This document shows, piece by piece, positions 1-64,000 of a stretch of DNA of 64,000 nt. The stretch lies in the NCBI GenBank assembly GCA_965216465.1, contig CBDCFW010000006.1, positions 326,440 through 390,439 of the forward strand, in the 5' to 3' direction. The stretch is from Bacteroidia bacterium (GTDB lineage: Bacteria; Bacteroidota; Bacteroidia; NS11-12g; UBA9320). The translations under genes and the position numbers were made by a program. Position 1 is the stretch's first letter. Each line of letters starts with the position of its first letter. The notes under the pieces were generated by a model, which was given only the letters and a program-made list of their open reading frames with translations, had not been told where the DNA came from and did no database searches.

Positions 1-591
1 GCACTAGAAATTGTGAGATTGGAAAAGATCCAGCAGCGATATAGTGTTCATCTCCTCGAGCTTGAAGCACTTGATCAGCAGCATTCATTTTGAGCAGTGC
101 TGCCATCAAAACAATTTCCATTACGAGGATATAAGTGGCATCTTGTGTGGCCCATCCTTTCATTTCAGGCTTATGGAAACGAGGAATTTTAGCAATAAAT
201 CTTCTCGTTAAGAAAATAGCACAAGCTATTAAAACGAGGATGGCTAATACTTCAAAGAAACCAATTGCTGCGTTATATACAGGGCCTAAAACCGAGAGAA
301 CACGGTGGGTTCCGAAGAGGCCATCGATTACAATTTCGAGAACTTCAATATTGATGAGGATGAATCCGACGTATACAATAATGTGCAGGAAACCAGCAAC
401 AGGACGAACAACCATCTTACTTTGACCAAGCGCTACTTTCGCCATGGTTTTCCAACGAAGGGCTTTGTTATCGTTAATTACTTCATCTTTCCCGAGGTTA
501 ATATTCTTGCGAATTCGGGTAATAGATTTGGTGAAGAAGTAAATGGCGGTGCCCAGTACCAGGAGGAAGATTATTTGTTCTAAATACTGCA
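1..591 (-). CDS. Polytopic membrane protein, 5'-partial at the window edge. Possibly the N-terminal membrane domain of an (Fe-S)-binding oxidoreductase.
   Basis: The minus-strand reading frame starts with ATG at 589-591 and reads MQYLEQIIFLLVLGTAIYFF... It carries several hydrophobic helices and runs off the window. The plus-strand ORFs 135..425 and 305..583 are its antisense shadows. Confidence 0.45.
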
Positions 592-656
592 TGGAAATGA
601 GGTCCAAAAATAGAATAATTTGGTTGATGGAAATATTTTAAATATCTACATCACAT

Positions 657-691
657 TTTGTTTTATAATTTCAACATTCCGTTTATTTTTG
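657..691 (+). promoter_or_regulatory. Candidate Bacteroidetes-type promoter for tRNA-Phe, with a -33 TTTG and a -7 TAnnTTTG box.
   Basis: TTTG sits at 657-660 and TATTTTTG at 684-691. The spacing is about 23 nt and the box ends about 25 nt upstream of the tRNA. Confidence 0.35.
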
Positions 692-716
692 CACCCGCAT
701 TCGCAGGAATGATGTT

Positions 717-789
717 GGTGCGGTAGCTCAGTTGGTAGAGCAAAGGACTGAAAATCCTTGTGTCGGCGGTTCGATCCCGCCCCACACCA
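717..789 (+). tRNA. tRNA-Phe (anticodon GAA).
   Basis: A cloverleaf can be read by eye: GGTGCGG acceptor, GCTC/GAGC D-stem, anticodon loop CTGAAAA, and T-arm GGCGG-TTCGATC-CCGCC. CCA is not encoded. Confidence 0.9.
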
Positions 790-797
790 CGCAAAAG

Positions 798-824
798 ACC
801 CCTGGTAACTCAGGGGTTTTTTTA
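798..824 (+). terminator. Rho-independent terminator after tRNA-Phe.
   Basis: Hairpin CCCCTG-gtaact-CAGGGG is followed by T7. Confidence 0.8.
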
Positions 825-1025
825 TGTCTTATTTTGTCTATATCCTACAATCTGAAAGCAATTATTCTTTTTACAAGGGAATATCTGATAATCTTTCTAG
901 ACGCTTATCCCAACACAACAACAAAGAATCGAAATATACTCGAAATTTTACACCATGGAGATTGGTTATCTGATGTATCAAGTAACCACAATTGATTACC
1001 TTTGGGTTTCAATGTTTTGCTCTAA

Positions 1026-2348
1026 ATGAGTTGGTTCAATAAAAGAAGTAAGAAATTCAAAATCACAATAGATGATAAGAATTGGGTAGATGAAACTTTA
1101 TTATGGTTAGTCAAATGTAACAGCATTCCATCATCTACCGAGTTGGTAGACTTTTCGGAAAAGTACTTTCCAAACACATTTGGATCATCTAAGATTTCTG
1201 TTGCCGATATAGTGAAGGATTCACTTAGATATTTAGGGCTACATGATATAGACTACTCTATTCAATATCATGAAGATTTAAGAGATACTTCTGGGATTGC
1301 TTATGAGTCTGGAAAGGAAATTTTTGAATCTGACTTGGCCAAAATTGGTAATCATTATCAAATACATATTGCTACAAGCTTGGAAAGAAATCCTCCTAGA
1401 CTTGCTTATAGAGTTATACTAGAAACTGTCAAGATTAAGATGCTCACGATTGATGAGTCGTTTTATGATTCTGAGAATTTTAATTTGACTGCTCACATAG
1501 CTGCTATATACTTTGGATTAGGGCTAATTGTAGTTAATTATTCTCGTGATATTGGAAATTTAAATGATGGTGTGTGGGAAAGCAGCTGGTCATTATTTTC
1601 AGAAGTGCCAGATGAAGTTCTTGTATATGCATTGGTCTCTTACTGTAATCTTTGCAAGTTAGACCCAAATCTACTGAGTGATAACTTAAATAGTCATTTT
1701 AGACAAATTTTTGAAAATGCAAGACTTTATCTAGAACAAAATCCAAGTCAGGTGTTGAATGAAACTAATTTATTGGTAGCAAAACTTTTTTTTGAATCCA
1801 ATGAATTGTATTTAAAAAACCAGTTTGACAAGGCAATTGAAGTACTTCGTAAGATATTATTTATTCACTCAGGGCATGGCAGTCTAAATAATTGGGAGCT
1901 TGCTGAAGTTTATAATAACATTGGGTATTATCAACTTCGAAATGGCGAGTATTTTAAGAGCATTGACAATTTCCAGAAAGCAATAAACCATGATGAAGAC
2001 TTTGGGTATGCTCGAAGTAACCTAGGATATAGTCTTTTAGAACTCAACAAACTTGAAGAGGGCAAAGAGAATATACTTGAAGCTAAACAATGTCCTATTC
2101 ATGATTTAGGGTACATCCACAGAGGACTAGCACTGTACTATCAGAAAAAGAATGAGTTTCAAGAAGCTGAGAAACAATACAAGAAAGCGTTTGAATTGAA
2201 AACTAACGAAGTAGACTTATTGGAGTTAAACTACTGTAAACTTCTATTCGTGCTAGGGGATAAAGACAACGGGCTTAAATATCTTAAAATTGCTGTCGAA
2301 AAAAACGAACCAGAAGCAATAGCATACAGAGCTTCTCTATCATTTTAG
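1026..2348 (+). CDS. Hypothetical protein with C-terminal TPR-like repeats.
   Basis: The ORF is 440 aa. Its C-terminal half has TPR-like helical repeats (NIGYYQLRNGEYFKSIDNFQKAINHDEDF, GYSLLELNKLEEG). I recognise nothing in the N-terminal half. Confidence 0.6.
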   Translation: MSWFNKRSKKFKITIDDKNWVDETLLWLVKCNSIPSSTELVDFSEKYFPNTFGSSKISVADIVKDSLRYLGLHDIDYSIQYHEDLRDTSGIAYESGKEIFESDLAKIGNHYQIHIATSLERNPPRLAYRVILETVKIKMLTIDESFYDSENFNLTAHIAAIYFGLGLIVVNYSRDIGNLNDGVWESSWSLFSEVPDEVLVYALVSYCNLCKLDPNLLSDNLNSHFRQIFENARLYLEQNPSQVLNETNLLVAKLFFESNELYLKNQFDKAIEVLRKILFIHSGHGSLNNWELAEVYNNIGYYQLRNGEYFKSIDNFQKAINHDEDFGYARSNLGYSLLELNKLEEGKENILEAKQCPIHDLGYIHRGLALYYQKKNEFQEAEKQYKKAFELKTNEVDLLELNYCKLLFVLGDKDNGLKYLKIAVEKNEPEAIAYRASLSF

Positions 2349-2381
2349 CAGATATCCAGACCAATCGAAGAATCTCTATCT

Positions 2382-2792
2382 TTGAGTCCCATGTTGAAGA
2401 GTAAAACAGGAACTAAGACTGCCATTATTGTGTTTGGATCATTGACCTTGATTCAATGGATTTTGGTGAATTACGACTTGCATGTGCTGTCAGCCAAAGA
2501 GCCAAGGGAACTCGGTTTATATACCTCTTTGATAGTGGTAGTCGTTTTAAACGGGCTGATGGCTGTCGCTAGACAATCAGCATCAATTGGTCTAGCTCTA
2601 CTAACAGTAACGTGTGCTTTCATAATGGTATTCTGGGGTTCTTGGTTACTGCATGAGTCATTGGCATCAAATGAAACGAGTCAGTATGGAGGTGGAGCGG
2701 CAGCAGCAGTTGTTGTGTTCTTTCCGACTGCTTTAGTCGCAGTGATTCTGCAAGGCTATATCTATGACAGATTTTACAACTTCAAAGAGTAG
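2382..2792 (+). CDS. Small integral membrane protein, hypothetical.
   Basis: The ORF is 136 aa with about four hydrophobic helices. Confidence 0.5.
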   Translation: MSPMLKSKTGTKTAIIVFGSLTLIQWILVNYDLHVLSAKEPRELGLYTSLIVVVVLNGLMAVARQSASIGLALLTVTCAFIMVFWGSWLLHESLASNETSQYGGGAAAAVVVFFPTALVAVILQGYIYDRFYNFKE

Positions 2793-3173
2793 CCGGACTC
2801 CTATAATGTATATATAGCTGGAGGGAAATCCTTGACCAAAACCCCCTCAAAAACCCTAGGATATGGGTAGGGGTCTCTTCTCGTTCCTCTCATTTCAATT
2901 TTACCCAAACTCAAATATTATTCCTTTGCCAGTCTGACTGATAGTATGAGGTGGTGTCTTCTGCAATCCATGTCACCAGCACAAGCAACCAGAATTCCTC
3001 AAATTTCATCAACAACTTCATACTTCAAATTGTGTTGATCAGCATATGCTGTCAATATTTGAGAAAGCTCCTTTAGGTTTAACATTTATAAGCTGAATGT
3101 CACAAAGTTAGGTGTTATCCTTTATGACCAAAATCCGACTTCATTATTGAAACATCGGGCTACATTTGATTCA

Positions 3174-4115
3174 ATGAAAATCCTTTTCTCGACAGCTCTT
3201 CTTTTTCTAGGACTCACCACTCTAGCTCAATCACCAAAAGGCTACTCTATCATTTTTGAAAATACGGTAAATACCGGGTATCTTGAGAATAATAATTTAT
3301 CGAGCATGCTTAACGGTTACGACAATCTACCAAACTACTTCAATAATTTCCCAAGCCTCGATGCACAAATAACAGAGACTAAAGAATTCGATAGCACTAC
3401 ATCATTCTTCAATAGACCTTATCACATTGCTGGCGGAGATAAAATCTACTTTAGAAATACCACCATCGGAATTCAAAAAGACATTCTTCGTTCAAACGGC
3501 ACAGACATTAGCCACAGTTTTGGAATAAACATTGGTTTGGCAGATTTTAACTTGGGCACAATCCAAAGCTATAGTAGCACGAACTACTTGGGCAAAGATT
3601 CAACACCTGAAGATGGCGTGTATCACATACAAGAATCAAGTCGTCGTTCGATATCAGCTTACAAAAAAGTAAGACGAGTAGGGTTATACTACGAAAACAG
3701 CATCAGACTAAAACCGGCTAAATGGTTCAACCTTTCTATTTCACTGAGACACTTTGTTGATCTAAAATATAAAGATCAACTGCTTACACGATATTCAGAA
3801 CGATTGGCCGACACGTTCTTTACCTATGAGAAATACGATGATTATTCAATCTACTGGATGGACTGCATTGTTCTTGGGCCAAGACTAAATCTTTATGACA
3901 AGGAAGAACCTCGTTCAATTCATGATGTTTCCGAGCGAGATGTTCAACTGAACTATAGAAATTCCATTCTGTTTAGACCTGAATTTTTATTCGGAAAGCA
4001 AAAGAAGGTTTCATTGTATTTCAACGTTGGATTCTCTCCACTTCAGCTTCAAGGGGATGATTTTGTCACTAACTCAAACTGGACGTATGGATACGGATTG
4101 AGGTATCGACTCTAA
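3174..4115 (+). CDS. Secreted hypothetical protein with a signal peptide, possibly an outer-membrane beta-barrel.
   Basis: ATG at 3174 gives MKILFSTALLFLGLTTLAQS. The track ORF begins at an upstream TTG. The protein is rich in Y/N/S/T. Confidence 0.55.
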   Translation: MKILFSTALLFLGLTTLAQSPKGYSIIFENTVNTGYLENNNLSSMLNGYDNLPNYFNNFPSLDAQITETKEFDSTTSFFNRPYHIAGGDKIYFRNTTIGIQKDILRSNGTDISHSFGINIGLADFNLGTIQSYSSTNYLGKDSTPEDGVYHIQESSRRSISAYKKVRRVGLYYENSIRLKPAKWFNLSISLRHFVDLKYKDQLLTRYSERLADTFFTYEKYDDYSIYWMDCIVLGPRLNLYDKEEPRSIHDVSERDVQLNYRNSILFRPEFLFGKQKKVSLYFNVGFSPLQLQGDDFVTNSNWTYGYGLRYRL

Positions 4116-4757
4116 CTATTTTCGAGCTATAAGATAATCGGCGAAGCCATACCAATCCCAGTACACGCCGCCTTTTACATAGCCTAATTGAATCTTTTGA
4201 ACCACAATCTTGATGGGCATAAGAAGAATATTTATCAATCTTCTGTTTTTGCCCGATTGCAACACTTTCATCCCACCTTTATTGAAAATCCCAGCGATTT
4301 CCTCAATGCTATAGATGCGAACATGGGTATCATCGTCGTAGAAGTTCAAGGTGCCTTTTTTCGATGGGAAATCCTTGCTCGCTTCACATGGAAACTCTAC
4401 ATAAAATACCCCGCCTTCTTTGAGCTTTGGCATTAAGCCTTTTACCACATCATCACCATTGTGTAAATGCTCAATGATGTGACTCATAACTATAATGTCG
4501 TAATGGTTATCTGGTATTGCATCAAACTTCAACTCAGTTAAATCCAATTGAATGAACTCATCCATATTGGCCAAGTCTTCTGCATCATTGTCATAATTTT
4601 GATCGCGATCTACTCCTGTATAGTGACAGAGTGGAAAGTGCTTTTTGGTTATCGTAGCCGAGTGACTTCCAGAACCAATATCCAGCACCTTACACGACAA
4701 AGTAGGTGAATATTTCTTTAGGATGTTTATCCGAAAAGGAGGTATAAAATTGGCCAT
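4116..4757 (-). CDS. Class I SAM-dependent methyltransferase.
   Basis: Motif I is VLDIGSGSH and an acidic post-I residue is present. The gene abuts the ridA-like gene. Confidence 0.7.
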   Translation of the reverse strand: MANFIPPFRINILKKYSPTLSCKVLDIGSGSHSATITKKHFPLCHYTGVDRDQNYDNDAEDLANMDEFIQLDLTELKFDAIPDNHYDIIVMSHIIEHLHNGDDVVKGLMPKLKEGGVFYVEFPCEASKDFPSKKGTLNFYDDDTHVRIYSIEEIAGIFNKGGMKVLQSGKNRRLINILLMPIKIVVQKIQLGYVKGGVYWDWYGFADYLIARK

Positions 4758-5138
4758 TTACTTAACTGCAATAACGCTAATTTCTACATTAACTCGCTTA
4801 GGCAAGGTTTTTACCGCAACTGCCTCTCTAGCAGGAGGATTGTCAATAAAATACTGAGCATAAACCTCATTTATACTGGTATAGTAATCCATGTCGCTCA
4901 TAAAAATGCTGGCCTTTACAACGTTTGAAAAATCCATTTCAGCTGCTTTTAAAACAGCTTCAATATTCTTCATTACTTGAATTGTTTCGCTGATTATACC
5001 ATCATCCACCAATTCTCCAGTTGCAGGATCAATGGCTATCTGACCGCTACAATACAAGGTATCGTTTACAAGAACCGCTTGACTGTAAGGGCCTATGGCA
5101 GCAGGAGCATCTGGTGTACTTATTATTTTTTTACTCAT
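4758..5138 (-). CDS. ridA: RidA/YjgF family reactive-intermediate deaminase.
   Basis: The ORF is 126 aa. PDAPAAIGPYSQAV...SGQIAIDPATGE...AREAVAVKTLP is characteristic of YjgF/TdcF. Confidence 0.85.
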   Translation of the reverse strand: MSKKIISTPDAPAAIGPYSQAVLVNDTLYCSGQIAIDPATGELVDDGIISETIQVMKNIEAVLKAAEMDFSNVVKASIFMSDMDYYTSINEVYAQYFIDNPPAREAVAVKTLPKRVNVEISVIAVK

Positions 5139-5191
5139 TTTTATGCTTTAGTATTTGGTTTCAAGTTTAGCCTTTTAACTTTGCTCACTTC

Positions 5192-5848
5192 ATGAATATT
5201 GCAGCTAAAGGCCATCCCAATCAAATTCAAGAACTCGCTGAATTGCTTTCAGACCATTCTATTTTGGAGTTCAAAATTAATGAAATTGACAGCTATGATG
5301 TCATCTTTGATTTGGATTTTGATGAAAACCCAGAACAATTCACAAATTACCTCGAAGTTGACGAATGTTTAGTCGTAGCTGGATGCATCAGACTTCAACT
5401 TGAAGAAATTGTAGCAGAAGCTGGAATCAAACCAAACTGTGCTTTTATTGGCATGAATACCCTGCCAACTTTTATCAACCGAAGCTTGGTAGAATGCTGT
5501 GCCTTAAACGAAGAAGATCAAGAAATGGCAAAAGCTATTTTCACCTCTCTTGGACTTGAAAGCAGATTTGTGGAAAGCAGAGTAGGGTTGGTAACTCCTC
5601 GTATCGTTTGTATGATTATCAATGAAGCCTATTTTACGGTACAAGAAGGTACAGCTAGCCGTGAAGATATCGATCTTGGTATGAAACTCGGAACCGCGTA
5701 TCCAAAGGGACCATTTGAATGGTGTGATGAAATTGGAATCGACAATGTTTATGAGACTTTAGAAGCACTATACCAAGACACTAAAGATGAACGCTACAAA
5801 ATCTGCCCGCTGCTTAAAAAAGAGTACCTGCAGAGCTTTGTCTCTTAA
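5192..5848 (+). CDS. 3-hydroxyacyl-CoA dehydrogenase C-terminal-domain protein, without a recognisable N-terminal NAD-binding Rossmann domain.
   Basis: REDIDLGMKLGTAYPKGPFEWCDEIGID matches the 3HCDH C-terminal dimerisation domain. No GxGxxG is present. Confidence 0.55.
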   Translation: MNIAAKGHPNQIQELAELLSDHSILEFKINEIDSYDVIFDLDFDENPEQFTNYLEVDECLVVAGCIRLQLEEIVAEAGIKPNCAFIGMNTLPTFINRSLVECCALNEEDQEMAKAIFTSLGLESRFVESRVGLVTPRIVCMIINEAYFTVQEGTASREDIDLGMKLGTAYPKGPFEWCDEIGIDNVYETLEALYQDTKDERYKICPLLKKEYLQSFVS

Positions 5849-5854
5849 TTCGCA

Positions 5855-7435
5855 TCATACGCCTAATACTTTAAACTCAACTCTTCTATTCAGCAATTGA
5901 CCTTGTTTGGTTGAATTATCGGCTATAGGATAATCAGGACCAAAGCCTTTAATCTCAATTCGTGATTCGTCAATTCCATTTAAGGTTAAAAAGCTCCTTA
6001 CAGCCTTTGCCCTCCGTAAACTCAAATCCATATTGTGATCATAATCTCCAACGTCGCTAGTATGACCTGATAGTTCAATTCTCATGGCATTATTGCCTAA
6101 TAGAGCTTCGAGCAATTCTCCCAGTGTTTGAAAAGATTCAGGCAGTAACTCTGCTTCATCGTTCTCAAAATGTATATCATCAAGTATCAATTGGTCACCA
6201 ACCTTGAGGTCAGTAAACAATCCTCCTTCTTTAGCAGGTTCCTCATCTTCTGACACCCCCTCAAAGTTGCACCCACAATCAGAACTTCCCGCAGGTACCA
6301 AACTCACATCGTCCATAAAATAATAACTCTCTTGTGCCTCACCATCTACACTAATCAAGTTAAGATCATGATGATTTTGAAAGCTCCCGATAACCAAATA
6401 ACGTTCTCCACCTATTGCCTTGTACGAGCATTGTACCTTCATCCAACGTGTCTTGTAATTTAGTACTTGATCATTTAAACCCTTGCTCGGTTCTATAGTT
6501 AACAGTTCATCTGTGTTGATGCTCACTTTGTCCTGCGACAGTTTAAACCCAAACGCATTGGTTGCATATCTACTTGCAGGAGAAAGTTTTAGAAATGCTG
6601 AAAAGCAATAAACAGAATCTTTCTCTAAGGGCTGCTTCAATTCGTTCTGGAGATATTCAATGTGCTTTTGCATGCTAAATACTCGAAAACCAACAAACGA
6701 AGAACCCGAATGTGAAACTCGAGGTGCTATATAAAAGTCTGGAGATTCAGACGCAATTTCCCAGCCCGGAACCTGGTTCGTAAACGACATAATCGTAAAT
6801 GGCGCTTTAGGATGTATTTCAAACTCTGGGTTGCTTATATAATTATAAGGATGTTTGGTATTTGTGTTTTGATCATTTACCAACTCACTATTTCCAACGC
6901 TATCTTCAAAACTCCGATATGCGCTATCGGTCATTGTTCCATTTGGATTTTGATATGTCGAACTCCATTGTGACATCAAGTCCATTGGAATATGATTCTT
7001 TAACTTCTTTTTGTACTCCCATACTGTAAAGCTCTCAAAATCTTTGAACACGTGAATAATCCTGCCTCCATTATCAATAATTCCATTCTTAAATCCCAAT
7101 TGATTGGTAATTGTGCCTTTATGATAATTGCGAATTAGGATAGTATCACCCGTCTCCGGTTCGTAATAAATCTCTAAGCCATGTTTACGGGTGAGTTTGG
7201 CTGACTTATTAGCCTTGTAGTTTACTTCAATCAAAGTATTTCCAAGCGAATCAATGGCCAACCAACGACCATTTTTCAAATGTGCCGTAGTTTTCTGCCC
7301 AGTGACTACCGATCGGTATTTGATGCTTACATTTTCACCAACTGTTTCGGCAAGTAGACTTTTATACCGAATGGTATCTTGCCCGAAGGCAGCAACATTA
7401 ATAAGTACAAGAAGAAGAGCTCCAGCCAGTTTCAT
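5855..7435 (-). CDS. OmpA-family protein: a large unknown N-terminal domain plus a C-terminal OmpA/peptidoglycan-binding domain.
   Basis: The C-terminus LSGHTSDVGDYDHNMDLSLRRAKAV...NRRVEF is an OmpA_C domain. The signal peptide MKLAGALLLVLINVAAFGQ begins at ATG 7435. The track ORF start at 7579 overlaps bamA and is probably an over-extension. Confidence 0.75.
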   Translation of the reverse strand: MKLAGALLLVLINVAAFGQDTIRYKSLLAETVGENVSIKYRSVVTGQKTTAHLKNGRWLAIDSLGNTLIEVNYKANKSAKLTRKHGLEIYYEPETGDTILIRNYHKGTITNQLGFKNGIIDNGGRIIHVFKDFESFTVWEYKKKLKNHIPMDLMSQWSSTYQNPNGTMTDSAYRSFEDSVGNSELVNDQNTNTKHPYNYISNPEFEIHPKAPFTIMSFTNQVPGWEIASESPDFYIAPRVSHSGSSFVGFRVFSMQKHIEYLQNELKQPLEKDSVYCFSAFLKLSPASRYATNAFGFKLSQDKVSINTDELLTIEPSKGLNDQVLNYKTRWMKVQCSYKAIGGERYLVIGSFQNHHDLNLISVDGEAQESYYFMDDVSLVPAGSSDCGCNFEGVSEDEEPAKEGGLFTDLKVGDQLILDDIHFENDEAELLPESFQTLGELLEALLGNNAMRIELSGHTSDVGDYDHNMDLSLRRAKAVRSFLTLNGIDESRIEIKGFGPDYPIADNSTKQGQLLNRRVEFKVLGV

Positions 7436-7499
7436 TTGTTTACTATCAAACGAAAATTGTGCCAGAAAAATATGAATCGCAATTAATTTAAACCAATTC

Positions 7500-10001
7500 T
7501 TAGAACTGTTGACCAATAAAGAAGTGGAATTGTCCTGCAGGTTCACCAGCACTTTGATCCATCGCCCATGCATAATCAATTCCTAGAAGTCCAAACATAG
7601 GTAAGAACAGACGCACACCAACTCCACCTGCTCGTCTAACTTCAAATGGATTGAAATCTCTGAAACTGCTCCAAGCATTTCCTGCCTCTAAGAAGGTTTG
7701 AGCATAGATAGTAGAAGACTGGCCTACAGTTAATGGATAACGAAGTTCTAACGTGTACTTAGTATAGATTGGTTGTCCGCTCTGTCCAAATGCAGGGTCA
7801 CTGATTCGACCTTCATCATAACCTCTTTGTGAAACAATATCAGTACCGTAAAGTACAAAGTTGGTCAAACCGCTACCCCCTACTTTGAACATTTCAAAAG
7901 GAGAATATCCAATATCTTGATTGTAAATTCCAATTGCTCCAAAACGGTAAGCTGGTGCAATAACCACCTTTCTCTTTGCTTTCTGAGGGAAGCCTAAGAA
8001 CCATTGCCCTGAGAACTTATACTTATGCAACTCAATCCACTTAAAGCGTTCTTGTGCAGTTAATGAAGTATAGTCTTTGTCTTTATCAAACAATGAATAT
8101 GGAGGTGTTGCTTGAATAGAAGCTGCGAACGAAGATCCTTCTGTTGGATAGATTGGATGATCGGTACTGTTTCTTTTCAGATCTAAGATCAAACTAACGT
8201 TGTTTGCAAATCCTGTTGTAAATCCAAGCTCGGATGCACCTGAGAAACTCCAATTGTTTAAAACATAGCGCTGGTAAGTTGCAGAAGCAGTGAACGAGAA
8301 GTAGTCATCAGGAAACTTCAATTGCTTTCCAAACATTACTGTTGCACCCGAAGTTTTAAACTTTGGTCGATCCGCTTCGGTAGACCAAGTTGACTGCACA
8401 CTGTGAAACACACTCGCCGAGAACATATTGGGCTTCTTACCACCTAACCATGGCTCTGTAAAGCTAAAGTTGTATCCTTGATATTGTGGCCCATTACTTT
8501 GAGCTCTGATTGACAATTTTTGGCCGTCACCCGCTGGAATTGGAGACCACCCACCAGGCTGAAACATCTTTCGTGTACTGAAGTTGTTTAAGGTAAGCCC
8601 TAGAGTTCCTACAAATCCTCCGATACCACCCCATCCTCCTGAGGCTTCAATCTGATCACTCGGTTTTTCAACCACTTTGTATTGAATATCTACCGTTCCA
8701 TTTTGCGGATTTGGAATTGGATTTACGTCTAATCCTTCAGGATCGAAGAAACCAAGTTGTGCCAACTCACGCATACTTCTCTGAATGTCAGAACGACTAA
8801 ATTTATCTCCTGGTCGCGTTCTTATCACACGCAAGGCAACAAAATCACTTGTTTTAGTGTTTCCTATCACGGTAACACGGTTTACTGTTGCTTGCTTTCC
8901 TTCATATATTCTAAGCTCAAGATCAATACTATCATTTTCCACAAGAACCTCAACCGGGTTAATGTTGAAGAAGAGATAACCATCATCCATGTACAAAGCG
9001 GAAACATCAAATCCTGTTGGACTCGCAAATAGTTTGGTTTCCAAACGTGATTGATCATACACATCACCTCGTCTAATTCCCAAAACCGTATCCAATAAAC
9101 CTGAGCTGTATTTTGTATTTCCAACCCATGTGATATTTCTGAAATAGTACTTGTTTCCTTCCTCAATATTCATTCGGATAACCACTCGATCTTCTTCGGT
9201 GCGGTCTACAGAATAATCAAGCAATTTTGCATCTCGATAACCTTTCGAATTATACAGCTTCATTACCTCCGGACGTGTTTCATCAAACACATCTTGAACA
9301 AACTTAGAAGAGGCAAAAATGTTAATCTTACGGTACTTTCTTTTAGGCTTAATAAGCTTTCTAAGCTGCTTATCTTCAATGCTGGCGTTTCCAGTGAACA
9401 CAACATCTTGCACCTTTATTTTTTTCCCGCGTTGAATGTCAATTCGCAGCACCTCATAGTTTGGTTTCTCTGCATCAGGCTCTTTTTTGAAGTCAATTTC
9501 TACCCCATAATATCCCTTTTCAAAGAAGTAAGCTTCAATTTCTCTACGGGTAGAATTCACCAAATCTTCGGTAATAATTTGATTTCTTTTGAGGCTAATC
9601 TCATCACGAATATTATTCGTTTGAGATTTGTTTAGACCTTTAATCGAGTACTTCGATAAACGAGGTCTTTCAGTTAAGTGAATAGCTAAATAGACTTTTT
9701 TACCATCTATTTTCAATGCGTGAATTTCGATGTCACTAAACAGCTTTTGTTTCCATAGCCGTTCAATAGCGATTCGTGTCTCATCACCAGGGATTGTTAT
9801 CTTCTGGCCAACCGATAATCCAGACATCAAAATAACGATGTTCCGATCGGTAAAGCTTGTCCCTTTAAATTTGACATCAATTCCTCCTAATTCATACTGT
9901 TTTGGGTTCTCATAGTCGATTTCGATCCCTGCTCCTATTCCTAGTTGAGCGAATGAAAATGTTGCTTTTAGTATTAGTACGAGTGCTAATAATTTTTTCA
10001 T
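7500..10001 (-). CDS. bamA: Outer membrane protein assembly factor BamA (Omp85).
   Basis: The ORF is 833 aa with a signal peptide, POTRA-like N-terminal repeats, and a C-terminal beta-barrel ending in an aromatic residue. It lies directly downstream of uppS, as is typical. Confidence 0.9.
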   Translation of the reverse strand: MKKLLALVLILKATFSFAQLGIGAGIEIDYENPKQYELGGIDVKFKGTSFTDRNIVILMSGLSVGQKITIPGDETRIAIERLWKQKLFSDIEIHALKIDGKKVYLAIHLTERPRLSKYSIKGLNKSQTNNIRDEISLKRNQIITEDLVNSTRREIEAYFFEKGYYGVEIDFKKEPDAEKPNYEVLRIDIQRGKKIKVQDVVFTGNASIEDKQLRKLIKPKRKYRKINIFASSKFVQDVFDETRPEVMKLYNSKGYRDAKLLDYSVDRTEEDRVVIRMNIEEGNKYYFRNITWVGNTKYSSGLLDTVLGIRRGDVYDQSRLETKLFASPTGFDVSALYMDDGYLFFNINPVEVLVENDSIDLELRIYEGKQATVNRVTVIGNTKTSDFVALRVIRTRPGDKFSRSDIQRSMRELAQLGFFDPEGLDVNPIPNPQNGTVDIQYKVVEKPSDQIEASGGWGGIGGFVGTLGLTLNNFSTRKMFQPGGWSPIPAGDGQKLSIRAQSNGPQYQGYNFSFTEPWLGGKKPNMFSASVFHSVQSTWSTEADRPKFKTSGATVMFGKQLKFPDDYFSFTASATYQRYVLNNWSFSGASELGFTTGFANNVSLILDLKRNSTDHPIYPTEGSSFAASIQATPPYSLFDKDKDYTSLTAQERFKWIELHKYKFSGQWFLGFPQKAKRKVVIAPAYRFGAIGIYNQDIGYSPFEMFKVGGSGLTNFVLYGTDIVSQRGYDEGRISDPAFGQSGQPIYTKYTLELRYPLTVGQSSTIYAQTFLEAGNAWSSFRDFNPFEVRRAGGVGVRLFLPMFGLLGIDYAWAMDQSAGEPAGQFHFFIGQQF

Positions 10002-10009
10002 TTATGCTT

Positions 10010-10750
10010 CTATGTGCTTATTTGTTCGCTGGTTTTCCCAAACCTTCTTTCTCTACTTTGATAATCTAAAATGGCTTCTTTCAGATGTTCTTTTCTGAAA
10101 TCGGGCCAAAGAACTGTAGTAAAATACAATTCGCTATAAGCCATTTCCCATAAAAGGAAATTGCTAATTCTTAACTCTCCACTTGTTCTGATCATTAACT
10201 CAGGGTGTGGATATTTATGTGTCGTTAAGGTGTTGTCAATTAATTCTTCGTTTATTTCATCAATCTCAATTTCTCCCGAAGCCGCCATTCGAGCGATACG
10301 TTTTGTAGCATTGACGATGTCCCATTTTGCACTGTAACTTAATGCAAGAATTAAGGTCATTCGGGTATTCCCTTTAGTTATCTCAATGGCTTCTTCAAGT
10401 TCTTTAACACACTCTTTCGGCAACATGCTTCTATCGCCAATAGCGTCAAGCTTGATTCCATTCTCCATCAAAGTCTTCGTTTCATTTCTGATTGTTTTAA
10501 CCAGAAGTGTCATCAAGGCATTTACTTCAATCTTTGGACGATTCCAGTTTTCGGTACTGAAAGCATACAGTGTAAGATATTTAACACCGAGTTCAGCACA
10601 ACCTTCAGATACTTCACGTACCGCTTTTACACCATTTTGGTGGCCAAATATTCTAAACCGACCTTTTTCTTTTGCCCAACGGCCATTACCATCCATGATG
10701 ATGGCGATGTGATTCGGTAAGCGTGCTATGTCAATATTCTCGTTAGTCAA
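10010..10750 (-). CDS. uppS: Di-trans,poly-cis-undecaprenyl-diphosphate synthase.
   Basis: HIAIIMDGNGRWAK and LTLYAFSTENWNRP are motifs of the cis-prenyltransferase family. Confidence 0.9.
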   Translation of the reverse strand: MTNENIDIARLPNHIAIIMDGNGRWAKEKGRFRIFGHQNGVKAVREVSEGCAELGVKYLTLYAFSTENWNRPKIEVNALMTLLVKTIRNETKTLMENGIKLDAIGDRSMLPKECVKELEEAIEITKGNTRMTLILALSYSAKWDIVNATKRIARMAASGEIEIDEINEELIDNTLTTHKYPHPELMIRTSGELRISNFLLWEMAYSELYFTTVLWPDFRKEHLKEAILDYQSRERRFGKTSEQIST

Positions 10751-11564
10751 AGAAATGAATTCTGTTATAAGGACATTGAATTGGAGTGAATCGATACGAA
10801 ATGGTAAATGCAGTTTGGAAATACCAGTCTTTTAAGTTTGGATCGCCACGCATATCACCTTGTTGAGACAAGATGCCTCCTGATTCTGAAACTTCCCAAG
10901 ATCGATCAGTAAGTTGTCGTCCAGTTAGACTTATCGGATTATCAGGGTCTCGCAAATCAGGATAAACAGTACTCACATCATCAAGATAGTCTGTAAAGGT
11001 TCTTCTCCATCCTGCTTCAAAACCAACAACCAAATTTTTGGTAACTGCGTGCTTTATTCCTACTCCAAAAGGAACACTTATTTGAAAGAGTTTATAACGG
11101 TCATCGGCACTTAGTTGCTCTGTATTTTGAGCATGGAGATCATACCATACGCCATTTAATTCTGCTTCTGGCTTATGTAAAAACCCAGCTAGTCCCATCA
11201 TTGCATAGAACGATGTTGATTCGTGAATGGTACTTGCACTAAACGGTTTGAAGTTAAATTCAAAGATGGTACCCACCTCGTAAATGTTATTTCTGAAGCT
11301 TAAGTTTCTTAAATGGTACTCTTCAAAGTTTTGATCAGAGCCCGAAATTTGCATGTACGATAAAGTTGGACGTAATGACCAAAACTCATTGAAATTGTAT
11401 TTGAAAAATCCTCCACCTGAGAAATTAGTTTCCCTCGGAACGATGTTATACGCCAAATCACCATGATAGTTAGACCCGCCAGCCATCAATCCCAACTCCC
11501 AAGACTGGGCATAGCTTGTAAGTACTGAAACTAAAAGCAGGATATTGAATGTGATTCTCTTCAT
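10743..11564 (-). CDS. Outer-membrane beta-barrel protein, DUF6089-like paralog 1.
   Basis: It has a signal peptide MKRITFNILLLVSVLTSYAQS and a shared motif FTDYLDDVSTVY. Its stop overlaps the uppS start. Confidence 0.6.
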   Translation of the reverse strand: MKRITFNILLLVSVLTSYAQSWELGLMAGGSNYHGDLAYNIVPRETNFSGGGFFKYNFNEFWSLRPTLSYMQISGSDQNFEEYHLRNLSFRNNIYEVGTIFEFNFKPFSASTIHESTSFYAMMGLAGFLHKPEAELNGVWYDLHAQNTEQLSADDRYKLFQISVPFGVGIKHAVTKNLVVGFEAGWRRTFTDYLDDVSTVYPDLRDPDNPISLTGRQLTDRSWEVSESGGILSQQGDMRGDPNLKDWYFQTAFTISYRFTPIQCPYNRIHFFD

Positions 11565-11640
11565 AAGATCGACTTATTTAATACGTAAAAACTAGTGAGA
11601 TGTTACTCGACGTGTTAAATATGTAATTTTTATGACTGGT

Positions 11641-12561
11641 TTAGAATCCTGGGCACTTAGGACGGTTACCCCAAATTCTATAGGTTAAACTAAATCCAAG
11701 AATTCCGTAAGAATCATTCTTTTCTGGATTACCACGTTGGTTGTTGTTCAACTCATCGTGCAACACTGTGCTTCTGTCAGCCATTGCTGCAGACATAGAA
11801 CCATAAGCCGACTGCAAACGTGTTGGGTCAACATAGGTCGTACTCACATCATCAATATAATCTGTAAACGTGAATCGAGCACCATACTCGATTCCAAAAG
11901 ACCATCTATTGCTGAACTTAAACTTAACTCCCGCTCCTAACGGTACTGCCAGTTGCGTCAGATGATAGCGCTCTCTTTCGTTAAACTCAGTAGTTCCTTG
12001 CCCTTCAGTTCCTAATGGTTGTAAATCTATCCATTCACCATCTCGGTCAATTAAATCAGTATATGTAGAACCCGGACGAGATACGTGCGGACTGCTTGGA
12101 TCATAAATAAATTGTGCTTGAGGATTAAATTTAAAAACTGATATACCTGTAAACACATAAGGAATAACTCCAGTTTTCTCACGAAGATCAGTTCTTCTTA
12201 AGTTAATTTCAACCGCTCCGGTAAAATCCCAAAGTGTAGATTGAAAACTCAAATTTCTGCTTGCTGGATCCTCAGGATCTTCATACCAGTTATCGTCTCC
12301 TGCTAGCCCTCCATACTGTGCACTTAATCTAAACGTTGCAAGCTCACCAGGAGTGTAACGTGTTATTAGTCCAACGGCTGGTTTTAATCCTCTTGCTTCA
12401 AAATAAGATTGAGTAAGATCACCGCTGTAGTGACTTGCTCCTCCTATAATGCCGAATTCAAGCGAACTCGTTCTAAACCAACGTTGTGCATTCGAAGTGT
12501 TACTCACTCCGAGCAGTAGAAGTAAACCAATTAATCCAATTCCTTTATTTATCTTTTTCAT
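11641..12561 (-). CDS. Outer-membrane beta-barrel protein, DUF6089-like paralog 2.
   Basis: The start at MKKINKGIGLIGLLLLL is a signal peptide. The motif FTDYIDDVSTTY is shared with the neighbouring gene. Confidence 0.6.
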   Translation of the reverse strand: MKKINKGIGLIGLLLLLGVSNTSNAQRWFRTSSLEFGIIGGASHYSGDLTQSYFEARGLKPAVGLITRYTPGELATFRLSAQYGGLAGDDNWYEDPEDPASRNLSFQSTLWDFTGAVEINLRRTDLREKTGVIPYVFTGISVFKFNPQAQFIYDPSSPHVSRPGSTYTDLIDRDGEWIDLQPLGTEGQGTTEFNERERYHLTQLAVPLGAGVKFKFSNRWSFGIEYGARFTFTDYIDDVSTTYVDPTRLQSAYGSMSAAMADRSTVLHDELNNNQRGNPEKNDSYGILGFSLTYRIWGNRPKCPGF

Positions 12562-12656
12562 GATGTTTTCGCATTTAAGGGCCAATGCTCAGTACAATTA
12601 GCAAAAGTACCATTTTAAAACGAATTTATGTAGTGATTATTTTATGAAGAACTTGA

Positions 12657-13283
12657 TCAAGCCAAGGTAAAGAACTCGGTCTTCTCATGTGTATGGTTCA
12701 GAATTACCCCTGCATGAATTAAATTGACCACAATTTTAGAGGCTCTCCACTTCGAAATATTGACCATTTTTTTGAATTCTTTGAGGGTTATTCTTTCATG
12801 AGATTCTAGGTATTTCAGCAATGCCTCTTCGTTCTTTCCATACTTAATTAAGCTGCCTTTTTCTGAGCTTTGCCTGTGAAGTACATCTACCACTATCTTG
12901 CTGGCTAACAAGCTTTTATCTTTGTTTCTAATATAGACCCACCACTTACCATCATCGCCTTTGGCGTAACAAGGTTTTTCTTCAATTTCGGGAACAATGC
13001 ACTCTAAAATAACCTTGTTTCCTATCTCATGCTCAATTATTTCAATTGGAATTTCAGGTTTACAATAGAAAGATGCCGCCAAATCAAGCATATAGGCCTC
13101 ATCTTCACTCTTTATACCCGCAATTGACCGATTGTCGCGAACACCAACCAACAACACTCCTCCTTTGTGATTCGCAAAACTCACCATGGTTTTGGCAATT
13201 TTAACGGCGGAGCTTATTTCTTGTTTGTAGTCTAAACGATCACTCTCCCCATCAATTAGATATTGTTTTATTCGATCTTCCAC
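12657..13283 (-). CDS. AlbA_2 (Schlafen-like divergent AAA) domain protein with a C-terminal HTH. Putative transcriptional regulator.
   Basis: DYKQEIS...VSFANHKGGVLLVGVRDNRSIAGI matches the AlbA_2 domain. Confidence 0.6.
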   Translation of the reverse strand: MEDRIKQYLIDGESDRLDYKQEISSAVKIAKTMVSFANHKGGVLLVGVRDNRSIAGIKSEDEAYMLDLAASFYCKPEIPIEIIEHEIGNKVILECIVPEIEEKPCYAKGDDGKWWVYIRNKDKSLLASKIVVDVLHRQSSEKGSLIKYGKNEEALLKYLESHERITLKEFKKMVNISKWRASKIVVNLIHAGVILNHTHEKTEFFTLA

Positions 13284-13298
13284 TTAACATTCAACAAT

Positions 13299-14246
13299 CT
13301 AAAGTCTAGCTTGATTCATTCGATCATGTGTTTTTTTGAATTCTTCGATTATTTCTGCAACGATATCTTTGGCAGGCATTACCTTGTTAATCAAACCACT
13401 GATTTGACCTATTTCAAGTTCTCCTTCATCCATATCGCCTTCAAACATTCCTTTTTTGGCTCGTGCCCTTCCCAAAATTTCGGCTAATTCTTCTGCACTT
13501 GCACCGCGCATTTCTGCTGTTACCACATTTTCCCAAAATTTATTCTTCAATAAACGCACAGGTGTCAATTTTTTCAAGCTGAGTTGTGTGCTTCCATCTT
13601 TTGCATCTACCACAGCCTGTTTGAAATTTGCGTGAGCAGAAGACTCATTGCTAGCTACAAATCTGCTTCCTACTTGAACAGCTTCTGCACCTAATGCCAT
13701 AGCCGCATACATCGACCTTCCACTGCCTACTCCACCAGCTGCAATAACCGGAACACGCACAGCATCAACGATTTGCGGAATTAACACCATGGTGGTTGTC
13801 TCTTCACGACCGTTATGTCCTCCAGCTTCAAAACCTTCGGCAACCAATGCATCAACACCACATGCTTCCGCTTTCAAAGCAAATTTTAAATTGCTGATTA
13901 CATGCACAACTGTTATCCCGTTATCTTTCAACTTTTGGGTCCATATAGCAGGATTTCCTGCGGATGTAAAAACAATGGGTACTTTTTCTTCAATGATAAT
14001 TTCGATGTGTTTTTCTACATCGGGATACAACAGGGGAACATTCACACCAAAAGGATTGGTGGTGGCAGTCTTACACTTCTGAATTTGCTCTCTTAATATA
14101 TCAGGATACATGCTCCCTGAACCAATTATTCCTAGTCCGCCAGCATTACTCACTGCCGATGCCAATTCCCATCCACTACACCAAATCATGCCAGCTTGAA
14201 TTAGGGGATACTGAATTCCGAAAAGTTCGGTGATTCTATTTTGCAT
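13299..14246 (-). CDS. Nitronate monooxygenase / FabK-like enoyl-ACP reductase II (NMO family).
   Basis: FGIQYPLIQAGMIWCSGWELASAVSNAGGLGIIG and GGVGSGRSM indicate an FMN TIM-barrel of the NMO type. Confidence 0.8.
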   Translation of the reverse strand: MQNRITELFGIQYPLIQAGMIWCSGWELASAVSNAGGLGIIGSGSMYPDILREQIQKCKTATTNPFGVNVPLLYPDVEKHIEIIIEEKVPIVFTSAGNPAIWTQKLKDNGITVVHVISNLKFALKAEACGVDALVAEGFEAGGHNGREETTTMVLIPQIVDAVRVPVIAAGGVGSGRSMYAAMALGAEAVQVGSRFVASNESSAHANFKQAVVDAKDGSTQLSLKKLTPVRLLKNKFWENVVTAEMRGASAEELAEILGRARAKKGMFEGDMDEGELEIGQISGLINKVMPAKDIVAEIIEEFKKTHDRMNQARL

Positions 14247-14351
14247 TTGACGAAGGTATTGAACTTGATGAATTTAAAGCAAACGAATAACCAACAAAAA
14301 ACGGACAGCAAACCATTGAAATAAATTACGAAATCCTATTAACTTCGTTCA

Positions 14352-15497
14352 GTGAATTTTTCGTATTGGGAAACAACTTACTTTCTCGGTCAAATCGATT
14401 ACCTCATCGTAGGAGCTGGACTTACTGGTTTACAATCTGCAACCTTGATCAAAGAGAAAAACCCCAAAGCTAAAGTTGTTGTCGTTGATCGATTTGGGTG
14501 GAGTTTAGGTGCAAGTACACGCAATGCAGGTTTTGCCTGTTTCGCCAATGTATCTGAAATTCTTGATGATTTAAAACACGATTCACCTGAAGCGGTATAT
14601 CAATTAGCCGCAAAAAGGTATCGTGGACTTCAAAAATTAAGAGAAAAGTATGGAGACATAAACATAGACTACCAAGAAAAAGGAAGTGTCGAAGTATTTA
14701 CCTCAAAAAACAAGAACGATCTTTATAAATGCATAGACAGCATCCAATCCATTAATTCAATTCTGTATAATGAAACTGGGCTTGATCGTGTATTTACCTA
14801 TTCGAGTAAAAGTCAATTATCAAACAGTATTGGAACTATTCACAACCAATATGAGGGTCAATTAAACACCGGAAAGCTATATGCCACGATTTACCGCTAC
14901 GCTGAACTTATAGGAGTTCGAATTTTGGGCGGAATTGAAGTTGAGTCTTGGGAAAAAGGAAATACAATAACTGTTAGTACCAAGCAAGGTATTGAAATTA
15001 ACGCAAATACCTTGGTCTTATGTACCAATGCATTTTCTCAAAAACTTAGCGTCGAAGATGTTGTTCCTGCACGTGGACAAGTTATTCTTACGGAACAACT
15101 TGATCAGCTTCCTTGTGAAGGTCTGCACATTTTTGACAGTGGATTTTACTATTGGAGAGACATAGACAATAGAATTCTCCTTGGAGGTGCTAGAAACTCG
15201 AATATTGAAGCAGAAACCACAGACAAAGTCGAATTGAACCCTGAAATTATTGAAGAATTGAAAGACTTTATGTTCAATCAAATTTTTGGAAATGAAGTTA
15301 CAATTGACACGCAATGGAGTGGTATCATGGGAATGGGTAAAGAAAAGAATAAAACCCCAATAATTAAAGAACTGGAACCCAATGTAATTCTTGCGGCTCG
15401 GTTAGGAGGAATGGGCGTTGCCTTAAGTGCGTTGGTTGCTCAAGAAGTGGTAGATTTAATCGAACAAAAAAGGGCAGACCTAAGCCTACCCTCTTAA
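14352..15497 (+). CDS. FAD-dependent oxidoreductase (DAO family).
   Basis: The N-terminal dinucleotide-binding motif is YLIVGAGLTGLQSA...VVVDR. Confidence 0.75.
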   Translation: MNFSYWETTYFLGQIDYLIVGAGLTGLQSATLIKEKNPKAKVVVVDRFGWSLGASTRNAGFACFANVSEILDDLKHDSPEAVYQLAAKRYRGLQKLREKYGDINIDYQEKGSVEVFTSKNKNDLYKCIDSIQSINSILYNETGLDRVFTYSSKSQLSNSIGTIHNQYEGQLNTGKLYATIYRYAELIGVRILGGIEVESWEKGNTITVSTKQGIEINANTLVLCTNAFSQKLSVEDVVPARGQVILTEQLDQLPCEGLHIFDSGFYYWRDIDNRILLGGARNSNIEAETTDKVELNPEIIEELKDFMFNQIFGNEVTIDTQWSGIMGMGKEKNKTPIIKELEPNVILAARLGGMGVALSALVAQEVVDLIEQKRADLSLPS

Positions 15498-15514
15498 TAT
15501 ATTTGTTTTATTGA

Positions 15515-16657
15515 TTAGTCTTTCAATACGCTTCTAGCGATAACAATTCTTTGAACCTCGCTAGTTCCTTCATAAATCTGAGTGATTTTAGCATCACGCA
15601 TTAATCGCTCTACGTGGTATTCTTTCACATATCCATATCCACCGTGAATTTGAACCGCTTCTGTAGTAACCCACATTGCTGTTTCTGATGCATATAATTT
15701 TGCCATTGAACTAGCTTGAGCATAGTCAAGACCGTTGTCTTTTAACCAAGCTGCTTTCAAACAGAATAAGCGTGCCGCTTCAATTCTTGTTGCCATATCA
15801 GCAAGTTTAAATTGAATAGCTTGGTGATTCATAATCTCAGTACCAAATGCTTTTCTTTCTTTAGAATATTGTAATGCAAGCTCGTATGCACCACTTGCGA
15901 TTCCTAATGCTTGAGAGGCGATACCAATTCTACCTCCGCTTAATACTTTCATAGCGAATTTAAATCCAAATCCTTCTTCTCCAATTCTATTCGCTTTAGG
16001 TACTTTCACATCTTGGAACATTAAAGAGTGTGTATCTGAACCTCTAATTCCTAGCTTATCTTCTTTTTTACCAACTGTAAACCCTTCCATGTCTGAGGTC
16101 ACAATTAAGCAGTTGATACCTCTATGCCCTTTTTCTACATCTGTTTGAGCCATAACTAAGAAAGTACTTCCTGTTTTACCATTGGTAATCCAGTTTTTTG
16201 TTCCATTTAGAAGGTAATGATCACCCATATCGATAGCCGTTGTTCTTTGGCTTGTAGCATCACTACCAGCTTCAGGCTCACTTAAACAAAATCCACCGTG
16301 AATTTGTCCGCTGGCTAAGGGTTTTAAGAACTTTTCTCTTTGCTCATCTGTACCAAACTCTTCTATTCCCCAGCACACCAATGAGTTGTTTACACTCATC
16401 ACAACACTTGCACTCGCATCAACCTTTGAGATTTCTTCCATTGCAAGCACGTAGCTTACTGCGTCCATTCCGCTTCCACCCCACTTAGGGTCAACCATCA
16501 TTCCTAGAAATCCTAATTCTCCAAGTTTTTTAACTTGCTCAGTTGGAAATCTTTGTTCATTATCTCTTTCGATAACTCCAGGCAAAAGCTCAGTTCTTGC
16601 AAAGTCTCTAGCTGCCTGCTGTATCATTAAGTGTTCTTCTGAAAGCTCGAAATTCAT
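15515..16657 (-). CDS. Acyl-CoA dehydrogenase.
   Basis: The ACAD fold runs throughout (GGSGMDAVSY, ...QIHGGYGY..., EGTSEVQR). The likely start is MNFELSEEHL. The track ORF begins at an upstream TTG. Confidence 0.85.
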   Translation of the reverse strand: MNFELSEEHLMIQQAARDFARTELLPGVIERDNEQRFPTEQVKKLGELGFLGMMVDPKWGGSGMDAVSYVLAMEEISKVDASASVVMSVNNSLVCWGIEEFGTDEQREKFLKPLASGQIHGGFCLSEPEAGSDATSQRTTAIDMGDHYLLNGTKNWITNGKTGSTFLVMAQTDVEKGHRGINCLIVTSDMEGFTVGKKEDKLGIRGSDTHSLMFQDVKVPKANRIGEEGFGFKFAMKVLSGGRIGIASQALGIASGAYELALQYSKERKAFGTEIMNHQAIQFKLADMATRIEAARLFCLKAAWLKDNGLDYAQASSMAKLYASETAMWVTTEAVQIHGGYGYVKEYHVERLMRDAKITQIYEGTSEVQRIVIARSVLKD

Positions 16658-16762
16658 ATGTTCTGTTTGTGTAAATTGAGGTGCAAAGGTACAACAAAAT
16701 ACATCTTGTTCCAATCTGTATACTTGTTATGGAATAATCCTAAATAGACTAAATTCGCCCTC

Positions 16763-17653
16763 ATGTTTCTGAAACCTGGTGACACTATCGGAATTGCTTC
16801 TCCTGCTCGAGCAATTGAAGCACAACTTGTTCAACCTGCAATTAGTCTTTTAGCGTCTCACGGGTTTCAAGTTGTTGTAGGCAAAAACGTCTACAATCGC
16901 TCCAATCAAATGGCCGGAACAGATTCAGAAAAAGTTGCAGACTTTCAAGCCCTTATTAACAATCCTGATGTTAAAGCAATTCTTTGTACGCGAGGTGGAT
17001 ATGGTTCGGTACGCATACTAGATGCTCTTGATTTTAAACCTTTGGTTAACCAACAAAAGTGGCTAATCGGCTATAGCGACGTAACTGCTTTCCATTCGCA
17101 TATTCATCAGCAATTTAACCTTCCAACCTTGCACGCCACTATGCCTGTAAATATTTCTGATTCGCCAGATGCTAACGAATCAATTAGTAATAGTACTCTC
17201 ATTGATGCCTTGCTTGGAAAGACACTAACCTATAACTTCTCGAATCACAATCTTACCCAGCCTGGAAATGCCAACGGGGTTTTGGTTGGAGGAAATTTAA
17301 GTATGCTTTACAGCCTTTGTGGATCATCATCGGATATTGATACCCGAGGAAAAATTTTATTCTTAGAAGATCTTGACGAATATCTTTATCATGTTGACCG
17401 TATGATGATGAATCTAAAACGAACAGGTAAACTAGACCAATTAGCTGGATTAGTGATTGGAGGCATGAGCGATATGAACGACAACGCTATTCCATTTGGT
17501 AAAACGGCCGAAGAAATTATTCTTGAACATACCCAAGAGTTTAACTACCCGATTTACTTTGGACTTGAAGCAGGACATATTCAACCAAATCGTGCTTTAC
17601 GTTTAGGAATGGAAGCTATTATTCAAGACAATCAACTAATTTTGCCAGCTTAA
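16763..17653 (+). CDS. LD-carboxypeptidase (peptidase S66).
   Basis: GDTIGIASPA, the GYSDVTA nucleophile region, and the overall layout match the S66 family. Confidence 0.75.
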   Translation: MFLKPGDTIGIASPARAIEAQLVQPAISLLASHGFQVVVGKNVYNRSNQMAGTDSEKVADFQALINNPDVKAILCTRGGYGSVRILDALDFKPLVNQQKWLIGYSDVTAFHSHIHQQFNLPTLHATMPVNISDSPDANESISNSTLIDALLGKTLTYNFSNHNLTQPGNANGVLVGGNLSMLYSLCGSSSDIDTRGKILFLEDLDEYLYHVDRMMMNLKRTGKLDQLAGLVIGGMSDMNDNAIPFGKTAEEIILEHTQEFNYPIYFGLEAGHIQPNRALRLGMEAIIQDNQLILPA

Positions 17654-18102
17654 TGGCTATCTACCAAGCAAGTAAAGAACTCACCAAGTTTATCATCTCC
17701 GGTCTAGCAGCAGTTGCGGTCGATTTTATCGTATATTTTGCCTTATCTCAGTTCTTAGATATTAATCTAAGTAAGGGCTTAAGCTTTTGTTCTGGAATGC
17801 TTGTTACTTACAACTTGAATAAGTACTGGACCTGGAGACAAACAGATAAAAACAATAAAAGGTTGCTTCTTTTTACGGGACTATATTTGGTTGCCATGGT
17901 CATTAACATCGCTGTTAACCATTATGCTTTTGAATTGCTTCCTGATGGGGAGTTTGTAAGTTTATTACGTTCAGAGTCTGGCATTAAAGATTTAATTACT
18001 ATCAAAATTGACAAGGTCGCTGCCTTTATAATTGCCACTGGAATAAGTGCCAGCTTTACTTTTGTTGGCCAGAAGTTTTGGTTGTTCAGAGAAAAATCCT
18101 AA
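17653..18102 (+). CDS. GtrA-family membrane protein.
   Basis: The ORF is 149 aa with four TM helices and a GtrA-like N-terminus (KFIISGLAAVAVDFIVYFAL). Confidence 0.6.
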   Translation: MAIYQASKELTKFIISGLAAVAVDFIVYFALSQFLDINLSKGLSFCSGMLVTYNLNKYWTWRQTDKNNKRLLLFTGLYLVAMVINIAVNHYAFELLPDGEFVSLLRSESGIKDLITIKIDKVAAFIIATGISASFTFVGQKFWLFREKS

Positions 18103-18539
18103 TCGTATGGTCGATTTAGAATTGCATCGTAAATGATCGCCTGTTCGATATCCACTTCAATCTCTTTTGGTTGAGTTGCTATACCTTTCTCCTCCTGAAT
18201 TTCAGCTCTAATCTCAGCCATATTCATGCCTGTATCTGCATTGTGATCATACTCAACACGTTTGTCGTATTGATGATCTTCAATAAGAATTTTCTTTCGC
18301 TTTTTCTTCTTCTTAACAGGTTTGGCAACAGGGGTCTTATATTCTTGCTTGGGTTGCGGAGCTGGTTCACCTGACAGTTCACGTAAGATTTCTTCCAAGC
18401 TCGGAGATTGAGGGTTTGGTTTTTTTCGCTGCACCGGTCGCTGTTTTGGCTTTTGTTGCTTTTTTTTGCTGGGTGCAAAAATTCGGTACAGGAGGTAAGC
18501 CGCAATCGGTAGAAATTTTAATAAATCTTCCATGAACAA
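18099..18539 (-). CDS. Hypothetical protein with an N-terminal TM helix and a lysine-rich tail (DUF4834-like).
   Basis: A single N-terminal hydrophobic helix is followed by a KKKQQKPKQRPVQRKK low-complexity region. Confidence 0.4.
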   Translation of the reverse strand: MFMEDLLKFLPIAAYLLYRIFAPSKKKQQKPKQRPVQRKKPNPQSPSLEEILRELSGEPAPQPKQEYKTPVAKPVKKKKKRKKILIEDHQYDKRVEYDHNADTGMNMAEIRAEIQEEKGIATQPKEIEVDIEQAIIYDAILNRPYD

Positions 18540-18549
18540 AGCGAAAGTA

Positions 18550-19029
18550 ATGAAAAAAAATCTGGTATTGGGGTTAGGGTCTAATTTGGGAAATCGATAT
18601 GCTTACTTGCAAATAGCCATCAAGTTAATTGAGCAACAATTTGAAACTGCATCAATCAAAGCCAAGGTGTACAGTACCCCTCCATGGGGAAACACCAATC
18701 AGGCTGCTTTTTTAAATACTGCTGTACTTGTTCAAACAGACTTCGAAGCTGAAAAATGTTTTAAAATCATCAAACAAATTGAACAGGAAGTAGGCCGCGT
18801 TAGATCAGAACATTGGGGACCACGCTGTATCGACATCGACATCCTATTCTACGACAGCTTAGTCGTTGAAAATGAACAACTTTCAATTCCTCATCCTCAA
18901 ATTCAAAATCGGTCTTTTGTACTTGTTCCCTTGAATGACATTGTACCTGAGCTGACTCACCCTGTTCTTCAAAAATCGGTAAGCAAACTTTGCAAATTAG
19001 TACCTAACGATTGTGTAATTTTTAACTAA
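18550..19029 (+). CDS. folK: 2-amino-4-hydroxy-6-hydroxymethyldihydropteridine diphosphokinase (HPPK).
   Basis: LGLGSNLGNR...TPPWGNTNQAAFLNTAVLVQT...RWGPRCIDIDILFY...IPHPQIQNRSFVLVPL matches HPPK. Confidence 0.85.
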   Translation: MKKNLVLGLGSNLGNRYAYLQIAIKLIEQQFETASIKAKVYSTPPWGNTNQAAFLNTAVLVQTDFEAEKCFKIIKQIEQEVGRVRSEHWGPRCIDIDILFYDSLVVENEQLSIPHPQIQNRSFVLVPLNDIVPELTHPVLQKSVSKLCKLVPNDCVIFN

Positions 19030-19031
19030 GT

Positions 19032-19589
19032 TTGAAAGTGTTTTTAACCTGTGTAGGCAACATATCATATTGGAAAGAGTTGGTTCAAAATCAAGAGGTG
19101 ACGTTCTTTTTGAATCACACTTTTCAAAAGCAAACAGAGCTTTCTCAGTTTGAGATTGTTGGACCAAATGGTCGGCTAAAATTAAGCCTGCCCTTGATTA
19201 AAGCAACTCGAAAAGGACCTTATGATGCAGTGCACTTAGACTACCACTCAAATTGGCAAGTTGAACACTGGCGTAGCATCGAAAATGCATACAAAAAGGC
19301 TCCTTTCTTTTTATACTATGGCTATAAAATTCAGCCCGTTTTTCAAAAAAGACATGAAACCCTTGTAGACTTTAACAAGGCTATGCTTGAAGCAATTCTA
19401 AACTGCATTAAGCATGATAGTGACATTCTGTTCTCTGAGGAATCAGTAGCATATAGTGCCACTAAATTATCATCCACCGTAGCATATCCTCAAGTTTTTG
19501 ATGCCAAATTGAACTTCGAATCCAATTTGTCTATTCTAGATGTGATTTTTAATCTAGGGCCAGAAACGCTAGATTATCTTATGCACTAA
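19032..19589 (+). CDS. WbqC-family protein.
   Basis: [20 protein letters not shown] and [15 protein letters not shown] resemble WbqC-like proteins. Confidence 0.65.
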
Positions 19590-20565
19590 CGCTTTCGTAA
19601 GAACCCATCGAGCTAAACTTGTCAATTCGCTGTTGAACCAGCTCTTCAGTATCAAGTTCGTTAAGCTCTTTGATACGTCGTTTAATCTCGGTCTTTAGCG
19701 TTTTGTACATTACTTCTGGGTTGTTATGAGCTCCGCCTAAAGGTTCGCGAATCACCCCATCAATAAGTCCATTTTTAAGCATCACGTTTGCTGTAAGCTT
19801 CAATGCGTCCGCGGCTTTTTCTTTGAAATCCCAGCTTCTCCAAAGGATAGAAGAACAACTCTCAGGAGATATTACAGAATACCAAGTATTTTCAAGCATC
19901 AATACACGATCTCCAACACCAATTCCTAACGCTCCACCACTTGCACCTTCACCGATAACGATACAAATGATTGGCACTTTAAGAACAGCCATTTCCATGA
20001 GGTTTTTTGCGATAGCTTCACCTTGACCACGCTCTTCGGCTTCTAAACCTGGTGATGCTCCTGGGGTATCAATTAAGCATACTACTGGAAGATTAAACTT
20101 CTCAGCCATCTTCATCATTCTTAATGCTTTTCTATACCCTTCTGGATTAGGCATCCCAAAGTTTCTGTATTGTCTTTGCTTCGTGTTTCGTCCTTTTTGA
20201 TGACCAATGATCATAACATTGTGTCCGTCAATTTGAGCAAGTCCTCCTACCATAGCTTTGTCGTCTCCAACGTTTCTATCACCGTGAAGCTCAACAAAGT
20301 TTTTGCTAATTGCGTTGATGTAATCTAAGGTATATGGTCTTTCTGGATGTCTCGAGATTTGAACACGCTGCCAGCCAGAAAGATCTTTGTACATTTCTTT
20401 TCGTACACTAAGGATCTTTTTCTCCAATTGTTCAACCGTGTCGCTCATATCTACCTTGCCTTTGGCGTGGGTAGCTTGAGCCTTTTCAAGTTGTTCGTAT
20501 AACTCCTCTAACGGCTTTTCAAAATCTAATAATGCAGTCATTTGCGTTCTATTTGAAGAGGGCAA
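19579..20565 (-). CDS. accA: Acetyl-CoA carboxylase carboxyltransferase subunit alpha.
   Basis: The ORF is 328 aa. [16 protein letters not shown], the [16 protein letters not shown] region, and the overall AccA layout are present. Confidence 0.9.
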
Positions 20566-20648
20566 AGTTAGAAATCAAAATGATTTACGGTAGTTTTATG
20601 CTTAAAAATGGTTCTCTTGAGAATAAAATACTTGCTTAAATTTGACCC

Positions 20649-21074
20649 ATGTCAAAGTTGTTTTATCTGTTTATTTCGCTGAGTTTATGGGCCTGTAACA
20701 GCGGTGCAAATTCAAAATCGAATAGAACTACATGTGGATATGACGGAACTTGGGTTTCCCATTTTGATTTCTCAAAAGTAGATTCAACAAATGCTAACAT
20801 AAATCACTTCAGAACCATGATTTCTATCACAGAGATTAAGTTTATGTTACACGATTCAGGAAATGGGTATTCTACAGTTAAGGCAGGCAGAGAAAGAGCT
20901 GACGAAAGCGAGCCATTTAAATGGTTATGTTCAAACGACACCTTAATCATTGATCGCGATGGGCAAATTCAAAAATTTGAACCAATATCTGCTGACAGTC
21001 TAAAAGATCTTACCTACATCGAAGAAAATGACCCCAACTATGCACAACACTACTTGGTACGGGAATCGAAATAG
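20649..21074 (+). CDS. Hypothetical lipoprotein.
   Basis: A lipobox-like signal peptide MSKLFYLFISLSLWACNSG is present. Confidence 0.5.
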   Translation: MSKLFYLFISLSLWACNSGANSKSNRTTCGYDGTWVSHFDFSKVDSTNANINHFRTMISITEIKFMLHDSGNGYSTVKAGRERADESEPFKWLCSNDTLIIDRDGQIQKFEPISADSLKDLTYIEENDPNYAQHYLVRESK

Positions 21075-21147
21075 ATAACAATTTACTCAAATTTTTATGA
21101 CACAAATGGCTCTTGATTAGCTGTTTATAGTTCTATATTTGGCGCCG

Positions 21148-24042
21148 ATGAAAAACTTTTTGTTTCTAACCGCCATCCTGCTTTCTGCACATTTCAGCTC
21201 TGCTAAACTAATTTCTGGCCCAACCACTCCCGTTCCTTCCTCAGGAACCACCAACGTTGAAACTGGAGTGCAGCTTAGAGTCAAGCCTTCATTTTCGAGC
21301 AAGCGTGTAGTCTTTCAGGTTTCTAAGAATTCAAATATGAGTGATGCCATTCGTATGGATCACGACAGGCATTATTCATCGTTTGCCTATGTTAGAGCCA
21401 AAGCTTTGGACTTAAATACAACCTACTATTGGCGAGCGAAATGTTTTTCAAGCAACAATGCCGACTCTTCAAACTGGAGTGACACGTGGAGTTTCACAAC
21501 CAACGACTCACTAACAATTTATAGTCCAAGCATAAATAACTTTAATAGCTTATCTCGTCCGTGGATTTCATTTCATCGCGTGGGAGATTATGACAGTTTT
21601 GAAGTTCAATTGGATACGGTTAGCGACTTCAGCTCAAGCTTTATTCAGAAAGTATTTGCTAAAGATACTTTTTCAACTTGGTACACCGAATTTCGTTTCA
21701 ACCATGTTGGTTACAACACTCCAATTTATATGAGAGGAAGAGGATTATCCGCTACCAATACATCCGATTGGTCCGAAACGAGAAATGGTAAAACCATCGA
21801 CCGACCAAATTTTACTCGCGTTAATAACGATGCAACCATGTACACCGATTCTGCTGAGTTTTATTGGAGTTATTACAACTCCGAAGGTTACCAATTTCAG
21901 TTTGATACCACTCGATTATTCAACTCTCCTTCACTATACGACTCGAGCGATTTTAATGGAATTCAAGATTTCAATAATTTTTTCACCTTCTATTTGCTCG
22001 ATTTTGATCAAGAATACCATTGGAGAATTCGTTTTGTTTCGCCCATCGACACCGGGGTTTGGGTACACGATAGTTTTACTCCAAGAGGAATTGCAGGTAA
22101 CTGGATGAGCTTTCAGTGGCCATACACTACAGATTACACTTTTAATGCTGTTCGAACCCTCCGCGGTGAGAATGGATATACCATTCAATTGGATACGAGT
22201 TTAGATTTCAATTCGCCGGAATTGATTGAAATTCAAGATTCAAATTTCACCATGCCTGTAACTGAGTTACTTTATGGTGCTGAGTATTGGGTTCGTTCTA
22301 ATATGTATCACGAAAAAGACACTTCAGATTGGTGCAGAGAACGAAAGTTCACTACGAATGGATATGCTCGTTTAAGCTACCCGGGCTACCGAATGGATGG
22401 TGCCGGCGTTAGAGATAGCATCTTGTGGTGGAGTAGGCACGACGGAACAACGCATTACGAGCTTCATATATCCGAAAACCCAGATTTTTTGGACCCAATT
22501 TTGGATACCCTCGTACCTTTTGAAGGAGGTACATTGACACGTATCGATGGTACCAAATTTAAGTTTGGAACTAGATATTACGTTAAAATGCGGATGATGC
22601 ATGCTTCTGATACTTGCGAATGGGACCATATTCAGTTCGATACCATGTGGTTTACGACTGAAGCAAGGCCAACTCTTAAATACCCAACTTCACACCTAGG
22701 ATTTGGCCGCTACGCAGAAATGGAGTTTTCTTGGGATACCATGAAGCATGTAAGTAACTATCAATTTTGGATTGACACCACAAGCAACTTTGATTCACCC
22801 TTCTTGTTAGACACTGCAGCTGTAGGAAAAGAAATAACCATTAACGAAATGCTTTTTGGCCAACAATACCATTGGAAGCTAAGGGGTATTTTAGAAGGCG
22901 ACACCAGCGACTGGTCTGAAACTAGAACTTTTTATGTTCGTGAAAAGCCAAACTTAGATCGTCCAAGTAACAATTCACTGGTTCATTACAGTAGAAGCAG
23001 CTTAGATTGGCATTCCATCACAGGTACTACAGGTTACATTTTGGAATTAGATACCAATGCAAACTTTACCAATCCAAAAGTTTATACTAAAGATGAAGAG
23101 AACCCATTCTTCTTATGGTTTTTTGACGACCCTGGATTCAAGTTTGAGGAAACGTATTACTGGAGAGTTAAGGTTTATCATGCAAAAGATACTTCGCTTT
23201 GGAGTGACACTTGGAAGTTTACCATCAAACCACAACAATCTTCTGAATTGGTAGCACCTGTAGATGGAGCTGAAGATATTCACTACTATGTTCCATTCAA
23301 ATGGACCAAATATCCGCTTGCGACGTTCTACAAGCTTCAGTATGCAACGAAACCAGACTTTTCGAATGCTGACGAGTACATTACTGCTGATACATTTGCA
23401 ACACGCATGCTTCGTCACAATAACCACTATTATTGGAGAGTGCGGTCATTAAATTCTGACCAAAACGAATTTCACGATTGGTCTGAGGTGTGGGAGTTTA
23501 GCACCAAATCGGATATTGACGATGTAGTTCTAACAGCACCTGCAAATGGTAGTCGTACGGATAAGAGCAATGTTTTGCTTCAATGGGAGAACTTGAAAGG
23601 ACATACCTACTTCATTGAATTCAGTACCAATTCAAGTTTTGTTGGATCACAAAAGAAAACTTCAAATACCAACACAGTTCAATTTACCAATTTGGGGACA
23701 AATAAAGATTACTATTGGAAGGTAAGAGCAAAAACTCCTTATGGAGATGGAGCTTGGAGTGAAGTTTGGCATTTTGACACCAAAGATGGAGCTTCTATTA
23801 TAGAAGCGGAAGGACAAAAACCTGCCATTGCTCCAAACCCAACTTCAGGTATAATGAAAATCACCAATTTAAGTCTCGATCAGATTGATGCGATTAAGGT
23901 TTACGATCAATTGGGAAGAGAAACGGCTATTACACATGAAGGTGATGTAATCGACGCAACACAACTTAGTGAAGGCATGTACTATGTGGTTATTGACTAC
24001 AAAAATGGAACATCGTATCGCTTGAAGTTTGAGAAGTTGTAG
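21148..24042 (+). CDS. T9SS cargo protein with about 8-9 FN3-like repeats and a C-terminal Por sorting domain.
   Basis: It has a signal peptide. An approximately 100-aa unit recurs, ending in YYW(R/K)V...DTSDWSE(T/V)W.F.T. The C-terminal region PNPTSGIMKI...GMYYVVIDYKNGTSYRLKFEKL is a typical T9SS CTD. Confidence 0.75.
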   Translation: MKNFLFLTAILLSAHFSSAKLISGPTTPVPSSGTTNVETGVQLRVKPSFSSKRVVFQVSKNSNMSDAIRMDHDRHYSSFAYVRAKALDLNTTYYWRAKCFSSNNADSSNWSDTWSFTTNDSLTIYSPSINNFNSLSRPWISFHRVGDYDSFEVQLDTVSDFSSSFIQKVFAKDTFSTWYTEFRFNHVGYNTPIYMRGRGLSATNTSDWSETRNGKTIDRPNFTRVNNDATMYTDSAEFYWSYYNSEGYQFQFDTTRLFNSPSLYDSSDFNGIQDFNNFFTFYLLDFDQEYHWRIRFVSPIDTGVWVHDSFTPRGIAGNWMSFQWPYTTDYTFNAVRTLRGENGYTIQLDTSLDFNSPELIEIQDSNFTMPVTELLYGAEYWVRSNMYHEKDTSDWCRERKFTTNGYARLSYPGYRMDGAGVRDSILWWSRHDGTTHYELHISENPDFLDPILDTLVPFEGGTLTRIDGTKFKFGTRYYVKMRMMHASDTCEWDHIQFDTMWFTTEARPTLKYPTSHLGFGRYAEMEFSWDTMKHVSNYQFWIDTTSNFDSPFLLDTAAVGKEITINEMLFGQQYHWKLRGILEGDTSDWSETRTFYVREKPNLDRPSNNSLVHYSRSSLDWHSITGTTGYILELDTNANFTNPKVYTKDEENPFFLWFFDDPGFKFEETYYWRVKVYHAKDTSLWSDTWKFTIKPQQSSELVAPVDGAEDIHYYVPFKWTKYPLATFYKLQYATKPDFSNADEYITADTFATRMLRHNNHYYWRVRSLNSDQNEFHDWSEVWEFSTKSDIDDVVLTAPANGSRTDKSNVLLQWENLKGHTYFIEFSTNSSFVGSQKKTSNTNTVQFTNLGTNKDYYWKVRAKTPYGDGAWSEVWHFDTKDGASIIEAEGQKPAIAPNPTSGIMKITNLSLDQIDAIKVYDQLGRETAITHEGDVIDATQLSEGMYYVVIDYKNGTSYRLKFEKL

Positions 24043-24072
24043 ACTCTTGCTTTATATTTGAGTTCTTCTAAA

Positions 24073-24222
24073 ATGCTTAAAACGACTCAATTTCTTTCGA
24101 TTCTATTTTTAGTGGTTTTGGTCATTTCCTGTAAGGAAGAGCCACACATAATCAATACTACAAACGAAGTAGAAACGGATCAACCTTACCATCTATTTGA
24201 GCATTTAGCTCTTAGTAAATAA
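24073..24222 (+). CDS. Small putative lipoprotein of 49 aa, not in the ORF track.
   Basis: ATG at 24073 gives MLKTTQFLSILFLVVLVISCKEEP...*. It has a signal peptide and a Cys lipobox. It lies in the gap between two large genes. Confidence 0.3.
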   Translation: MLKTTQFLSILFLVVLVISCKEEPHIINTTNEVETDQPYHLFEHLALSK

Positions 24223-24335
24223 AATAAATCACAATTTGATGTTGTGATTTAATAACTATTAGTACGAGTTTTGATATAGTATTGTCGGATAAATTCATAG
24301 ATATTTGAGTACATTAACTAGCCAATTTACCTTCT

Positions 24336-26333
24336 ATGAATCATCCATATACTTTTAAAAACAAATCACTTAAGCCCACTACATATGTAATTTTGATGTT
24401 TGCGATGCTGCAATTTGCCAATAATGTGAATGCACAATGTCCTGATGTCAATGACCTGGACCTAAAACCATTTTATGACTCAATCACTAAAATAAATAGC
24501 CCTTGTTTCGCAAAATGGTATTCTAATGAGGAGCAACATAAATTGGCAATAGAAAAAATTGATTACTATCTACTAGAGCTAAAAGATGTAGAGCTTACTA
24601 AAAATTACACAAGAGCAGGAAAACTAAGCGAAAATATAAATTATGATATTCTGGATTCACTTGAGAAGTGGAAAGATACATCGACAAATAGAGCGGACAA
24701 AAAGCACTACGACCAACTTGCGAAGGATGAGAAAGAACGCTTATTATCCAAAAGCTACAATATGCGATTTGGCCTGATGGAAAGTCTAGTGTTTTTAACT
24801 GGCATGCACAACAACTCTCCAATTTATGAAGTGAAAGGTTATCTTTCTTATATAAAGAATAGAGAAACTTTACGCGATCTTTATGCTGAATACACCTACT
24901 TGCAAAAGTTTAATAAACTCGACCTTCCTCTGAACGAGCACCTAATTCTCCGAAACTTGAACGCAACTTCAGAAAGGCTTGAGTATATTGATGACAATAA
25001 TTTGGCAATGTACAAAAGTTACTACTCAAAAAAAGATAGGTACAAGGGTGTATTGCTTGAACATGGAAATGACATATTTATCGATGGAGGAAAACTGGGC
25101 ATTAATCAAGACAGAGAAATGACAGGATCGTTTCGGCTAAGTGTTAATACTGATTATTTTCAAGCCCGTTTTTTAAACTACCATTGGCTACTTCAAAAGC
25201 TTACAAATAGAAAGGAAGAATATATCAATATTCTTCAAAGACCAGTTAATGAAGTATTAAGTTATCAATCTATATCTTTTGGGGGTGCTGGATACACACC
25301 TTACATAAGATATCAAGATAATTTTGAACTTGCAGACTCGTTTCATTTTCGTGATCGTCCTTTTGCTTCAAATATGTACATATCGCGTTCAAAATATAGA
25401 TTGTGGCAACGTGGACTTTTAAGACATCATGGAGAATTTCAAATTGGATTAATTGGGAAAGAGTCTCCAGATGCCATTCAAGCGGTCTTACATCGCGATG
25501 TTGTTACTAGTTCTCAACGTGTTTATGGATGGCACAAACAAGTAGGCAACGGGGGCAGACTTTTCTATCAGATAAACCACGAATTCAATTGGTTACTATT
25601 CTCAAATACGAATAAGTATCCTGCACTTATCAATAAACTATTAAACGATAGTTTTAAGGTTGGTCCAACCCGTAGATACAAAAAGTGGGAAAAATATGAG
25701 CGTGGAATTGGTAAAAAACCAAGGATTAAAAAGTCTGCAAATGAAATTGCAAATGGGCTACTTTTCACTAAATACAATGGAGTAAATCTAACTGGTGACT
25801 TAAAAATTCAATATGGTGGTTTATTAACTGCGGCTACAGCAGGGTTTCGCTTTTCTACATTAGATCTAACTCACCAGTCAGGACAAAAAATGGTTATCTC
25901 ACGCCGAGACAATATTTACAAATACGGATGGCATTTTGAGGCTGGGGCAGCTCTTCAATATGTTCAGCATAATACGATGTTGGAAGGATTGGGCGTTTGG
26001 AATACCTATGAGAACGATTTATTTGACATTGACGAGGTAGACTTTCACACCTTTGGTGATATTGAAATGAATAGATTGCTTTGGATAGTTGATTGGAAAT
26101 TAGTGCTGAGATGGAGAAAAATGAGTTTTCATTTTGAACAATTATATCATAAAATGGAATATTCCATTGAACCATATGATTTAAACTCCCCTTTTGTCAC
26201 AAGCTTTGTCAATACGCTTGATGAAAAAAGAACTACTCATTATAACAATAAAATAAAAAAGGAATATGGCTCACTTCAAGAATTGGGTTTTTATGGTTAT
26301 GGCACTATAGGAATGACATGGATTATTGATTAA
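24336..26333 (+). CDS. Outer-membrane protein with an LpxR-like (DUF2219, lipid A 3-O-deacylase family) C-terminal region and a roughly 250-aa N-terminal extension.
   Basis: GEFQIGLIGKESPDAIQAVLHRDVV...GWHKQVGNGGRLFYQ resembles the LpxR core (IGVIGP..QN.aHR..G...GW..Q). A signal peptide is present. Confidence 0.4.
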   Translation: MNHPYTFKNKSLKPTTYVILMFAMLQFANNVNAQCPDVNDLDLKPFYDSITKINSPCFAKWYSNEEQHKLAIEKIDYYLLELKDVELTKNYTRAGKLSENINYDILDSLEKWKDTSTNRADKKHYDQLAKDEKERLLSKSYNMRFGLMESLVFLTGMHNNSPIYEVKGYLSYIKNRETLRDLYAEYTYLQKFNKLDLPLNEHLILRNLNATSERLEYIDDNNLAMYKSYYSKKDRYKGVLLEHGNDIFIDGGKLGINQDREMTGSFRLSVNTDYFQARFLNYHWLLQKLTNRKEEYINILQRPVNEVLSYQSISFGGAGYTPYIRYQDNFELADSFHFRDRPFASNMYISRSKYRLWQRGLLRHHGEFQIGLIGKESPDAIQAVLHRDVVTSSQRVYGWHKQVGNGGRLFYQINHEFNWLLFSNTNKYPALINKLLNDSFKVGPTRRYKKWEKYERGIGKKPRIKKSANEIANGLLFTKYNGVNLTGDLKIQYGGLLTAATAGFRFSTLDLTHQSGQKMVISRRDNIYKYGWHFEAGAALQYVQHNTMLEGLGVWNTYENDLFDIDEVDFHTFGDIEMNRLLWIVDWKLVLRWRKMSFHFEQLYHKMEYSIEPYDLNSPFVTSFVNTLDEKRTTHYNNKIKKEYGSLQELGFYGYGTIGMTWIID

Positions 26334-26457
26334 TAGAACACCAGAAATTTAGATTTCATCATAACCATCTTTGTAGGTAAAATAGCCTTTCCAGCGTTCA
26401 ATAGATTCAGGTTTTTTCATTTCAATACTCAAAGTTATTCAATCTGCGTTTACTTTT

Positions 26458-27003
26458 ATGCCCCATCTAATGAAGAATTCAGCATCCATAACCACAATAA
26501 TTTTTGGGCTTATGTTCATTGTGGCTTGTGGCAATTTGCAATTCGCGAATCGCGAATCGGATTACTGGTTTCTATATTACGACGAGGAGTATGATGTTAG
26601 CGGATATCTTGACACAGATAAACAAATTCAAATTGATTTTGGTGAGTATACAACCTGCTACACAGATACATTTAAACAGTACGCTATTGTATTGCATCAT
26701 GACTATGGATTTATAGGCATTAATCGTAAACAGAAAATTTTATTTCGGGTTTATCCATTCGACAACGGGCCAGATTATCCGCAAGAAGGCATGTTTAGAA
26801 TTGTAGAAGATGGTAAAATAGGATATGTCAGAGCATCTGATGGCAAAATTGTAATTGCTCCAAAATATGCATGTGCCTACCCTTTTGAAGATGGGAAAGC
26901 AAAAGTTACTGATGAGTGTGAGGTCATTAAAGAAGGAGAACATTCTGTACCACAAAGCGATAGCTGGTATTACATTGACCACAGGGGCAAAGCGGTAGAA
27001 TAG
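26458..27003 (+). CDS. Lipoprotein with WG (KWG) repeats.
   Basis: The N-terminal signal peptide has IVACGN. Repeated ...GKIGYVRASDGKIVIAPKY...PFEDGKAKV units are present. Confidence 0.5.
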   Translation: MPHLMKNSASITTIIFGLMFIVACGNLQFANRESDYWFLYYDEEYDVSGYLDTDKQIQIDFGEYTTCYTDTFKQYAIVLHHDYGFIGINRKQKILFRVYPFDNGPDYPQEGMFRIVEDGKIGYVRASDGKIVIAPKYACAYPFEDGKAKVTDECEVIKEGEHSVPQSDSWYYIDHRGKAVE

Positions 27004-27023
27004 CCAGCTTATTGGTAAAAAAG

Positions 27024-27248
27024 TTAGTTATTCTTTGAAGATTTTAGAGGGAAGAAAATCACCCAAAGGGCCAAGATTAAAATTGTCGTTAACAGCCCAA
27101 TCCCAACTCTCAAACCAGTAATATCTAGTTGACCCGGTTCAGGCGTCCCAAGGTTTATTATCCACCAAAACCACTCGGCCAAAATAGCTAAAAATACCAT
27201 CACCTTCTTGGGGCGAGGCCAACTTCTTATGGTTTTTATGGGTTTCAA
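27024..27248 (-). CDS. Small membrane protein, hypothetical.
   Basis: The ORF is 74 aa with two hydrophobic helices. It overlaps the end of the upstream gene by 4 nt. Confidence 0.3.
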   Translation of the reverse strand: MKPIKTIRSWPRPKKVMVFLAILAEWFWWIINLGTPEPGQLDITGLRVGIGLLTTILILALWVIFFPLKSSKNN

Positions 27249-28372
27249 AGTTTTACTATTCTTGATTGATAGCTTTTGCCATCTTCCACAAAACTAATTA
27301 GATAAACCCCTTCAGGTAAGTCTTTTATGTTGTATTTATTGGTTTCGTTTGGAACCAAGTTTTTAACAACTCTCCCTTGTAAGTCGGTGACTGTTATTGT
27401 TGAAATACTTGCGAAATTTTTCTTTATAGCAAACGATGATGTCGTAGGGTTAGGGTAAAGCATTCCTGCACCTGAAGTCAATTCTTGAACACTAACCAAA
27501 TCCTTTACTTCAACATTTAATGTGAAGGTATTCGACAAGTTCCCTGCGCTGTCTTTTGTTTGAAATACGGTTGAATATGAACCCTTTGCATTTACATTCA
27601 CGTCATTTTGAATGATGTTTAAACTATCCCACAAGAATTCCTGTGAACAATGGTTATCTGACAGTACAATGTGGTCACTATAGGTGTAAACAGAGTCTTT
27701 TTCTAGAACAATACTTGAGCCATCCAGTGCACTTATCACTGGGTGAATTGTATCGATTACGTATACCGTTCTTATCAAAGTAACTGAATTGTTAGTACTA
27801 CACTTGTTTGGTGGTGTTTCTACATAGTAAGTAACTTGATATTCTCCTAATACCGATGTGTTTACAGCATTTGTAACTTGAACACGATTTGTTAGGTCGC
27901 CATAGGTCTCGTCTAGGGCAGTAAACGAAGAAGGGGTAAATGATGAATCTACCTGAACATAGGCTGTATCACGGTTAGACAACGTAATAATAGGTGGAGT
28001 ATTGTCGCTCACTACATAAATCACACGAGTTACTGTATCAGAAATATTTCCATCCGAATCCGCAGCAACGTATTTCAGGTAATGGGTCCCTAAATACCGA
28101 GTGTCAATATTCGCTCCGAACACCAATAGACTTGAAGTTACATCTCCATCACAACTATCATATGCCGTAGCTCCAGGGTCAACAAAAGTTAGAGTCACTT
28201 CAATACACATTGTATCACTTCCATTCAATGTAATTACAGGTGGAATGGTGTCATTCGCACAATAGGTCTTAGTCGTTTTGTGAGTTTCTGGATTAATGGC
28301 CGAGACAATTGGGCTCAACGAAACGAGAATCAATAGCAGAAGCCAATTCTGAGATAGAGTGATTCGATTCAT
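27245..28372 (-). CDS. T9SS cargo protein with Ig-like repeats and a Por C-terminal sorting domain.
   Basis: The likely signal peptide is MNRITLSQNWLLLLILVSLSPIVSA. Repeated beta-rich modules follow. The CTD is YPNPTTSSFAIK...EGVYLISFVEDGKSYQSRIVKL. Confidence 0.7.
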   Translation of the reverse strand: MNRITLSQNWLLLLILVSLSPIVSAINPETHKTTKTYCANDTIPPVITLNGSDTMCIEVTLTFVDPGATAYDSCDGDVTSSLLVFGANIDTRYLGTHYLKYVAADSDGNISDTVTRVIYVVSDNTPPIITLSNRDTAYVQVDSSFTPSSFTALDETYGDLTNRVQVTNAVNTSVLGEYQVTYYVETPPNKCSTNNSVTLIRTVYVIDTIHPVISALDGSSIVLEKDSVYTYSDHIVLSDNHCSQEFLWDSLNIIQNDVNVNAKGSYSTVFQTKDSAGNLSNTFTLNVEVKDLVSVQELTSGAGMLYPNPTTSSFAIKKNFASISTITVTDLQGRVVKNLVPNETNKYNIKDLPEGVYLISFVEDGKSYQSRIVKL

Positions 28373-28414
28373 TATTGAATTAGACCCCTCAATGTGAAAT
28401 GGTTGCAAGAATAA

Positions 28415-28624
28415 TTACAATGCCTTCAATATCTTTTGTGCGTCTTCCTGCTTATCCGACTCAACAAACAATTCGACACTGTTTTGCGGTACTGCGAATC
28501 CAGCCATTAAGGCTGAGTCGACATTGTTTTTTAAGAATACTGAAATTCCATCTTCTTCTAAAATGGAAGCAAGACGTTGAGCTTCTATCAGCTCTCCTAC
28601 AAATATTTTGATAAGGTTGTTCAT
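28415..28624 (-). CDS. DUF2007-family small protein (putative signal-transducing protein).
   Basis: The ORF is 69 aa: IFVGELIEAQRLASILEEDGISVFLKN...ELFVESDKQEDAQKILKAL. Confidence 0.55.
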   Translation of the reverse strand: MNNLIKIFVGELIEAQRLASILEEDGISVFLKNNVDSALMAGFAVPQNSVELFVESDKQEDAQKILKAL

Positions 28625-28844
28625 GGCTGACTATAAAGTTAACACTTATTCTTCGAATGTGGCTAGCCTATAGTCTAATTGAATCGTTTCGACGATGAAT
28701 TTACACTTCGTTCGCTACATCTTTTAATAGATTACTACCAGGTGGTATGCTTTTCTGCGTGTTTATTCAGAACCTGCATAAATTAGGACTTCCATTTTTT
28801 GAGAATCTAACGTTTTGGAATAATTCTTGTCAATATTGTAATCG

Positions 28845-29441
28845 ATGCAACACAAATTATCCATCATACTCGCAAAACCAAAAGCCCGTATTCCTTTTCT
28901 CACAATCGCGGTGTTTATATTTCTATTCGGACATGCTCAAAATCCAGGTAAAATTGGATCTACTAAAAACTATATCGGAATTCAACCTTCCTTTTTGATG
29001 GAACCCTACGACACCATCGATGCTCTTGAAGTCAATATTCTACCTTTGGTATTTGAACATCGCTTCGATTCAACTTCAGGAATTCAATTCAGAACGATTG
29101 TGAACTACCGCTTTTTAGAAGGTGGTTCTGGAATAAGCCAAACTGGAATGTTTGTTGGCTTCAACAAATACACCAACTTAATCTGGGGAACTGACTGGCT
29201 GGATTTTCGCTATGCACCTTTTACTACTTATGCGTACAATCAACTTGACAAAATCCACACTGTAACTTTGGGAATAGAACCGGGATTCAGGATGAGAACC
29301 AAAAGCAGATTTAGCTTAGACGTTGCAGTACAACCGGGCATCAATTACTATCCGGATAAATTTTCAAGAGATTTTGTAGAGACAGAATCAGGATTCAAAT
29401 CCCACTTTGGAATTATGTTTCATGCAGGGGTCAATTTTTAG
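28845..29441 (+). CDS. Outer-membrane beta-barrel-like hypothetical protein.
   Basis: It has a signal peptide, alternating beta-strand patterns, and a C-terminal ...GVNF. Confidence 0.45.
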   Translation: MQHKLSIILAKPKARIPFLTIAVFIFLFGHAQNPGKIGSTKNYIGIQPSFLMEPYDTIDALEVNILPLVFEHRFDSTSGIQFRTIVNYRFLEGGSGISQTGMFVGFNKYTNLIWGTDWLDFRYAPFTTYAYNQLDKIHTVTLGIEPGFRMRTKSRFSLDVAVQPGINYYPDKFSRDFVETESGFKSHFGIMFHAGVNF

Positions 29442-29446
29442 TGTAT

Positions 29447-30130
29447 CTATTCGACGTTCAGTGGTAAAACAAATTGACATCTAACGGACTTACCATAATG
29501 CTGAGCAGGTGTAAAATTTGGCAGTGTTCGAATAGCTTCAAGTATGGTCTCATTTGCATCTTTGTTTGAACTTTTGTGCATCTCAACATTTGAAACAGAA
29601 CCATCCACCTCCACCACAAATGATACTTGATATTCTCCCACATTAGACTTCTGAGTTGACAACGACTCATCTAAAGAGGCTTTTAGCTGGTCATCTCCTC
29701 CAATAAAACTTGGCATCGAATCGACAATTTGAAAAACAAATCCGGAATCAATTTTTTCCTGAAGATTGGCCATAAATTGTTTTTCAGCTTCCCCCTGGGC
29801 CCGTGCCATTACATCGGCACCAAATTTCTGCTCGACAAGTTCATTCATTTTCTTTGCATAGCACTTCGTTCCTTCACTTGTTTCGCAGCCAGCATTGGTA
29901 ACATCTATGGAATAGGTCTGGAGCATGTAGTCTTCATAAAACTTTTGAAACTCCCAGTCGAGGCGGATCATCAATCCATAAGAATGCAATTTATAGACAC
30001 CATTGCTAGCGTCTTTTATTGCTTGATTCTGAGCCTCTTCGCAGGTTGAATCAAGAATAGTTTTCTCTACTTCTGATGAGGAATTGCAGGAGAACAGAAC
30101 TAGACAAAAGAGTACAAGATTGAGTTTCAT
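29447..30130 (-). CDS. Lipoprotein with a TonB-C-like C-terminal domain.
   Basis: The N-terminus is MKLNLVLFCLVLFSCNSS. The C-terminus MPSFIGGDDQLKASL...YQVSFVVEVDGSVSNVEMHKSS...AIRTLPNFTPAQHYGKSVRCQFVLPLNV resembles TonB_C. Confidence 0.5.
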   Translation of the reverse strand: MKLNLVLFCLVLFSCNSSSEVEKTILDSTCEEAQNQAIKDASNGVYKLHSYGLMIRLDWEFQKFYEDYMLQTYSIDVTNAGCETSEGTKCYAKKMNELVEQKFGADVMARAQGEAEKQFMANLQEKIDSGFVFQIVDSMPSFIGGDDQLKASLDESLSTQKSNVGEYQVSFVVEVDGSVSNVEMHKSSNKDANETILEAIRTLPNFTPAQHYGKSVRCQFVLPLNVE

Positions 30131-30350
30131 TTATACAAAAAACGATAGAAATGCCAAAATAGTTCGACGTTTGAGACTATGAATGCAAAATTGTAAGGTT
30201 AAGCTTAGCAGACAACATAAATATTTTACTGGCGTTATATTGTAGATAAGTTGAGTTATGAAAGCCTACGGATATGTCTTGATCTAGATCGTATCACTAT
30301 TGCAATCCAAATAGCTGTTAGTAAATTCGGAAGACAAAAAAAATTGAACT

Positions 30351-31205
30351 ATGAAACGAAGATTGATCTTTAAAACATTCTTGTTTTTAGCTTTATTTCC
30401 TGCTTTGGATACCTATGCCACGGCCCAATTCGGAGATCTGTTGGTTGATGGCAAAGACACTTTCTTGCTTTATTGCAATCCACTAGAGTCGTACCTAGAT
30501 ACCAAATATGAGCGTGCGATAGGTGGTGTAGAATTAACTCCATCAAGCACGGCCTGCAATCGAGGATATCAGGCAACCTGGGAGCTGAGAAACGATAGTT
30601 TGTTCCTCGTTGAATTGATGCAGGGTTGCTATACTTCTAAAACAGATACTCCGCATTTCATTAACCTCGCGGAGGAGTTTGGAAGCAACATTGTTTTTGC
30701 AAAATGGTTTAGTGGAAGCTTATACAGTCCGCGAGGCGGTATCTTGCGTTATATTCACGCAGGCTATGCATCCATTTATGAAAGGGAAAAATATTATCAC
30801 CTGAAAAATGGAAGCGTTGACTTATCGTACTTACATCACAATATCATTTACGAAGAAGGAAAAATTAGACCCTCGCAATTTGCCTTGTCTGACACATTAG
30901 AGCTGTTGATAATCAACAATTTAGACACTTCACTATTTTCTCAATTCGAGGACAAAGAACTCTGTAATTTAACCATCTTTTTTACCGCAAAAGGAGAACT
31001 TGACACCGTCTTGCAGACTTACGCTTTTGACGGGACTACCAACTTTGAAACAATCATGTATAAAGCGACACATGCAGTACTTGCTAATTTCCCGCCGCTT
31101 ATGAGAATTAAGCACGAAAGCATCGATCGAATTATTACGACCCTATCATTTAGTTCGCATTGCATTATGTATCCCGAAGATTATGAATATGGCTGCGGTA
31201 GGTGA
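30351..31205 (+). CDS. Secreted hypothetical protein.
   Basis: The ORF is 284 aa with the signal peptide MKRRLIFKTFLFLALFPALDTYATAQ. Confidence 0.5.
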   Translation: MKRRLIFKTFLFLALFPALDTYATAQFGDLLVDGKDTFLLYCNPLESYLDTKYERAIGGVELTPSSTACNRGYQATWELRNDSLFLVELMQGCYTSKTDTPHFINLAEEFGSNIVFAKWFSGSLYSPRGGILRYIHAGYASIYEREKYYHLKNGSVDLSYLHHNIIYEEGKIRPSQFALSDTLELLIINNLDTSLFSQFEDKELCNLTIFFTAKGELDTVLQTYAFDGTTNFETIMYKATHAVLANFPPLMRIKHESIDRIITTLSFSSHCIMYPEDYEYGCGR

Positions 31206-31285
31206 AGTGCTCGGACAAATTCTTTGGTATGCGGCAAATCTGAAATGTCGTAGGGATTATACCAAAAACTCATTCCAGAAAATTT

Positions 31286-31633
31286 TTGAAATATATTAGT
31301 CGCTTGGAACCTTTTGTCTACAATTTTGTCGCTCCATATTTTAAACATCATTGGAGCAGTTATTTTTATATAGATCGCCAACAGTTCTACTATAAATTAA
31401 CTCTACATTCAGATTATCTTGAGGTAAAATCGTACCTAATAGTTTTGCGATTTTTTTGGCCGATTCGTAAAAAAGAGGCGACAATTAATTATAACGATAT
31501 TGTAGACGTTGACATCAAGAAAAAAGAGGTGAAGATCAGGTTTCGATATAATGGCAAGATCTTAACTTACGTAATCTACCACTACGATGGCCAGAAGATT
31601 TATGAGTTCTTGCAGAAGGCATGTCAACCGTAG
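31286..31633 (+). CDS. Small hypothetical protein.
   Basis: The ORF is 115 aa with no recognisable motif. The start is uncertain. Confidence 0.3.
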   Translation: MKYISRLEPFVYNFVAPYFKHHWSSYFYIDRQQFYYKLTLHSDYLEVKSYLIVLRFFWPIRKKEATINYNDIVDVDIKKKEVKIRFRYNGKILTYVIYHYDGQKIYEFLQKACQP

Positions 31634-31697
31634 ACGTGAGCGTTTAACCATGTTAGAAGTGAAATATTCATCTGCTTTAATACGTTTTTCATTTACA

Positions 31698-32252
31698 ATG
31701 AAACTCTTCATCATAAGCTACCTTTTAATGCTTGGACTAACAGTAGAGGCTCAAAACTTTGCGAAACTACAAGCCGAAATTAACGATGTAAAAGACAGTG
31801 TTGATGCCAGTCGCAATTATACTCGAGTTGATTCAAATAGGCGAATCATTTTCGAAGTGGAATTTGACCGATTGATGGCTCCGACTTACTATTCCAAGTC
31901 TTTTGGTGACGAACAACATGTGATCCGTATTTACTTCCACAACAATGAGATTACAAACTTTTGGATCACAAAAACACCTTATCAGTCTGACGGCAGATAT
32001 TTGGAAAGACCATCTGTGCTCTACTCATGCTTAAGGTATAAAAACACCTTTAAAACAACAACTTCGTTCCGTAATAATAAGCAATTTATCCAACTCCAAT
32101 CTGAATTCAAAGAAGGCCTTTTTGGTCGGGTAGTAGCAAAAACATCGATGTATCAGAATCACGAAAAGGTAAAGCGAATTGCTCGCTCTCGAGAAAAACA
32201 CAGCCTCAGTTTTGAGTACTTTTTGAATGAGCTGGAATATGACATCTGGTGA
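31698..32252 (+). CDS. Secreted hypothetical protein located just upstream of the barstar-like ORF.
   Basis: The internal start MKLFIISYLLMLGLTVEAQ is a signal peptide. The track ORF starts earlier at 31587. Confidence 0.45.
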   Translation: MKLFIISYLLMLGLTVEAQNFAKLQAEINDVKDSVDASRNYTRVDSNRRIIFEVEFDRLMAPTYYSKSFGDEQHVIRIYFHNNEITNFWITKTPYQSDGRYLERPSVLYSCLRYKNTFKTTTSFRNNKQFIQLQSEFKEGLFGRVVAKTSMYQNHEKVKRIARSREKHSLSFEYFLNELEYDIW

Positions 32253-32293
32253 CAAAGCATTCTTTTTCGATTTATTTTTGACAAGCTAGAAAG

Positions 32294-32584
32294 ATTAAGA
32301 AAACAATTGTCATAAACGGAACAAAGATTCATGATGAAGCCTCTTTTTATGATGAAATTGAACGCGTACTGACACAAAATCTGAAGTTTACCACTGCTCA
32401 TAACTTGAATGCATTCAATGATTTATTGTGGGGAGGACATGGAGTACATGAATACGAAGAAGCCATAGTATTAATCTGGAAAGACTTCGAACATTCTCGA
32501 TCAAAGTTGGAAAAAGACTTTGTTGAAGCTGCGGTGCAAATTATTGAATCACATAAGCATATCTCATTTCGAACCGTTGACTAG
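32294..32584 (+). CDS. Barstar-like protein (barnase-inhibitor / immunity family). It has no canonical start codon and may be a pseudogene or start at ATT/ATA.
   Basis: The frame is open from 32282 to TAG 32582-84. The translation ...KKTIVINGTKIHDEASFYDEIERVL...LNAFNDLLWGGHGVHEYEEAIVLIWKDFEHSRSKLEKDF... parallels barstar (KKAVINGEQI...[27 protein letters not shown]). There is no in-frame ATG, GTG or TTG near the 5' end. Confidence 0.55.
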   Translation: MKKTIVINGTKIHDEASFYDEIERVLTQNLKFTTAHNLNAFNDLLWGGHGVHEYEEAIVLIWKDFEHSRSKLEKDFVEAAVQIIESHKHISFRTVD

Positions 32585-32673
32585 AGGTATAAATATTGAG
32601 AGATCGCCACAGTAATTCGAAATAAAATCTTGGCGCAATTTTACTTAATGTTATTTTTACACAAAATAAGAGA

Positions 32674-33357
32674 ATGACCGACAGGCAAAGAATAGATCTC
32701 ACTGTGGATGCCGTAGTTTTTGGCTACGATCCAAGTGATGGTATATCCGTATTACTTATCAAGCGAAAATATGAGCCTTTTAAAGGAGAATGGGCTATTC
32801 CAGGTGGATTTGTTGCGAACGATGAATCGTTAGAACTAGCGGTTGAACGTGAGCTAAAAGAAGAAACCGGAATTCAAGTCAACTATTTGGAACAGCTTTA
32901 CACCTTTGGCGAACCTTTCCGCGACCCAAGGAAAAGAGTTGTGACTGTAGCTTACTATGGATTGGTAAAGTCATCCGCTTTTACGATACATGCCTCATCC
33001 GACGCTGAAGATGCTCAATGGTTCAATATTGCTAGCCTTCCTAAACTAGCATTTGATCACGTAGAGATTCTAAACATGGCTTTTGCTCGACTAAGAAGTA
33101 AAATATCTTACGAACCGATTGGCTTTGAATTATTGGACGAAAAGTTTCCGTTCTCTGAATTGCACAAGCTCTACGAAACCCTATACGGCACTGCAATTGA
33201 CCGAAGAAACTTCAAGAAGAAATTTCTAAAACTCGGCATACTAAAAGAGCATAGCGAAAAGAATTCTGTTGGCCGAGGTAGACCAGGAATTATCTACAGC
33301 TTTGATCAAAAACAATATTTTAAACTTAAAAAGCAGGGAATCGTTTTTGCTATATAG
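32674..33357 (+). CDS. NUDIX hydrolase-fold protein with a C-terminal winged-helix domain. Probably an NrtR-family ADP-ribose-responsive regulator.
   Basis: The Nudix box is GEWAIPGGFVANDESLELAVERELKEETGI. The C-terminus ...ELHKLYETLYGTAIDRRNFKKKFLKLGILKE...GRGRPGIIYSFD resembles the NrtR wHTH domain. Confidence 0.6.
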   Translation: MTDRQRIDLTVDAVVFGYDPSDGISVLLIKRKYEPFKGEWAIPGGFVANDESLELAVERELKEETGIQVNYLEQLYTFGEPFRDPRKRVVTVAYYGLVKSSAFTIHASSDAEDAQWFNIASLPKLAFDHVEILNMAFARLRSKISYEPIGFELLDEKFPFSELHKLYETLYGTAIDRRNFKKKFLKLGILKEHSEKNSVGRGRPGIIYSFDQKQYFKLKKQGIVFAI

Positions 33358-33397
33358 CAAATTTTTCTTCCTGTAAATCAGGACACTACATTCTTTT

Positions 33398-33414
33398 TGT
33401 GTATTTTTTACACA
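33398..33414 (+). promoter_or_regulatory. Palindromic operator candidate 1: TGTGTA-N5-TACACA.
   Basis: The sequence is TGTGTAtttttTACACAtat. A near-identical copy lies 53 bp downstream. Confidence 0.5.
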
Positions 33415-33424
33415 TATTATTTGT

Positions 33425-33452
33425 TTGTTCAAATCGTGTGCTTTTATATTTG
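33425..33452 (+). promoter_or_regulatory. Candidate Bacteroidetes promoter for the 33495 operon (-33 TTG, -7 TATATTTG).
   Basis: TTG sits at 33425-27 and TATATTTG at 33445-52 with a 17-nt spacer. The box is about 43 nt upstream of the ATG and overlaps operator copy 2. Confidence 0.4.
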
Positions 33453-33467
33453 TGTACACTTTACACA
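33451..33467 (+). promoter_or_regulatory. Palindromic operator candidate 2: TGTGTA-N5-TACACA.
   Basis: The sequence is TGTGTAcacttTACACAtat. It overlaps the -7 box. Confidence 0.5.
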
Positions 33468-33494
33468 TATTAAGTGTAATAAAAAATAAAAGTC

Positions 33495-34514
33495 ATGTTA
33501 GGATTTAATTATATCAAATTCGATTCAATGGATTACGTAATCCAATATCGAAACGGAAAAGTCAGAAGAAAAGGAAATGGACTGTCTTTTTTCTATTTCA
33601 CTGCAAACAGTAGTTTAGTCAGCATTCCAGTTAAGAATATTGACCTCCCATTCATATTCGAAGAAATCACTTCCGATTTTCAAGACGTAACCGTACAGGG
33701 TCAACTTACCTTCAAAATCACCGATCCAGACCTTTTAAGTACACAAATGGATTTCACCGTTGACCATTACCGCAGACGCGTAACTGATGACATGGAAAAG
33801 CTTAGACAGCGATTGGTGAATGAAGCCCAAGCCTCAATTGCGGGTTTCGTTAACTCAATTAAAGTGACCGAGGTGTTAAGTAAACAGGCCGAAATTGGGC
33901 TAGAGCTGTCTAAAGAACTTACATCAAATCAACAAATTAAAGATCTTGGAATTAGTATTCTTGGCGTAAACATTATTCGTGTTAAAGCCACACCTGAAAC
34001 TGCTCGTGCTTTAGAGGCTAAAACACGAGAAGCTATTCAACAAGAGGCAGACGAAGCCATCTATGGTCGTAGAAACTTTGCTGTTGAGCAAGAGCGCAAG
34101 ATCAAAGAGAGTGAGCTAAACACCGAAATAGCGGTTGAAGAGAAGAACAAACAAATCGTTGAAAAGAAGATGCAAACCGATCTTGTTAAACATGAAAATG
34201 ATCGCAAGCTCAAAGAGATGGAAGTCGAGGCTGCAATTTCTGTAGAGGAAAAGAATAAAGATTTGGTTGACATGAAGACAGCAAACGACAAAAAAGAAGC
34301 AGATGCCCAAGCCTACCTTCTTGATGCAGTGATGAAGGTCTACAAAAATGTGGACTGGAAGATTCTTTCTGCCTTGCAAGGCCAAGATAACAGTGCTGCA
34401 TCGAATATCGCTTTGGCATTTCGTGAGTTGGCTGCCAACTCAGATAAAATCGGTACATTGAATATTACCCCTGATCTATTGGATAGTTTATTGATTAAAA
34501 CTGAGGAGAAATGA
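33495..34514 (+). CDS. SPFH (band 7 / flotillin-like) domain protein without a TM anchor, with a C-terminal coiled-coil region.
   Basis: FIFEEITSDFQDVTVQGQLTFKITDPDLL and ...LRQRLVNEAQASIAGFVNSIKVTEVLSKQAEIGLELSKEL...ISILGVNIIRVKATPE follow the SPFH-domain pattern. Charged heptad repeats EEKNKQIVEKKMQTD.../EEKNKDLVDMK follow. No N-terminal hydrophobic helix is present. Confidence 0.6.
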   Translation: MLGFNYIKFDSMDYVIQYRNGKVRRKGNGLSFFYFTANSSLVSIPVKNIDLPFIFEEITSDFQDVTVQGQLTFKITDPDLLSTQMDFTVDHYRRRVTDDMEKLRQRLVNEAQASIAGFVNSIKVTEVLSKQAEIGLELSKELTSNQQIKDLGISILGVNIIRVKATPETARALEAKTREAIQQEADEAIYGRRNFAVEQERKIKESELNTEIAVEEKNKQIVEKKMQTDLVKHENDRKLKEMEVEAAISVEEKNKDLVDMKTANDKKEADAQAYLLDAVMKVYKNVDWKILSALQGQDNSAASNIALAFRELAANSDKIGTLNITPDLLDSLLIKTEEK

Positions 34515-35434
34515 AATTCGACAAGGCAATCATAGTGAGATCAAAAACACGATTGGAACAGCTCATCGAGCGTTTTAATACGAAGGCTCAGGCCGAATTC
34601 TACATCGAACGTTCAGGTGGTGAATTCCGCATCTATGAGCAAGAACACTTGAAATTCTATGCTGTTCTTAACCAACTCATCAAATTGGTTTCGGTCTTTG
34701 ACTCCTATAAAATTCTGGATCGAAAGTTTGTTCACTCCTATGTTTTTGCCGACAACGATTTAATCATTGTATTAGGTCAGGATGGCTTGGTGGCCAATAC
34801 GGCCAAGTATGTTCTTGGAAGACCAATAGTTGCCATCAACCCTGACCCTAATACCTACGATGGGATTCTTCTCCCATATACTATCGACCGGTTTGAAAAA
34901 TCATTAAACCGCATTAAAAAAGGGAAGCATCAAACTAAAAAAATTACGATGGCCAAGGCCGAATTTAGCGATGGACAAAGCTTATTGGCATTCAATGACT
35001 TTTTCATTGGTCCTAGAACTCACGTTTCTGCCCGATATAGATTAAAAGTAAATGGCAGAGAAGAATTGCAAAGTTCGAGTGGAATACTGATTTCAACGGG
35101 AGCGGGAAGTACTGGATGGATGAGTTCCGTATTCAACATGGTTAACGGAATAAACCGCTATCACTCCCATTCGTTTGATGAAGTTGAAAATAGAATTCAA
35201 TGGGAAACCAATAAGCTTTTGTTTGCCGTTCGAGAGCCCTTTTTAAGCAAGACTTCTTCCATTTCACTCTGTTTTGGAGAAATCAAATCAGGCGAGCATT
35301 TAGAAATTGAAAGTCAAATGCCCGAAAATGGCATTGTATTTAGTGACGGCATTGAAGCCGATGCCATACGATTTACAACAGGAACGTCGGTAAAAATTGG
35401 TGTGGCACAAGAGACCGCAAATTTAGTAACCTAA
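34511..35434 (+). CDS. NAD kinase-fold (ATP-NAD kinase / DAGK_cat superfamily) protein with a variant GQDG motif.
   Basis: NDLIIVLGQDGLVANTAKYVLGRPIVAINPDP matches the NadK ADLAVVVGGDGSMLGAARTL..IGIN region. SGILISTGAGSTGWMSS matches [21 protein letters not shown]. The start overlaps the upstream stop as ATGA. Confidence 0.6.
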   Translation: MKFDKAIIVRSKTRLEQLIERFNTKAQAEFYIERSGGEFRIYEQEHLKFYAVLNQLIKLVSVFDSYKILDRKFVHSYVFADNDLIIVLGQDGLVANTAKYVLGRPIVAINPDPNTYDGILLPYTIDRFEKSLNRIKKGKHQTKKITMAKAEFSDGQSLLAFNDFFIGPRTHVSARYRLKVNGREELQSSSGILISTGAGSTGWMSSVFNMVNGINRYHSHSFDEVENRIQWETNKLLFAVREPFLSKTSSISLCFGEIKSGEHLEIESQMPENGIVFSDGIEADAIRFTTGTSVKIGVAQETANLVT

Positions 35435-35448
35435 AAAATTGGCTTGTC

Positions 35449-35814
35449 ATGCTTAAAAAACTAATTAACTTTTTCGATCTCGACAACCAAAAGTATAACG
35501 CTAAGGTTTTTAAAAAAATACCGCTTATTGAAAAAGATCTATTGAAAGTAGTGAGCACAATATGCACAGAAGACTTCTGGATTCATCGATTTGGTGGAAT
35601 TGAGGTTTCACCAGAAATTTTGAGTTTCTGCATATGCGTCCAAACCGACCGCATGAAGCTTCAGTTGAAAAACAATGATAAACTATGGACCGCCTGCAGA
35701 CAGCTTCTGGTACTACATGACTACCCTTCATATTCCCGAGATAAAGTTTGGTTTGACGTGGAATCGCAAGAAACTGTTGATCGGGAAAACGATGGGGTGT
35801 GGTTTCCAAGATGA
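35449..35814 (+). CDS. Hypothetical protein, third gene of the SPFH/NADK-like operon.
   Basis: The ORF is 121 aa and starts 14 bp after the upstream stop. I recognise no motif. Confidence 0.45.
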   Translation: MLKKLINFFDLDNQKYNAKVFKKIPLIEKDLLKVVSTICTEDFWIHRFGGIEVSPEILSFCICVQTDRMKLQLKNNDKLWTACRQLLVLHDYPSYSRDKVWFDVESQETVDRENDGVWFPR

Positions 35815-35829
35815 TTAATTATTAGAACC

Positions 35830-36456
35830 TCATATTTTGCCCTTCCTTTTCTCCATTTCGTTAGCAATTTCTAAACCAGCTTCGTCCTGCTCGTTGAGTT
35901 TGTCTATTATATTTTGATAGCTTTCTTCGTCTCGGTCTTGGCTTAGTTTAAAAACCGTATCCACCTTGGTAATCTCGAATTCAAAACCTGCTATTAGCTC
36001 CAGTGCCCCTTGCTTGAATCCAGCGGGTAAATTGTTATATACCGTTGGAGATTCTGGGTTGTTCTCTTCAAAGTGCAAAGACAGAGATTGCAAAATTTCT
36101 TGTAATTCATCCTTCCCAACAAATCTTAGTTTACCATGGAGGTGAACGCTCATGTAGTTCCAGGTTGATGGAGTATTGGGATTTTTATACCACGTTCCGC
36201 TCACATAGGTATGCTTACCTGTGAACACAGCAAGAACATTTGGGTTGTTCAAGAAAGCTCTATAATGATCGGTATCTTTCATAATATGTCCACGCATCAC
36301 CTTTTTACCATTTATCATTTCAATGAACAATGGAATCTGCGTGGCAATTGGTTTATTCTGAGCATCACATCCAGTTACAAACGCAAACGGATATTTGGCT
36401 ATGAGCTCATCGATTAAGATTTCATCATTTTCTTTATGATAGGGAAGATTATACAT
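35830..36456 (-). CDS. PaiB-family FMN-binding negative transcriptional regulator.
   Basis: The ORF is 208 aa with the PaiB-like N-terminus MYNLPYHKENDEILIDELIAKYPFAFV and a C-terminal helical tail. Confidence 0.55.
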   Translation of the reverse strand: MYNLPYHKENDEILIDELIAKYPFAFVTGCDAQNKPIATQIPLFIEMINGKKVMRGHIMKDTDHYRAFLNNPNVLAVFTGKHTYVSGTWYKNPNTPSTWNYMSVHLHGKLRFVGKDELQEILQSLSLHFEENNPESPTVYNNLPAGFKQGALELIAGFEFEITKVDTVFKLSQDRDEESYQNIIDKLNEQDEAGLEIANEMEKRKGKI

Positions 36457-36613
36457 CAGTCTGAGTTTTGATAAGCGTTAAGATTTTCAATACAATTATA
36501 AGAATCAAATTGATATTCGAATTTGAATCAAAATGTCGCTGGTAAATGATGCTCGGATTTTGTGTTTTCGGACTTTGGACAGATATTGGCTTCGAAAATG
36601 TCAATTATAGACC

Positions 36614-37342
36614 ATGGAAGATTCAGAGAAATACGACAACAACCCACAAATTAGAAAGTACAAAGAACCAGATAAAAAGGTACTTGTTCCTGCATCTGGA
36701 CAATCATCTATTAATCAAATTAGTGATCACATTGAAAAATATATCGGACACATACACAGTGTATTTCATGAAATTGTGTCATATCATGTGCACATCGATG
36801 TGTATTGGGTAAAGCCTACCCGACAACGACCATTTCACACTTTAATCACATCAGGAATGAGTGATAAACCGATGAACACTTCAGATGGGTTGGAAGGAAG
36901 TCAATATGCAGAACTGAGCATTTGTTTGCCTGAACATTGGAAACTGTCAGATGATGACATAAAAGACGATCTAAATTACTGGCCAATCGGATGGCTAAAA
37001 TATTTAGCTCGATTTCCCCACGAAAATGACACTTGTTTGGGCTATGGGTATACAATACCCAACGGAAACCCCGCAGCACCCTTGACTGAGGGAACTCAAC
37101 TAAACACTATGTTGTTGCTACCTACTATTGTATTCAATGATGAGTTTCATGAGTTAGTACTTCCTAATAAAACCATTCAATTTTACTCGCTAATCCCTCT
37201 GTATGCAGAAGAGATTGAATTAAAACTTAGTCAAGGGGTAGAAGCTCTTTTTGATGGTTTCGACAAGTTTGGTGTTTCTGATGTTTTGCAACTCAATAGA
37301 CCGAATACAGTGAAGAGAAGGAAGCGGTTTGGGTTGTTTTAG
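36614..37342 (+). CDS. SUFU-like domain protein (immunity-protein family in polymorphic toxin systems).
   Basis: HVHIDVYWVKPTRQRPFHTLITSGMSDKPM...YAELSICLPEHWKLSDDD...YWPIGWLKYLARFPHENDTCLGYGYTIPNG...LLLPT...FYSLIPLYAEEIELK follows the bacterial SUFU pattern. Confidence 0.6.
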   Translation: MEDSEKYDNNPQIRKYKEPDKKVLVPASGQSSINQISDHIEKYIGHIHSVFHEIVSYHVHIDVYWVKPTRQRPFHTLITSGMSDKPMNTSDGLEGSQYAELSICLPEHWKLSDDDIKDDLNYWPIGWLKYLARFPHENDTCLGYGYTIPNGNPAAPLTEGTQLNTMLLLPTIVFNDEFHELVLPNKTIQFYSLIPLYAEEIELKLSQGVEALFDGFDKFGVSDVLQLNRPNTVKRRKRFGLF

Positions 37343-37376
37343 AAAAGGTATAATTTTATCACATTAGAAGGCAAAA

Positions 37377-37955
37377 ATGAATAGATCAAAGAACGGCTTA
37401 ATTACTCTTTCATTAATCATCACTTGTTGTTCAGGTTTAACTGCTCATGGGAAAAAGTTTGATGCCGAAAGAAAAAATGGGACCCTGGTACCTAAAATTC
37501 ATAAAAACTTTGAATTTGAAGAATCCAAAAGCTACGATCATCATATATCTGATCATAGAGGTTGCTTCTACCTTACCTATGATAGCATGGAAGTGCAGAT
37601 TAACCAAATGCTAAAAGAGAGTGCCCTGTTCGACAGTAAAAATGACATGCACAAAATGGCATCTGGCGTTATGATTAAGGTTCGAAAAAATGGAAAGATT
37701 AAGAAGATTGTCTGGATTGAAAACCCTAAACCAAACAGACCAATTGAAAAAACTCATCAACAACTAATTTCAGAATACTTAATGACCTTACGTTGGACTA
37801 GAAATGCGTATGTAAACAAGGATGGAAAGAAAGTTATTCTTAGAGAAATACCATTCCAATTCATGATTGATGATTGTGGATACATAAAGCTTTTCGATTC
37901 AAATTCATTTAAAGATCAAGACATCAACTTATTGGATTGTCCCTTTGTTCTCTAA
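37377..37955 (+). CDS. Secreted hypothetical protein.
   Basis: The ORF is 192 aa with the signal peptide MNRSKNGLITLSLIITCCSGLTAHG. Confidence 0.45.
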   Translation: MNRSKNGLITLSLIITCCSGLTAHGKKFDAERKNGTLVPKIHKNFEFEESKSYDHHISDHRGCFYLTYDSMEVQINQMLKESALFDSKNDMHKMASGVMIKVRKNGKIKKIVWIENPKPNRPIEKTHQQLISEYLMTLRWTRNAYVNKDGKKVILREIPFQFMIDDCGYIKLFDSNSFKDQDINLLDCPFVL

Positions 37956-38006
37956 TCATACTACCACAATCTCTAATTAATAGTGTCTTTTCTGAAAAAT
38001 ATAGTT

Positions 38007-39488
38007 CTATTTGATGTTCACCACATCAACAAAGTACATGTCAACCTCTCCTTTTCCTTTTGCCTGTATCTTGCCGCGATGCTCAAATTTCAAGTCTTCA
38101 TCATCTTTTAATAATTCATAGGTGTAGTGAGAAATATTAATCCTTCCAACTTCTCCATGGGACTCCATTCTTGAAGCCGTGTTTACAGCATCTCCCCATA
38201 TGTCGTACTGAAATTTCTTAACCCCAACAATTCCAGCAACAACTGGACCCGTATTAATGCCAATTCTCATCTGAAATGGAGTTTTGCCTAGCCTTTTTCG
38301 TTTATCATGATCGTTCATTATAAACTGCTTCATTTCAAAGGCCGCAAGTATGGTATTTTTCACAGAATTGGCATCCGGAACAGGAATTCCCCCAGCAGCC
38401 ATATAAGAATCTCCTATGGTCTTAATTTTCTCAATATTGTATTTGTCACAAATAGCATCAAATGCCTTGAAGCAATAATTAATATCAGCTACCAATTCTT
38501 CTGGACTTAGCTCCTGAGACATCCGTGTAAATTCCTTAAAATCAGTAAACAAAATTGATACAGAGTCAAATTTTCTTGCGACTGCCTCCCCATTTTCCTT
38601 TAACTCATCTGCAATTTCTGAAGGCAAAATATTAAGCAACAACTTGTCCGATTTGTGCTTCTCTTGCTCGAGTGTTGATTTACTCTCATCCAAAAGTTCA
38701 TAGATTTTTACATTGTCTAAAGCAACGGCCAAATACGAAACCAAGGTTCTTAGAAAGTCTAAATGATAACTGTTATAAACTTCTGCAATCTTACTTTCAA
38801 CAGAAAGAGCACCCAATTTACTATCGTGAAGTGAAAAAGGGATACACATGATTGCTGCAGGATTGTAGGACCCGTCTAAGGAAGCAATGGGGTCAAATAC
38901 ATATTGACTGTAGTCCTCAACTGCGTTGTTTAAAAAAGCTTCTTTTCCGTTATCAAGACACCATTCTAGAATAGAGCTATTCTCTTTAGAATGAGGAGGT
39001 CTATCAAGCTTTCCGTCTTTATTGACCCTTATGGTATGTGCAGTAGAATCGGTATAATACAGCAAGTTAAGATTCTCAACTTCCATACTTGAAGAAACAT
39101 ACGTAAAGAGGATTTGAAGGATGTGCTCTACATCTAAACTTCCCGTAATCTCTTTACCTATTTCGGTAAGCAAGGTAATTTGTGAAAGTGAACTTTCAAC
39201 GCCTTTAAGTTTCTGATCTAAATTTTTCTTCTCTTTTGTTTCAGAATGTAAACTTAGATTATCCTTCTTGGTTTTAGTATACCGACTTGCTAGCTTATTA
39301 AAATCAGAGGCTATTTGACCCAATTCACCGTTACTTTCAAACGTCACTTTTACAAGTTCCTCTTCTTTCACCGCAAAACTAGTTTTGCTGTTAAGCTCCT
39401 TGATTTTTCGTCTGAGCATCAAGTATCTACTAGTTATAATAACAGCAAACAACAACGCAACTGAAGCAACGATTAGGGGTAAACTCAT
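38007..39488 (-). CDS. Membrane-anchored class III adenylate/guanylate cyclase with a GAF-like middle domain.
   Basis: It has an N-terminal TM helix. The C-terminal CHD region reads VSILFTDFKEFTRMSQ...IGDSYMAAGGIP...MRIGINTGPVVAGIVG..FQYDIWGDAVNTASRMES. Confidence 0.75.
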   Translation of the reverse strand: MSLPLIVASVALLFAVIITSRYLMLRRKIKELNSKTSFAVKEEELVKVTFESNGELGQIASDFNKLASRYTKTKKDNLSLHSETKEKKNLDQKLKGVESSLSQITLLTEIGKEITGSLDVEHILQILFTYVSSSMEVENLNLLYYTDSTAHTIRVNKDGKLDRPPHSKENSSILEWCLDNGKEAFLNNAVEDYSQYVFDPIASLDGSYNPAAIMCIPFSLHDSKLGALSVESKIAEVYNSYHLDFLRTLVSYLAVALDNVKIYELLDESKSTLEQEKHKSDKLLLNILPSEIADELKENGEAVARKFDSVSILFTDFKEFTRMSQELSPEELVADINYCFKAFDAICDKYNIEKIKTIGDSYMAAGGIPVPDANSVKNTILAAFEMKQFIMNDHDKRKRLGKTPFQMRIGINTGPVVAGIVGVKKFQYDIWGDAVNTASRMESHGEVGRINISHYTYELLKDDEDLKFEHRGKIQAKGKGEVDMYFVDVVNIK

Positions 39489-39551
39489 TCGTTAGTATTT
39501 CTAATAAAAACACTAAATTAGCAAAATCTAACCAACTAATGTGAAGTCAAT

Positions 39552-42506
39552 TTGAAAATGATTAACCCCTTTCCTGGTCTTCGGCCTTTCGATTCTTCAG
39601 AATCTGAATTGTTTTTTGGGCGAGAAAGGCACATTGGTGAAATCCTAAGAAAACTAGATACCTACCGCTTTGTCTCCATTGTGGGCAACTCAGGAAGCGG
39701 GAAGTCATCGCTGGTTCGAGCAGGCTTACTTCCTTATATAAAAAAGAATCGGAACGATTGGACAATATGCAGCATGAGGCCGGGATCTGATCCCATTGCT
39801 GAATTATACGCAACTTTAACCGAATCTAAAGTTATAGATGATGAAAAAGGACTATCAATCCTGGGAAAGCATGCTCTTGGTTTGGTTCAACTTTTAAGGC
39901 ATTCACTTCAATCTAAAAGTATTCTGATTCTCGTAGACCAGTTTGAGGAACTATTTCGATTTAACGCAAGTAATGACGACGAAGAACAAGAAAATGTAGC
40001 CAGCAAGTTTGTTGATCTTCTTCTAGCTTCAGCAGGCCAAACTGATGTAAACATCTATATTGTATTAACGATTCGATCTGATTTTCTTGGAGACTGCGAA
40101 CAATTTCAAGGCCTCCCAGAAGCGATTAATGATGGTCAGTTCTTAGTGCCAAGAATGAATCGCGAAGAAATGAGAAGTAGTTTGATCAATCCCGTGAAAA
40201 TTGCTAAAGGAAAGATCTCGCCGCAATTAGTTCAGAATCTCCTAAATCAAGTCGGAAACAGACCGGACCAACTTCCAGTGCTACAGCATGTTTTAATGCG
40301 TAGTTACAATGTGTGGTTAAACTCAAATGAGCTTGAACAACCATTAGGCATGGAGCACTATGAGGCTACTGGAGGAATGAATGAAGCTCTATCAAGACAT
40401 GTAGATGAAGCGTTTTCGGAGCTAAACAAGAAACAAAAGAAACTGGCCGAAATCATTTTTAAAACGGTTACCGTTAAGGGGTCAGATAATCGGGGTATTA
40501 GAAGACCAACAAGCGTTGCTAATTTGGCAAAGATTGCCTCGTGTTCTGAAACCGATATTATTTCCACAACTGAATTTTTCAGAAAAAGTGACCGTGGATT
40601 TTTAATGCCATCTCAAGACGTTGAACTAGCAAGCTCCAGTATCATTGACATCTCCCACGAAAGTTTGATGAGAAAGTGGATTACGCTAAAAAACTGGGTG
40701 GATGAAGAGGCTCAATCAGCAGAGTTATTTAAGCGAATAAGTGAGAGTGCCCTATTGTATGAAGAGGATAAAGCAGGTTTATGGAGAGACCCTGATTTGC
40801 AAATTGCAAAAGATTGGATGGTTTCAAATCAGCCGAATGAGTACTGGGCAGCACAGTATAATCCACATTTTAAGTCTGCCGTACGGTTTTTAGAAGCCAG
40901 TGACCAACAGAAAAAGTTTTTGCTTGCAGATAAACAACGTAAACGAAAAATTAGAAACATCACCGTAGTTCTCGTATTAATTGCTTTATCTGCCATTAGT
41001 CTGTGGGCTTTTAACGAACGAAACAATGCAGAAAGTAATGCTGCAGAGGCCTTAGAACAAAAGAAACAGGCAGACGAGCAAAGACAGAAAGCTGAGACCA
41101 ACTTCTCTTTAGCTAAAGAACAAGAAGAAATTGCAAATCGAGAGAAGCAGGAGGCTGAAAATCAACGTCAGCAGGCAAACCGAAGCGCTGCTGAAGCTCA
41201 AGCTTTATCAATAGTTGCTCAAAATGAAGCAGCAAAATCAAAACTAGCAGAGAAACAAGCAGAACTTGAGCGAGAAGTAGCCCTACATCAAACTCATATT
41301 TCGGATAGTCTTCGCATACAAGCAGAACTTGCCACAGAACAAGCTCAACAATTAAGACTTCTTGGAGTGTCAAAAAACTTGGCAATTCGTTCTAAAATTA
41401 TGGATGATCGTCAATCCGCCGAACTGAAAACTCTACTGTCGTTACATGCCTTCAAATTAAATCATGAGAACAAAGGAAATGCTTTCGATAAAGACATCTT
41501 TGAGGCTATTCATCAGGCTTATAACGCTACAGAACTTAAGGGCAATCCACCTTTAAGAATTCATGCAGATGAAGTACCATCAATTGCGATAAGTAGCTCA
41601 GGTATGTGGGCTAGTGCAGGGAATGATGGTAAAGTGTACCTAACCAAGAATAATGGAACACCGCAGCTGATTTTAGAAAATGAGCATGTGCTCGACAATG
41701 CCACCTTTTCACCAAACTCAACCCATCTTGTAGTTTCGGATGAACAGCATAGTCTTCATATTTTAAGTCTTGATGCAAGTGATAATGTACAGGATTATGA
41801 AACAGGACAAACCAATAAAATCACCCGATTACTGTGGATCGACCAGTACATTTACAGCTTTTCGATAGACAAGTCTATCGTGGTTTTCGATGCTCAAACA
41901 AATAGCATGAGTAGAAAAATTCAACTTTCTGTAGAACCTCATTCTGCGATTGCCTTATCAGCTGAAACTATTATCATTGGTTCTGCCAATGGAGGCATAT
42001 ATCAGCTTGATCTAAACACTGATCAACTCAGTAAGATTACCAATGTAGCAGGCGGTGCAATTGTTACAGCTGTTGATGTATCTAGCGATAATAATATTGC
42101 ATACGGTACTAGTAAAGGACAATGTGGGATTGTTTCTCCATCAGGCAATCTCTTACGAACATTTAATGGTCATGGGGCTAGAATATCAGCAATACGTTAC
42201 CACCCAACCGATAAACTCATAGCTACAGCTTGTTACGACGGAAAAGTTAGGCTATTTAACACGATAGAAGTCAGCCAGCCAGCCATAGAATTTGATGATC
42301 ACAGCTCATGGGTTTTAGATCTTAATTTTACAGCAGATGGACGATTCCTCATTAGCACAGGTAAAGATAAGAATGTAGTAAAGAACCCAATATCCTTGGC
42401 TCACATGGAACAAAATTTGCGTCAAGCAATTACACGAGATCTTACGATGGATGAATGGAAATTTTTTGCTGGCGAAGGATTGCCTTTTGTTCCTTTGAAA
42501 AAATAA
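39552..42506 (+). CDS. STAND-type P-loop NTPase with an internal TM helix, a coiled coil and a C-terminal WD40-like beta-propeller.
   Basis: The N-terminus PFPGLRPFDSSESELFFGRERH...FVSIVGNSGSGKSSLVRAGLLP is the nSTAND signature. A hydrophobic helix ITVVLVLIALSAISLWAF sits at about 40950-41010. A Q/E/A-rich coiled coil spans about 41020-41350. WD40-like repeats (GHGARISAIRYHPTDKLIATACYDGKVRLFN) run to the end. Confidence 0.7.
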   Translation: MKMINPFPGLRPFDSSESELFFGRERHIGEILRKLDTYRFVSIVGNSGSGKSSLVRAGLLPYIKKNRNDWTICSMRPGSDPIAELYATLTESKVIDDEKGLSILGKHALGLVQLLRHSLQSKSILILVDQFEELFRFNASNDDEEQENVASKFVDLLLASAGQTDVNIYIVLTIRSDFLGDCEQFQGLPEAINDGQFLVPRMNREEMRSSLINPVKIAKGKISPQLVQNLLNQVGNRPDQLPVLQHVLMRSYNVWLNSNELEQPLGMEHYEATGGMNEALSRHVDEAFSELNKKQKKLAEIIFKTVTVKGSDNRGIRRPTSVANLAKIASCSETDIISTTEFFRKSDRGFLMPSQDVELASSSIIDISHESLMRKWITLKNWVDEEAQSAELFKRISESALLYEEDKAGLWRDPDLQIAKDWMVSNQPNEYWAAQYNPHFKSAVRFLEASDQQKKFLLADKQRKRKIRNITVVLVLIALSAISLWAFNERNNAESNAAEALEQKKQADEQRQKAETNFSLAKEQEEIANREKQEAENQRQQANRSAAEAQALSIVAQNEAAKSKLAEKQAELEREVALHQTHISDSLRIQAELATEQAQQLRLLGVSKNLAIRSKIMDDRQSAELKTLLSLHAFKLNHENKGNAFDKDIFEAIHQAYNATELKGNPPLRIHADEVPSIAISSSGMWASAGNDGKVYLTKNNGTPQLILENEHVLDNATFSPNSTHLVVSDEQHSLHILSLDASDNVQDYETGQTNKITRLLWIDQYIYSFSIDKSIVVFDAQTNSMSRKIQLSVEPHSAIALSAETIIIGSANGGIYQLDLNTDQLSKITNVAGGAIVTAVDVSSDNNIAYGTSKGQCGIVSPSGNLLRTFNGHGARISAIRYHPTDKLIATACYDGKVRLFNTIEVSQPAIEFDDHSSWVLDLNFTADGRFLISTGKDKNVVKNPISLAHMEQNLRQAITRDLTMDEWKFFAGEGLPFVPLKK

Positions 42507-42587
42507 GCACATAGTAGTCTTATTTTAACCCAGAATATCAGCTCTACAGGCCTGATTAATGCTGAGTATGGGAAATAAATCGCTATA

Positions 42588-43805
42588 TTGGCACTGCATA
42601 TTGTGACGCGTTCTCCTCTATATCTTTTTTTATTCTCTATCCTTCTTTCCTGCACAAAGGTGAGTGTACCCACTCAAGAGCAGAATGCGATTCGTTTCTA
42701 TGCTAAGCCAGAAATAAGTAAAATAACGAAGGTGATTACCAGCAGAGATGGCGATTATCTAATGGTTGGCAAATCTATTAAAGGGCCCATTCTTTTGGTA
42801 CTTGACCATGAGTTAAAGGAAAAATCGTACACCGTGTATGAAGATTATTGGCCAGGTCAGTTTAATGATGTTATTCAACGTAAAGATGGAACAATTGTAA
42901 TGGTCGGTCATACTATGTCAGAAGAATATGGAGCAGGAGAAGATGACCCTAATTTTCTTGCGGTATCAACAGATATTAACGGTAAGTTGATCTGGCAACA
43001 CCACAAAGATTGGTATAATTTCAATACATGGAATCGGGTTAAGGAAGATGAGGATGGTACGCTCTACTTAGCGGGAGAAGCGCTTGTCACCACATTGGCA
43101 GGCTATAGTGGGATTTTAAAAACAAATGCCGATAGTGTAGACTCCTTTATTGGGGCGATGTGGCTCACAAACATGTATAATCCGTTCAATGAAGCATTAA
43201 TAAGGGCGAATGACGTGGTGTTTTTTGGCTACGAATATGCCAACAACAACACAGGACCTATTAATGGGTTGGCACTCGTTCGATCAAAAACCACATTAGA
43301 CAATTATAGTAAAGTGTTGTATGACCAAGTTCCAAGTAATGCTTTTTTTAAAGTTCGAACAAATCAAAAGGGTGATGTACTTCCGGTTGCGGGTGGGTAT
43401 TTAATGGCTCATAATTTCTATAATGGATATATCACACCGTACTTGCGCTTAGTTAAACTTGATCAAAGCTTGAATGTAGATTGGGCTAAAGATATTGACA
43501 TAAACGATGCCTTCATCCTTTCTTCAATCCAGGAATTCGATGGGAATATTCTAATCTCAGGAGCGACAAATAGAGCGAATACCGAAACATTGATAAATTC
43601 TAAAGCGTATGTTGGATTGTATACTCAAGATGGAAATTTAATATGGGAGCATGAGTATGGGAGCAATGAACTCAACAACAAAGCAGACTATGTAACGTTC
43701 GAAAACGATAAACTTAGCGTATTAGCTGTAAATAAAAATAGCGAAAGTGACTTTCAATTTTTCACTTACACTTTAAACCTGAACGGAGAACTTCAAGTAC
43801 CATGA
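42588..43805 (+). CDS. Paralogous lipoprotein, type I (pair 1).
   Basis: The lipobox is LLSCTK. The motif ILLVLDHELKEKSYTVYEDYWPGQFNDVIQRKDGTIVMVGHT is shared with 48328..49548 and 50173..51393. Confidence 0.6.
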   Translation: MALHIVTRSPLYLFLFSILLSCTKVSVPTQEQNAIRFYAKPEISKITKVITSRDGDYLMVGKSIKGPILLVLDHELKEKSYTVYEDYWPGQFNDVIQRKDGTIVMVGHTMSEEYGAGEDDPNFLAVSTDINGKLIWQHHKDWYNFNTWNRVKEDEDGTLYLAGEALVTTLAGYSGILKTNADSVDSFIGAMWLTNMYNPFNEALIRANDVVFFGYEYANNNTGPINGLALVRSKTTLDNYSKVLYDQVPSNAFFKVRTNQKGDVLPVAGGYLMAHNFYNGYITPYLRLVKLDQSLNVDWAKDIDINDAFILSSIQEFDGNILISGATNRANTETLINSKAYVGLYTQDGNLIWEHEYGSNELNNKADYVTFENDKLSVLAVNKNSESDFQFFTYTLNLNGELQVP

Positions 43806-45067
43806 ACCATTCGATAAAATATATAGTTGTGATCCTGCTCATGGTGTTGGTTTCTGCCTGCGAGAAGCAGATACAATTGAATCGCGAAACAGATTCGTAT
43901 ATCCATGTTTTCAACGAGCTTAATGGTTCTATTACGGGTATTCATTTACTTGATGATCAAACCATTCTTTACACGGTCATGGAAACAGCCTCAAATGGAG
44001 CCGACTACAACAATATTTTTTTGGGAAGATATGATGAAAAAAGTGATAATTCTTGGCACCAATTCATTGGCAAAAACGAGGGTTTTAATGGTAGAATAAC
44101 AAGTCTTCGTGATTCTACGTACCTGGTATCTTCTAACTTAGGACCAAAAATCACGCGGTTTAAAGCCGATGGATCAATACTATACTCACGTAATTTTAGC
44201 GAATTCATAAGTAATGGAACGTGGGTCTCAAAACCTGTTCTAGACGAAAACAATGACGTCTATATTTCCGCTCGTAATGGTGCAAAGGCTGGTGTTATTT
44301 ACAAACTGAACCATCAAGGGGAAGGTCAATTGATAGCTTCGGTAGGTTCAACCGTTCCTTTACCCAGTTCAAATATTGTGTTGCGAAGTCTTGTAGACTT
44401 TGAAGTCATTCACGTTCAAAATGGAATCGCCGCAGTGCGATGTACGTGCAGACCGTATCTAAGTGGTGTTGATTTTTATACCAATCAAGTGTATTTATCT
44501 ATTAACTTGACAACTGCAGAAATTCTGAATTGGAATTGGATGACTAATCGGCCACACAAACCACCCATTCAATACTTTGAAGACGAAAAAACAATGGGTT
44601 TTTCGGTGCGGTCTATTTCGTTAAATAATCACATTTATGGTGTGGTCGGAGGTCCAACATTTCAATTAGATCCTAAGTACGGTTCAGGTTATCGAAGTTT
44701 TAGGCTTCAAAAGCTTAGCTTGGATATGGATAGCATTTGGATTAAAGAGTTTGAGTTTGAAACGGACCAACTCTTTTTATACGACGTCATGGCTATGTCT
44801 AATAATTCTATTCTAGTAACGGGTTCTAATATCTTGAACGGAATAGAAAAGGGCTTCTTCATGATATTAAATGAAGATGGCGAAATTGTCTTTGAACAGT
44901 ATGCTGTACCAAAATCAACTGGGTTTATAAGTGCAGCAGAGAGTTCAAATGGTTCGCTACATTTCGGCGGCAGCGTGCTTGCGTGGGGCCAGGGTACCAG
45001 CCAGTATCAGTTTAAGCCCATGCTTATTAAAACAAACAGGCAAAGGGAATTTGCCTCAGAACAGTAG
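43802..45067 (+). CDS. Paralogous lipoprotein, type II (pair 1).
   Basis: The lipobox is LVSACEK. Its start overlaps the type-I stop as ATGA. It resembles 47111..48331 and 51398..52684. Confidence 0.6.
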   Translation: MNHSIKYIVVILLMVLVSACEKQIQLNRETDSYIHVFNELNGSITGIHLLDDQTILYTVMETASNGADYNNIFLGRYDEKSDNSWHQFIGKNEGFNGRITSLRDSTYLVSSNLGPKITRFKADGSILYSRNFSEFISNGTWVSKPVLDENNDVYISARNGAKAGVIYKLNHQGEGQLIASVGSTVPLPSSNIVLRSLVDFEVIHVQNGIAAVRCTCRPYLSGVDFYTNQVYLSINLTTAEILNWNWMTNRPHKPPIQYFEDEKTMGFSVRSISLNNHIYGVVGGPTFQLDPKYGSGYRSFRLQKLSLDMDSIWIKEFEFETDQLFLYDVMAMSNNSILVTGSNILNGIEKGFFMILNEDGEIVFEQYAVPKSTGFISAAESSNGSLHFGGSVLAWGQGTSQYQFKPMLIKTNRQREFASEQ

Positions 45068-46081
45068 TTATTTACTAATTCTATAAGATATGGGGAAGTT
45101 AAAATTTATCTGAAAACTTAAATTCCTCAGCATTAATTCGTCTCCAATGTACAGTGACGTTAATTCAAAGTCCAAATCATCTAAATGAGTTTCAGGATTG
45201 GCCATAGTATTGGTAAAATGATCGTACTGCACACGAAAACCAAGCTGACCAAAAATCAGATCTTTTGAAACACCAGCATGAGCACCGACAAAGAGCTGAT
45301 TTTTGTTTCTACTCGGCATTCCATCAGAGCTATACTGAATTTTATCGTTGCTTTGCAAAGATTCATGCGTAACCAATCGATGGTCTGAAAGCAGGTAGCC
45401 ATAGCCTAAGTGCGGACCGCAACTCCAATTTAATTTATTATCTAAGCTTCCTCTATAATCAAGTGCTACACTTCCTGCGATTAAGCTGTAGCGCTCTTTG
45501 TACAAGATGTCGATATTGTCTATGCCTCTTAAGTCATGCTGTATGCTTCCTCCTTGATTAGACACTCGTATATCAAGATCAAATTTGTCATTTATTCTTT
45601 GGGTATAGTTGAATCCAAACATGTATCCCCCTGTGGTTCGATACTTATGCTCACCTTGGTTGTAAGGATTCAAGCTGCGCTTCACTTGGACACTATTCGC
45701 TCCCAAACCTGCAAAAAAGCCAAGTTTAGAAGAGGGAACAACGGTGTAAGAAAGAATCAATTGGCTTAAGGCCCGAGGATCTTGTCCTTGAGTGTAGTTT
45801 GCATAGTTAGGACGCTCTTTAAAAAGTGCTTCAATAGCTTCTTCGGCTTTGTCTTGATTGTTTAATGCAATATAGGTTAGAGCCAGAAGACGCTGGGCTT
45901 CAAAACGTTCGTCCGAATTTTCAAAACTTGACATACAATTTTCTATACGTTTGACGGCCTCATTTAGCTCTCCATTCTTGTATAGTTCATTGGCATCAAC
46001 CAAGGCATTGTTACAGTCTAGGGCAACCGCTGAAAATACCAAGCAAAGTGCTAATAGAGTATGGGAAATTCTTTTTTTCAT
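45068..46081 (-). CDS. Outer-membrane protein with an N-terminal TPR-like domain and a C-terminal beta-barrel (paralog A).
   Basis: It has a signal peptide, TPR-like helices (EAQRLLALTYIALNNQDKAEEAIEALFKE), then alternating beta-strands to the C-terminus. Confidence 0.5.
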   Translation of the reverse strand: MKKRISHTLLALCLVFSAVALDCNNALVDANELYKNGELNEAVKRIENCMSSFENSDERFEAQRLLALTYIALNNQDKAEEAIEALFKERPNYANYTQGQDPRALSQLILSYTVVPSSKLGFFAGLGANSVQVKRSLNPYNQGEHKYRTTGGYMFGFNYTQRINDKFDLDIRVSNQGGSIQHDLRGIDNIDILYKERYSLIAGSVALDYRGSLDNKLNWSCGPHLGYGYLLSDHRLVTHESLQSNDKIQYSSDGMPSRNKNQLFVGAHAGVSKDLIFGQLGFRVQYDHFTNTMANPETHLDDLDFELTSLYIGDELMLRNLSFQINFNFPISYRISK

Positions 46082-47106
46082 TGCGTAATTACTTGATAGT
46101 TAAAAATAATAGAGTATCCGACGTTAAAAGACAAAACGTGAATCAAGAAATCGTCATCTAAATGATAATACCCCTGCGAAACGGCGGGATAATCATATCG
46201 TGCATCACCATTGTTGATTTGACGTAATGAATGCTTGTAGTTTACCTCAAGACTTACTAACCCTGGACCAACCTGTTTAACAGCTCCCAATCCAACATTC
46301 CCACCATAAACCAATCGGTTTCGTTGTGATATCATACTTACCTGTTCTAGCGAAAAGGACTCATTCAATGTATTGTCGTCATAGTAAAAACTAGAATTGC
46401 TTCCTAAGAGTAATTCTCCATAAGCTCCGGCATATACATATGGCTTAAACCAATTTGACACCTCTGGAGAAAAGCGAACACCTAGCGGAAGCACCCCGTA
46501 GGTCAATCTTTCATCCATAGATAGACTTAGATTGGAAGAAGAATAGTCAATACCGTAGTTCTGAATTGATGCCTGCAAGGCACCATAGATGCCCCATTTC
46601 GTGTTAATCTGATAAACCGAAGAGAAGCCCAATGAATACCCTTGTTTTCCGGAATAGGTCTTTTGGTCATTTTCTATAACCGAATAAACCTTCTGTACTT
46701 CGGGAAGAGTGAGATTTGTACCGGCGGAAATGGATAGTCCAACGCTTAGCTTCGGGATAACCGTTATTCCTTCAATTAATCGGATAAAATCTTTAGGATC
46801 GTTTAGCAAACTGGGTTCAAACAGGGGGTCGATGTTGAGTAATGCAATCGCTTCGCTACGAGCCTGAGGTAGTTGATTTAAGCCCAAATAAGCCATGGCC
46901 CTAAGTCTGTGTACATTTACATTGTCATCGCACGTTTTTAGGGTGTCGAGCATTTCTTGCAGTTCGCCGTAATCGTACATAACACGAGCACCTTCAATGC
47001 GATCTGCGCAATTCTGAGCAGAAATACCGGCGGATACGCAAAGCAACAAGACCACGCCAAATATCTTTGTTAAAAATTGCTGTTTAGTCGGGTTAGTCAT
47101 ATTCAT
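46078..47106 (-). CDS. Outer-membrane protein with an N-terminal TPR-like domain and a C-terminal beta-barrel (paralog B).
   Basis: It has the same layout as 45068..46081. The likely start is MNMTNPTKQQFLTKIFGVVLLLCVSAGISAQ at 47106. The 4-bp overlap with the downstream gene suggests coupling. Confidence 0.5.
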   Translation of the reverse strand: MNMTNPTKQQFLTKIFGVVLLLCVSAGISAQNCADRIEGARVMYDYGELQEMLDTLKTCDDNVNVHRLRAMAYLGLNQLPQARSEAIALLNIDPLFEPSLLNDPKDFIRLIEGITVIPKLSVGLSISAGTNLTLPEVQKVYSVIENDQKTYSGKQGYSLGFSSVYQINTKWGIYGALQASIQNYGIDYSSSNLSLSMDERLTYGVLPLGVRFSPEVSNWFKPYVYAGAYGELLLGSNSSFYYDDNTLNESFSLEQVSMISQRNRLVYGGNVGLGAVKQVGPGLVSLEVNYKHSLRQINNGDARYDYPAVSQGYYHLDDDFLIHVLSFNVGYSIIFNYQVITQ

Positions 47107-47110
47107 ATTT

Positions 47111-48331
47111 TTACTTCCAGTTTTCAAGTTTTCCTTCTTTAGTGAGTTTAACAACCACCGCTTTAGGTCGATATTTATTTAAGCCTAAGCCCATATCTCC
47201 AGTCGTTCCAGCTATAAGATAACTTCCGTCATCAAGTTTAATAATATCGTTAAATTCTACTCTATCCGGGAAATCATTGGATGTAATGACAATGTTTCCT
47301 GCTTCATCAAGTTCCGTTATGAAAGGAGTGCTAGACTGAGCGTTGTCACCACATATAACGGCACCTCCCTGAGGCAAGCCATTTATATTAGCTGGGGAAC
47401 CATCTAATTTTTTAGACCACAGCTTATTCATCACAAAGTCCGTTTGATGAACCGTATAATTTCTCATATAAGAACGATAAAGATTGTGGTCTATCGATAA
47501 ACGATCTATATCAAGTCCAAGACTGTAAACCATACCATTCGTGATAACCGGATTTTTTGGATGAGCAGTAGGATACTCATGTTTTACAGAAACAGTATCA
47601 GTTAGCACCTTTGTTCGAAGAATTTCACCTGTATTCAAGTTAACCGCATATAACATCCGGTACACTGTCGGGTAAAATTCAAAAGAGGTAGCATCCAAAT
47701 ACGCCGTGTCTTCTTCAATTCGATATAAAGACTCTATTTCTCGCTCTGAACTTCCATCAGAAAAAGTCGTAACAATTTCTACATTTCCATCTAGGGTAAA
47801 TGCTATAATATAGTTTTGTTTCAAGTTTTTATGGCTAGAACATAAATAGAATTTGCCATCAGGACCAATTATCGGTTCCGAAAACTGACTAAATTCTGGA
47901 GCATTAAAATCTAAGTTTTGTATGGTATTAAGAATTTCGCCTTCTGGGCTAAAATGAATTATTCGCCCTGTGCTCTGCCTTTGGCTTACTAAAATGCTTC
48001 CATCTGGCAACAACATGCAATTCATTTGAGTATAAAACAATCTTGATTCCGACTTAAGCTTTTTTTCCCAGAGAACGTTTCCATATACATCGGTCATCAT
48101 CGCAAAAATGGTATCGTTGTCGTTTGAAGCATTATCCGTATTTCTTCCTAAAAAGAAGTATTGATCGTCTGATACTTTTAAAACTGAGGTGAAGAATCCA
48201 TTAAACTGGTTATAGGTTTTTATGTATGACGAATGAGCATCTTTTAACCCAACTTCTTTTTGACAAGAAATCTGCAGCATCACAAATACCACCAAACTAA
48301 AAATGAGCTTTATGTTTTTCGTAATCATCAT
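47111..48331 (-). CDS. Paralogous lipoprotein, type II (pair 2).
   Basis: The lipobox is QISCQK with recurrent DGS(I/L) beta-blade-like motifs. It overlaps the upstream type-I gene by 4 nt. Confidence 0.6.
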   Translation of the reverse strand: MMITKNIKLIFSLVVFVMLQISCQKEVGLKDAHSSYIKTYNQFNGFFTSVLKVSDDQYFFLGRNTDNASNDNDTIFAMMTDVYGNVLWEKKLKSESRLFYTQMNCMLLPDGSILVSQRQSTGRIIHFSPEGEILNTIQNLDFNAPEFSQFSEPIIGPDGKFYLCSSHKNLKQNYIIAFTLDGNVEIVTTFSDGSSEREIESLYRIEEDTAYLDATSFEFYPTVYRMLYAVNLNTGEILRTKVLTDTVSVKHEYPTAHPKNPVITNGMVYSLGLDIDRLSIDHNLYRSYMRNYTVHQTDFVMNKLWSKKLDGSPANINGLPQGGAVICGDNAQSSTPFITELDEAGNIVITSNDFPDRVEFNDIIKLDDGSYLIAGTTGDMGLGLNKYRPKAVVVKLTKEGKLENWK

Positions 48332-49548
48332 TTAACAGGCATTTTTACTTGACCTTTACTATCTAAAACATATCGAGTTAATGAGCTCTGTTTTGTCTCG
48401 TCGATAGTTTGAACGAGTACCACTAAATCCTCCCCCTCGGTTGTTGAACCCATAGCTAGCTGAAACAACTCAGTAGATCCTAAAGGGGCATTCCATTGTT
48501 CTAATCCTTCTCGGTTTATGAACTGCACTATCGCCTCTTTGGGAGAATAAATACTAACAGAAAAATCATGTGACTTAGTCGCTCCCAAAATCACATAACC
48601 TTCCCTATAGGAATTCATTTCTTGAAACCTAAAATAACCTTTTGATATATACCCATTTCGGTCTTTTTCTTTTGTCATTTGAGCAGTCATATGATTTAAT
48701 ACAACAGACCTACGGTACGGTGAAGTGGTTTGAAGTTGGTGAGCAAACATATAGCGTTGGTTTGGTAAGAGAATGGTCTTGCTTCTTAGATTTACATGCC
48801 GTTCTAAAGGACCATTTCCAAGCTGATTTACTCCCATTCGATCTCCAATTCCTATCAGGCTTAAGTCGGTACTTGAAACCTTTTGAGAATACATTTGCAC
48901 CACATAATGAACTCCTAATTGAGCTGCTACCTGGCACAAAATTTCATCGTTGTTTATCTGTATAATATCTACAATATGAGATTGAAAATTAGGGTCTGGG
49001 TGGTCCGATACTGTTATGATAGTATCTGAAGGGCTATATTTAGCCAAGAGCTGTCGTGTTTCTCCGACTCCGGTTCTACCTGCAACAATGAGGGAACCGT
49101 CTGAAGCTTCAATAACACTTAGCCACTGTTCCAAGGCACCAGAGTCAGTTAGCACCTCATTAAGTATAACTCCTTCTTGATTGATTGTGCACAGCAACGC
49201 TTTTGAATCTCCAAAGTCTGCTCCTTTTTCCAGAGCAAGTGTGTAGCCCACGGCCACATAATCTCCATTTGCTTTTTGAATAACATCGGTAAAATTTCCG
49301 TTATGGTATTCCGGATATGTTTGGTGAAATTTGGGTTTAAGATCAGCATCCAACACAAGAATAGTTGGAACATCATTAGAAGAACCAACAACTACAAATT
49401 CGTTGTCTTTGTTCACAATGGTTTTTTCCATTCGATCAAAGTCTGCACATCGGTAAATTTTGAGCTGATTTGAATCAAGCACTTGCTCCTGACGTGTACA
49501 AGAGAAGAGGTTAGCAACAAGGATTATTATGATAAATCTATTGATCAA
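48328..49548 (-). CDS. Paralogous lipoprotein, type I (pair 2).
   Basis: The lipobox is LFSCTR. TILVLDADLKPKFHQTYPEYHNGNFTDVIQKANGDYVAVGYT parallels the pair-1 type-I protein. Confidence 0.6.
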   Translation of the reverse strand: MINRFIIIILVANLFSCTRQEQVLDSNQLKIYRCADFDRMEKTIVNKDNEFVVVGSSNDVPTILVLDADLKPKFHQTYPEYHNGNFTDVIQKANGDYVAVGYTLALEKGADFGDSKALLCTINQEGVILNEVLTDSGALEQWLSVIEASDGSLIVAGRTGVGETRQLLAKYSPSDTIITVSDHPDPNFQSHIVDIIQINNDEILCQVAAQLGVHYVVQMYSQKVSSTDLSLIGIGDRMGVNQLGNGPLERHVNLRSKTILLPNQRYMFAHQLQTTSPYRRSVVLNHMTAQMTKEKDRNGYISKGYFRFQEMNSYREGYVILGATKSHDFSVSIYSPKEAIVQFINREGLEQWNAPLGSTELFQLAMGSTTEGEDLVVLVQTIDETKQSSLTRYVLDSKGQVKMPVK

Positions 49549-49653
49549 GTTTGAGGTTATACCGTTAACAGTCTTTGCAATATAACGATTTAAAAAACAA
49601 CCGATAACTCAATGCAAAAATGAGAGTTGCATATTATTTACTATCTTCCACCA

Positions 49654-50076
49654 ATGAAGTATGGTTTCTGGGTTCTGATTTGCGTGTCTTTATTGTTTGG
49701 TTGTGCAACCGAGCAAAAAGTAGAGCCCATGGAAGCAGAAGACCTTTTAACCTTAGATGGTTGGTGGCCTGTTTATGCATTTCAAAATGGCATTGAAACA
49801 CCGTTAGCCTCATGCAGTAAGGAGATAGAAATCTTTTATCGTCTAGATGGAACAGGAAGCCGTCATAGATATACCCCATGCGACACATTGGATCCAGCAC
49901 AACAAGACTTTGAGTGGGAACTGATTAACAACAACCACCAAATTGTTATCATAAATAATGGCGTAAGAGACACGAACACCATTGTAAAATTAACCAAAGA
50001 CGTATTCAAGGTTAAGTGGGAGCTTGACCAGTTTGGCGGTATTGTTGAAGTTTTAGAGCTTGAACTTCGTCATTGA
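49654..50076 (+). CDS. Small lipoprotein (lipocalin-like size), hypothetical.
   Basis: ATG at 49654 gives MKYGFWVLICVSLLFGCATEQ. The protein is about 140 aa. Confidence 0.45.
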   Translation: MKYGFWVLICVSLLFGCATEQKVEPMEAEDLLTLDGWWPVYAFQNGIETPLASCSKEIEIFYRLDGTGSRHRYTPCDTLDPAQQDFEWELINNNHQIVIINNGVRDTNTIVKLTKDVFKVKWELDQFGGIVEVLELELRH

Positions 50077-50172
50077 AGGGCAACGAAATTTGCATTTTTT
50101 TCAAGGTCTGAAAGAAAACTTGCCTGATTCTATTCAAAAAGTAGTTGTATTTATTTCACCTATATTTGTTAG

Positions 50173-51393
50173 ATGCAGGTTACCCCTAAAATTTTGAAAT
50201 TGCTATTAGTTTCATTGCTCTGGGTATCGTGCAAGCCTGACAAAATTCCTGCTGAAAACCAAACAATTCGTTTACATAACCAACATGAATTCGATGACGT
50301 GCGTAAGGCTATACACATGTCAGATGGTAGTTCTGTATACATCGGAGTGAGCGGTGGTCAACCCTCAGTTCTAGCATTGAACAGTGATTTTAGTCTGAAG
50401 TATTTTAAACGATTTTCTGACTATGGACCAGGAGGTTTTAATAACGTATGTGAAATGACTAATGGTGATATTGCAATAGTGGGCTACACCAATTCTTCGA
50501 CTCTTGGTGCTTCTGCAGCAAATAGAAATGCTTTGATGATCCGCATAAATCAAGAAGGCGATTTCATCTCATATTTCACGGATACAACAAACAATGCTAA
50601 CGATCAATTTACCGCAGTTAAAAGTTTGCAAAATGAAGAGCTACTTTTATCTAGCTATTCAGGAACCCGGGTAACCACATTCCAGCTCAATGCAAATTCA
50701 AAGTTAGTGAATAGCCGCAAGGAATGGTTTAACGGCAATGAGGTAAGAGAAGGCTATTGCAATTCGTTATTTACAGCACCGAATGGCAAATATGTTGAAA
50801 TAGGAAATCATACAGTCAGTCAGTTGTCTACCGCGATGACTTTATATGCTATCGAAATTTATGCCGATCAGCTTACAAAACCTAACAATTTGAACACCTA
50901 CCGTGCCTATAATCCGAGGTCTTGGAACAATGTTGCTAAGTTTGCACCAATTCGAGGAGAAGCATGTCCATCAGAAAACAACGGAGGCTTATTTTATGGA
51001 ACTACTAATTTTTCAGACAATAAATATTCTATATTACTTTTAGGAATGCATAACGCGGGGGGCATCTATCTTGAACGCCAGTTCTATGGAAATGGTCAAG
51101 CCGTTTTTCAGAATATGGTACCTTTTAGCAAGGGGTATCTTTTATTAGGTTCTACCGTAGACTCAACCAAAAGTTTTCAAGCGAACACCTACGACACCTA
51201 CATCGCTGCCATAGATGAACAAGGCAACTTATTATGGGAACAAACCATCCATTCTGAGTCAAGAGGTGAATCGGCACTTTCGGCACACGAAGAAGATGGA
51301 ATTATCAGAGTCTCTGGCTTTACACAAACCAAAAATTCGAATTTTAGCTTTTTACAAGTATATCACGACATCAATGGCAACTTAATTCATTAG
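50173..51393 (+). CDS. Paralogous lipoprotein, type I (pair 3).
   Basis: The lipobox is WVSCKP. SVLALNSDFSLKYFKRFSDYGPGGFNNVCEMTNGDIAIVGYT matches the type-I motif. Confidence 0.6.
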   Translation: MQVTPKILKLLLVSLLWVSCKPDKIPAENQTIRLHNQHEFDDVRKAIHMSDGSSVYIGVSGGQPSVLALNSDFSLKYFKRFSDYGPGGFNNVCEMTNGDIAIVGYTNSSTLGASAANRNALMIRINQEGDFISYFTDTTNNANDQFTAVKSLQNEELLLSSYSGTRVTTFQLNANSKLVNSRKEWFNGNEVREGYCNSLFTAPNGKYVEIGNHTVSQLSTAMTLYAIEIYADQLTKPNNLNTYRAYNPRSWNNVAKFAPIRGEACPSENNGGLFYGTTNFSDNKYSILLLGMHNAGGIYLERQFYGNGQAVFQNMVPFSKGYLLLGSTVDSTKSFQANTYDTYIAAIDEQGNLLWEQTIHSESRGESALSAHEEDGIIRVSGFTQTKNSNFSFLQVYHDINGNLIH

Positions 51394-51397
51394 AATC

Positions 51398-52684
51398 ATG
51401 AAATACGTCTCTTTTAAAATATTCACTTTAATCCTATTAACCGTTGCAGCAAGTTCATGCAAGAAAGATGACGTAGCGGATCGAAGCAGTGGTCTGTTTG
51501 CCGGAATTTACGAGCACAATGGAAGCAATGCAACTAACGAATTAATTCCGTTTAATTTGAGTTGCGCAATTGAAAGCAGTACAGGGCACCTGTATACCAC
51601 ATCAACAGAAAATATCTCCCCAGATATATTCTTAGTCGTTATGAAAACAGATGCCGAAGGCAACAAAGAATGGATTAAAAGCTATCCTGTGCTTAGACGA
51701 TTGGATACCAATATTTGGAACATCATAGAGTTGGAAGATGGTACACTTTTTATAAACTCAAGAAGAACAGATGAAATTTTGAGAATTAATTCAGAAGGAG
51801 ACATCATCTATCATAAAACGTTTATCGATGATTGGGATAACGAACTGCAAACCGAAGCCATCTCAGAACCATTGGTTCAGGAAGACGGCACGCTGTATCT
51901 TTCTGCACGTTATAGTGGATCCAGATTCAACCCTCCCACTAAAGTAAAAACGGTTTCAATAGACGAAAATGGTGATGCAATTGTCCTTCAGCAGTGGACT
52001 GATGAGAATTTTGCGACTATACTATATCACAATGTGGTATATGTTGATGTTGCCAACGATTCTGTATGGTATATCAGTAGTGCACCGGTTAAACAAGGTA
52101 TAAATTCAACAGTACTGTTAAATTTTCATCAACAAAATCTTGGAGAAATTCCGACGGGTTGGTCTGATATGCTTTCGCCTCCAGAAGATACCGCAAACAA
52201 TTTGGGAATTGTGCCCAATCATAGTTTAAGCGGTCCGCAACGCCACGGAACGGAGTTGCTTGTGTTATCTTCTCCTGATTTAGCTTTTGGAGTACCAATT
52301 CCAAATGGAAATCCAATTCGGTTTTGCAGATCTACAATTGATTGGGCAGCTGATGTTTATAAGGAGCGGAAATTAATTCATCATCCCACTTATTCTTATA
52401 GTGCTCGTTCGTTTACACGGACCGAAGAAGGCGAGTATTATATCTGTGGTGTAGTTGATCAAGGACTTCCTTCAGAAAAAGCATTTTTGGTAAAGCTGAA
52501 TAACGATTTAGAAGTAGTTTTAGAAAAATACGACTATGATGAAACATATCGGTTTAACCATATCAGCATGTGTGAAGATGGTAACTTACTAATTTGTGGC
52601 TACACCATTGGTTCGGGGCAAGGAAATGACACCAAAACTAAATGGAACTTACTTTGTCGTTTGGATGCTGATGGGTCATTATAG
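51398..52684 (+). CDS. Paralogous lipoprotein, type II (pair 3).
   Basis: The lipobox is ASSCKK. It begins 5 bp after the type-I stop. EDGTLFINSRRTDEILRINSEGDII resembles the type-II blades. Confidence 0.6.
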   Translation: MKYVSFKIFTLILLTVAASSCKKDDVADRSSGLFAGIYEHNGSNATNELIPFNLSCAIESSTGHLYTTSTENISPDIFLVVMKTDAEGNKEWIKSYPVLRRLDTNIWNIIELEDGTLFINSRRTDEILRINSEGDIIYHKTFIDDWDNELQTEAISEPLVQEDGTLYLSARYSGSRFNPPTKVKTVSIDENGDAIVLQQWTDENFATILYHNVVYVDVANDSVWYISSAPVKQGINSTVLLNFHQQNLGEIPTGWSDMLSPPEDTANNLGIVPNHSLSGPQRHGTELLVLSSPDLAFGVPIPNGNPIRFCRSTIDWAADVYKERKLIHHPTYSYSARSFTRTEEGEYYICGVVDQGLPSEKAFLVKLNNDLEVVLEKYDYDETYRFNHISMCEDGNLLICGYTIGSGQGNDTKTKWNLLCRLDADGSL

Positions 52685-52829
52685 ATGTATTAACATCATT
52701 ATTTGTCTTCGAATCAACCTCCATCCTCTCACGCTCCATGCTCCCAAACCCAATCAAGCTTCCCATCATATTTCCTTACACCAAAAAATGCACATTCATG
52801 TAGGTAGTTTTCTACTTCGTATCAGAGTT

Positions 52830-55207
52830 TCACTCCTTAACCCACCTTCCTCTATACACCCCATTATCGTTACGTATTTCCACTATGTATATACCTGAAT
52901 CAAGTCCTTGAACATTTATGGAATTTGAAAAGAGCTGTTTAGTCATAACCAAAGCTCCTTGTAAGTTATAAATGCGTAATTCTCCCTGATGGATATCGCC
53001 TACTTTGATAAAGTCAATACCAGGATTAGGATATAGTTTAAGATTTTGGGGTGTTTGCTCAATTCCAGCACCACTTATCACCGTGATGGTTATTTCTGCA
53101 CTAGAGGAACATCCAAATTTATCTAATACGGTTACCGAGTATGTATAATCTCCATGTGTAAAGTCTTGTCCAACAATGTTCAAGGTATCAAAGCTATCTT
53201 GTGTATTCCAAGCATAGTTTACAAATCCTTCTCCTGGGGAGAGTTTGGCTGAGCTGTCTCTAGGAAGTTTGAAATCCCCGCCTAAACTTATGTCTTGAGG
53301 TGTATGCACATGAATGGTTGCGGTATCCGAATAGAAAGCATCCCCACATTGATTATACCAATAAACACGATACCTGTCTCCACTATCAGAATCCTGCAAA
53401 CTTGAGAAAGGAAATTTTGAAGTGTTATTCGAAGCACTTAAAAAGGCTGAACCGTTGTCACTCTTTTCCCAAAGACTTGTTAGATTTACCCCTCTAGCAA
53501 TACCGGTTAATGTATCACTCAATGCTTCGCATAATTCAATATCCGCTGGCATCTCTTCAACGTCTATTCGATCAGCCAAAGCTTGTACTTCAAAAGGCCC
53601 TATATCAGATGTATCATCCCATATTCTTTCGTATCCGTTAAGATCACTTAGCTTACTAAGAATGTCTGCATGAACACTTCCTTTGTAGTATATTGGAATA
53701 GGCTGTGCGTAACCTTTATTAAAACCGTATGGCCGTCTTGAGCATGTTTGAGTAAGCGTGAAATCACCATTTGCCGTATCTTTAAATTTTGGATAATCTT
53801 CTAAGCAGTCTTGGTATACCCCGGAAAATGTAAAAGTAGAATCAAATCGGTCTTGGATGGTGCTTGTTCCTCCGCCGAGTATACAATTGTAAAATTCACT
53901 TGGCACTTTATTTCCTTCATCAATAGATAAATTAACAACATCCCCGTAATAGTTTCTATTGTTCCAAAATATGCAGTTGTAAAACTTAAAATGGGCGTTA
54001 TCTACATATTCTGCAGCGCTTGAGTTTCTTGGGTAGGTAGTATTATCTGTAGGACTTTTCCACTTTCTGTAATTGTTTACAAAGGCACAGTTTATCATCG
54101 TTACATCTTCAGTCGTCGTAATCCCTATTGAATTTCTTGTAAACAGACAATTAATTATTCTTGCATGACTTACATCGCGAATAAGCCCTATTGCTCTTCT
54201 ATTATTTATGAATTTACAATTGTATATCATTGATGCCGATGCCTCCTTCCCCCCAATACACCCTGCAGTAGTCGTACTGTTCTTAAATGTACAATTCTGA
54301 ATCACGCCTTTAGTGCAATTCCTAGTAAACGACACATCACCAGCAAATATTGATTCTCCAAAGGTTCCGTCGAATGTACAGTTATCAACCACTCCTGTAA
54401 AATCAAACAAGCGAAGAGTGGTGAACTCATTATTTTTGAAATAACAAGATGTAATATTCGCAAGTTTTGATAAACCTATGGCATCGGAATAAATGTCTTG
54501 AAAAAAACAATTTTCGATGTTGAATTCTTCTCCATTAGTAACTTCACCAACAGATATGCCTGAATAGCAATTTATAAATGTGCAATCAGAAACTTTGAAA
54601 TTTCCTCGTAGTAAAATTCCAGATGTCAAGTTTTTTGAAATGGAATAGGACCCAAACGGTTGATTGTCAAAAAACTTACAATCTGACATCCAGCAATCAC
54701 CGTCTCTGACATCCACTCCACTATTCACTCTTCTAAACGTACTGTTCTTAATTCTAAGTGGTGAAGAAGCCATGCTTTGTATTCCAACAGAGCGAATAGA
54801 AGAGTTAAAACCCGGTTGTTTTAGCCAGGTGAATTGTCTATTTGATGAATGGGTATACTCAACTAGGCAATAATCGAAAGAATTAGTATCGCTATCTGGA
54901 TTGTTAACAATAACAACTCCACCCCAACCAACTAATGAGTCAGAACATGTAAGCATAATTTTGTCGCTTGAAGTCCCAATACATTTGATGTTTCCTCTTA
55001 CTATCAGTTTTACCGTATCTGCGAAGTCCATAGTCACACCAGCTTCAACTATTAATAAACTGTCTGCTGGCACAGTTACATTGTCAGAAACATAATATGG
55101 GCTACTGGCCTTGGACAGTGTTCCTGAGAGTGTACCTCCAGAAATTGTAGTCTGTGCAAAGTTTAAAAGTGGTGTTAAGAGTAAAAATAGTAAATAGAAG
55201 TTTTTCA
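52830..55207 (-). CDS. T9SS cargo protein with right-handed parallel beta-helix (pectate-lyase-like) repeats and a Por C-terminal sorting domain.
   Basis: The start is at MKNFYLLFLLLTPLLNFAQ (55207). NC(T/K/L/A)F..N... repeats resemble PbH1 units. The CTD is YPNPGIDFIKVG...GIYIVEIRNDNGVYRGRWVKE. Confidence 0.7.
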
Positions 55208-55325
55208 TACGTCGAATATAATTATTTAACAATGTTAGAATTAAGTTCGAAGAAAAAATCATCTTAATGTCTAGGTTGTGAGTTAGGAGAATGACCAGAA
55301 AAATTTTTAGAAATAATCCCCACAA

Positions 55326-55387
55326 ACTTTAGCTCCATCAACGTCTTCTTTGGAGTGGCTAGTGCGTGGCAAGGGACGTTGATGACA
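55326..55387. repeat. Intergenic palindromic repeat, copy A (5' module only, with a 10-bp inverted repeat).
   Basis: CTTTAGCTCCATCAACGTCTTCTTTGGAGTGGCTAGTGCGTGGCA is about 90% identical to 55925-55969. The inverted repeat is CATCAACGTC (55337-46) and GACGTTGATG (55375-84). Confidence 0.6.
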
Positions 55388-55540
55388 ATCTAAAAAATGA
55401 TCTGTAGTTTGTGATAAGATGATTTGCCTTTTTTCGTTGATAGAAAGAGGCACTAGAATGTTAGTATGTTGTGTAGTCATCATGAGCGGGTTAAAGTGAC
55501 AATGATGTACCTCTATTTATCTTCATAAAACTTGTGGGTA

Positions 55541-55594
55541 CCAAATGTCAAAATTAATCCTCAACGTACTCTACGAGAGACGTTGTGGCAGAGT
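55541..55594. repeat. Intergenic palindromic repeat, copy C (3' hairpin module).
   Basis: CAAAATTAATCCTCAACGTACTCTACGAGAGACGTTGTGG contains the stem CCTCAACGT/ACGTTGTGG. It is homologous to 55970-56026 and 56424-56478. Confidence 0.55.
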
Positions 55595-55619
55595 AAACAT
55601 TGTTCTAACTCACGAATAC

Positions 55620-55910
55620 TTAATCGTGTTGCTCGTAAAACTCTAATACAGTATTTTCTCTTTCTAATTTCTCAGCCAGTACCCTTGCCTCTTGCTCATC
55701 TTTGTAATTGCATAAAATAGCTAGTACAGATTTACTTAAATCTTTTTTGTCCAAATAGCTTACTTCATTAACTTCAAATCTTACGTTATCTAAATGAAAA
55801 ATTTGGCCAACCATAATCTCACCATCTAAAATGTCTAGGCCAATAACTAGTTTTTGTCTAGACGGCAGGTAAAATGAATCAACTACTTTGGCTTCAGCTG
55901 TTCTGACCAT
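55620..55910 (-). CDS. Hypothetical protein flanked by repeat copies.
   Basis: The ORF is 96 aa with no recognisable motif. It lies between repeat copies C and B. Confidence 0.35.
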   Translation of the reverse strand: MVRTAEAKVVDSFYLPSRQKLVIGLDILDGEIMVGQIFHLDNVRFEVNEVSYLDKKDLSKSVLAILCNYKDEQEARVLAEKLERENTVLEFYEQHD

Positions 55911-55924
55911 ATATCAAATATATA

Positions 55925-56026
55925 CTTTAGCTCCATCAACGTCTCCTTTGGAGTGGATAGTGCGTGGCACATGCCAAAATTAGAACTTTATCCTCAACAC
56001 CCTCTCCGAGAGACGTTGAGGGAGTA
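55925..56026. repeat. Intergenic palindromic repeat, copy B (full element, 5' module plus hairpin module).
   Basis: CTTTAGCTCCATCAACGTCTCCTTTGGAGTGGATAGTGCGTGGCA is followed by CATGCCAAAATTAGAACTTTATCCTCAACACCCTCTCCGAGAGACGTTGAGGGAGTA. Confidence 0.6.
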
Positions 56027-56057
56027 TTATTTTATCTGTCTAATGTATAAAATTTAA

Positions 56058-56369
56058 GTGTTGAGGTCATCCTACTGTTTGATTGTATTTCAGTTTTACG
56101 CTTTCATAAACCAAATTATGTCTTGCAGTTTGGAGCTTTTACCTAAATTTGGAAATGACAAACTTTTTATGATTATTGGCCAACTAATAGTACAAATTTT
56201 AAATTTTTCCATAATTGCTTTGCCGATTATCCTAGTTACTATATTTGTTAGAAAACCTAAGCAGAAGTTAGGTTTTTATGTTACTTATTCTATACTAACA
56301 TTAATTGCAATGTGGGTGATGTACTATTTTAGTATCGCTCTTGAATTTGCTGACGGAATGGGACCTTAG
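56058..56369 (+). CDS. Small hypothetical membrane protein flanked by repeat copies.
   Basis: The ORF is 103 aa with 2-3 hydrophobic helices. It lies between repeat copies B and D, and its start is uncertain. Confidence 0.35.
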   Translation: MLRSSYCLIVFQFYAFINQIMSCSLELLPKFGNDKLFMIIGQLIVQILNFSIIALPIILVTIFVRKPKQKLGFYVTYSILTLIAMWVMYYFSIALEFADGMGP

Positions 56370-56372
56370 TAA

Positions 56373-56478
56373 TTTCAACTTCATCAACTTCTCCTTTTGC
56401 TTGTCCGGTGTGTAGCCAAGTGTCAATATTAGAAATTAATCCTCAACGTCCTATTCGAGAGACGTTGAGGGGAGTAAT
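56373..56478. repeat. Intergenic palindromic repeat, copy D (full but diverged; perfect 10-bp stem).
   Basis: ...CATCAACTTCTCCTTTTGCTTGTCCGGTGTGTAGCCAAGTGTCAATATTAGAAATTAATCCTCAACGTCCTATTCGAGAGACGTTGAGGGGAGTA. The stem CCTCAACGTC/GACGTTGAGG is perfect. Confidence 0.55.
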
Positions 56479-56499
56479 GTAAAATCAACCCACAAAAAA

Positions 56500-56521
56500 G
56501 GCCCCTCCAAACAGAGGGGCC
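56500..56521 (-). terminator. Hairpin plus T-tract downstream of the partial tRNA-Asp copy.
   Basis: The forward sequence is GGCCCCTCcaaacaGAGGGGCC, preceded by A6. On the minus strand this is a hairpin followed by a T-tract. Confidence 0.5.
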
Positions 56522-56534
56522 TTATGAAAATCTG

Positions 56535-56594
56535 CGGTCTGGACGGGACTCGAACCCGTCCCCAAAGCCTTGGGGATGACAGGCAGGTATCTCC
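56535..56594 (-). pseudogene. Partial tRNA-Asp copy (3' segment: anticodon-stem region, T-arm and acceptor 3' strand) with a disrupted anticodon/variable region.
   Basis: The forward sequence is cGGTCTGGACGGGACTCGAACCCgtccccaaagccttggggatGACAGGCAGGTAtctcc. The first 27 nt and GACAGGCAGGTA are identical to tRNA-Asp at 56650-56723. The D-arm and 5' acceptor are missing. Confidence 0.6.
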
Positions 56595-56605
56595 AAAATC
56601 AACCC

Positions 56606-56636
56606 ACAAAAAAAGCCACTTCAAACGAAGAGGCCT
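56606..56636 (-). terminator. Rho-independent terminator of tRNA-Asp.
   Basis: On the minus strand the hairpin GCCTCTTCgtttGAAGTGGC (one mismatch) is followed by T7. Confidence 0.55.
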
Positions 56637-56649
56637 TTATGAAAATCTG

Positions 56650-56723
56650 CGGTCTGGACGGGACTCGAACCCGCGACCCCCTGCGTGACAGGCAGGTATT
56701 CTAACCAACTGAACTACCAGACC
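56650..56723 (-). tRNA. tRNA-Asp (anticodon GTC).
   Basis: The minus-strand sequence is GGTCTGG-TA-GTTC-AGTTGGTTA-GAAT-A-CCTGC-CTGTCAC-GCAGG-GGGTC-GCGGG-TTCGAGT-CCCGT-CCAGACC-G, which is the canonical bacterial tRNA-Asp. Confidence 0.9.
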
Positions 56724-56740
56724 TTGGTTTTTCAGGAGTG

Positions 56741-56769
56741 CAAATATAAACTCTCCTCAATTATTACAA
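56741..56769 (-). promoter_or_regulatory. Candidate Bacteroidetes promoter for tRNA-Asp (-33 TTG, -7 TATATTTG).
   Basis: On the minus strand TATATTTG (fwd 56741-48) and TTG (fwd 56767-69) are present. The 17-nt gap between the -7 box and the tRNA 5' end is consistent with a processed leader. Confidence 0.4.
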
Positions 56770-56786
56770 ATTAATTTTTTATTTTT

Positions 56787-57368
56787 TTACGATTTCTTCG
56801 TAACTAGCTCAACCTCACCTTCTCGCAACGCATATCGCTCCCCACTAGCACCGCATTTAGCCATCCCATCTTCATCAAACTCCAATCGCTCTCCGTGTCT
56901 GCTCATCCACCCCATCTGTCTGCTCGGATTTCCTACCATCAACCCATACGCCGGAACATCCTTCGTTACCACACATCCAGCTCCAATAAAACTGTATTCT
57001 CCCAACGTAATTCCACATACTATCGTTGCGTTTGCACCTATCGTAGCTCCCTTTTTAACCAAGGTATCCCTAAACTCATCCTTCCGCGACACTGCACTCC
57101 GTGGATTTATCACATTCGTAAACACTGCACTTGGACCAATAAACACATCATCCTCACAAACAACCCCAGTATATATGCTCACATTGTTCTGAACCTTAAC
57201 ACCTTTGCCTAAGGTAACACCCGGACTCACAACAACATTCTGGCCAATATTGCAATCTTCACCGATCACAGCCGACTTCATGATATGACTGAAATGCCAA
57301 ATCTTGGTGCCTTTTCCAATAACACACCCTTCATCAATTTCTGCGGTATGGTGAGCAAAGTAATCCAT
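56787..57368 (-). CDS. Hexapeptide-repeat (left-handed beta-helix) sugar N-acetyltransferase, WbpD/WlbB-like.
   Basis: Repeated [LIV]G..[ST]...[LIV] hexapeptides are present (VIGEDCNIGQNVVVSPGVTLGKGVKVQNNVSIY...). It is translationally coupled to uxs. Confidence 0.7.
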   Translation of the reverse strand: MDYFAHHTAEIDEGCVIGKGTKIWHFSHIMKSAVIGEDCNIGQNVVVSPGVTLGKGVKVQNNVSIYTGVVCEDDVFIGPSAVFTNVINPRSAVSRKDEFRDTLVKKGATIGANATIVCGITLGEYSFIGAGCVVTKDVPAYGLMVGNPSRQMGWMSRHGERLEFDEDGMAKCGASGERYALREGEVELVTKKS

Positions 57369-58345
57369 TAAAATTCGCGTGGATATGCGTACTTATACAA
57401 ATCCTCTTCAGGTAAATTCTTGAAATAATTGTAAGTAATCTTCAAGCCTTCTGCTCGATCAACCTGTGGCTCCCAATCTAAAATTGCTTTGGCACGTGAG
57501 ATATCCGGTTGACGTTGTTTCGGATCATCTTTTGGTAAATCTTTAAACACAATCTGCTGATCCGTACCTGTTAATTCAACAATCTCCTTTGCAAAATCCA
57601 AAATACTTACTTCATCTGGATTCCCAATATTAACTGGCTCGTTGTAATCACTCATTAATAAGCGAAAGATGCCTTCAATCTGGTCATCTACAAAGCAGAA
57701 GCTTCGCGTCTGACTTCCATCACCAAAAACAGTAATGTTCTCACCACGTAACGCCTGTCCGATAAATGCAGGCAACGCACGTCCGTCATTCAATCGCATT
57801 CTCGGTCCGTACGTATTAAATATCCTCACTATCCGCGTATCAACGCCATGATAAGTATGATAGGCCATGGTCATCGCTTCTTGAAAACGCTTGGCTTCAT
57901 CATACACTCCTCTTGGACCAACAGGGTTTACATTCCCCCAATAATCTTCATTCTGTGGATGAACCAAAGGATCTCCATAAACCTCAGAAGTTGAAGCAAT
58001 CAACATTCTTGCTCCTTTCGCCAACGCTAATCCCAGACAATTGTGCGTTCCTAAACTTCCAACCTTTAATGTTGGAATTGGAATTTTTAAATAATCAATC
58101 GGACTTGCTGGAGATGCAAAGTGTAAAATGTAATCTAATTGACCGGGAATGTGAATGAACTTTGATACATCGTGATGGTAAAACTGAAAATTTTCTAAAG
58201 GCATCAGGTGTTCAATGTTTTTCATGTCGCCAGTGATCAAATTATCCATAGCAATCACCTTGAAGCCTTCCTTAATGAAGCGATCGCATAAGTGCGAGCC
58301 TAAAAAGCCAGCACCACCCGTTATAAGAACCGTTTTTTTCGCCAT
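57368..58345 (-). CDS. uxs: UDP-glucuronate decarboxylase (UDP-xylose synthase), SDR-extended family.
   Basis: [18 protein letters not shown]..., DVSKF..., the YDEAKR catalytic region, and a size of 325 aa are typical of UXS. Confidence 0.75.
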
Positions 58346-59658
58346 TACACGCCTATGCAGTAATACTCAAATCCCATATCAAGCATTTCTTGCTTGTCGT
58401 ACACATTTCTACCATCAAAAATGCGTTTTGTTTTCATTTTATCGCCAATTACATCAAAATCAGGCAGCTTAAATTCAGACCATTCCGTAACCAATAACAT
58501 CGCATCGGCATCTTCAAGTGCAGCATATGGTTCTTCTACATAGTTAATCTTGTCGCCTAAAATGCGTTTGGTTTCTTCCATGCTCACAGGGTCGTATGCT
58601 GTAACCGTTCCTCCTGCTTCAATAATCTTGTCGATAATAATCAATGAAGGAGCATCACGCATATCATCCGTATTCGGTTTGAACGATAATCCCCACATCG
58701 CAAATTTCTTACCGGTTAAATCATCACCCAAAACCTTGGTTACTTTGTGAAAAAGAATCTCTTTTTGATCGTCGTTTACATCTTCAACAGACTCCAACAA
58801 ACGCATATCGTATCCATTTTCTTTCGCAGTCTTAATCAATGCCTTTACATCCTTAGGAAAACAGCTTCCGCCGTAACCAATACCCGCATAAATAAATCGG
58901 CTTCCAATACGTGGATCGCTACCAATACCTCTTCGCACCTTATTCACATCAGCACCAACAATCTCACATAAATTAGCGATATCATTCATAAAACTGATTC
59001 GCGTAGCCAACATCGCGTTGGCTGCATATTTAGTCATTTCAGCAGATGGAATATCCATAAAAATCAATGGATGGCCATTCATGATATAGGGCTTGTACAA
59101 TCTGCTCATAATATCGCGAGCTTTCTCACTATCTACACCCACCACAATTCGATCTGGCTTCATGAAATCGTCGATGGCTGCACCCTCTTTCAAGAACTCT
59201 GGATTGCTTGCAATGTCAAAGGGAATATCAACTCCGCGCCTATCCAACTCTTCTTGAACAGCAACTCTTACTTTTTCAGATGTTCCAACCGGAACGGTAC
59301 TTTTGGTAACAATTACCCCGTAATCGTCCATGTTCTTTCCAATCTCACGAGCAACGCTTAAAACGTACTGTAAATCAGCACTTCCATCTTCATCTGGAGG
59401 TGTTCCAACAGCTATAAATGCAACTTGAGCTCCTTTAATACTTTCTCCTAAAGATGTACTAAAGTGAAGTCTTCCTTTTTTATAGTTGCGCTTAACCATC
59501 GATTCAAGACCAGGCTCATAAATAGGCATTATACCTTGCTTCAAGCCTTCAACCTTGGCATCATTTATATCGATACAAACTACATCTGTACCAACTTCAG
59601 AGAGACAAGTTCCTGTAACTAATCCAACATAACCCGTCCCTACAACTGCTATTTTCAT
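58345..59658 (-). CDS. ugd: UDP-glucose 6-dehydrogenase.
   Basis: [23 protein letters not shown], the GGSCFPKD catalytic Cys region, and a length of 437 aa identify it. Confidence 0.9.
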
Positions 59659-59793
59659 TTAAAATCTGTGTTTTTTAAGTAGGCGACAAAGATATTCAAT
59701 GTTTTAAATCTAAAATGCTTTTTACAAAGCGATTCGGCACCATGCTCAATTTTGTGATTTTTAATAAAGTTTATGTTATTAATTTGCATTAAA

Positions 59794-60543
59794 ATGAGGA
59801 AGTTACTAATTCTACTTTTTATTGGAACCTGCTTTCAATCTATGGCTCAAACTGAGGAGATGACGAACCAAGGATTCATGTTCACTCCACAGTATGCGTA
59901 TCAAATTCCTCGTGGCGATATGTATGACCGCTTCCTTAACTTTTCATCTATAGGCCTTAACATTTATTACAAGCATAAGAATAACCTAACCTTAGGAGTT
60001 GATTACGATTGGTATTTTGGTAACAGCCTTAACGAGGGCGGAAACTTTAGTAACATAACCGCCGAAGCCCAGCAAATTATTGATGCGGATGGACGGTTTT
60101 CTGTAGTTCGACTCAATATTCAGGGTAACTACATCACCGGAAATATCGGCTACCTCTTCAACATTGTAAAAGACGAACCAAACAGTGGAATTCTAGTGAT
60201 GGCAGGAGCTGGATTTATGCAACATAAAATCGACATTAAAGCCACCGAATTAAAAATTCCGCAGATCAACGGAGAATACGAAAAAGGCTACGATAAACTC
60301 ACCTACGGCCTTGCTACTAAACAGTTTATTGGTTACCAGTACTTGGTTACCAAAAACCATTATCACTTTAGAGCAGGCGTTGAATTCAACCAAGGATTCA
60401 CCCAAGGAAGAAGAACTTGGGATTTTAATGCTAACCAATCTGGGTTAGATAAGCGTTTTGATGGTACTATTGCACTAAAATTTGGTGTCATCGTTCCGGT
60501 TTATACCAAAAGCGCTGACGACGAAGAGTTTTTCATAGACTAA
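59794..60543 (+). CDS. Hypothetical outer-membrane (beta-barrel-like) protein.
   Basis: The signal peptide is MRKLLILLFIGTCFQSMAQ. The protein is rich in Y/G/N strand patterns. Confidence 0.45.
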   Translation: MRKLLILLFIGTCFQSMAQTEEMTNQGFMFTPQYAYQIPRGDMYDRFLNFSSIGLNIYYKHKNNLTLGVDYDWYFGNSLNEGGNFSNITAEAQQIIDADGRFSVVRLNIQGNYITGNIGYLFNIVKDEPNSGILVMAGAGFMQHKIDIKATELKIPQINGEYEKGYDKLTYGLATKQFIGYQYLVTKNHYHFRAGVEFNQGFTQGRRTWDFNANQSGLDKRFDGTIALKFGVIVPVYTKSADDEEFFID

Positions 60544-60544
60544 A

Positions 60545-61747
60545 GTGTACAATTTCCTTTATAACATATTCGCCTCGATGAGCAGATACTTCGTAATTAT
60601 AATCGGAGAATTTAGCCCCAAAATTGAGCGATTCAATGTGCAACGAAAACATGCTAACAAACCCAAACCCGGGCCAAGAAAGTATTGGATTCATTGTGCT
60701 TCCTTTGGAGAATATGAAATGGCTGTTCCGCTTATTAAAAACTTAAGCGAAACCCATAACATGGATGAAATTTTAATTACCACATTCAGCCCAAGTGGTT
60801 ACAAACAAGCAGCGAAAGGTCCTTACAAAGACATGGTGTGCTACTTACCACTTGACACCCCTAAGTGTGTTAAAAAGTTCTACAAAGAATACGCTCCTCA
60901 AAATGCCATTTTTGTCCGTTACGACTTCTGGTACAATTTTATGAAACTTGGACTTCAACGCGGAACCAAATTCTATTTGGTAAATGGTCGTTTCACACCC
61001 AATCATTTCATATTCAAATGGTTTGGGAAACCCTATAAAGCTTTACTTGAAAAGTTTGAAAAGATATTTCTTTCAGATCAATCGAGTGCTGTAACGCTAA
61101 GCACCTATGGAATAAACAACATCGAAACCACTGGTGATACCCGTTACGACCGAGTGGCTCAAATTCTGAATAAAGACCAGCACTTTCCCGACATTGAAAG
61201 ATTCAAGGGTGACCGTAAGCTGCTTATTGTTGGTTCTTCATGGCAGCATGAAGAGGATTTAATTAGCACCTTGCTCGAGAAAAACTTCGAACACCTGGCT
61301 ATCTTAATTGCACCTCACGACATCTTTAGAAGTGAAGCCATTTTAAATCTCTACGAAGAATATAATCCAAAACTCTATTCCGATGGCGATTTTACTGCGG
61401 ATGATAGAGTCGTTATACTAGATACGGTTGGAATGTTAGCCGCAATGTATCGCTACGCGGATGTAGCAGTTATTGGCGGCGGATTTAAAGGCAAACTTCA
61501 TAATATCTTAGAACCTGCGGTTTACGGTTGCCACATCTCATTTGGACCCATGATTTCTAAATTTCCGGAAGCTCAAGATTTTGTTGACGCTGGATTTGCA
61601 ACCATAATTCAAGGAAAACAAGATTGGATTCGATTGATTAAGAATATCATTTCTTCATCTGAACTTCTCGAACGACTCAAAGAAAAATCGAGAACGTTCA
61701 CCAAGCGTCACATTGGAGCGACCGAAAAGGTAATGAAAGGACTATAA
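60545..61747 (+). CDS. waaA: 3-deoxy-D-manno-octulosonic acid (Kdo) transferase.
   Basis: YWIHCASFGEYEMAVPLI matches the KdtA WxHxASVGE region. The C-terminal GT-B region reads ...GGGFKGKLHNILEPAVYGCHISFGP. Confidence 0.75.
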   Translation: MYNFLYNIFASMSRYFVIIIGEFSPKIERFNVQRKHANKPKPGPRKYWIHCASFGEYEMAVPLIKNLSETHNMDEILITTFSPSGYKQAAKGPYKDMVCYLPLDTPKCVKKFYKEYAPQNAIFVRYDFWYNFMKLGLQRGTKFYLVNGRFTPNHFIFKWFGKPYKALLEKFEKIFLSDQSSAVTLSTYGINNIETTGDTRYDRVAQILNKDQHFPDIERFKGDRKLLIVGSSWQHEEDLISTLLEKNFEHLAILIAPHDIFRSEAILNLYEEYNPKLYSDGDFTADDRVVILDTVGMLAAMYRYADVAVIGGGFKGKLHNILEPAVYGCHISFGPMISKFPEAQDFVDAGFATIIQGKQDWIRLIKNIISSSELLERLKEKSRTFTKRHIGATEKVMKGL

Positions 61748-62281
61748 GCCTGCTTTTCTTTTCATGCTCAAATAATGGTGATCAGTGTGCACAACTGTAA
61801 AGAATAACATTTCCCGTACCATTAATTTCCCTAGTAATGGATGAGGTAACAAGGTTTTATCTAATGACTTTTCCCTCCACCCTTCAACTCGATCTGAAAA
61901 TTTGATTTGCGTTGCTTTCCAGAAGTCTAACATGGCTTGCTTATCAAATTCTTGACCGTCTTCACTTAAAAATCGAGCCGGTGCCTTAGCCCCAGGAAAG
62001 GCTTCCAACTTTTCATAATATCGGTTCTTTAGTTCATCAAAATTGCGAAGCGGTCTATTGGGTTTCCCAAACTTGTAACGAAGAGCCAACGGGTTTCTCT
62101 TTAAGGCTGAACAGATAGAAACATTTGACTTTAGAATATGATCAAATTCTTCAGCAATACTCCACTTTTCAGGTATAGGTTTAGCTATAAATTGTTCATA
62201 ATCAGTAGCTTCAATAAAGCGCACACACTTATCCATAGCCTCAATTATAGCTTGACTAATTTCTTGTTTGGAGTGAATCAT
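61742..62281 (-). CDS. DinB/YfiT-like (DinB_2) metal-dependent protein.
   Basis: WSIAEEFDHI...HTDHH indicates a His-rich four-helix-bundle signature. Confidence 0.5.
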   Translation of the reverse strand: MIHSKQEISQAIIEAMDKCVRFIEATDYEQFIAKPIPEKWSIAEEFDHILKSNVSICSALKRNPLALRYKFGKPNRPLRNFDELKNRYYEKLEAFPGAKAPARFLSEDGQEFDKQAMLDFWKATQIKFSDRVEGWREKSLDKTLLPHPLLGKLMVREMLFFTVVHTDHHYLSMKRKAGL

Positions 62282-62308
62282 CCCTCCAAAAATAAGTAAA
62301 ATGAATTC

Positions 62309-63817
62309 CTATTTCTCAGGACGCATTTGCGGGAAGAATAACACTTCCTGAATGCTTTCGTTGTTGGTCAACAACATAACCAATCGGTCAATTCCGATTC
62401 CAATACCTGCTGTTGGTGGCATACCGTATTCTAATGCTCTAAGGAAATCTTGATCAATGAACATTGCCTCATCGTCTCCTCGTTCCATAAGCTTCACCTG
62501 ATCTTCGAAACGCTCGCGTTGATCAATTGGGTCGTTCAACTCGCTATAGCAGTTTGCAATTTCTTTACCGTTAACTACCAATTCAAATCGTTCTGTTAAC
62601 TCTGGATTGTCTCGGTGTTTTTTAGTCAACGGGCTCATGCTAACCGGATAGTCCATAACAAAGGTTGGTTGTATCAGATGGTGCTCAACTTTTTCACCAA
62701 AAATTTCATCGATAAGCTTGCCTTTACCCATGCTTTCATCAACCTCCACATTCATACTTTTTGCGGTTGCTCTAAGCTCATCTTCGTTCATTTGGCTGAC
62801 ATCAATGCCGGTGTATTTTTCAATACCACCGAAAATGGTCATTCGCTCAAATGGCTTTCCGAAGTCGATTACTCGATCACCGAAAACAACTTCGGTTGTA
62901 CCGTTAACATCCATTGCAATTTGCTTGAACATTTCTTCGGTTTTATCCATCATCCATTTGTAGTCTTTGTAAGCCACATAAAGCTCCATCTGACTAAACT
63001 CAGGATTATGGGTTCTATCCATTCCTTCATTTCTGAAATCTTTTGCAAATTCATATACCCCTTCAAAACCACCAACGATTAAACGCTTTAAATACAACTC
63101 ATTAGCAATTCTTAAATACAATGGAATGTCTAAAGCATTGTGATGAGTTATAAATGGTCGAGCAGCTGCACCTCCTGGAATCGCTTGAAGAATTGGAGTT
63201 TCAACCTCCATATATCCTTGAGCATTCAAGAAGTTTCGCATCGAAGCTATGGCCTTTGTTCTTTTTACAAAGGTTTCTCTAACCTCAGGATTAACGATCA
63301 AATCAACATAACGCTTTCTGTAACGTTGTTCGGGATCTGTAAAAGCGTCAAATACCTTTCCGTCAACTTCTTTTGGCATTGGAAGTGGGTTTAACGACTT
63401 TGAAAGTACAGTTAATTGACTCACGTGAATTGAAGTTTCACCTGTTTTAGTCTTAAAAACATATCCTTTTACACCAATAATGTCTCCAATGTCTAACAAC
63501 TTTTTGAAAACATCATTGTACATGGTTTTGTCTTCTCCTGGACAAATTTCGTCACGAGAAACATAAACCTGAATTCCGCCAACTTCATCACTCAAATAGG
63601 CAAAACTTGCCTTACCCATAATTCTTCGACGCATTAACCGTCCAGCAAATGATACTTCTTTCCACTTATCATTTTCAGGATCTGCTTCAAATTGCTCTTT
63701 GATTTCAACACTGCTAAAATCTTTGTCAAAAACATCTGCAGGATAAGGGTTTATCCCAAGTTCTCTTAGCTTATCTAATGCTTGTCGTCTCTGGATTTGT
63801 TGCTCGTTTAGCTCCAT
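62309..63817 (-). CDS. lysS: Lysine--tRNA ligase (class II).
   Basis: The ORF is 502 aa with an N-terminal OB anticodon-binding region ([21 protein letters not shown]) and class II motifs (...[20 protein letters not shown]..., [13 protein letters not shown]). Confidence 0.95.
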
Positions 63818-64000
63818 TTGGTAAAAATTGGCTGCAAATATAAATTTTCAAATTGTCTGTTCCGTGTTATTTACCTTAAAAGGAGCAACTTATTAACATC
63901 ACCAATAGTCTATTATGTAACAGTACGCGTATTTTTGTTTATTAATGCATAGGCAAGGTTTCTTTCTACTATATTTCTTGATGATTGGTCTTTTGGGCCA

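Follow-up and report, generated by a model that had tools for sequence, protein, structure and literature searches.

The window analysed here, a 64,000-nucleotide stretch of DNA, contains a locus that is probably a Bacteroidota copy of the widespread nrtR / nrtX-nrtY module. The module most likely comprises an NrtR repressor, an SPFH scaffold protein that lacks a membrane anchor, and a second NAD kinase resembling mitochondrial NADK2. It was flagged in 2008 as the predicted regulon 'nrtR<#>nrtX-nrtY', function unknown (Rodionov et al. 2008, NAR 36:2047, PMC2330246, Table 1), and was never characterised; the present locus adds a Bacteroidota copy to a functionally unsolved module. In Proteus mirabilis, nrtR is divergent from the SPFH and kinase genes, which is exactly the 2008 layout, and the pairing of the two under NrtR control had therefore already been described, contrary to the initial annotation, in which no described system was known. 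Judged by this matching gene order, nrtX would be the SPFH gene and nrtY the NadK-like gene. The four ORFs and the other sequence features named in the initial annotation were all found where it had placed them (Table 1).

Table 1. Features of the nrtR / nrtX-nrtY locus (window positions).
Feature	Position	Strand	Description
Candidate NrtR autoregulatory site AATGTTATTTTTACACA	32647-32663		Degenerate; 10 nt upstream of the nrtR start codon
nrtR	32674-33357	+	227 aa; N-terminal Nudix domain with intact Nudix box, C-terminal NrtR winged helix; Nudix-related transcriptional repressor
Operator O1 TGTGTATTTTTTACACA	33398-33414		Exact TGTGTA-N5-TACACA; upstream of the -33 element
-33-like TTTG elements (two, overlapping)	33420-33427	+	Bacteroidota-type promoter; 21 and 17 nt upstream of the -7 box; read from sequence
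-7 box TATATTTG	33445-33452	+	TAnnTTTG type (TAtaTTTG); 2-nt overlap with O2
Operator O2 TGTGTACACTTTACACA	33451-33467		Exact TGTGTA-N5-TACACA; over the expected transcription start
nrtX	33495-34514	+	339 aa; SPFH/Band-7 without membrane segment; SPFH1/2 domains, ~117-residue helix, small C-terminal helices
nrtY	34511-35434	+	307 aa; NADK2-type, NAD-kinase fold; GQDG with Asp91, ND motif, SSSG..TGxGSTGW; translationally coupled to nrtX
Orphan ORF	35449-35814	+	121 aa; probably co-transcribed (14-nt gap, no terminator between); outside the conserved module

The description of the nrtY product as a non-canonical protein of the NAD-kinase fold is borne out. The protein has no Pfam match and fails the cut-offs of all NadK HMMs, the best NCBIfam NadK equivalog score being 39.5 bits against a cut-off of 260. 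Its model nevertheless has the NAD-kinase fold, matching human NADK2 in Foldseek with an E-value of 3e-19 and a TM of 0.73-0.75, and the top 50 Foldseek matches are all NAD or NADH kinases. NADK2 is the best PDB match both by sequence (E 6e-7) and by fold. Asp91 of NrtY aligns with the catalytic Asp161 of NADK2, and the segments PIVAINPDP, NDFFIG, SSSG..TGAGSTGW and VREPF line up with motifs that Ohashi 2012 reported for NADK2; the first 66 N-terminal residues do not align. NrtY retains the Ser/Trp signature of the NADK2 / NADK3 type along with the NE/D motif and the catalytic Asp, and appears, partly by inference, to belong to the mitochondrial NADK2 / plant NADK3 type, with NADK2 its closest likeness. 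The GGDG motif reads GQDG, and its second glycine is absent in 27/27 diverse aligned family members (G-x-DG, where x is Q, P or others). With this phosphate-binding-loop residue substituted throughout the alignment, NrtY may handle donors or substrates differently from known NadKs. As judged from sequence, NrtY is a paralogue and not the housekeeping NadK, because its equivalog score falls so far short and because a canonical nadK, 74% identical to E. coli NadK, resides on the same P. mirabilis replicon as nrtY.

The nrtX product matches Band_7/SPFH PF01145 at 67.5 bits (cut-off 23.6; E 2e-18). With a Kyte-Doolittle mean that peaks at 0.98 over 19 residues, it contains no membrane segment, in agreement with its initial description as an SPFH protein without a transmembrane segment. 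In the AF2 model (pLDDT 75.8), residues 167-283 form one continuous helix. Foldseek matches of the model include HflK/C, stomatin, erlin, prohibitin, flotillin and vault proteins with E-values down to 9e-12, the vault chains matching at about 5e-8.

Across the loci compared, the SPFH-kinase pair is a conserved unit. In 81 of the first 82 related loci, which span about ten phyla, the kinase gene is directly preceded by the SPFH gene, and the same order holds in 6/6 further loci that include members only 30-35% identical. The distance between the nrtX stop and the nrtY start is at most 10 nt in 66 of 86 loci, with a 4-nt overlap in 27; here the two genes are joined by an ATGA stop/start overlap at 34511-34514, as read from the sequence. 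A single SPFH-kinase fusion, a singleton on one contig, may be an artefact. The regulator gene adjoins the pair in about 34 of 88 loci (about a third) and in three different orientations, and many loci have no adjacent nrtR. The initial proposal of a three-gene coupled operon survives in part: the ATGA overlap and the 14-nt gap between the nrtY stop and the fourth ORF are present, but the third gene is not a member of the conserved module. No homologue of the 121-aa protein occurs in the 88 other distinct loci, including relatives whose kinases are 74-77% identical, and at its position the closest relatives have different genes or none. Searches of Pfam, NCBIfam and PADLOC returned no family match, a metagenome scan returned no relative, and the protein is a singleton at 90% clustering. 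By these comparisons the ORF is a lineage-specific passenger outside the module.

Both domains of the proposed NUDIX and winged-helix NrtR-like protein are matched in the nrtR product (NUDIX PF00293, E 1.2e-21; NrtR_WHD PF21906, E 4.8e-20), and the Nudix box GX5EX7REUXEEXGU is intact at residue 45. The score against NCBIfam NF050029 is 150.9 bits, under the 400-bit equivalog cut-off. By analogy, the protein is probably an ADP-ribose-sensing repressor. Some Bacteroidota NrtR-family regulators sense sugars instead of ADP-ribose, an observation that counts against ADP-ribose induction here; AraR, for one, responds to arabinose (PMC4666351). Ribose 5-phosphate is the subject of a speculation in Rodionov 2008 (PMC2330246).

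The twin palindromes reported at a spacing of 53 bp are exact, and exact TGTGTA-N5-TACACA matches occurred in 0 of 100 dinucleotide-preserving shuffles of the window. Their spacing corresponds to ~5 helical turns, and the start of O2 lies 44 nt upstream of the A of the nrtX ATG. Bacteroidota promoters follow the consensus TTTG / TAnnTTTG. The -7 box had been recognised as overlapping the second palindrome, and this arrangement is kept in related loci: twin operators with O2 fused to the -7 box are found in 15 Flavobacteriia/Cytophagia-type loci, 3 of them without an adjacent nrtR. The O1-O2 spacing is 53-56 bp in 14/15 of these, O2-to-ATG distances, measurable in 14 loci, range over 32-48 nt, and 'tatattTG' is fused directly to O2 in most related loci. 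The candidate site before nrtR, AATGTTATTTTTACACA, retains the GT-N7-AC core and the right half-site with 3 mismatches; the corresponding site is a perfect TGYGTA-N5-TACRCA in 7 of the 10 related loci examined and has one mismatch in an eighth. In at least five lineages the SPFH gene is preceded by operators of the NrtR type with the GT-N7-AC core. Outside the Flavobacteriia/Cytophagia-type loci these take lineage-specific forms: TAGTGTC-N5-GACACTA in Acidobacteriota, Obscuribacterales and Proteus, AGTGTA-N5-TACACT in Chloroflexota, ACGTA-N5-TACGT in Dysgonomonas, and a TTAGT type in Saprospiraceae and Rhizobium. No obvious NrtR site was found in several loci that lack an adjacent nrtR (e.g. 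L010-L013). Because the operators carry GT-N7-AC, the core of NrtR sites (PMC2330246), and are kept in position and sequence across orthologous loci, NrtR-type control of nrtXY is well supported at the sequence level.

These features suggest how the module may operate. NrtR dimers would bind O1 and O2 on the same face of the helix and so bracket the nrtXY promoter, with O1 just upstream of the -33 element and O2 fused to the -7 box over the transcription start; a weak third site would lie before nrtR itself. ADP-ribose is a product of both NAD+ cleavage and de-ADP-ribosylation. By analogy with characterised NrtRs, it would bind the Nudix domain and release the repressor, and NrtX and NrtY would then be made in coupled amounts. 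NrtY may phosphorylate NAD(H) to NADP(H) with ATP or polyphosphate, and NrtX, which has the full architecture of ring- and cage-forming SPFH proteins, may assemble into an oligomeric scaffold on which NrtY is bound, concentrated or gated. Through the module, NAD(P) homeostasis would gain an auxiliary branch induced by ADP-ribose, presumably switched on during NAD breakdown or turnover of ADP-ribosylation. Most likely, then, an SPFH assembly holds an auxiliary NAD(H) kinase whose production ADP-ribose induces; in this reading we infer the NrtR effector, the NrtY substrate and the NrtX-NrtY contact.

Other readings of the pair differ mainly in what NrtY does. Members of the family are entered in some databases as 'NAD kinase' or 'NAD(+)/NADH kinase', and nrtY might accordingly be taken for an ordinary housekeeping NadK with an unrelated SPFH neighbour. 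This identity is effectively refuted by the 39.5 bits against 260 and the lack of a Pfam match, by the canonical nadK that accompanies an nrtY-type gene on one P. mirabilis replicon, and by the linkage to SPFH across phyla, mostly through overlapping or nearly overlapping stop and start codons. It is also possible, though unlikely, that NrtY phosphorylates a different nucleotide arising from NAD breakdown (free ADP-ribose, NAAD or a similar dinucleotide), or else that it is a pseudo-kinase that binds a ligand; NrtX would then be its cage or scaffold in the detoxification or signalling of ADP-ribose. Such a role is compatible with the G-x-DG motif of all 27 aligned members, the failure to match Pfam NAD_kinase or approach the NCBIfam thresholds, the unaligned N-terminus, the expectation that ADP-ribose itself is the inducer, and neighbouring enzymes that release or process ADP-ribose. 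However, the top 50 fold matches are exclusively NAD or NADH kinases, the catalytic Asp, the NE/D motif and the NAD-contacting NADK2-type Ser/Trp are kept across the family, and NADK2, which shares the variant residues, is an active NAD kinase according to the literature on that enzyme.

The initial annotation had also suggested an NAD(P)/ADP-ribose-linked stress or conflict module. The NAD/ADP-ribose theme stands, resting on scattered neighbours: a NADAR gene lies near the pair in 3 loci, in one of them 2 bp after nrtY, Tpt1 occurs in 2 loci, and the variable neighbours include an ADP-ribosylglycohydrolase, a weak Macro match, SIR2 with a short Argonaute, and a protein that fuses isochorismatase-like, TCAD9 and phosphatase domains. 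Most neighbours are housekeeping or unrelated genes. The neighbourhood in the window includes barstar-like genes, SUFU-like genes and one nSTAND NTPase. In the conflict reading, the pair would act against phages or NADase toxins: ADP-ribose released by an attacking NADase or by abortive-infection NADases would de-repress the operon, and NrtY would turn NAD into NADP, protecting or depleting the NAD pool. We regard this as quite unlikely. It would accommodate the patchy distribution over about ten phyla, the presence of the pair in 69 plasmid-collection records, the SIR2 and short Argonaute directly downstream in one locus, the TCAD9 protein, of conflict type, in another, the window genes just named, and the NADAR and Macro neighbours. 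Yet the SPFH protein and the kinase match 0 of 5027 PADLOC models, a tblastn search of 50,697 phage records returned no homologue, and clustering of 346 flanking ORFs revealed no recurrent defence partner, the largest neighbour cluster spanning 4 loci; PADLOC models, phage records and neighbour clustering thus yielded no evidence for a defence system. Control by an NrtR-type metabolite repressor is, moreover, typical of NAD metabolism regulons.

The auxiliary-kinase reading can be set against known systems. As in the cage- and ring-forming SPFH proteins (HflK/C-FtsH, QmcA-YbbJ, stomatin, prohibitin, erlin, flotillin), the SPFH1/2 domain of NrtX is followed by a long coiled-coil helix and then a cap region at the C-terminus. 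NrtX also resembles HflK/C (paired with FtsH) and QmcA (paired with the NfeD protein YbbJ) in its genetic link to a single partner, but it has no transmembrane segment or hairpin, the nrtXY locus contains neither an NfeD gene nor a protease, and the partner is a soluble nucleotide kinase. The eukaryotic vault, by analogy only, is a soluble cage with an SPFH domain (the MVP shoulder) that houses PARP4 and is thus tied to an NAD-using enzyme; NAD+ and ADP are bound at the interface between monomers of the MVP SPFH domain (PMC12280208). MVP is far larger, and the nrtX match is limited to the SPFH and helix region.

NrtY has in common with human NADK2 (C5orf33) and plant NADK3 the catalytic Asp, the NE/D and N(T/S/P)DP motifs, and the Ser and Trp that stand for the Asp and Tyr of classical NadKs. 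It differs from NADK2 in an identity of only about 20%, in the replaced second Gly of GGDG, in its shorter chain (307 versus about 390 residues in solved chains) that aligns only in segments, in a distinct helical N-terminal elaboration (residues about 12-60), and in its genetic setting, where a transcriptional repressor governs it together with an SPFH partner. An EMKA dimerisation insert has been described for NADK2 (PMC9245612). The two-domain fold and general active-site layout are those of classical NadK / PpnK (PF01513, PF20143, NCBIfam NadK equivalogs), whereas NrtY fails every HMM cut-off, bears NADK2-type substitutions in its glycine-rich motif and has a family member that occurs beside a true nadK.

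In the 2008 paper, nrtX-nrtY is listed only for Actinobacteria and Gammaproteobacteria, and the main text assigns no function or family; the Bacteroidetes NrtRs control xylose or arabinose genes and the Cytophaga NrtR controls prs-nadV (PMC2330246). The locus described here agrees with that regulon in having nrtR next to a two-gene operon behind NrtR-type palindromes with the GT-N7-AC core, and the presence of the pair in Streptomyces and the divergent P. mirabilis layout accord with the paper's listing. It differs in the co-directional, upstream placement of nrtR relative to nrtXY, in the operator motif TGYGTA-N5-TACRCA, and in a Bacteroidota -33/-7 promoter bracketed by a pair of operators at a spacing of 53 bp.

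The observation on which the initial annotation was built is confirmed in full, and the locus is a genuine, coherent module. Re-derivation of the four open reading frames returned exactly the same coordinates, and both the ATGA overlap that joins nrtX to nrtY and the 14-nt gap ahead of ORF4 are seen in the sequence. The two palindromic TGTGTA-N5-TACACA copies are exact, and the -7 box reported to overlap the second of them was also recovered.

Coordinates of the module, its candidate operators and the neighbouring features of the window and related loci (L numbers).
Feature	Sequence or lineage	Coordinates	Strand	Description
ORF1, nrtR	Window	32674-33357	+	227 aa; Nudix + NrtR winged helix
ORF2, nrtX	Window	33495-34514	+	339 aa; Band_7/SPFH
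ORF3, nrtY	Window	34511-35434	+	307 aa; NAD-kinase fold
ORF4	Window	35449-35814	+	121 aa; no family match
O1	Window	33398-33414		TGTGTA-N5-TACACA
O2	Window	33451-33467		TGTGTA-N5-TACACA
-7 box	Window	33445-33452		TATATTTG
Pre-nrtR site	Window	32647-32663		Degenerate
Barstar-like ORF	Window	32405-32584	+	Just upstream of nrtR
PaiB-like FMN_bind_2	Window	35830-36456	-	Flank
SUFU-family	Window	36614-37342	+	Flank
GAF-adenylate/guanylate cyclase	Window	38007-39488	-	Flank
nSTAND1 NTPase with WD40 repeats	Window	39552-42506	+	984 aa; flank
nrtR	L086, P. mirabilis	3088-3930	-	NrtR
SPFH gene	L086, P. mirabilis	3954-4970		SPFH
NadK-like gene	L086, P. mirabilis	4974-5921		NadK-like
tet(J)	L086, P. mirabilis H63	6629-7822		0.7 kb from intact nrtY
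Short Argonaute (Piwi) + SIR2_2	L001, Muricauda/Allomuricauda sp. SCSIO 64092, CP095413.1	6992-9961	Same as nrtY	Directly downstream of nrtY
Isochorismatase-like + TCAD9 + dual-specificity phosphatase	L089	4933-7242		769 aa; 9 bp after nrtY; holds the place of ORF4
NADAR (three loci, one starting 2 bp after nrtY); weak Macro match in L008	L005; L008; L022; L015	6926-7474 (L005); 6926-7393 (L008); 4327-4908 (L022)		Neighbours of nrtXY
Tpt1/KptA	Two loci			Neighbour of nrtXY
ADP-ribosylglycohydrolase				Neighbour of nrtXY
Inositol-monophosphatase family	Two loci			Neighbours of nrtXY
TAGTGTC-N5-GACACTA	Acidobacteriota, Obscuribacterales, Proteus			Upstream of SPFH gene
AGTGTA-N5-TACACT	Chloroflexota			Upstream of SPFH gene
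ACGTA-N5-TACGT	Dysgonomonas			Upstream of SPFH gene
TTAGT-type palindromes	Saprospiraceae, Rhizobium			Upstream of SPFH gene

The regulator, described initially as a NUDIX and winged helix-turn-helix protein resembling NrtR, matches the Nudix family PF00293 through residues 12-131 (E 1.2e-21) and the winged-helix family PF21906 (NrtR_WHD, E 4.8e-20) at its C-terminus, over profile positions 1-61 of 61. It also contains a full Nudix box. The score against NCBIfam NF050029, the equivalog of the characterised ADP-ribose-responsive repressor, is 150.9 bits, below the cut-off of 400. These profile scores place the protein in the NrtR family, outside the NF050029 orthologue group. Other effectors are used by some Bacteroidota members of the family (PMC4666351). 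The Nudix box is complete in 28 of the 33 NrtRs linked to nrtXY and degenerate in those of Proteus, Rhizobium and three others; because of this completeness, the 28 proteins may still hydrolyse ADP-ribose.

None of 100 shuffles of the window contained an exact TGTGTA-N5-TACACA match. Two TGYGTA-N5-TACRCA sites lie upstream of the SPFH gene in 15 Flavobacteriia/Cytophagia-type loci, 53-56 bp apart in all but one of them, against a background of 0.12 matches of this type per kb over all fetched sequence. In these loci a conserved 'tatattTG' -7 element runs into the downstream site, and 32-48 nt separate that site from the ATG where this could be measured. Since nrtR is not adjacent in three of the 15 twin-site loci, control in trans is implied. 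Most loci with nrtR upstream contain an extra perfect site just 5' of the nrtR start codon, a position at which the window has the degenerate version only. Outside the Flavobacteriia and Cytophagia, variant palindromes occupy the equivalent position, usually in tandem around a sigma-70-like promoter. The GT-N7-AC core, the common denominator of NrtR sites (Rodionov et al. 2008, PMC2330246), is kept in all of these lineage variants as well as in the two window sites, and this phylogenetic footprint makes NrtR control of the nrtXY operon a well supported prediction. A scan of the window region for sigma-70 promoters and terminators gave nothing above shuffled expectation.

The initial annotation knew of no described system of this composition, a claim that does not survive comparison with a published NrtR regulon study. 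Table 1 of Rodionov et al. 2008 (PMC2330246) lists nrtX and nrtY in Streptomyces, Kineococcus, Frankia, Proteus mirabilis (as nrtR<#>nrtX-nrtY) and Hahella, and the main text of that paper gives no family names for the two genes. The P. mirabilis locus analysed here (L086) matches the published layout, with three TAGTGTC-N5-GACACTA-type sites between nrtR and the SPFH and kinase-like genes. NrtXY homologues also occur in Streptomyces, and the Rhizobium etli annotations read 'NUDIX domain-containing protein', 'SPFH domain-containing protein' and 'ATP-NAD kinase PpnK-type protein'. From the matching layout, the SPFH gene is therefore taken to be nrtX and the kinase-like gene to be nrtY. The SEED/RAST names, which we take to be 'NrtR-regulated hypothetical OrfX, Band 7 protein domain' and 'OrfY, PpnK-type ATP-NAD kinase domain', were not found in the literature search. 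Within the searchable literature, SPFH, band 7 or stomatin was never combined with NrtR, co-mention of 'band 7' and 'NAD kinase' was unrelated, and no function has been assigned to nrtXY since the genes were flagged in 2008. Rather than an undescribed system, the window locus is a Bacteroidota representative of an NrtR regulon that had been predicted before.

Conservation of the gene pair was assessed by a genome scan with the family alignment, which yielded 577 confirmed matches. Eighty loci were kept, from Bacteroidota, Chloroflexota, Acidobacteriota, Elusimicrobiota, Spirochaetota, Nitrospirota, Melainabacteria/Obscuribacterales, Myxococcota and Gammaproteobacteria, and phmmer was run on every ORF of these loci. 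In 81 of the first 82 loci the next gene 5' of the kinase gene, in the same orientation, encodes an SPFH homologue, the exception being truncated by a contig end; the unit is kept across phyla. This order persists in members that share no more than 30-35% identity, as well as in Proteus, Rhizobium and Streptomyces. Of 86 loci, 66 have a stop/start distance of at most 10 nt between nrtX and nrtY and 27 share an identical 4-nt overlap; coupling of the two genes is strongly supported. The regulator gene is adjacent in about a third of the loci: upstream and co-directional in Flavobacteriia and Cytophagia, downstream within the same operon in Acidobacteriota, Obscuribacterales and a Planctomycete-like contig, and divergent in Proteus, Rhizobium and locus L057.

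The three-gene operon proposed initially is therefore retained as a conserved pair, from which ORF4 has to be removed. Searches of Pfam, NCBIfam and PADLOC gave no family match for ORF4, no homologue was present among the 88 other loci, and the protein is a singleton at 90% clustering; together these results rule it out as a third component of the module. In the closest relatives its position is occupied by a 769-aa protein in one and by nothing on that strand in the other. As the metagenome scan also returned no relative, ORF4 is concluded to be a lineage-specific passenger and no member of the module. No other gene takes its place: clustering of 346 flanking ORFs and a Pfam census of 133 downstream neighbours revealed no conserved third gene, with a maximum recurrence of four loci.

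NrtX, annotated initially as an SPFH protein lacking a transmembrane segment, scores 67.5 bits against PF01145 (cut-off 23.6). Its model (pLDDT 75.8) comprises an N-terminal β-rich SPFH1/2 region, a single helix spanning residues 167-283 and small C-terminal helices. There is no N-terminal membrane anchor, as the maximum 19-residue hydropathy is 0.98 and the SPFH β-strands begin at the very start of the chain. Foldseek matches comprise HflK/C, stomatin, erlin, prohibitin, flotillin, QmcA and the vault shoulder, with E values down to 9e-12. A single Logan contig encodes a predicted SPFH-kinase fusion of 574 aa (P0302) in which the first strand of the kinase, about 12 residues, is missing. A genuine fusion, a deletion and an artefact of assembly are all conceivable, and as a singleton with an incomplete kinase P0302 was set aside as Rosetta-stone proof of contact between NrtX and NrtY.

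The AlphaFold2 model of NrtY, computed with 27 homologues, is confident (pLDDT 83.6). In the Foldseek comparison with the PDB, all 50 listed matches are NAD or NADH kinases with a probability of 1.00, in agreement with the fold first proposed, and human mitochondrial NADK2 stands first among those listed (E 3e-19, TM 0.73-0.75). NADK2 is also the best sequence match (E 6e-7). No Pfam family was matched at E ≤ 0.1. The glycine motif reads GQDG, as annotated; over the 27 aligned members G89, D91 and G92 are conserved and position 90 is never Gly. Asp91 pairs with NADK2 D161, the catalytic role of which was shown by the D161N mutant (PMC9245612). The alignment further pairs 'PIVAINPDP' of NrtY with 'PVIGVNTDP' of NADK2, Pro replacing Thr/Ser, as well as 'NDFFIG' with 'NEVFIG', 'SSSGILISTGAGSTGW' with 'SSGLNLCTGTGSKAW' and 'VREPF' with 'IREPI'. 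N162-D163, the NE/D short motif (NE in some members), is nearly invariant, as are S189/S190 and W203 of the segment SSSG..TGAGSTGW. The NADK2/NADK3 type is characterised by Ser/Thr and Trp in place of Asp-189 and Tyr-202 of Ppnk, together with PX-GXN(T/S)DP (Ohashi 2012, PMC3535332), and the NADK2-type residues are invariant or nearly so among the 27 NrtY members, which are 30-58% identical.

By exhaustive search, the NrtY family comprises 229 clusters at 50% identity (E ≤ 1e-30); it is a distinct and sizeable family. The closest relatives of the window protein belong to Crocinitomix-like Flavobacteriales, with kinases 74-79% identical. A 4.08-Mb record of P. mirabilis H63, evidently a chromosome filed among plasmids, encodes a family member at 3.26 Mb; at 2.72 Mb it also has a canonical nadK that shares 74% identity with E. 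coli NadK. The PLSDB 'plasmids' NZ_OL790811.1 and NZ_OL790812.1 (P. mirabilis, about 4.08 Mb) are chromosome-sized and contain a housekeeping nadK, as do several E. coli records of 4.8-4.9 Mb filed in the same way. That nrtY is simply the housekeeping NadK of its host is refuted by the presence of the canonical gene in P. mirabilis and by the best NCBIfam NadK score of NrtY, 39.5 bits, far below the cut-off of 260. Its status as a paralogue is strongly supported.

The variable neighbours of nrtXY include an unusual number of NAD/ADP-ribose-linked functions, although this is an anecdotal tally without statistics. NADAR and Macro domains process or bind ADP-ribose; the short Argonaute and SIR2 genes of L001 form a defence pair of the NAD-degrading type, just past which the opposite strand encodes a second Band_7 protein. 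The isochorismatase-like domain found in L089, the closest relative of the window locus (kinase 77% identical), has the nicotinamidase fold, and the phosphatase domain of the same protein gives a match to 'PTP-NADK' as well, a phosphatase known from fusions to NAD+ kinase. Such a neighbour theme agrees, again anecdotally, with the expected ADP-ribose effector of NrtR. On its own strand, nrtY is most often followed by a protein of 713-834 aa with an N-terminal SAM-methyltransferase domain and a long unannotated C-terminal part, which is encoded directly downstream in four loci of Bacteroidales and Dysgonomonas (L010, L011, L044 and L074).

In the window, the small ORF that precedes nrtR has a sub-threshold match to the C-terminal half of barstar (PF01337, E 0.0062). 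The sequence in frame 5' of it, possibly to about position 32320, looks barstar-like as well; this suggests an immunity-type gene whose start has been mis-set or is non-canonical. Several ORFs without family match are found at 28.8-32.3 kb and 37.4-38 kb. The patch around the module looks like a variable region rich in accessory genes. Elsewhere, C-terminal fragments of nrtY are present on small plasmids of Actinobacillus, Mannheimia, Psychrobacter, Wohlfahrtiimonas and Proteus vulgaris (plasmid-collection matches H34-H40), and the intact nrtY of P. mirabilis H63 lies close to tet(J). Clipping of nrtY by a mobile resistance element is therefore suggested.

The identities of the parts and the operator and promoter architecture are strongly supported, and we are highly confident of the module identity and its regulatory logic. 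By analogy to characterised NrtRs (PMC2330246), ADP-ribose would relieve repression of the operon. NrtY would then phosphorylate NAD(H), as its retained NADK2-type catalytic signature suggests, an activity assigned tentatively, at a little under an even chance. NrtX may oligomerise and scaffold or gate NrtY, given the architecture common to solved SPFH assemblies and the translational coupling of the genes; this role is the more tentative of the two. Taken jointly over its parts, this remains the best explanation and is judged reasonably probable. The main argument for NrtY acting on a different substrate, or being a pseudo-kinase, is its altered GGDG motif, and we consider this alternative unlikely.

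A defence or counter-defence function, touched on initially in the proposal of an NAD(P)/ADP-ribose-linked stress or conflict module, could draw on the patchy distribution, the plasmid-collection records and the few conflict-type neighbours. The NAD/ADP-ribose part of that proposal agrees with the anecdotal neighbour set. The conflict part is at odds with the absence of any PADLOC-DB 2.0 match for the SPFH and kinase proteins, of phage homologues and of a recurrent defence partner, and a known defence system is ruled out; NrtR itself matches only the generic Nudix candidate model PDC-S07. A defence role is thus quite improbable. Equally speculative is an extension of the preferred NrtR-controlled scaffold and kinase, in which NrtX would assemble into a soluble SPFH nanocage similar to a vault, and the NADK2-type kinase would be enclosed or activated by it solely upon an ADP-ribose signal of NAD destruction; it may also represent the prokaryotic lineage that gave rise to mitochondrial NADK2. 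If true, this would be a bacterial compartment that rescues or re-routes the pyridine-nucleotide pool and that could, for instance, protect NAD in the form of NADP against NADases of the SIR2, TIR or toxin type.

Conserved across many phyla, the nrtXY pair combines two unusual things, an SPFH scaffold devoid of an anchor and a second NAD-kinase paralogue. Solving its function would show how bacteria answer ADP-ribose or NAD breakdown beyond NAD re-synthesis, would provide a tractable model of SPFH assemblies regulating a soluble enzyme and may shed light on where NADK2 came from. The window contributes a clean example from Bacteroidota, the well-defined operators and promoter of which are ready for direct tests. 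Among known systems, the solved full-length SPFH examples that share the fold of NrtX are closed rings or cages; HflK/C, stomatin, prohibitin and QmcA possess a transmembrane segment or hairpin, whereas NrtX does not. No NfeD gene, nor a protease partner, was seen in the operon, the partner being the NadK-like gene in 81 of the first 82 loci. The SPFH shoulder of the vault binds NAD+ and ADP and adjoins PARP4 (PMC12280208), and the vault provides a loose analogy for NrtX. NrtY is like NADK2/NADK3 in that both carry the Ser and Trp departures from classical NadK and the N-x-DP motif, and it resembles the animal mitochondrial enzyme more than bacterial NadK.

Follow-up and report, generated by a model that had tools for sequence, protein, structure and literature searches.

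The question raised by this locus is what function is served by a cluster of lipoprotein and outer-membrane protein (OMP) genes that lies beside genes for a STAND protein and a cyclase in a 64-kb window (the whole stretch of DNA that was analysed). The original prediction was of a lineage-specific surface-protein system, possibly linked to the STAND and cyclase genes. The analysis led instead to a conserved, unnamed four-part outer-membrane module of Bacteroidota-type bacteria, an identification that is very probably correct. Its core would consist of a coupled pair of seven-bladed propeller lipoproteins, type I followed by type II, and of two small beta-barrel OMPs, OMP-B followed by OMP-A, each with a putative periplasmic, TPR-like N-terminal domain. 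The features are collected in Table 1.

Table 1. Genes of the module and its neighbours; positions are those of the window.
Feature	Position	Strand	Description
Cyclase	38007..39488	-	Membrane-anchored GAF and class III adenylate/guanylate cyclase, divergent from the STAND gene
STAND protein	39552..42506	+	nSTAND1 NTPase 6-406, TM 466-490, helical stalk, WD40 about 690-984
A1	42588..43805	+	Type-I propeller lipoprotein (basis: ORF, BLASTP, AF2 model, Foldseek)
A2	43802..45067	+	Type-II propeller lipoprotein; 4-bp overlap with A1
OMPa	45068..46081	-	OMP-A class; signal peptide, TPR-like helical domain, small beta-barrel
OMPb	46078..47106	-	OMP-B class; ORF reaches TTG 47154, probable start ATG 47106
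B2	47111..48331	-	Type-II propeller lipoprotein
B1	48328..49548	-	Type-I propeller lipoprotein; heads the B1→B2→OMP-B→OMP-A operon
Lipocalin-like gene	49627..50076	+	Small lipoprotein, upstream of C1; Pfam Lipocalin_4 E 2e-3, sub-threshold
C1	50173..51393	+	Type-I propeller lipoprotein; 41-42% identical to P0009 (L032 type I)
C2	51398..52684	+	Type-II propeller lipoprotein; 47% identical to the L032 type-II partner

The reading frames and BLASTP confirmed the predicted arrangement of six paralogous lipoproteins in three translationally coupled type-I/type-II pairs, together with two paralogous OMPs. Type-I proteins match one another at E 3e-15 to 2e-25, type-II proteins at 1e-6 to 2e-11, and OMPa matches OMPb at 3e-17, all of which places paralogy far above chance. 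The stop and start codons within pairs overlap or nearly do so, as had been claimed: an ATGA overlap is read from the sequence at A1/A2 (43802-43805), another is present at B1/B2 (48328-48331), and 4 nt separate the stop of C1 from the ATG of C2. The minus-strand pair was also said to continue into the OMP genes by 4-bp overlaps: OMPb/OMPa have an ATGA overlap (46078-46081), and 4 nt lie between the B2 stop and the OMPb ATG at 47106. Position 45067 is the last base of the A2 stop (TAG) and 45068 the first of the OMPa stop (TAA, reverse strand), leaving the predicted zero intergenic bases. A signal peptide and a lipobox Cys are present in all six lipoproteins, again as proposed, with that of A1 depending on the TTG start at 42588. 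The public record of the A1 protein (P0008, 381 aa) has its start further downstream and is without a signal peptide. Whether the lipocalin-like gene belongs to the module is uncertain; in L034, a weakly similar Lipocalin_4 gene (E 6e-4) is found at a distance of about 4 kb from the module.

The lipoproteins had been described as belonging to no family that could be named, and a well-characterised family was looked for and not found: the window lipoproteins gave no Pfam match, including at any SBBP threshold, and no NCBIfam family covers either type. The beta-propeller that had been suggested as the fold to look for did appear in the AF2 model of A1 (pLDDT 81.5, pTM 0.81), the strands of which fall into seven blades. 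The closest fold by Foldseek is the propeller of CylK (E 8e-13, TM 0.69-0.70), and CylK chains are also the best PDB match of the type-I sequence profile (E 1e-35, in 4-5 stretches). Seven-bladed PLL/PHL lectins are among the other fold neighbours of A1, and BamB ranks 7th (9cnw_B, TM 0.49). A multi-repeat relative, P0028, matches PF06739 (SBBP) at E 1e-50, and multi-repeat type-I relatives match PQQ_2/BamB models. Membership of the BamB family was rejected, since the Pfam scan gave no PQQ_2 match in any window lipoprotein, the A1 model has seven blades and not the eight of BamB, and the TM score is 0.49.

Types I and II were originally set apart as two kinds of protein. They are two families with conserved pairing, but not separate kinds, being collinear distant homologues (hhalign 99.8%, E 1e-29, 378 columns); going by this alignment, type II would share the seven-bladed fold of type I, and the two appear to be ancient paralogues of one SBBP/CylK-like propeller. 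In a set of 30 type-I family members, invariance or near-invariance is limited to Gly, Trp and the lipobox Cys, a picture that favours a binding scaffold over an enzyme, and no conserved polar catalytic residue was seen among them. CylK carries a Ca-binding domain at its N terminus, and its conserved catalytic residues lie where the domains meet. In the window, the 405-residue protein is filled by the signal peptide and the propeller, the N-terminal domain of CylK being absent.

Of the two domains proposed for the OMPs, the barrel was recovered. OMPb exceeds the 27-bit cut-off of OMP_b-brl_2 (PF13568) with 31.7 bits, and the L039 OMP-B does so with 60 bits; OMPa falls below threshold (E 6e-4, 20.3 bits) but is homologous to OMPb. 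The barrel region spans about 220 residues with around 8-10 amphipathic strands, a figure taken from an amphipathicity count (the OMP structure model has a pLDDT of 35.6). The TPR domain was seen at sub-threshold level only, and in OMPa only, with TPR_19 at E 3e-4 (21.5 bits, the cut-off being 25), other Pfam TPR matches up to 5e-2, and a faint resemblance of the same region to models of BamD and YbgF (E between 2e-3 and 4e-2). OMPb gave no TPR match in the Pfam scan, though its region aligns with that of OMPa and carries the same two invariant Cys, which are C23 and C49 in the OMP-A class; the domain, with helices modelled at 26-112 with modest confidence, probably holds a disulfide. OMP-A (38% identity with L034, 30% with L040, 29% with L009) and OMP-B (44% with L034, 39% with L039, 37% with L009) are orthologous classes across loci, and their order is always B→A.

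It was the wider distribution of these genes that changed the picture. About 11 unrelated locus groups from metagenomes, each with 1-4 pairs, show the I→II adjacency, which recurs in L001, L002, L009/L030, L028, L032, L034, L036, L038, L039 and L040, and a breakdown of the pairing was looked for and not found. The same two OMP classes, arranged OMP-B→OMP-A, are present in 9 of the approximately 11 groups, and the OMP genes abut I-II pairs in the window and 8 other locus groups. Pair A has its orthologous pair in L034, pair B in L036 and pair C in L032 (42-47% identity for C), so that the three pairs of the window are old subfamilies. The module occurs in many other Bacteroidota-like metagenome contigs and is hence not lineage-specific, and the proposed lineage-specific expansion had to be abandoned. 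The identity matrices of type-I and type-II partners correlate at r=0.95, a value reached by 0 of 5000 Mantel permutations; the partners have diverged together. Between the window and L039, identity is 49% for STAND, 53% for the cyclase, 39% for OMP-B, 29% for OMP-A and 20-28% for the lipoproteins; overall, the OMPs, STAND and the cyclase are conserved at 29-53%, as against only 19-28% for the lipoproteins.

The suspected link to the STAND and cyclase genes was strengthened by gene order. Three lineages have the STAND gene next to the module (the window, L039 and L009/L030), and two have the cyclase (the window and L039, the two in which that flank is visible). In L039, a cyclase in the same divergent position is followed by STAND→I→II→OMP-B→OMP-A, all codirectional from STAND to OMP-A, with the last four genes in the order of the window operon headed by B1. 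The L039 STAND orthologue aligns over its full length; that of L009/L030, where the order is STAND→OMP-B→OMP-A, has 29% identity (E 1e-48), with the TM and stalk conserved. In L034, L040 and L002, no STAND gene was found within 10 kb of the module, which indicates that the module can serve a function independently and that STAND and the cyclase are accessory to it.

The NTPase domain of the STAND protein matches PF20703 (nSTAND1) at E 2.3e-90 and its repeats match WD40 at E 7.5e-20. Its single TM is flanked by charges of +5 (N side) and -1 (C side), as in the positive-inside rule, and the helical stalk of about 110 residues is free of Pro and Gly. Since TM and stalk stand between the NTPase and the WD40 repeats, the latter are predicted to lie outside the cytoplasm, and topology rules would place them in the periplasm. 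Export of a WD40 domain to the periplasm is unusual within a STAND protein. An N-terminal effector or adaptor domain is absent, the NTPase domain starting at residue 6, and PADLOC gave no matching system, nor a defence model that matches the lipoproteins or OMPs. The cyclase, a linked accessory and candidate output, matches Guanylate_cyc (E 2e-58) and GAF_2 (E 1.5e-8) in Pfam and has one N-terminal TM (residues 1-25). In Pycsar systems, a PycC-type cyclase is paired with a neighbouring effector activated by cNMP; PycC models match the cyclase at only E 1.6e-13, as against the generic Guanylate_cyc value, and no effector gene was recognised.

These features can be combined in one explanation. 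The OMPs, with their anchor in the outer membrane, would be the constant scaffold on which the fast-evolving lipoprotein pairs (1-4 copies) would dock as variable ligand- or partner-binding subunits; PF13568 barrels do act as such anchors in Dma1, a trans-envelope signalling protein of Bacteroides (PMC10927553), which speaks for this account. In the genome of the window and in two other lineages, this complex would be wired to the inner-membrane nSTAND1 NTPase, whose WD40 propeller would stand in the periplasm on a helical stalk of about 16 nm, read the state of the outer-membrane complex and switch the cytoplasmic NTPase. The NTPase would in turn control the membrane-anchored GAF-class III cyclase and its cyclic-nucleotide output, giving an outside-in, trans-envelope STAND signalling or surveillance pathway. 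As a whole, module identity and signalling together, the account is offered tentatively, as one somewhat more apt to fail in some part than to hold throughout, and the signalling mechanism taken by itself is possible but rather unlikely. Lipoproteins placed on the surface would be beyond the direct reach of a periplasmic WD40, and the three loci with no STAND gene nearby also count against signalling.

The Bacteroidota surface export signal (LES) consists of the lipobox Cys in C-X-K-(D/E)2 (PMC5080379). Type-II proteins have K at +3 in 13/13 and D/E at +4 in 7/13, and type-I proteins have K/R at +3 in 19/27 and D/E at +4 in 12/27, but two consecutive acidic residues occur in few members, for example C2 (CKKDD), the sole window member with a full LES-like motif, and L032 (CNKED). 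The lipoproteins could be placed on the cell surface by this partial motif, and the surface location originally proposed for them is thereby no more than a candidate one.

If they are so placed, the OMPs may export or anchor the neighbouring lipoproteins in the manner of Slam, the propeller pairs being variable adhesins, lectins or nutrient-capture proteins and STAND and the cyclase only regulatory or unrelated. The C-terminal DUF560 barrel of Slam has 14 strands and its substrates are TbpB-like, with an 8-stranded barrel domain, whereas the window lipoproteins are propellers and the Pfam scan of the OMPs gave no DUF560 match at E≤1, but OMP_b-brl_2, with about 8-10 strands; a DUF560 assignment was rejected. 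The general export pathway used by Bacteroidota surface lipoproteins is not known to need a substrate-specific OMP. Slam does offer a possible parallel in its periplasmic TPR domain and barrel, encoded beside the lipoprotein substrates (PMC5449769), and the Slam-like reading is also favoured by the LES-like residues (PMC5080379), the lectins among the fold neighbours, the modules without a nearby STAND gene and the divergence of the lipoproteins, faster than that of the OMPs as expected for exposed proteins. The barrel, however, matches PF13568, and PF13568 barrels are modelled as 8-stranded in Dma1 (PMC10927553), a size too small for a pore; the full LES is confined to few members; and Slam (type XI secretion), described in Neisseria and other Proteobacteria, is known from that phylum only (PMC5449769). 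On balance, Slam-like display is improbable, though it is to be taken seriously.

Envelope biogenesis or tethering is a good deal less probable. Here, the genes would encode a BAM-like complex (BamB propeller, BamD TPR) or a Tol-Pal-like one (TolB, CpoB, TolA), with STAND as a TolA-like energised stalk. The BamB fold match, the PQQ_2/BamB matches of the multi-repeat relatives, the faint BamD and YbgF matches of OMPa and the TM and long stalk of STAND point this way, but the BAM- and Tol-type matches are all far under family cut-offs, and the window has a genuine BamA gene (POTRA and Omp85) at another site, 7500-10001. Nor do a copy number of 1-4 pairs, very fast divergence and a patchy distribution suit a housekeeping machine, and the nSTAND1 clade was described from conflict systems (PMC8195603). 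That the propeller lipoproteins are enzymes, CylK-like alkylating or other SBBP catalysts acting on envelope or extracellular substrates, is highly implausible, for although CylK is the closest solved structure by profile and by fold, the match is limited to the propeller repeats and neither the CylK N-terminal domain nor conserved catalytic residues are present.

STAND/NLR proteins are understood as cytoplasmic sensors. An undescribed trans-envelope STAND system, in which an NLR-like receptor senses outer-membrane or surface events (phage, toxins, neighbouring cells), rather than cytoplasmic ones, by way of interchangeable lipoprotein pairs on two dedicated OMPs and with a cyclase as output, is a doubtful proposition at present; if true, it would extend the STAND model to surveillance of the cell envelope, with a repeat domain outside the cytoplasm tied to an OMP/lipoprotein complex and a cyclase. 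The module itself defines four unannotated families, two of propeller lipoproteins and two classes of TPR-like barrel OMPs, and its constant OMP scaffold with fast-evolving lipoproteins is as typically seen in receptors or in binding proteins that are exposed. These families are a concrete, testable candidate for an undescribed outer-membrane complex of Bacteroidota, a phylum unlike Proteobacteria in the biology of its envelope.

Among known systems, CylK and the SBBP repeat proteins (PF06739) share homologous blade repeats and the seven-bladed propeller with the window lipoproteins, which differ in being lipidated, about 400 residues long and hypervariable in blades 4-5. BAM accessories and Tol-Pal, as may be the case here, assemble a propeller and a TPR element with a barrel of the outer membrane, on its inner face, and in Tol-Pal a protein of the inner membrane extends a long helical stalk towards them; the similarity is at the level of fold or below threshold, and the window module is variable in copy number and fast-diverging. 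Slam resembles the module further in having paralogous copies with different lipoprotein partners; the module differs in having two OMP classes and in belonging to Bacteroidota. The nSTAND1 conflict-system NTPases (PMC8195603) have the same nSTAND1 domain and C-terminal WD40 repeats, but the window protein has no N-terminal effector or adaptor, carries TM and stalk between the two domains and has its gene in linkage with a GAF-cyclase and an outer-membrane module of lipoproteins and OMPs. Dma (PMC10927553) is likewise a case of trans-envelope signalling in Bacteroidota with a small PF13568 barrel as the outer-membrane element, yet it is a single polypeptide across both membranes that acts through sigma factor release, whereas here the outer and inner proteins are separate, with a STAND NTPase and a cyclase as the cytoplasmic part.

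All eight ORFs of the original prediction were found in the window sequence, comprising three pairs of lipoprotein genes (A, B and C, each with a type-I member, A1, B1 or C1, and a type-II member, A2, B2 or C2) and two genes for outer membrane proteins (OMPs), OMPa and OMPb. The junctions, as read from the sequence, bore out the coupling of stop and start codons that had been proposed, with ATGA overlaps at A1/A2, B1/B2 and OMPb/OMPa and a gap of 4 nt between C1 and C2; another 4 nt lie between the B2 stop and the ATG of OMPb. The abutment of A2 and OMPa was also as described, with convergent stop codons, a TAG ending at 45067 and a TAA beginning at 45068, and no bases between them. Scans for sigma-70 promoters and terminators did not exceed the level expected from shuffling, and have no informative value in Bacteroidota. 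Each of the six lipoproteins has a signal peptide and a lipobox cysteine, A1 only when it is read from the TTG at 42588, which gives a lipoprotein N-terminus resembling those of its paralogues. The public record of A1 (P0008, 381 aa) has a later internal start and has lost the signal peptide and lipobox (42588-42662 in the window); P0081 and P0011 are apparently truncated likewise. All-vs-all alignment by BLASTP upheld paralogy within type I (22-29% identity, E 3e-15 to 2e-25), within type II (E 1e-6 to 2e-11) and between OMPa and OMPb (E 3e-17), and the window paralogues are genuine but old.

Positions of the module genes and of other features in the window
Feature	Position	Strand	Remark
tRNA gene	717-789	+	
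T9SS C-terminal sorting-domain protein	21139-24042	+	
665-aa protein with LpxR-like domain	24336-26333	+	
T9SS C-terminal sorting-domain protein	27245-28408	-	
SUFU-domain protein	36614-37342		PF05076, E 6e-42
192-aa protein	37377-37955		no family
Cyclase	38007-39488		divergent from STAND gene
STAND protein	39552-42506		81 bp upstream of A1, same direction
A1, type-I lipoprotein	42588-43805	+	
A2, type-II lipoprotein	43802-45067	+	
OMPa	45068-46081	-	
OMPb ORF	46078-47154	-	ATG at 47106
B2, type-II lipoprotein	47111-48331	-	
B1, type-I lipoprotein	48328-49548	-	
Small lipocalin-like lipoprotein	49627-50076	+	just upstream of C1
C1, type-I lipoprotein	50173-51393	+	
C2, type-II lipoprotein	51398-52684	+	
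T9SS C-terminal sorting-domain protein, 831 aa	52830-55325	-	convergent on C2
tRNA gene	56650-56723	-	

The claim that the lipoproteins match no nameable family held against Pfam and NCBIfam, in which nothing scored above threshold for any of the six, and neither the lipoproteins nor the OMPs were matched by PADLOC. With B1, the type-II alignment or the 30-sequence type-I alignment as query, word-indexed protein searches returned little beyond the window proteins and a few partial matches; the family was detected only by an exhaustive HMMER search, in which a profile of the three window type-I proteins was run against 1.84 billion representatives. This yielded 613 proteins at E<1e-10. Several dozen of them are lipoproteins of ~400 residues that align over their full length, end to end; the other kind comprises many long multi-repeat proteins, of which those tested bear SBBP or PQQ_2/BamB-type propeller repeats. 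Across the 30 type-I members of alignment A3, invariant or nearly invariant positions are limited to Gly, Trp and the Cys of the lipobox, which is the pattern of a structural repeat and not of a catalytic site. Solved CylK structures were matched by the type-I profile at E 1e-35, through the CylK propeller repeats. The check for a beta-propeller, made with AlphaFold2 on A3, gave a confident model of A1 with seven four-stranded blades (pLDDT 81.5, pTM 0.81), weak at residues ~170-260 (blades 4-5), the indel-rich variable stretch of the alignment. A Foldseek comparison of this model with the PDB ranked the CylK propeller first (E 8e-13, TM 0.69-0.70), followed by Clathrin-NTD, BamB and the seven-bladed PLL/PHL lectins. 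Types I and II are not distinct kinds of protein: the 13-member type-II alignment (A10) is collinear with A3 over 378 columns (hhalign probability 99.8%, E 1e-29).

Metagenomic loci carrying family members were scanned with HMMs for type I, type II and the OMPs, with every fetched locus covered, and the pairing seen in the window proved to be conserved. A type-II gene directly follows the type-I gene in L001, L002, L009/L030, L028, L032/L033, L034/L035, L036, L038, L039 and L040/L041 (a slash joins handles of one locus group), with three pairs in L009/L030, four in L028 and two, frameshifted, in L038. The sole exception among the fetched loci is L037, in which a type-I gene (P0015) stands alone, lacking a type-II partner, directly ahead of genes for a PAS protein and a PAS-PAS-class III cyclase (10001-13477); this is a second, different link of the lipoprotein family to a nucleotide cyclase. 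Between the first and second pairs of L028 lies a gene (3154-4101, minus strand) for a 315-aa predicted lipoprotein, Gly-rich and hydrophobic-rich in its C-terminal region, with no match to a module HMM or Pfam. A profile scan of genome contigs found one full-length pair, that of L002, along with generic repeat proteins. The L002 contig (CAZUIT010000026.1) belongs to a MAG labelled "uncultured Burkholderiales" and holds a T9SS C-terminal-domain gene besides its I-II pair. Both features are associated with Bacteroidota, and the contig may be misbinned or mislabelled.

The identity matrices of type-I and type-II partners are strongly correlated (Pearson r=0.95 over 15 pairs), with none of 5000 Mantel permutations as high, and nearest neighbours are congruent: both members of window pair A are closest to the L034 pair (23% each), those of pair B to the L036 pair (20-21%), and those of pair C to the L032 pair (42% and 47%). 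Inheritance and duplication have therefore acted on whole pairs. The lineage-specific expansion first envisaged must be given up, as each of the three window pairs represents an ancient subfamily that has orthologues of its own elsewhere, and not the product of a recent burst.

OMP homologues adjoin the pairs in nine locus groups and fall into two orthologous classes, always in the order OMP-B to OMP-A with a junction of 4 bp or 1 bp. Window OMPa shares 38%, 30% and 29% identity with the downstream OMPs of L034, L040 and L009, and window OMPb 44%, 39%, 37% and 38% with the upstream OMPs of L034, L039, L009 and L040. In L034, L040, L032, L009, L028 and L001 the I-II pair converges on the OMP genes (I→II→ ←A←B), and in L039 all four genes run in one direction (I→II→B→A). 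The window combines both arrangements, with A1→A2→ abutting ←OMPa and B1→B2→OMPb→OMPa forming a single minus-strand operon. Both OMPs had been described as an N-terminal TPR domain joined to a beta-barrel. The barrel stood for OMPb, which matches Pfam OMP_b-brl_2 at 31.7 bits (cut-off 27); OMPa is below threshold for this model and for several TPR models, leaving its TPR assignment sub-threshold. The N-terminal helical region (~90 residues) has two cysteines, C23 and C49 in OMPa, invariant in seven orthologues of both classes, which suggests a periplasmic structural disulfide. The barrel part spans ~220 residues, with ~8-10 amphipathic strands by alternation count. Structure prediction from two OMP sequences only reached a pLDDT of 35.6, and comparison of the OMP profile with PDB sequences returned nothing meaningful.

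The STAND protein consists of an nSTAND1 NTPase part (PF20703, E 2e-90, residues 6-406), one hydrophobic helix (466-490) with a flanking net charge of +5 on its N-side and -1 on its C-side, a stalk segment of 110 residues (74% A/E/Q/K/R/L, with no Pro or Gly) and a C-terminal WD40 propeller. The positive-inside rule predicts a cytoplasmic NTPase and a periplasmic stalk and WD40. The divergent gene encodes a protein that combines an N-terminal TM segment and a GAF domain with a class III cyclase (Guanylate_cyc, E 2e-58); just upstream of it lie the SUFU-domain protein and a 192-aa protein. The suspected link of these genes to the lipoproteins gained support from the recurrence of the neighbourhood, with STAND and cyclase in L039 (cyclase← | STAND→I→II→OMP-B→OMP-A) and STAND in L009/L030 (STAND→OMP-B→OMP-A, convergent on the three I-II pairs). 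Between L039 and the window, identity is 49% for STAND over all 984 residues, 53% for the cyclase, 39% for OMP-B, 29% for OMP-A and 20-28% for the lipoproteins. Conservation thus lies in the signalling and scaffold parts, and the lipoproteins are fast-evolving or swapped. The L009/L030 STAND matches that of the window over stalk and WD40 (29%, E 1e-48) and keeps the TM helix and positive flank. No STAND gene lies within 10 kb of the module in L034, L040 or L002; the four-gene outer membrane module is therefore the core, and STAND and cyclase are a recurrent accessory. A 597-aa neighbour of the L034 module was considered as a STAND relative and rejected, there being no relationship.

The window is chromosomal and Bacteroidota-like, and also holds several T9SS C-terminal sorting-domain genes, BamA and housekeeping genes. 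T9SS genes are neighbours of the module in two further loci, L002 and L034, in the latter 12 nt upstream of type I; as module components they were rejected, the window and L034 proteins being unrelated to each other. The lipocalin-like lipoprotein has a weakly similar Lipocalin_4 counterpart (E 6e-4) at 5683-6141 (minus strand) of L034, ~4 kb from its module, and may be either an accessory of the module or there by chance. The 665-aa protein, with a central LpxR-like (lipid A 3'-O-deacylase) domain, is unusually long for its family, and Rfam, at gathering threshold, gave no match in the window other than the two tRNA genes. Sampling of the source genome is poor: even its UDP-glucuronate decarboxylase-like protein forms a cluster of one at 90% identity, and a genome-contig scan for a pattern matching C1 exactly gave no match, the source genome included. 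A search by exact sequence for P0001 returned no contig.

A largely conjectural working model can be offered for how the module acts. Periplasmic TPR-like domains would be tethered to the outer membrane by the two small barrels, and the I/II propeller pairs would be variable binding subunits of this OMP complex. In loci with a STAND gene, the WD40 would stand in the periplasm on its stalk of ~16 nm, touch the complex and switch the cytoplasmic NTPase, which, lacking its own effector domain, would act through the partner cyclase. The model has indirect support. Mycobacteria have fusions of cyclase and STAND proteins. The definition of nSTAND1 was drawn from conflict systems (PMC8195603), and PF13568 barrels are the 8-stranded outer-membrane anchors of Dma1, a Bacteroides trans-envelope anti-sigma factor (PMC10927553).

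The main rival to this model is a Slam-like display system, Slam being a TPR plus barrel protein whose gene lies beside its lipoprotein substrates (PMC5449769). It is favoured by the lipoprotein N-termini, where K at +3 (in 13 of 13 type-II proteins) and D/E at +4 (in roughly half) recall the Bacteroidota lipoprotein export signal, C-X-K-(D/E)2 (PMC5080379). Against it, only a few members carry the motif in full, which leaves the cell surface a candidate location for the lipoproteins; DUF560 is absent, and the barrel is seemingly too small for a pore. A role in envelope biogenesis, after the manner of BAM or Tol-Pal, is less likely, as the similarities are sub-threshold, the copy number is variable and the genuine BamA is encoded elsewhere in the window. 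A CylK-like enzyme is also less likely, with zero conserved catalytic residues. Propeller pairs serving an OMP complex remain the working model; that the system is a categorically new trans-envelope STAND sensor is conceivable but less likely than not. It is akin to known kinds, namely outer-membrane lipoprotein/OMP complexes and STAND signalling.
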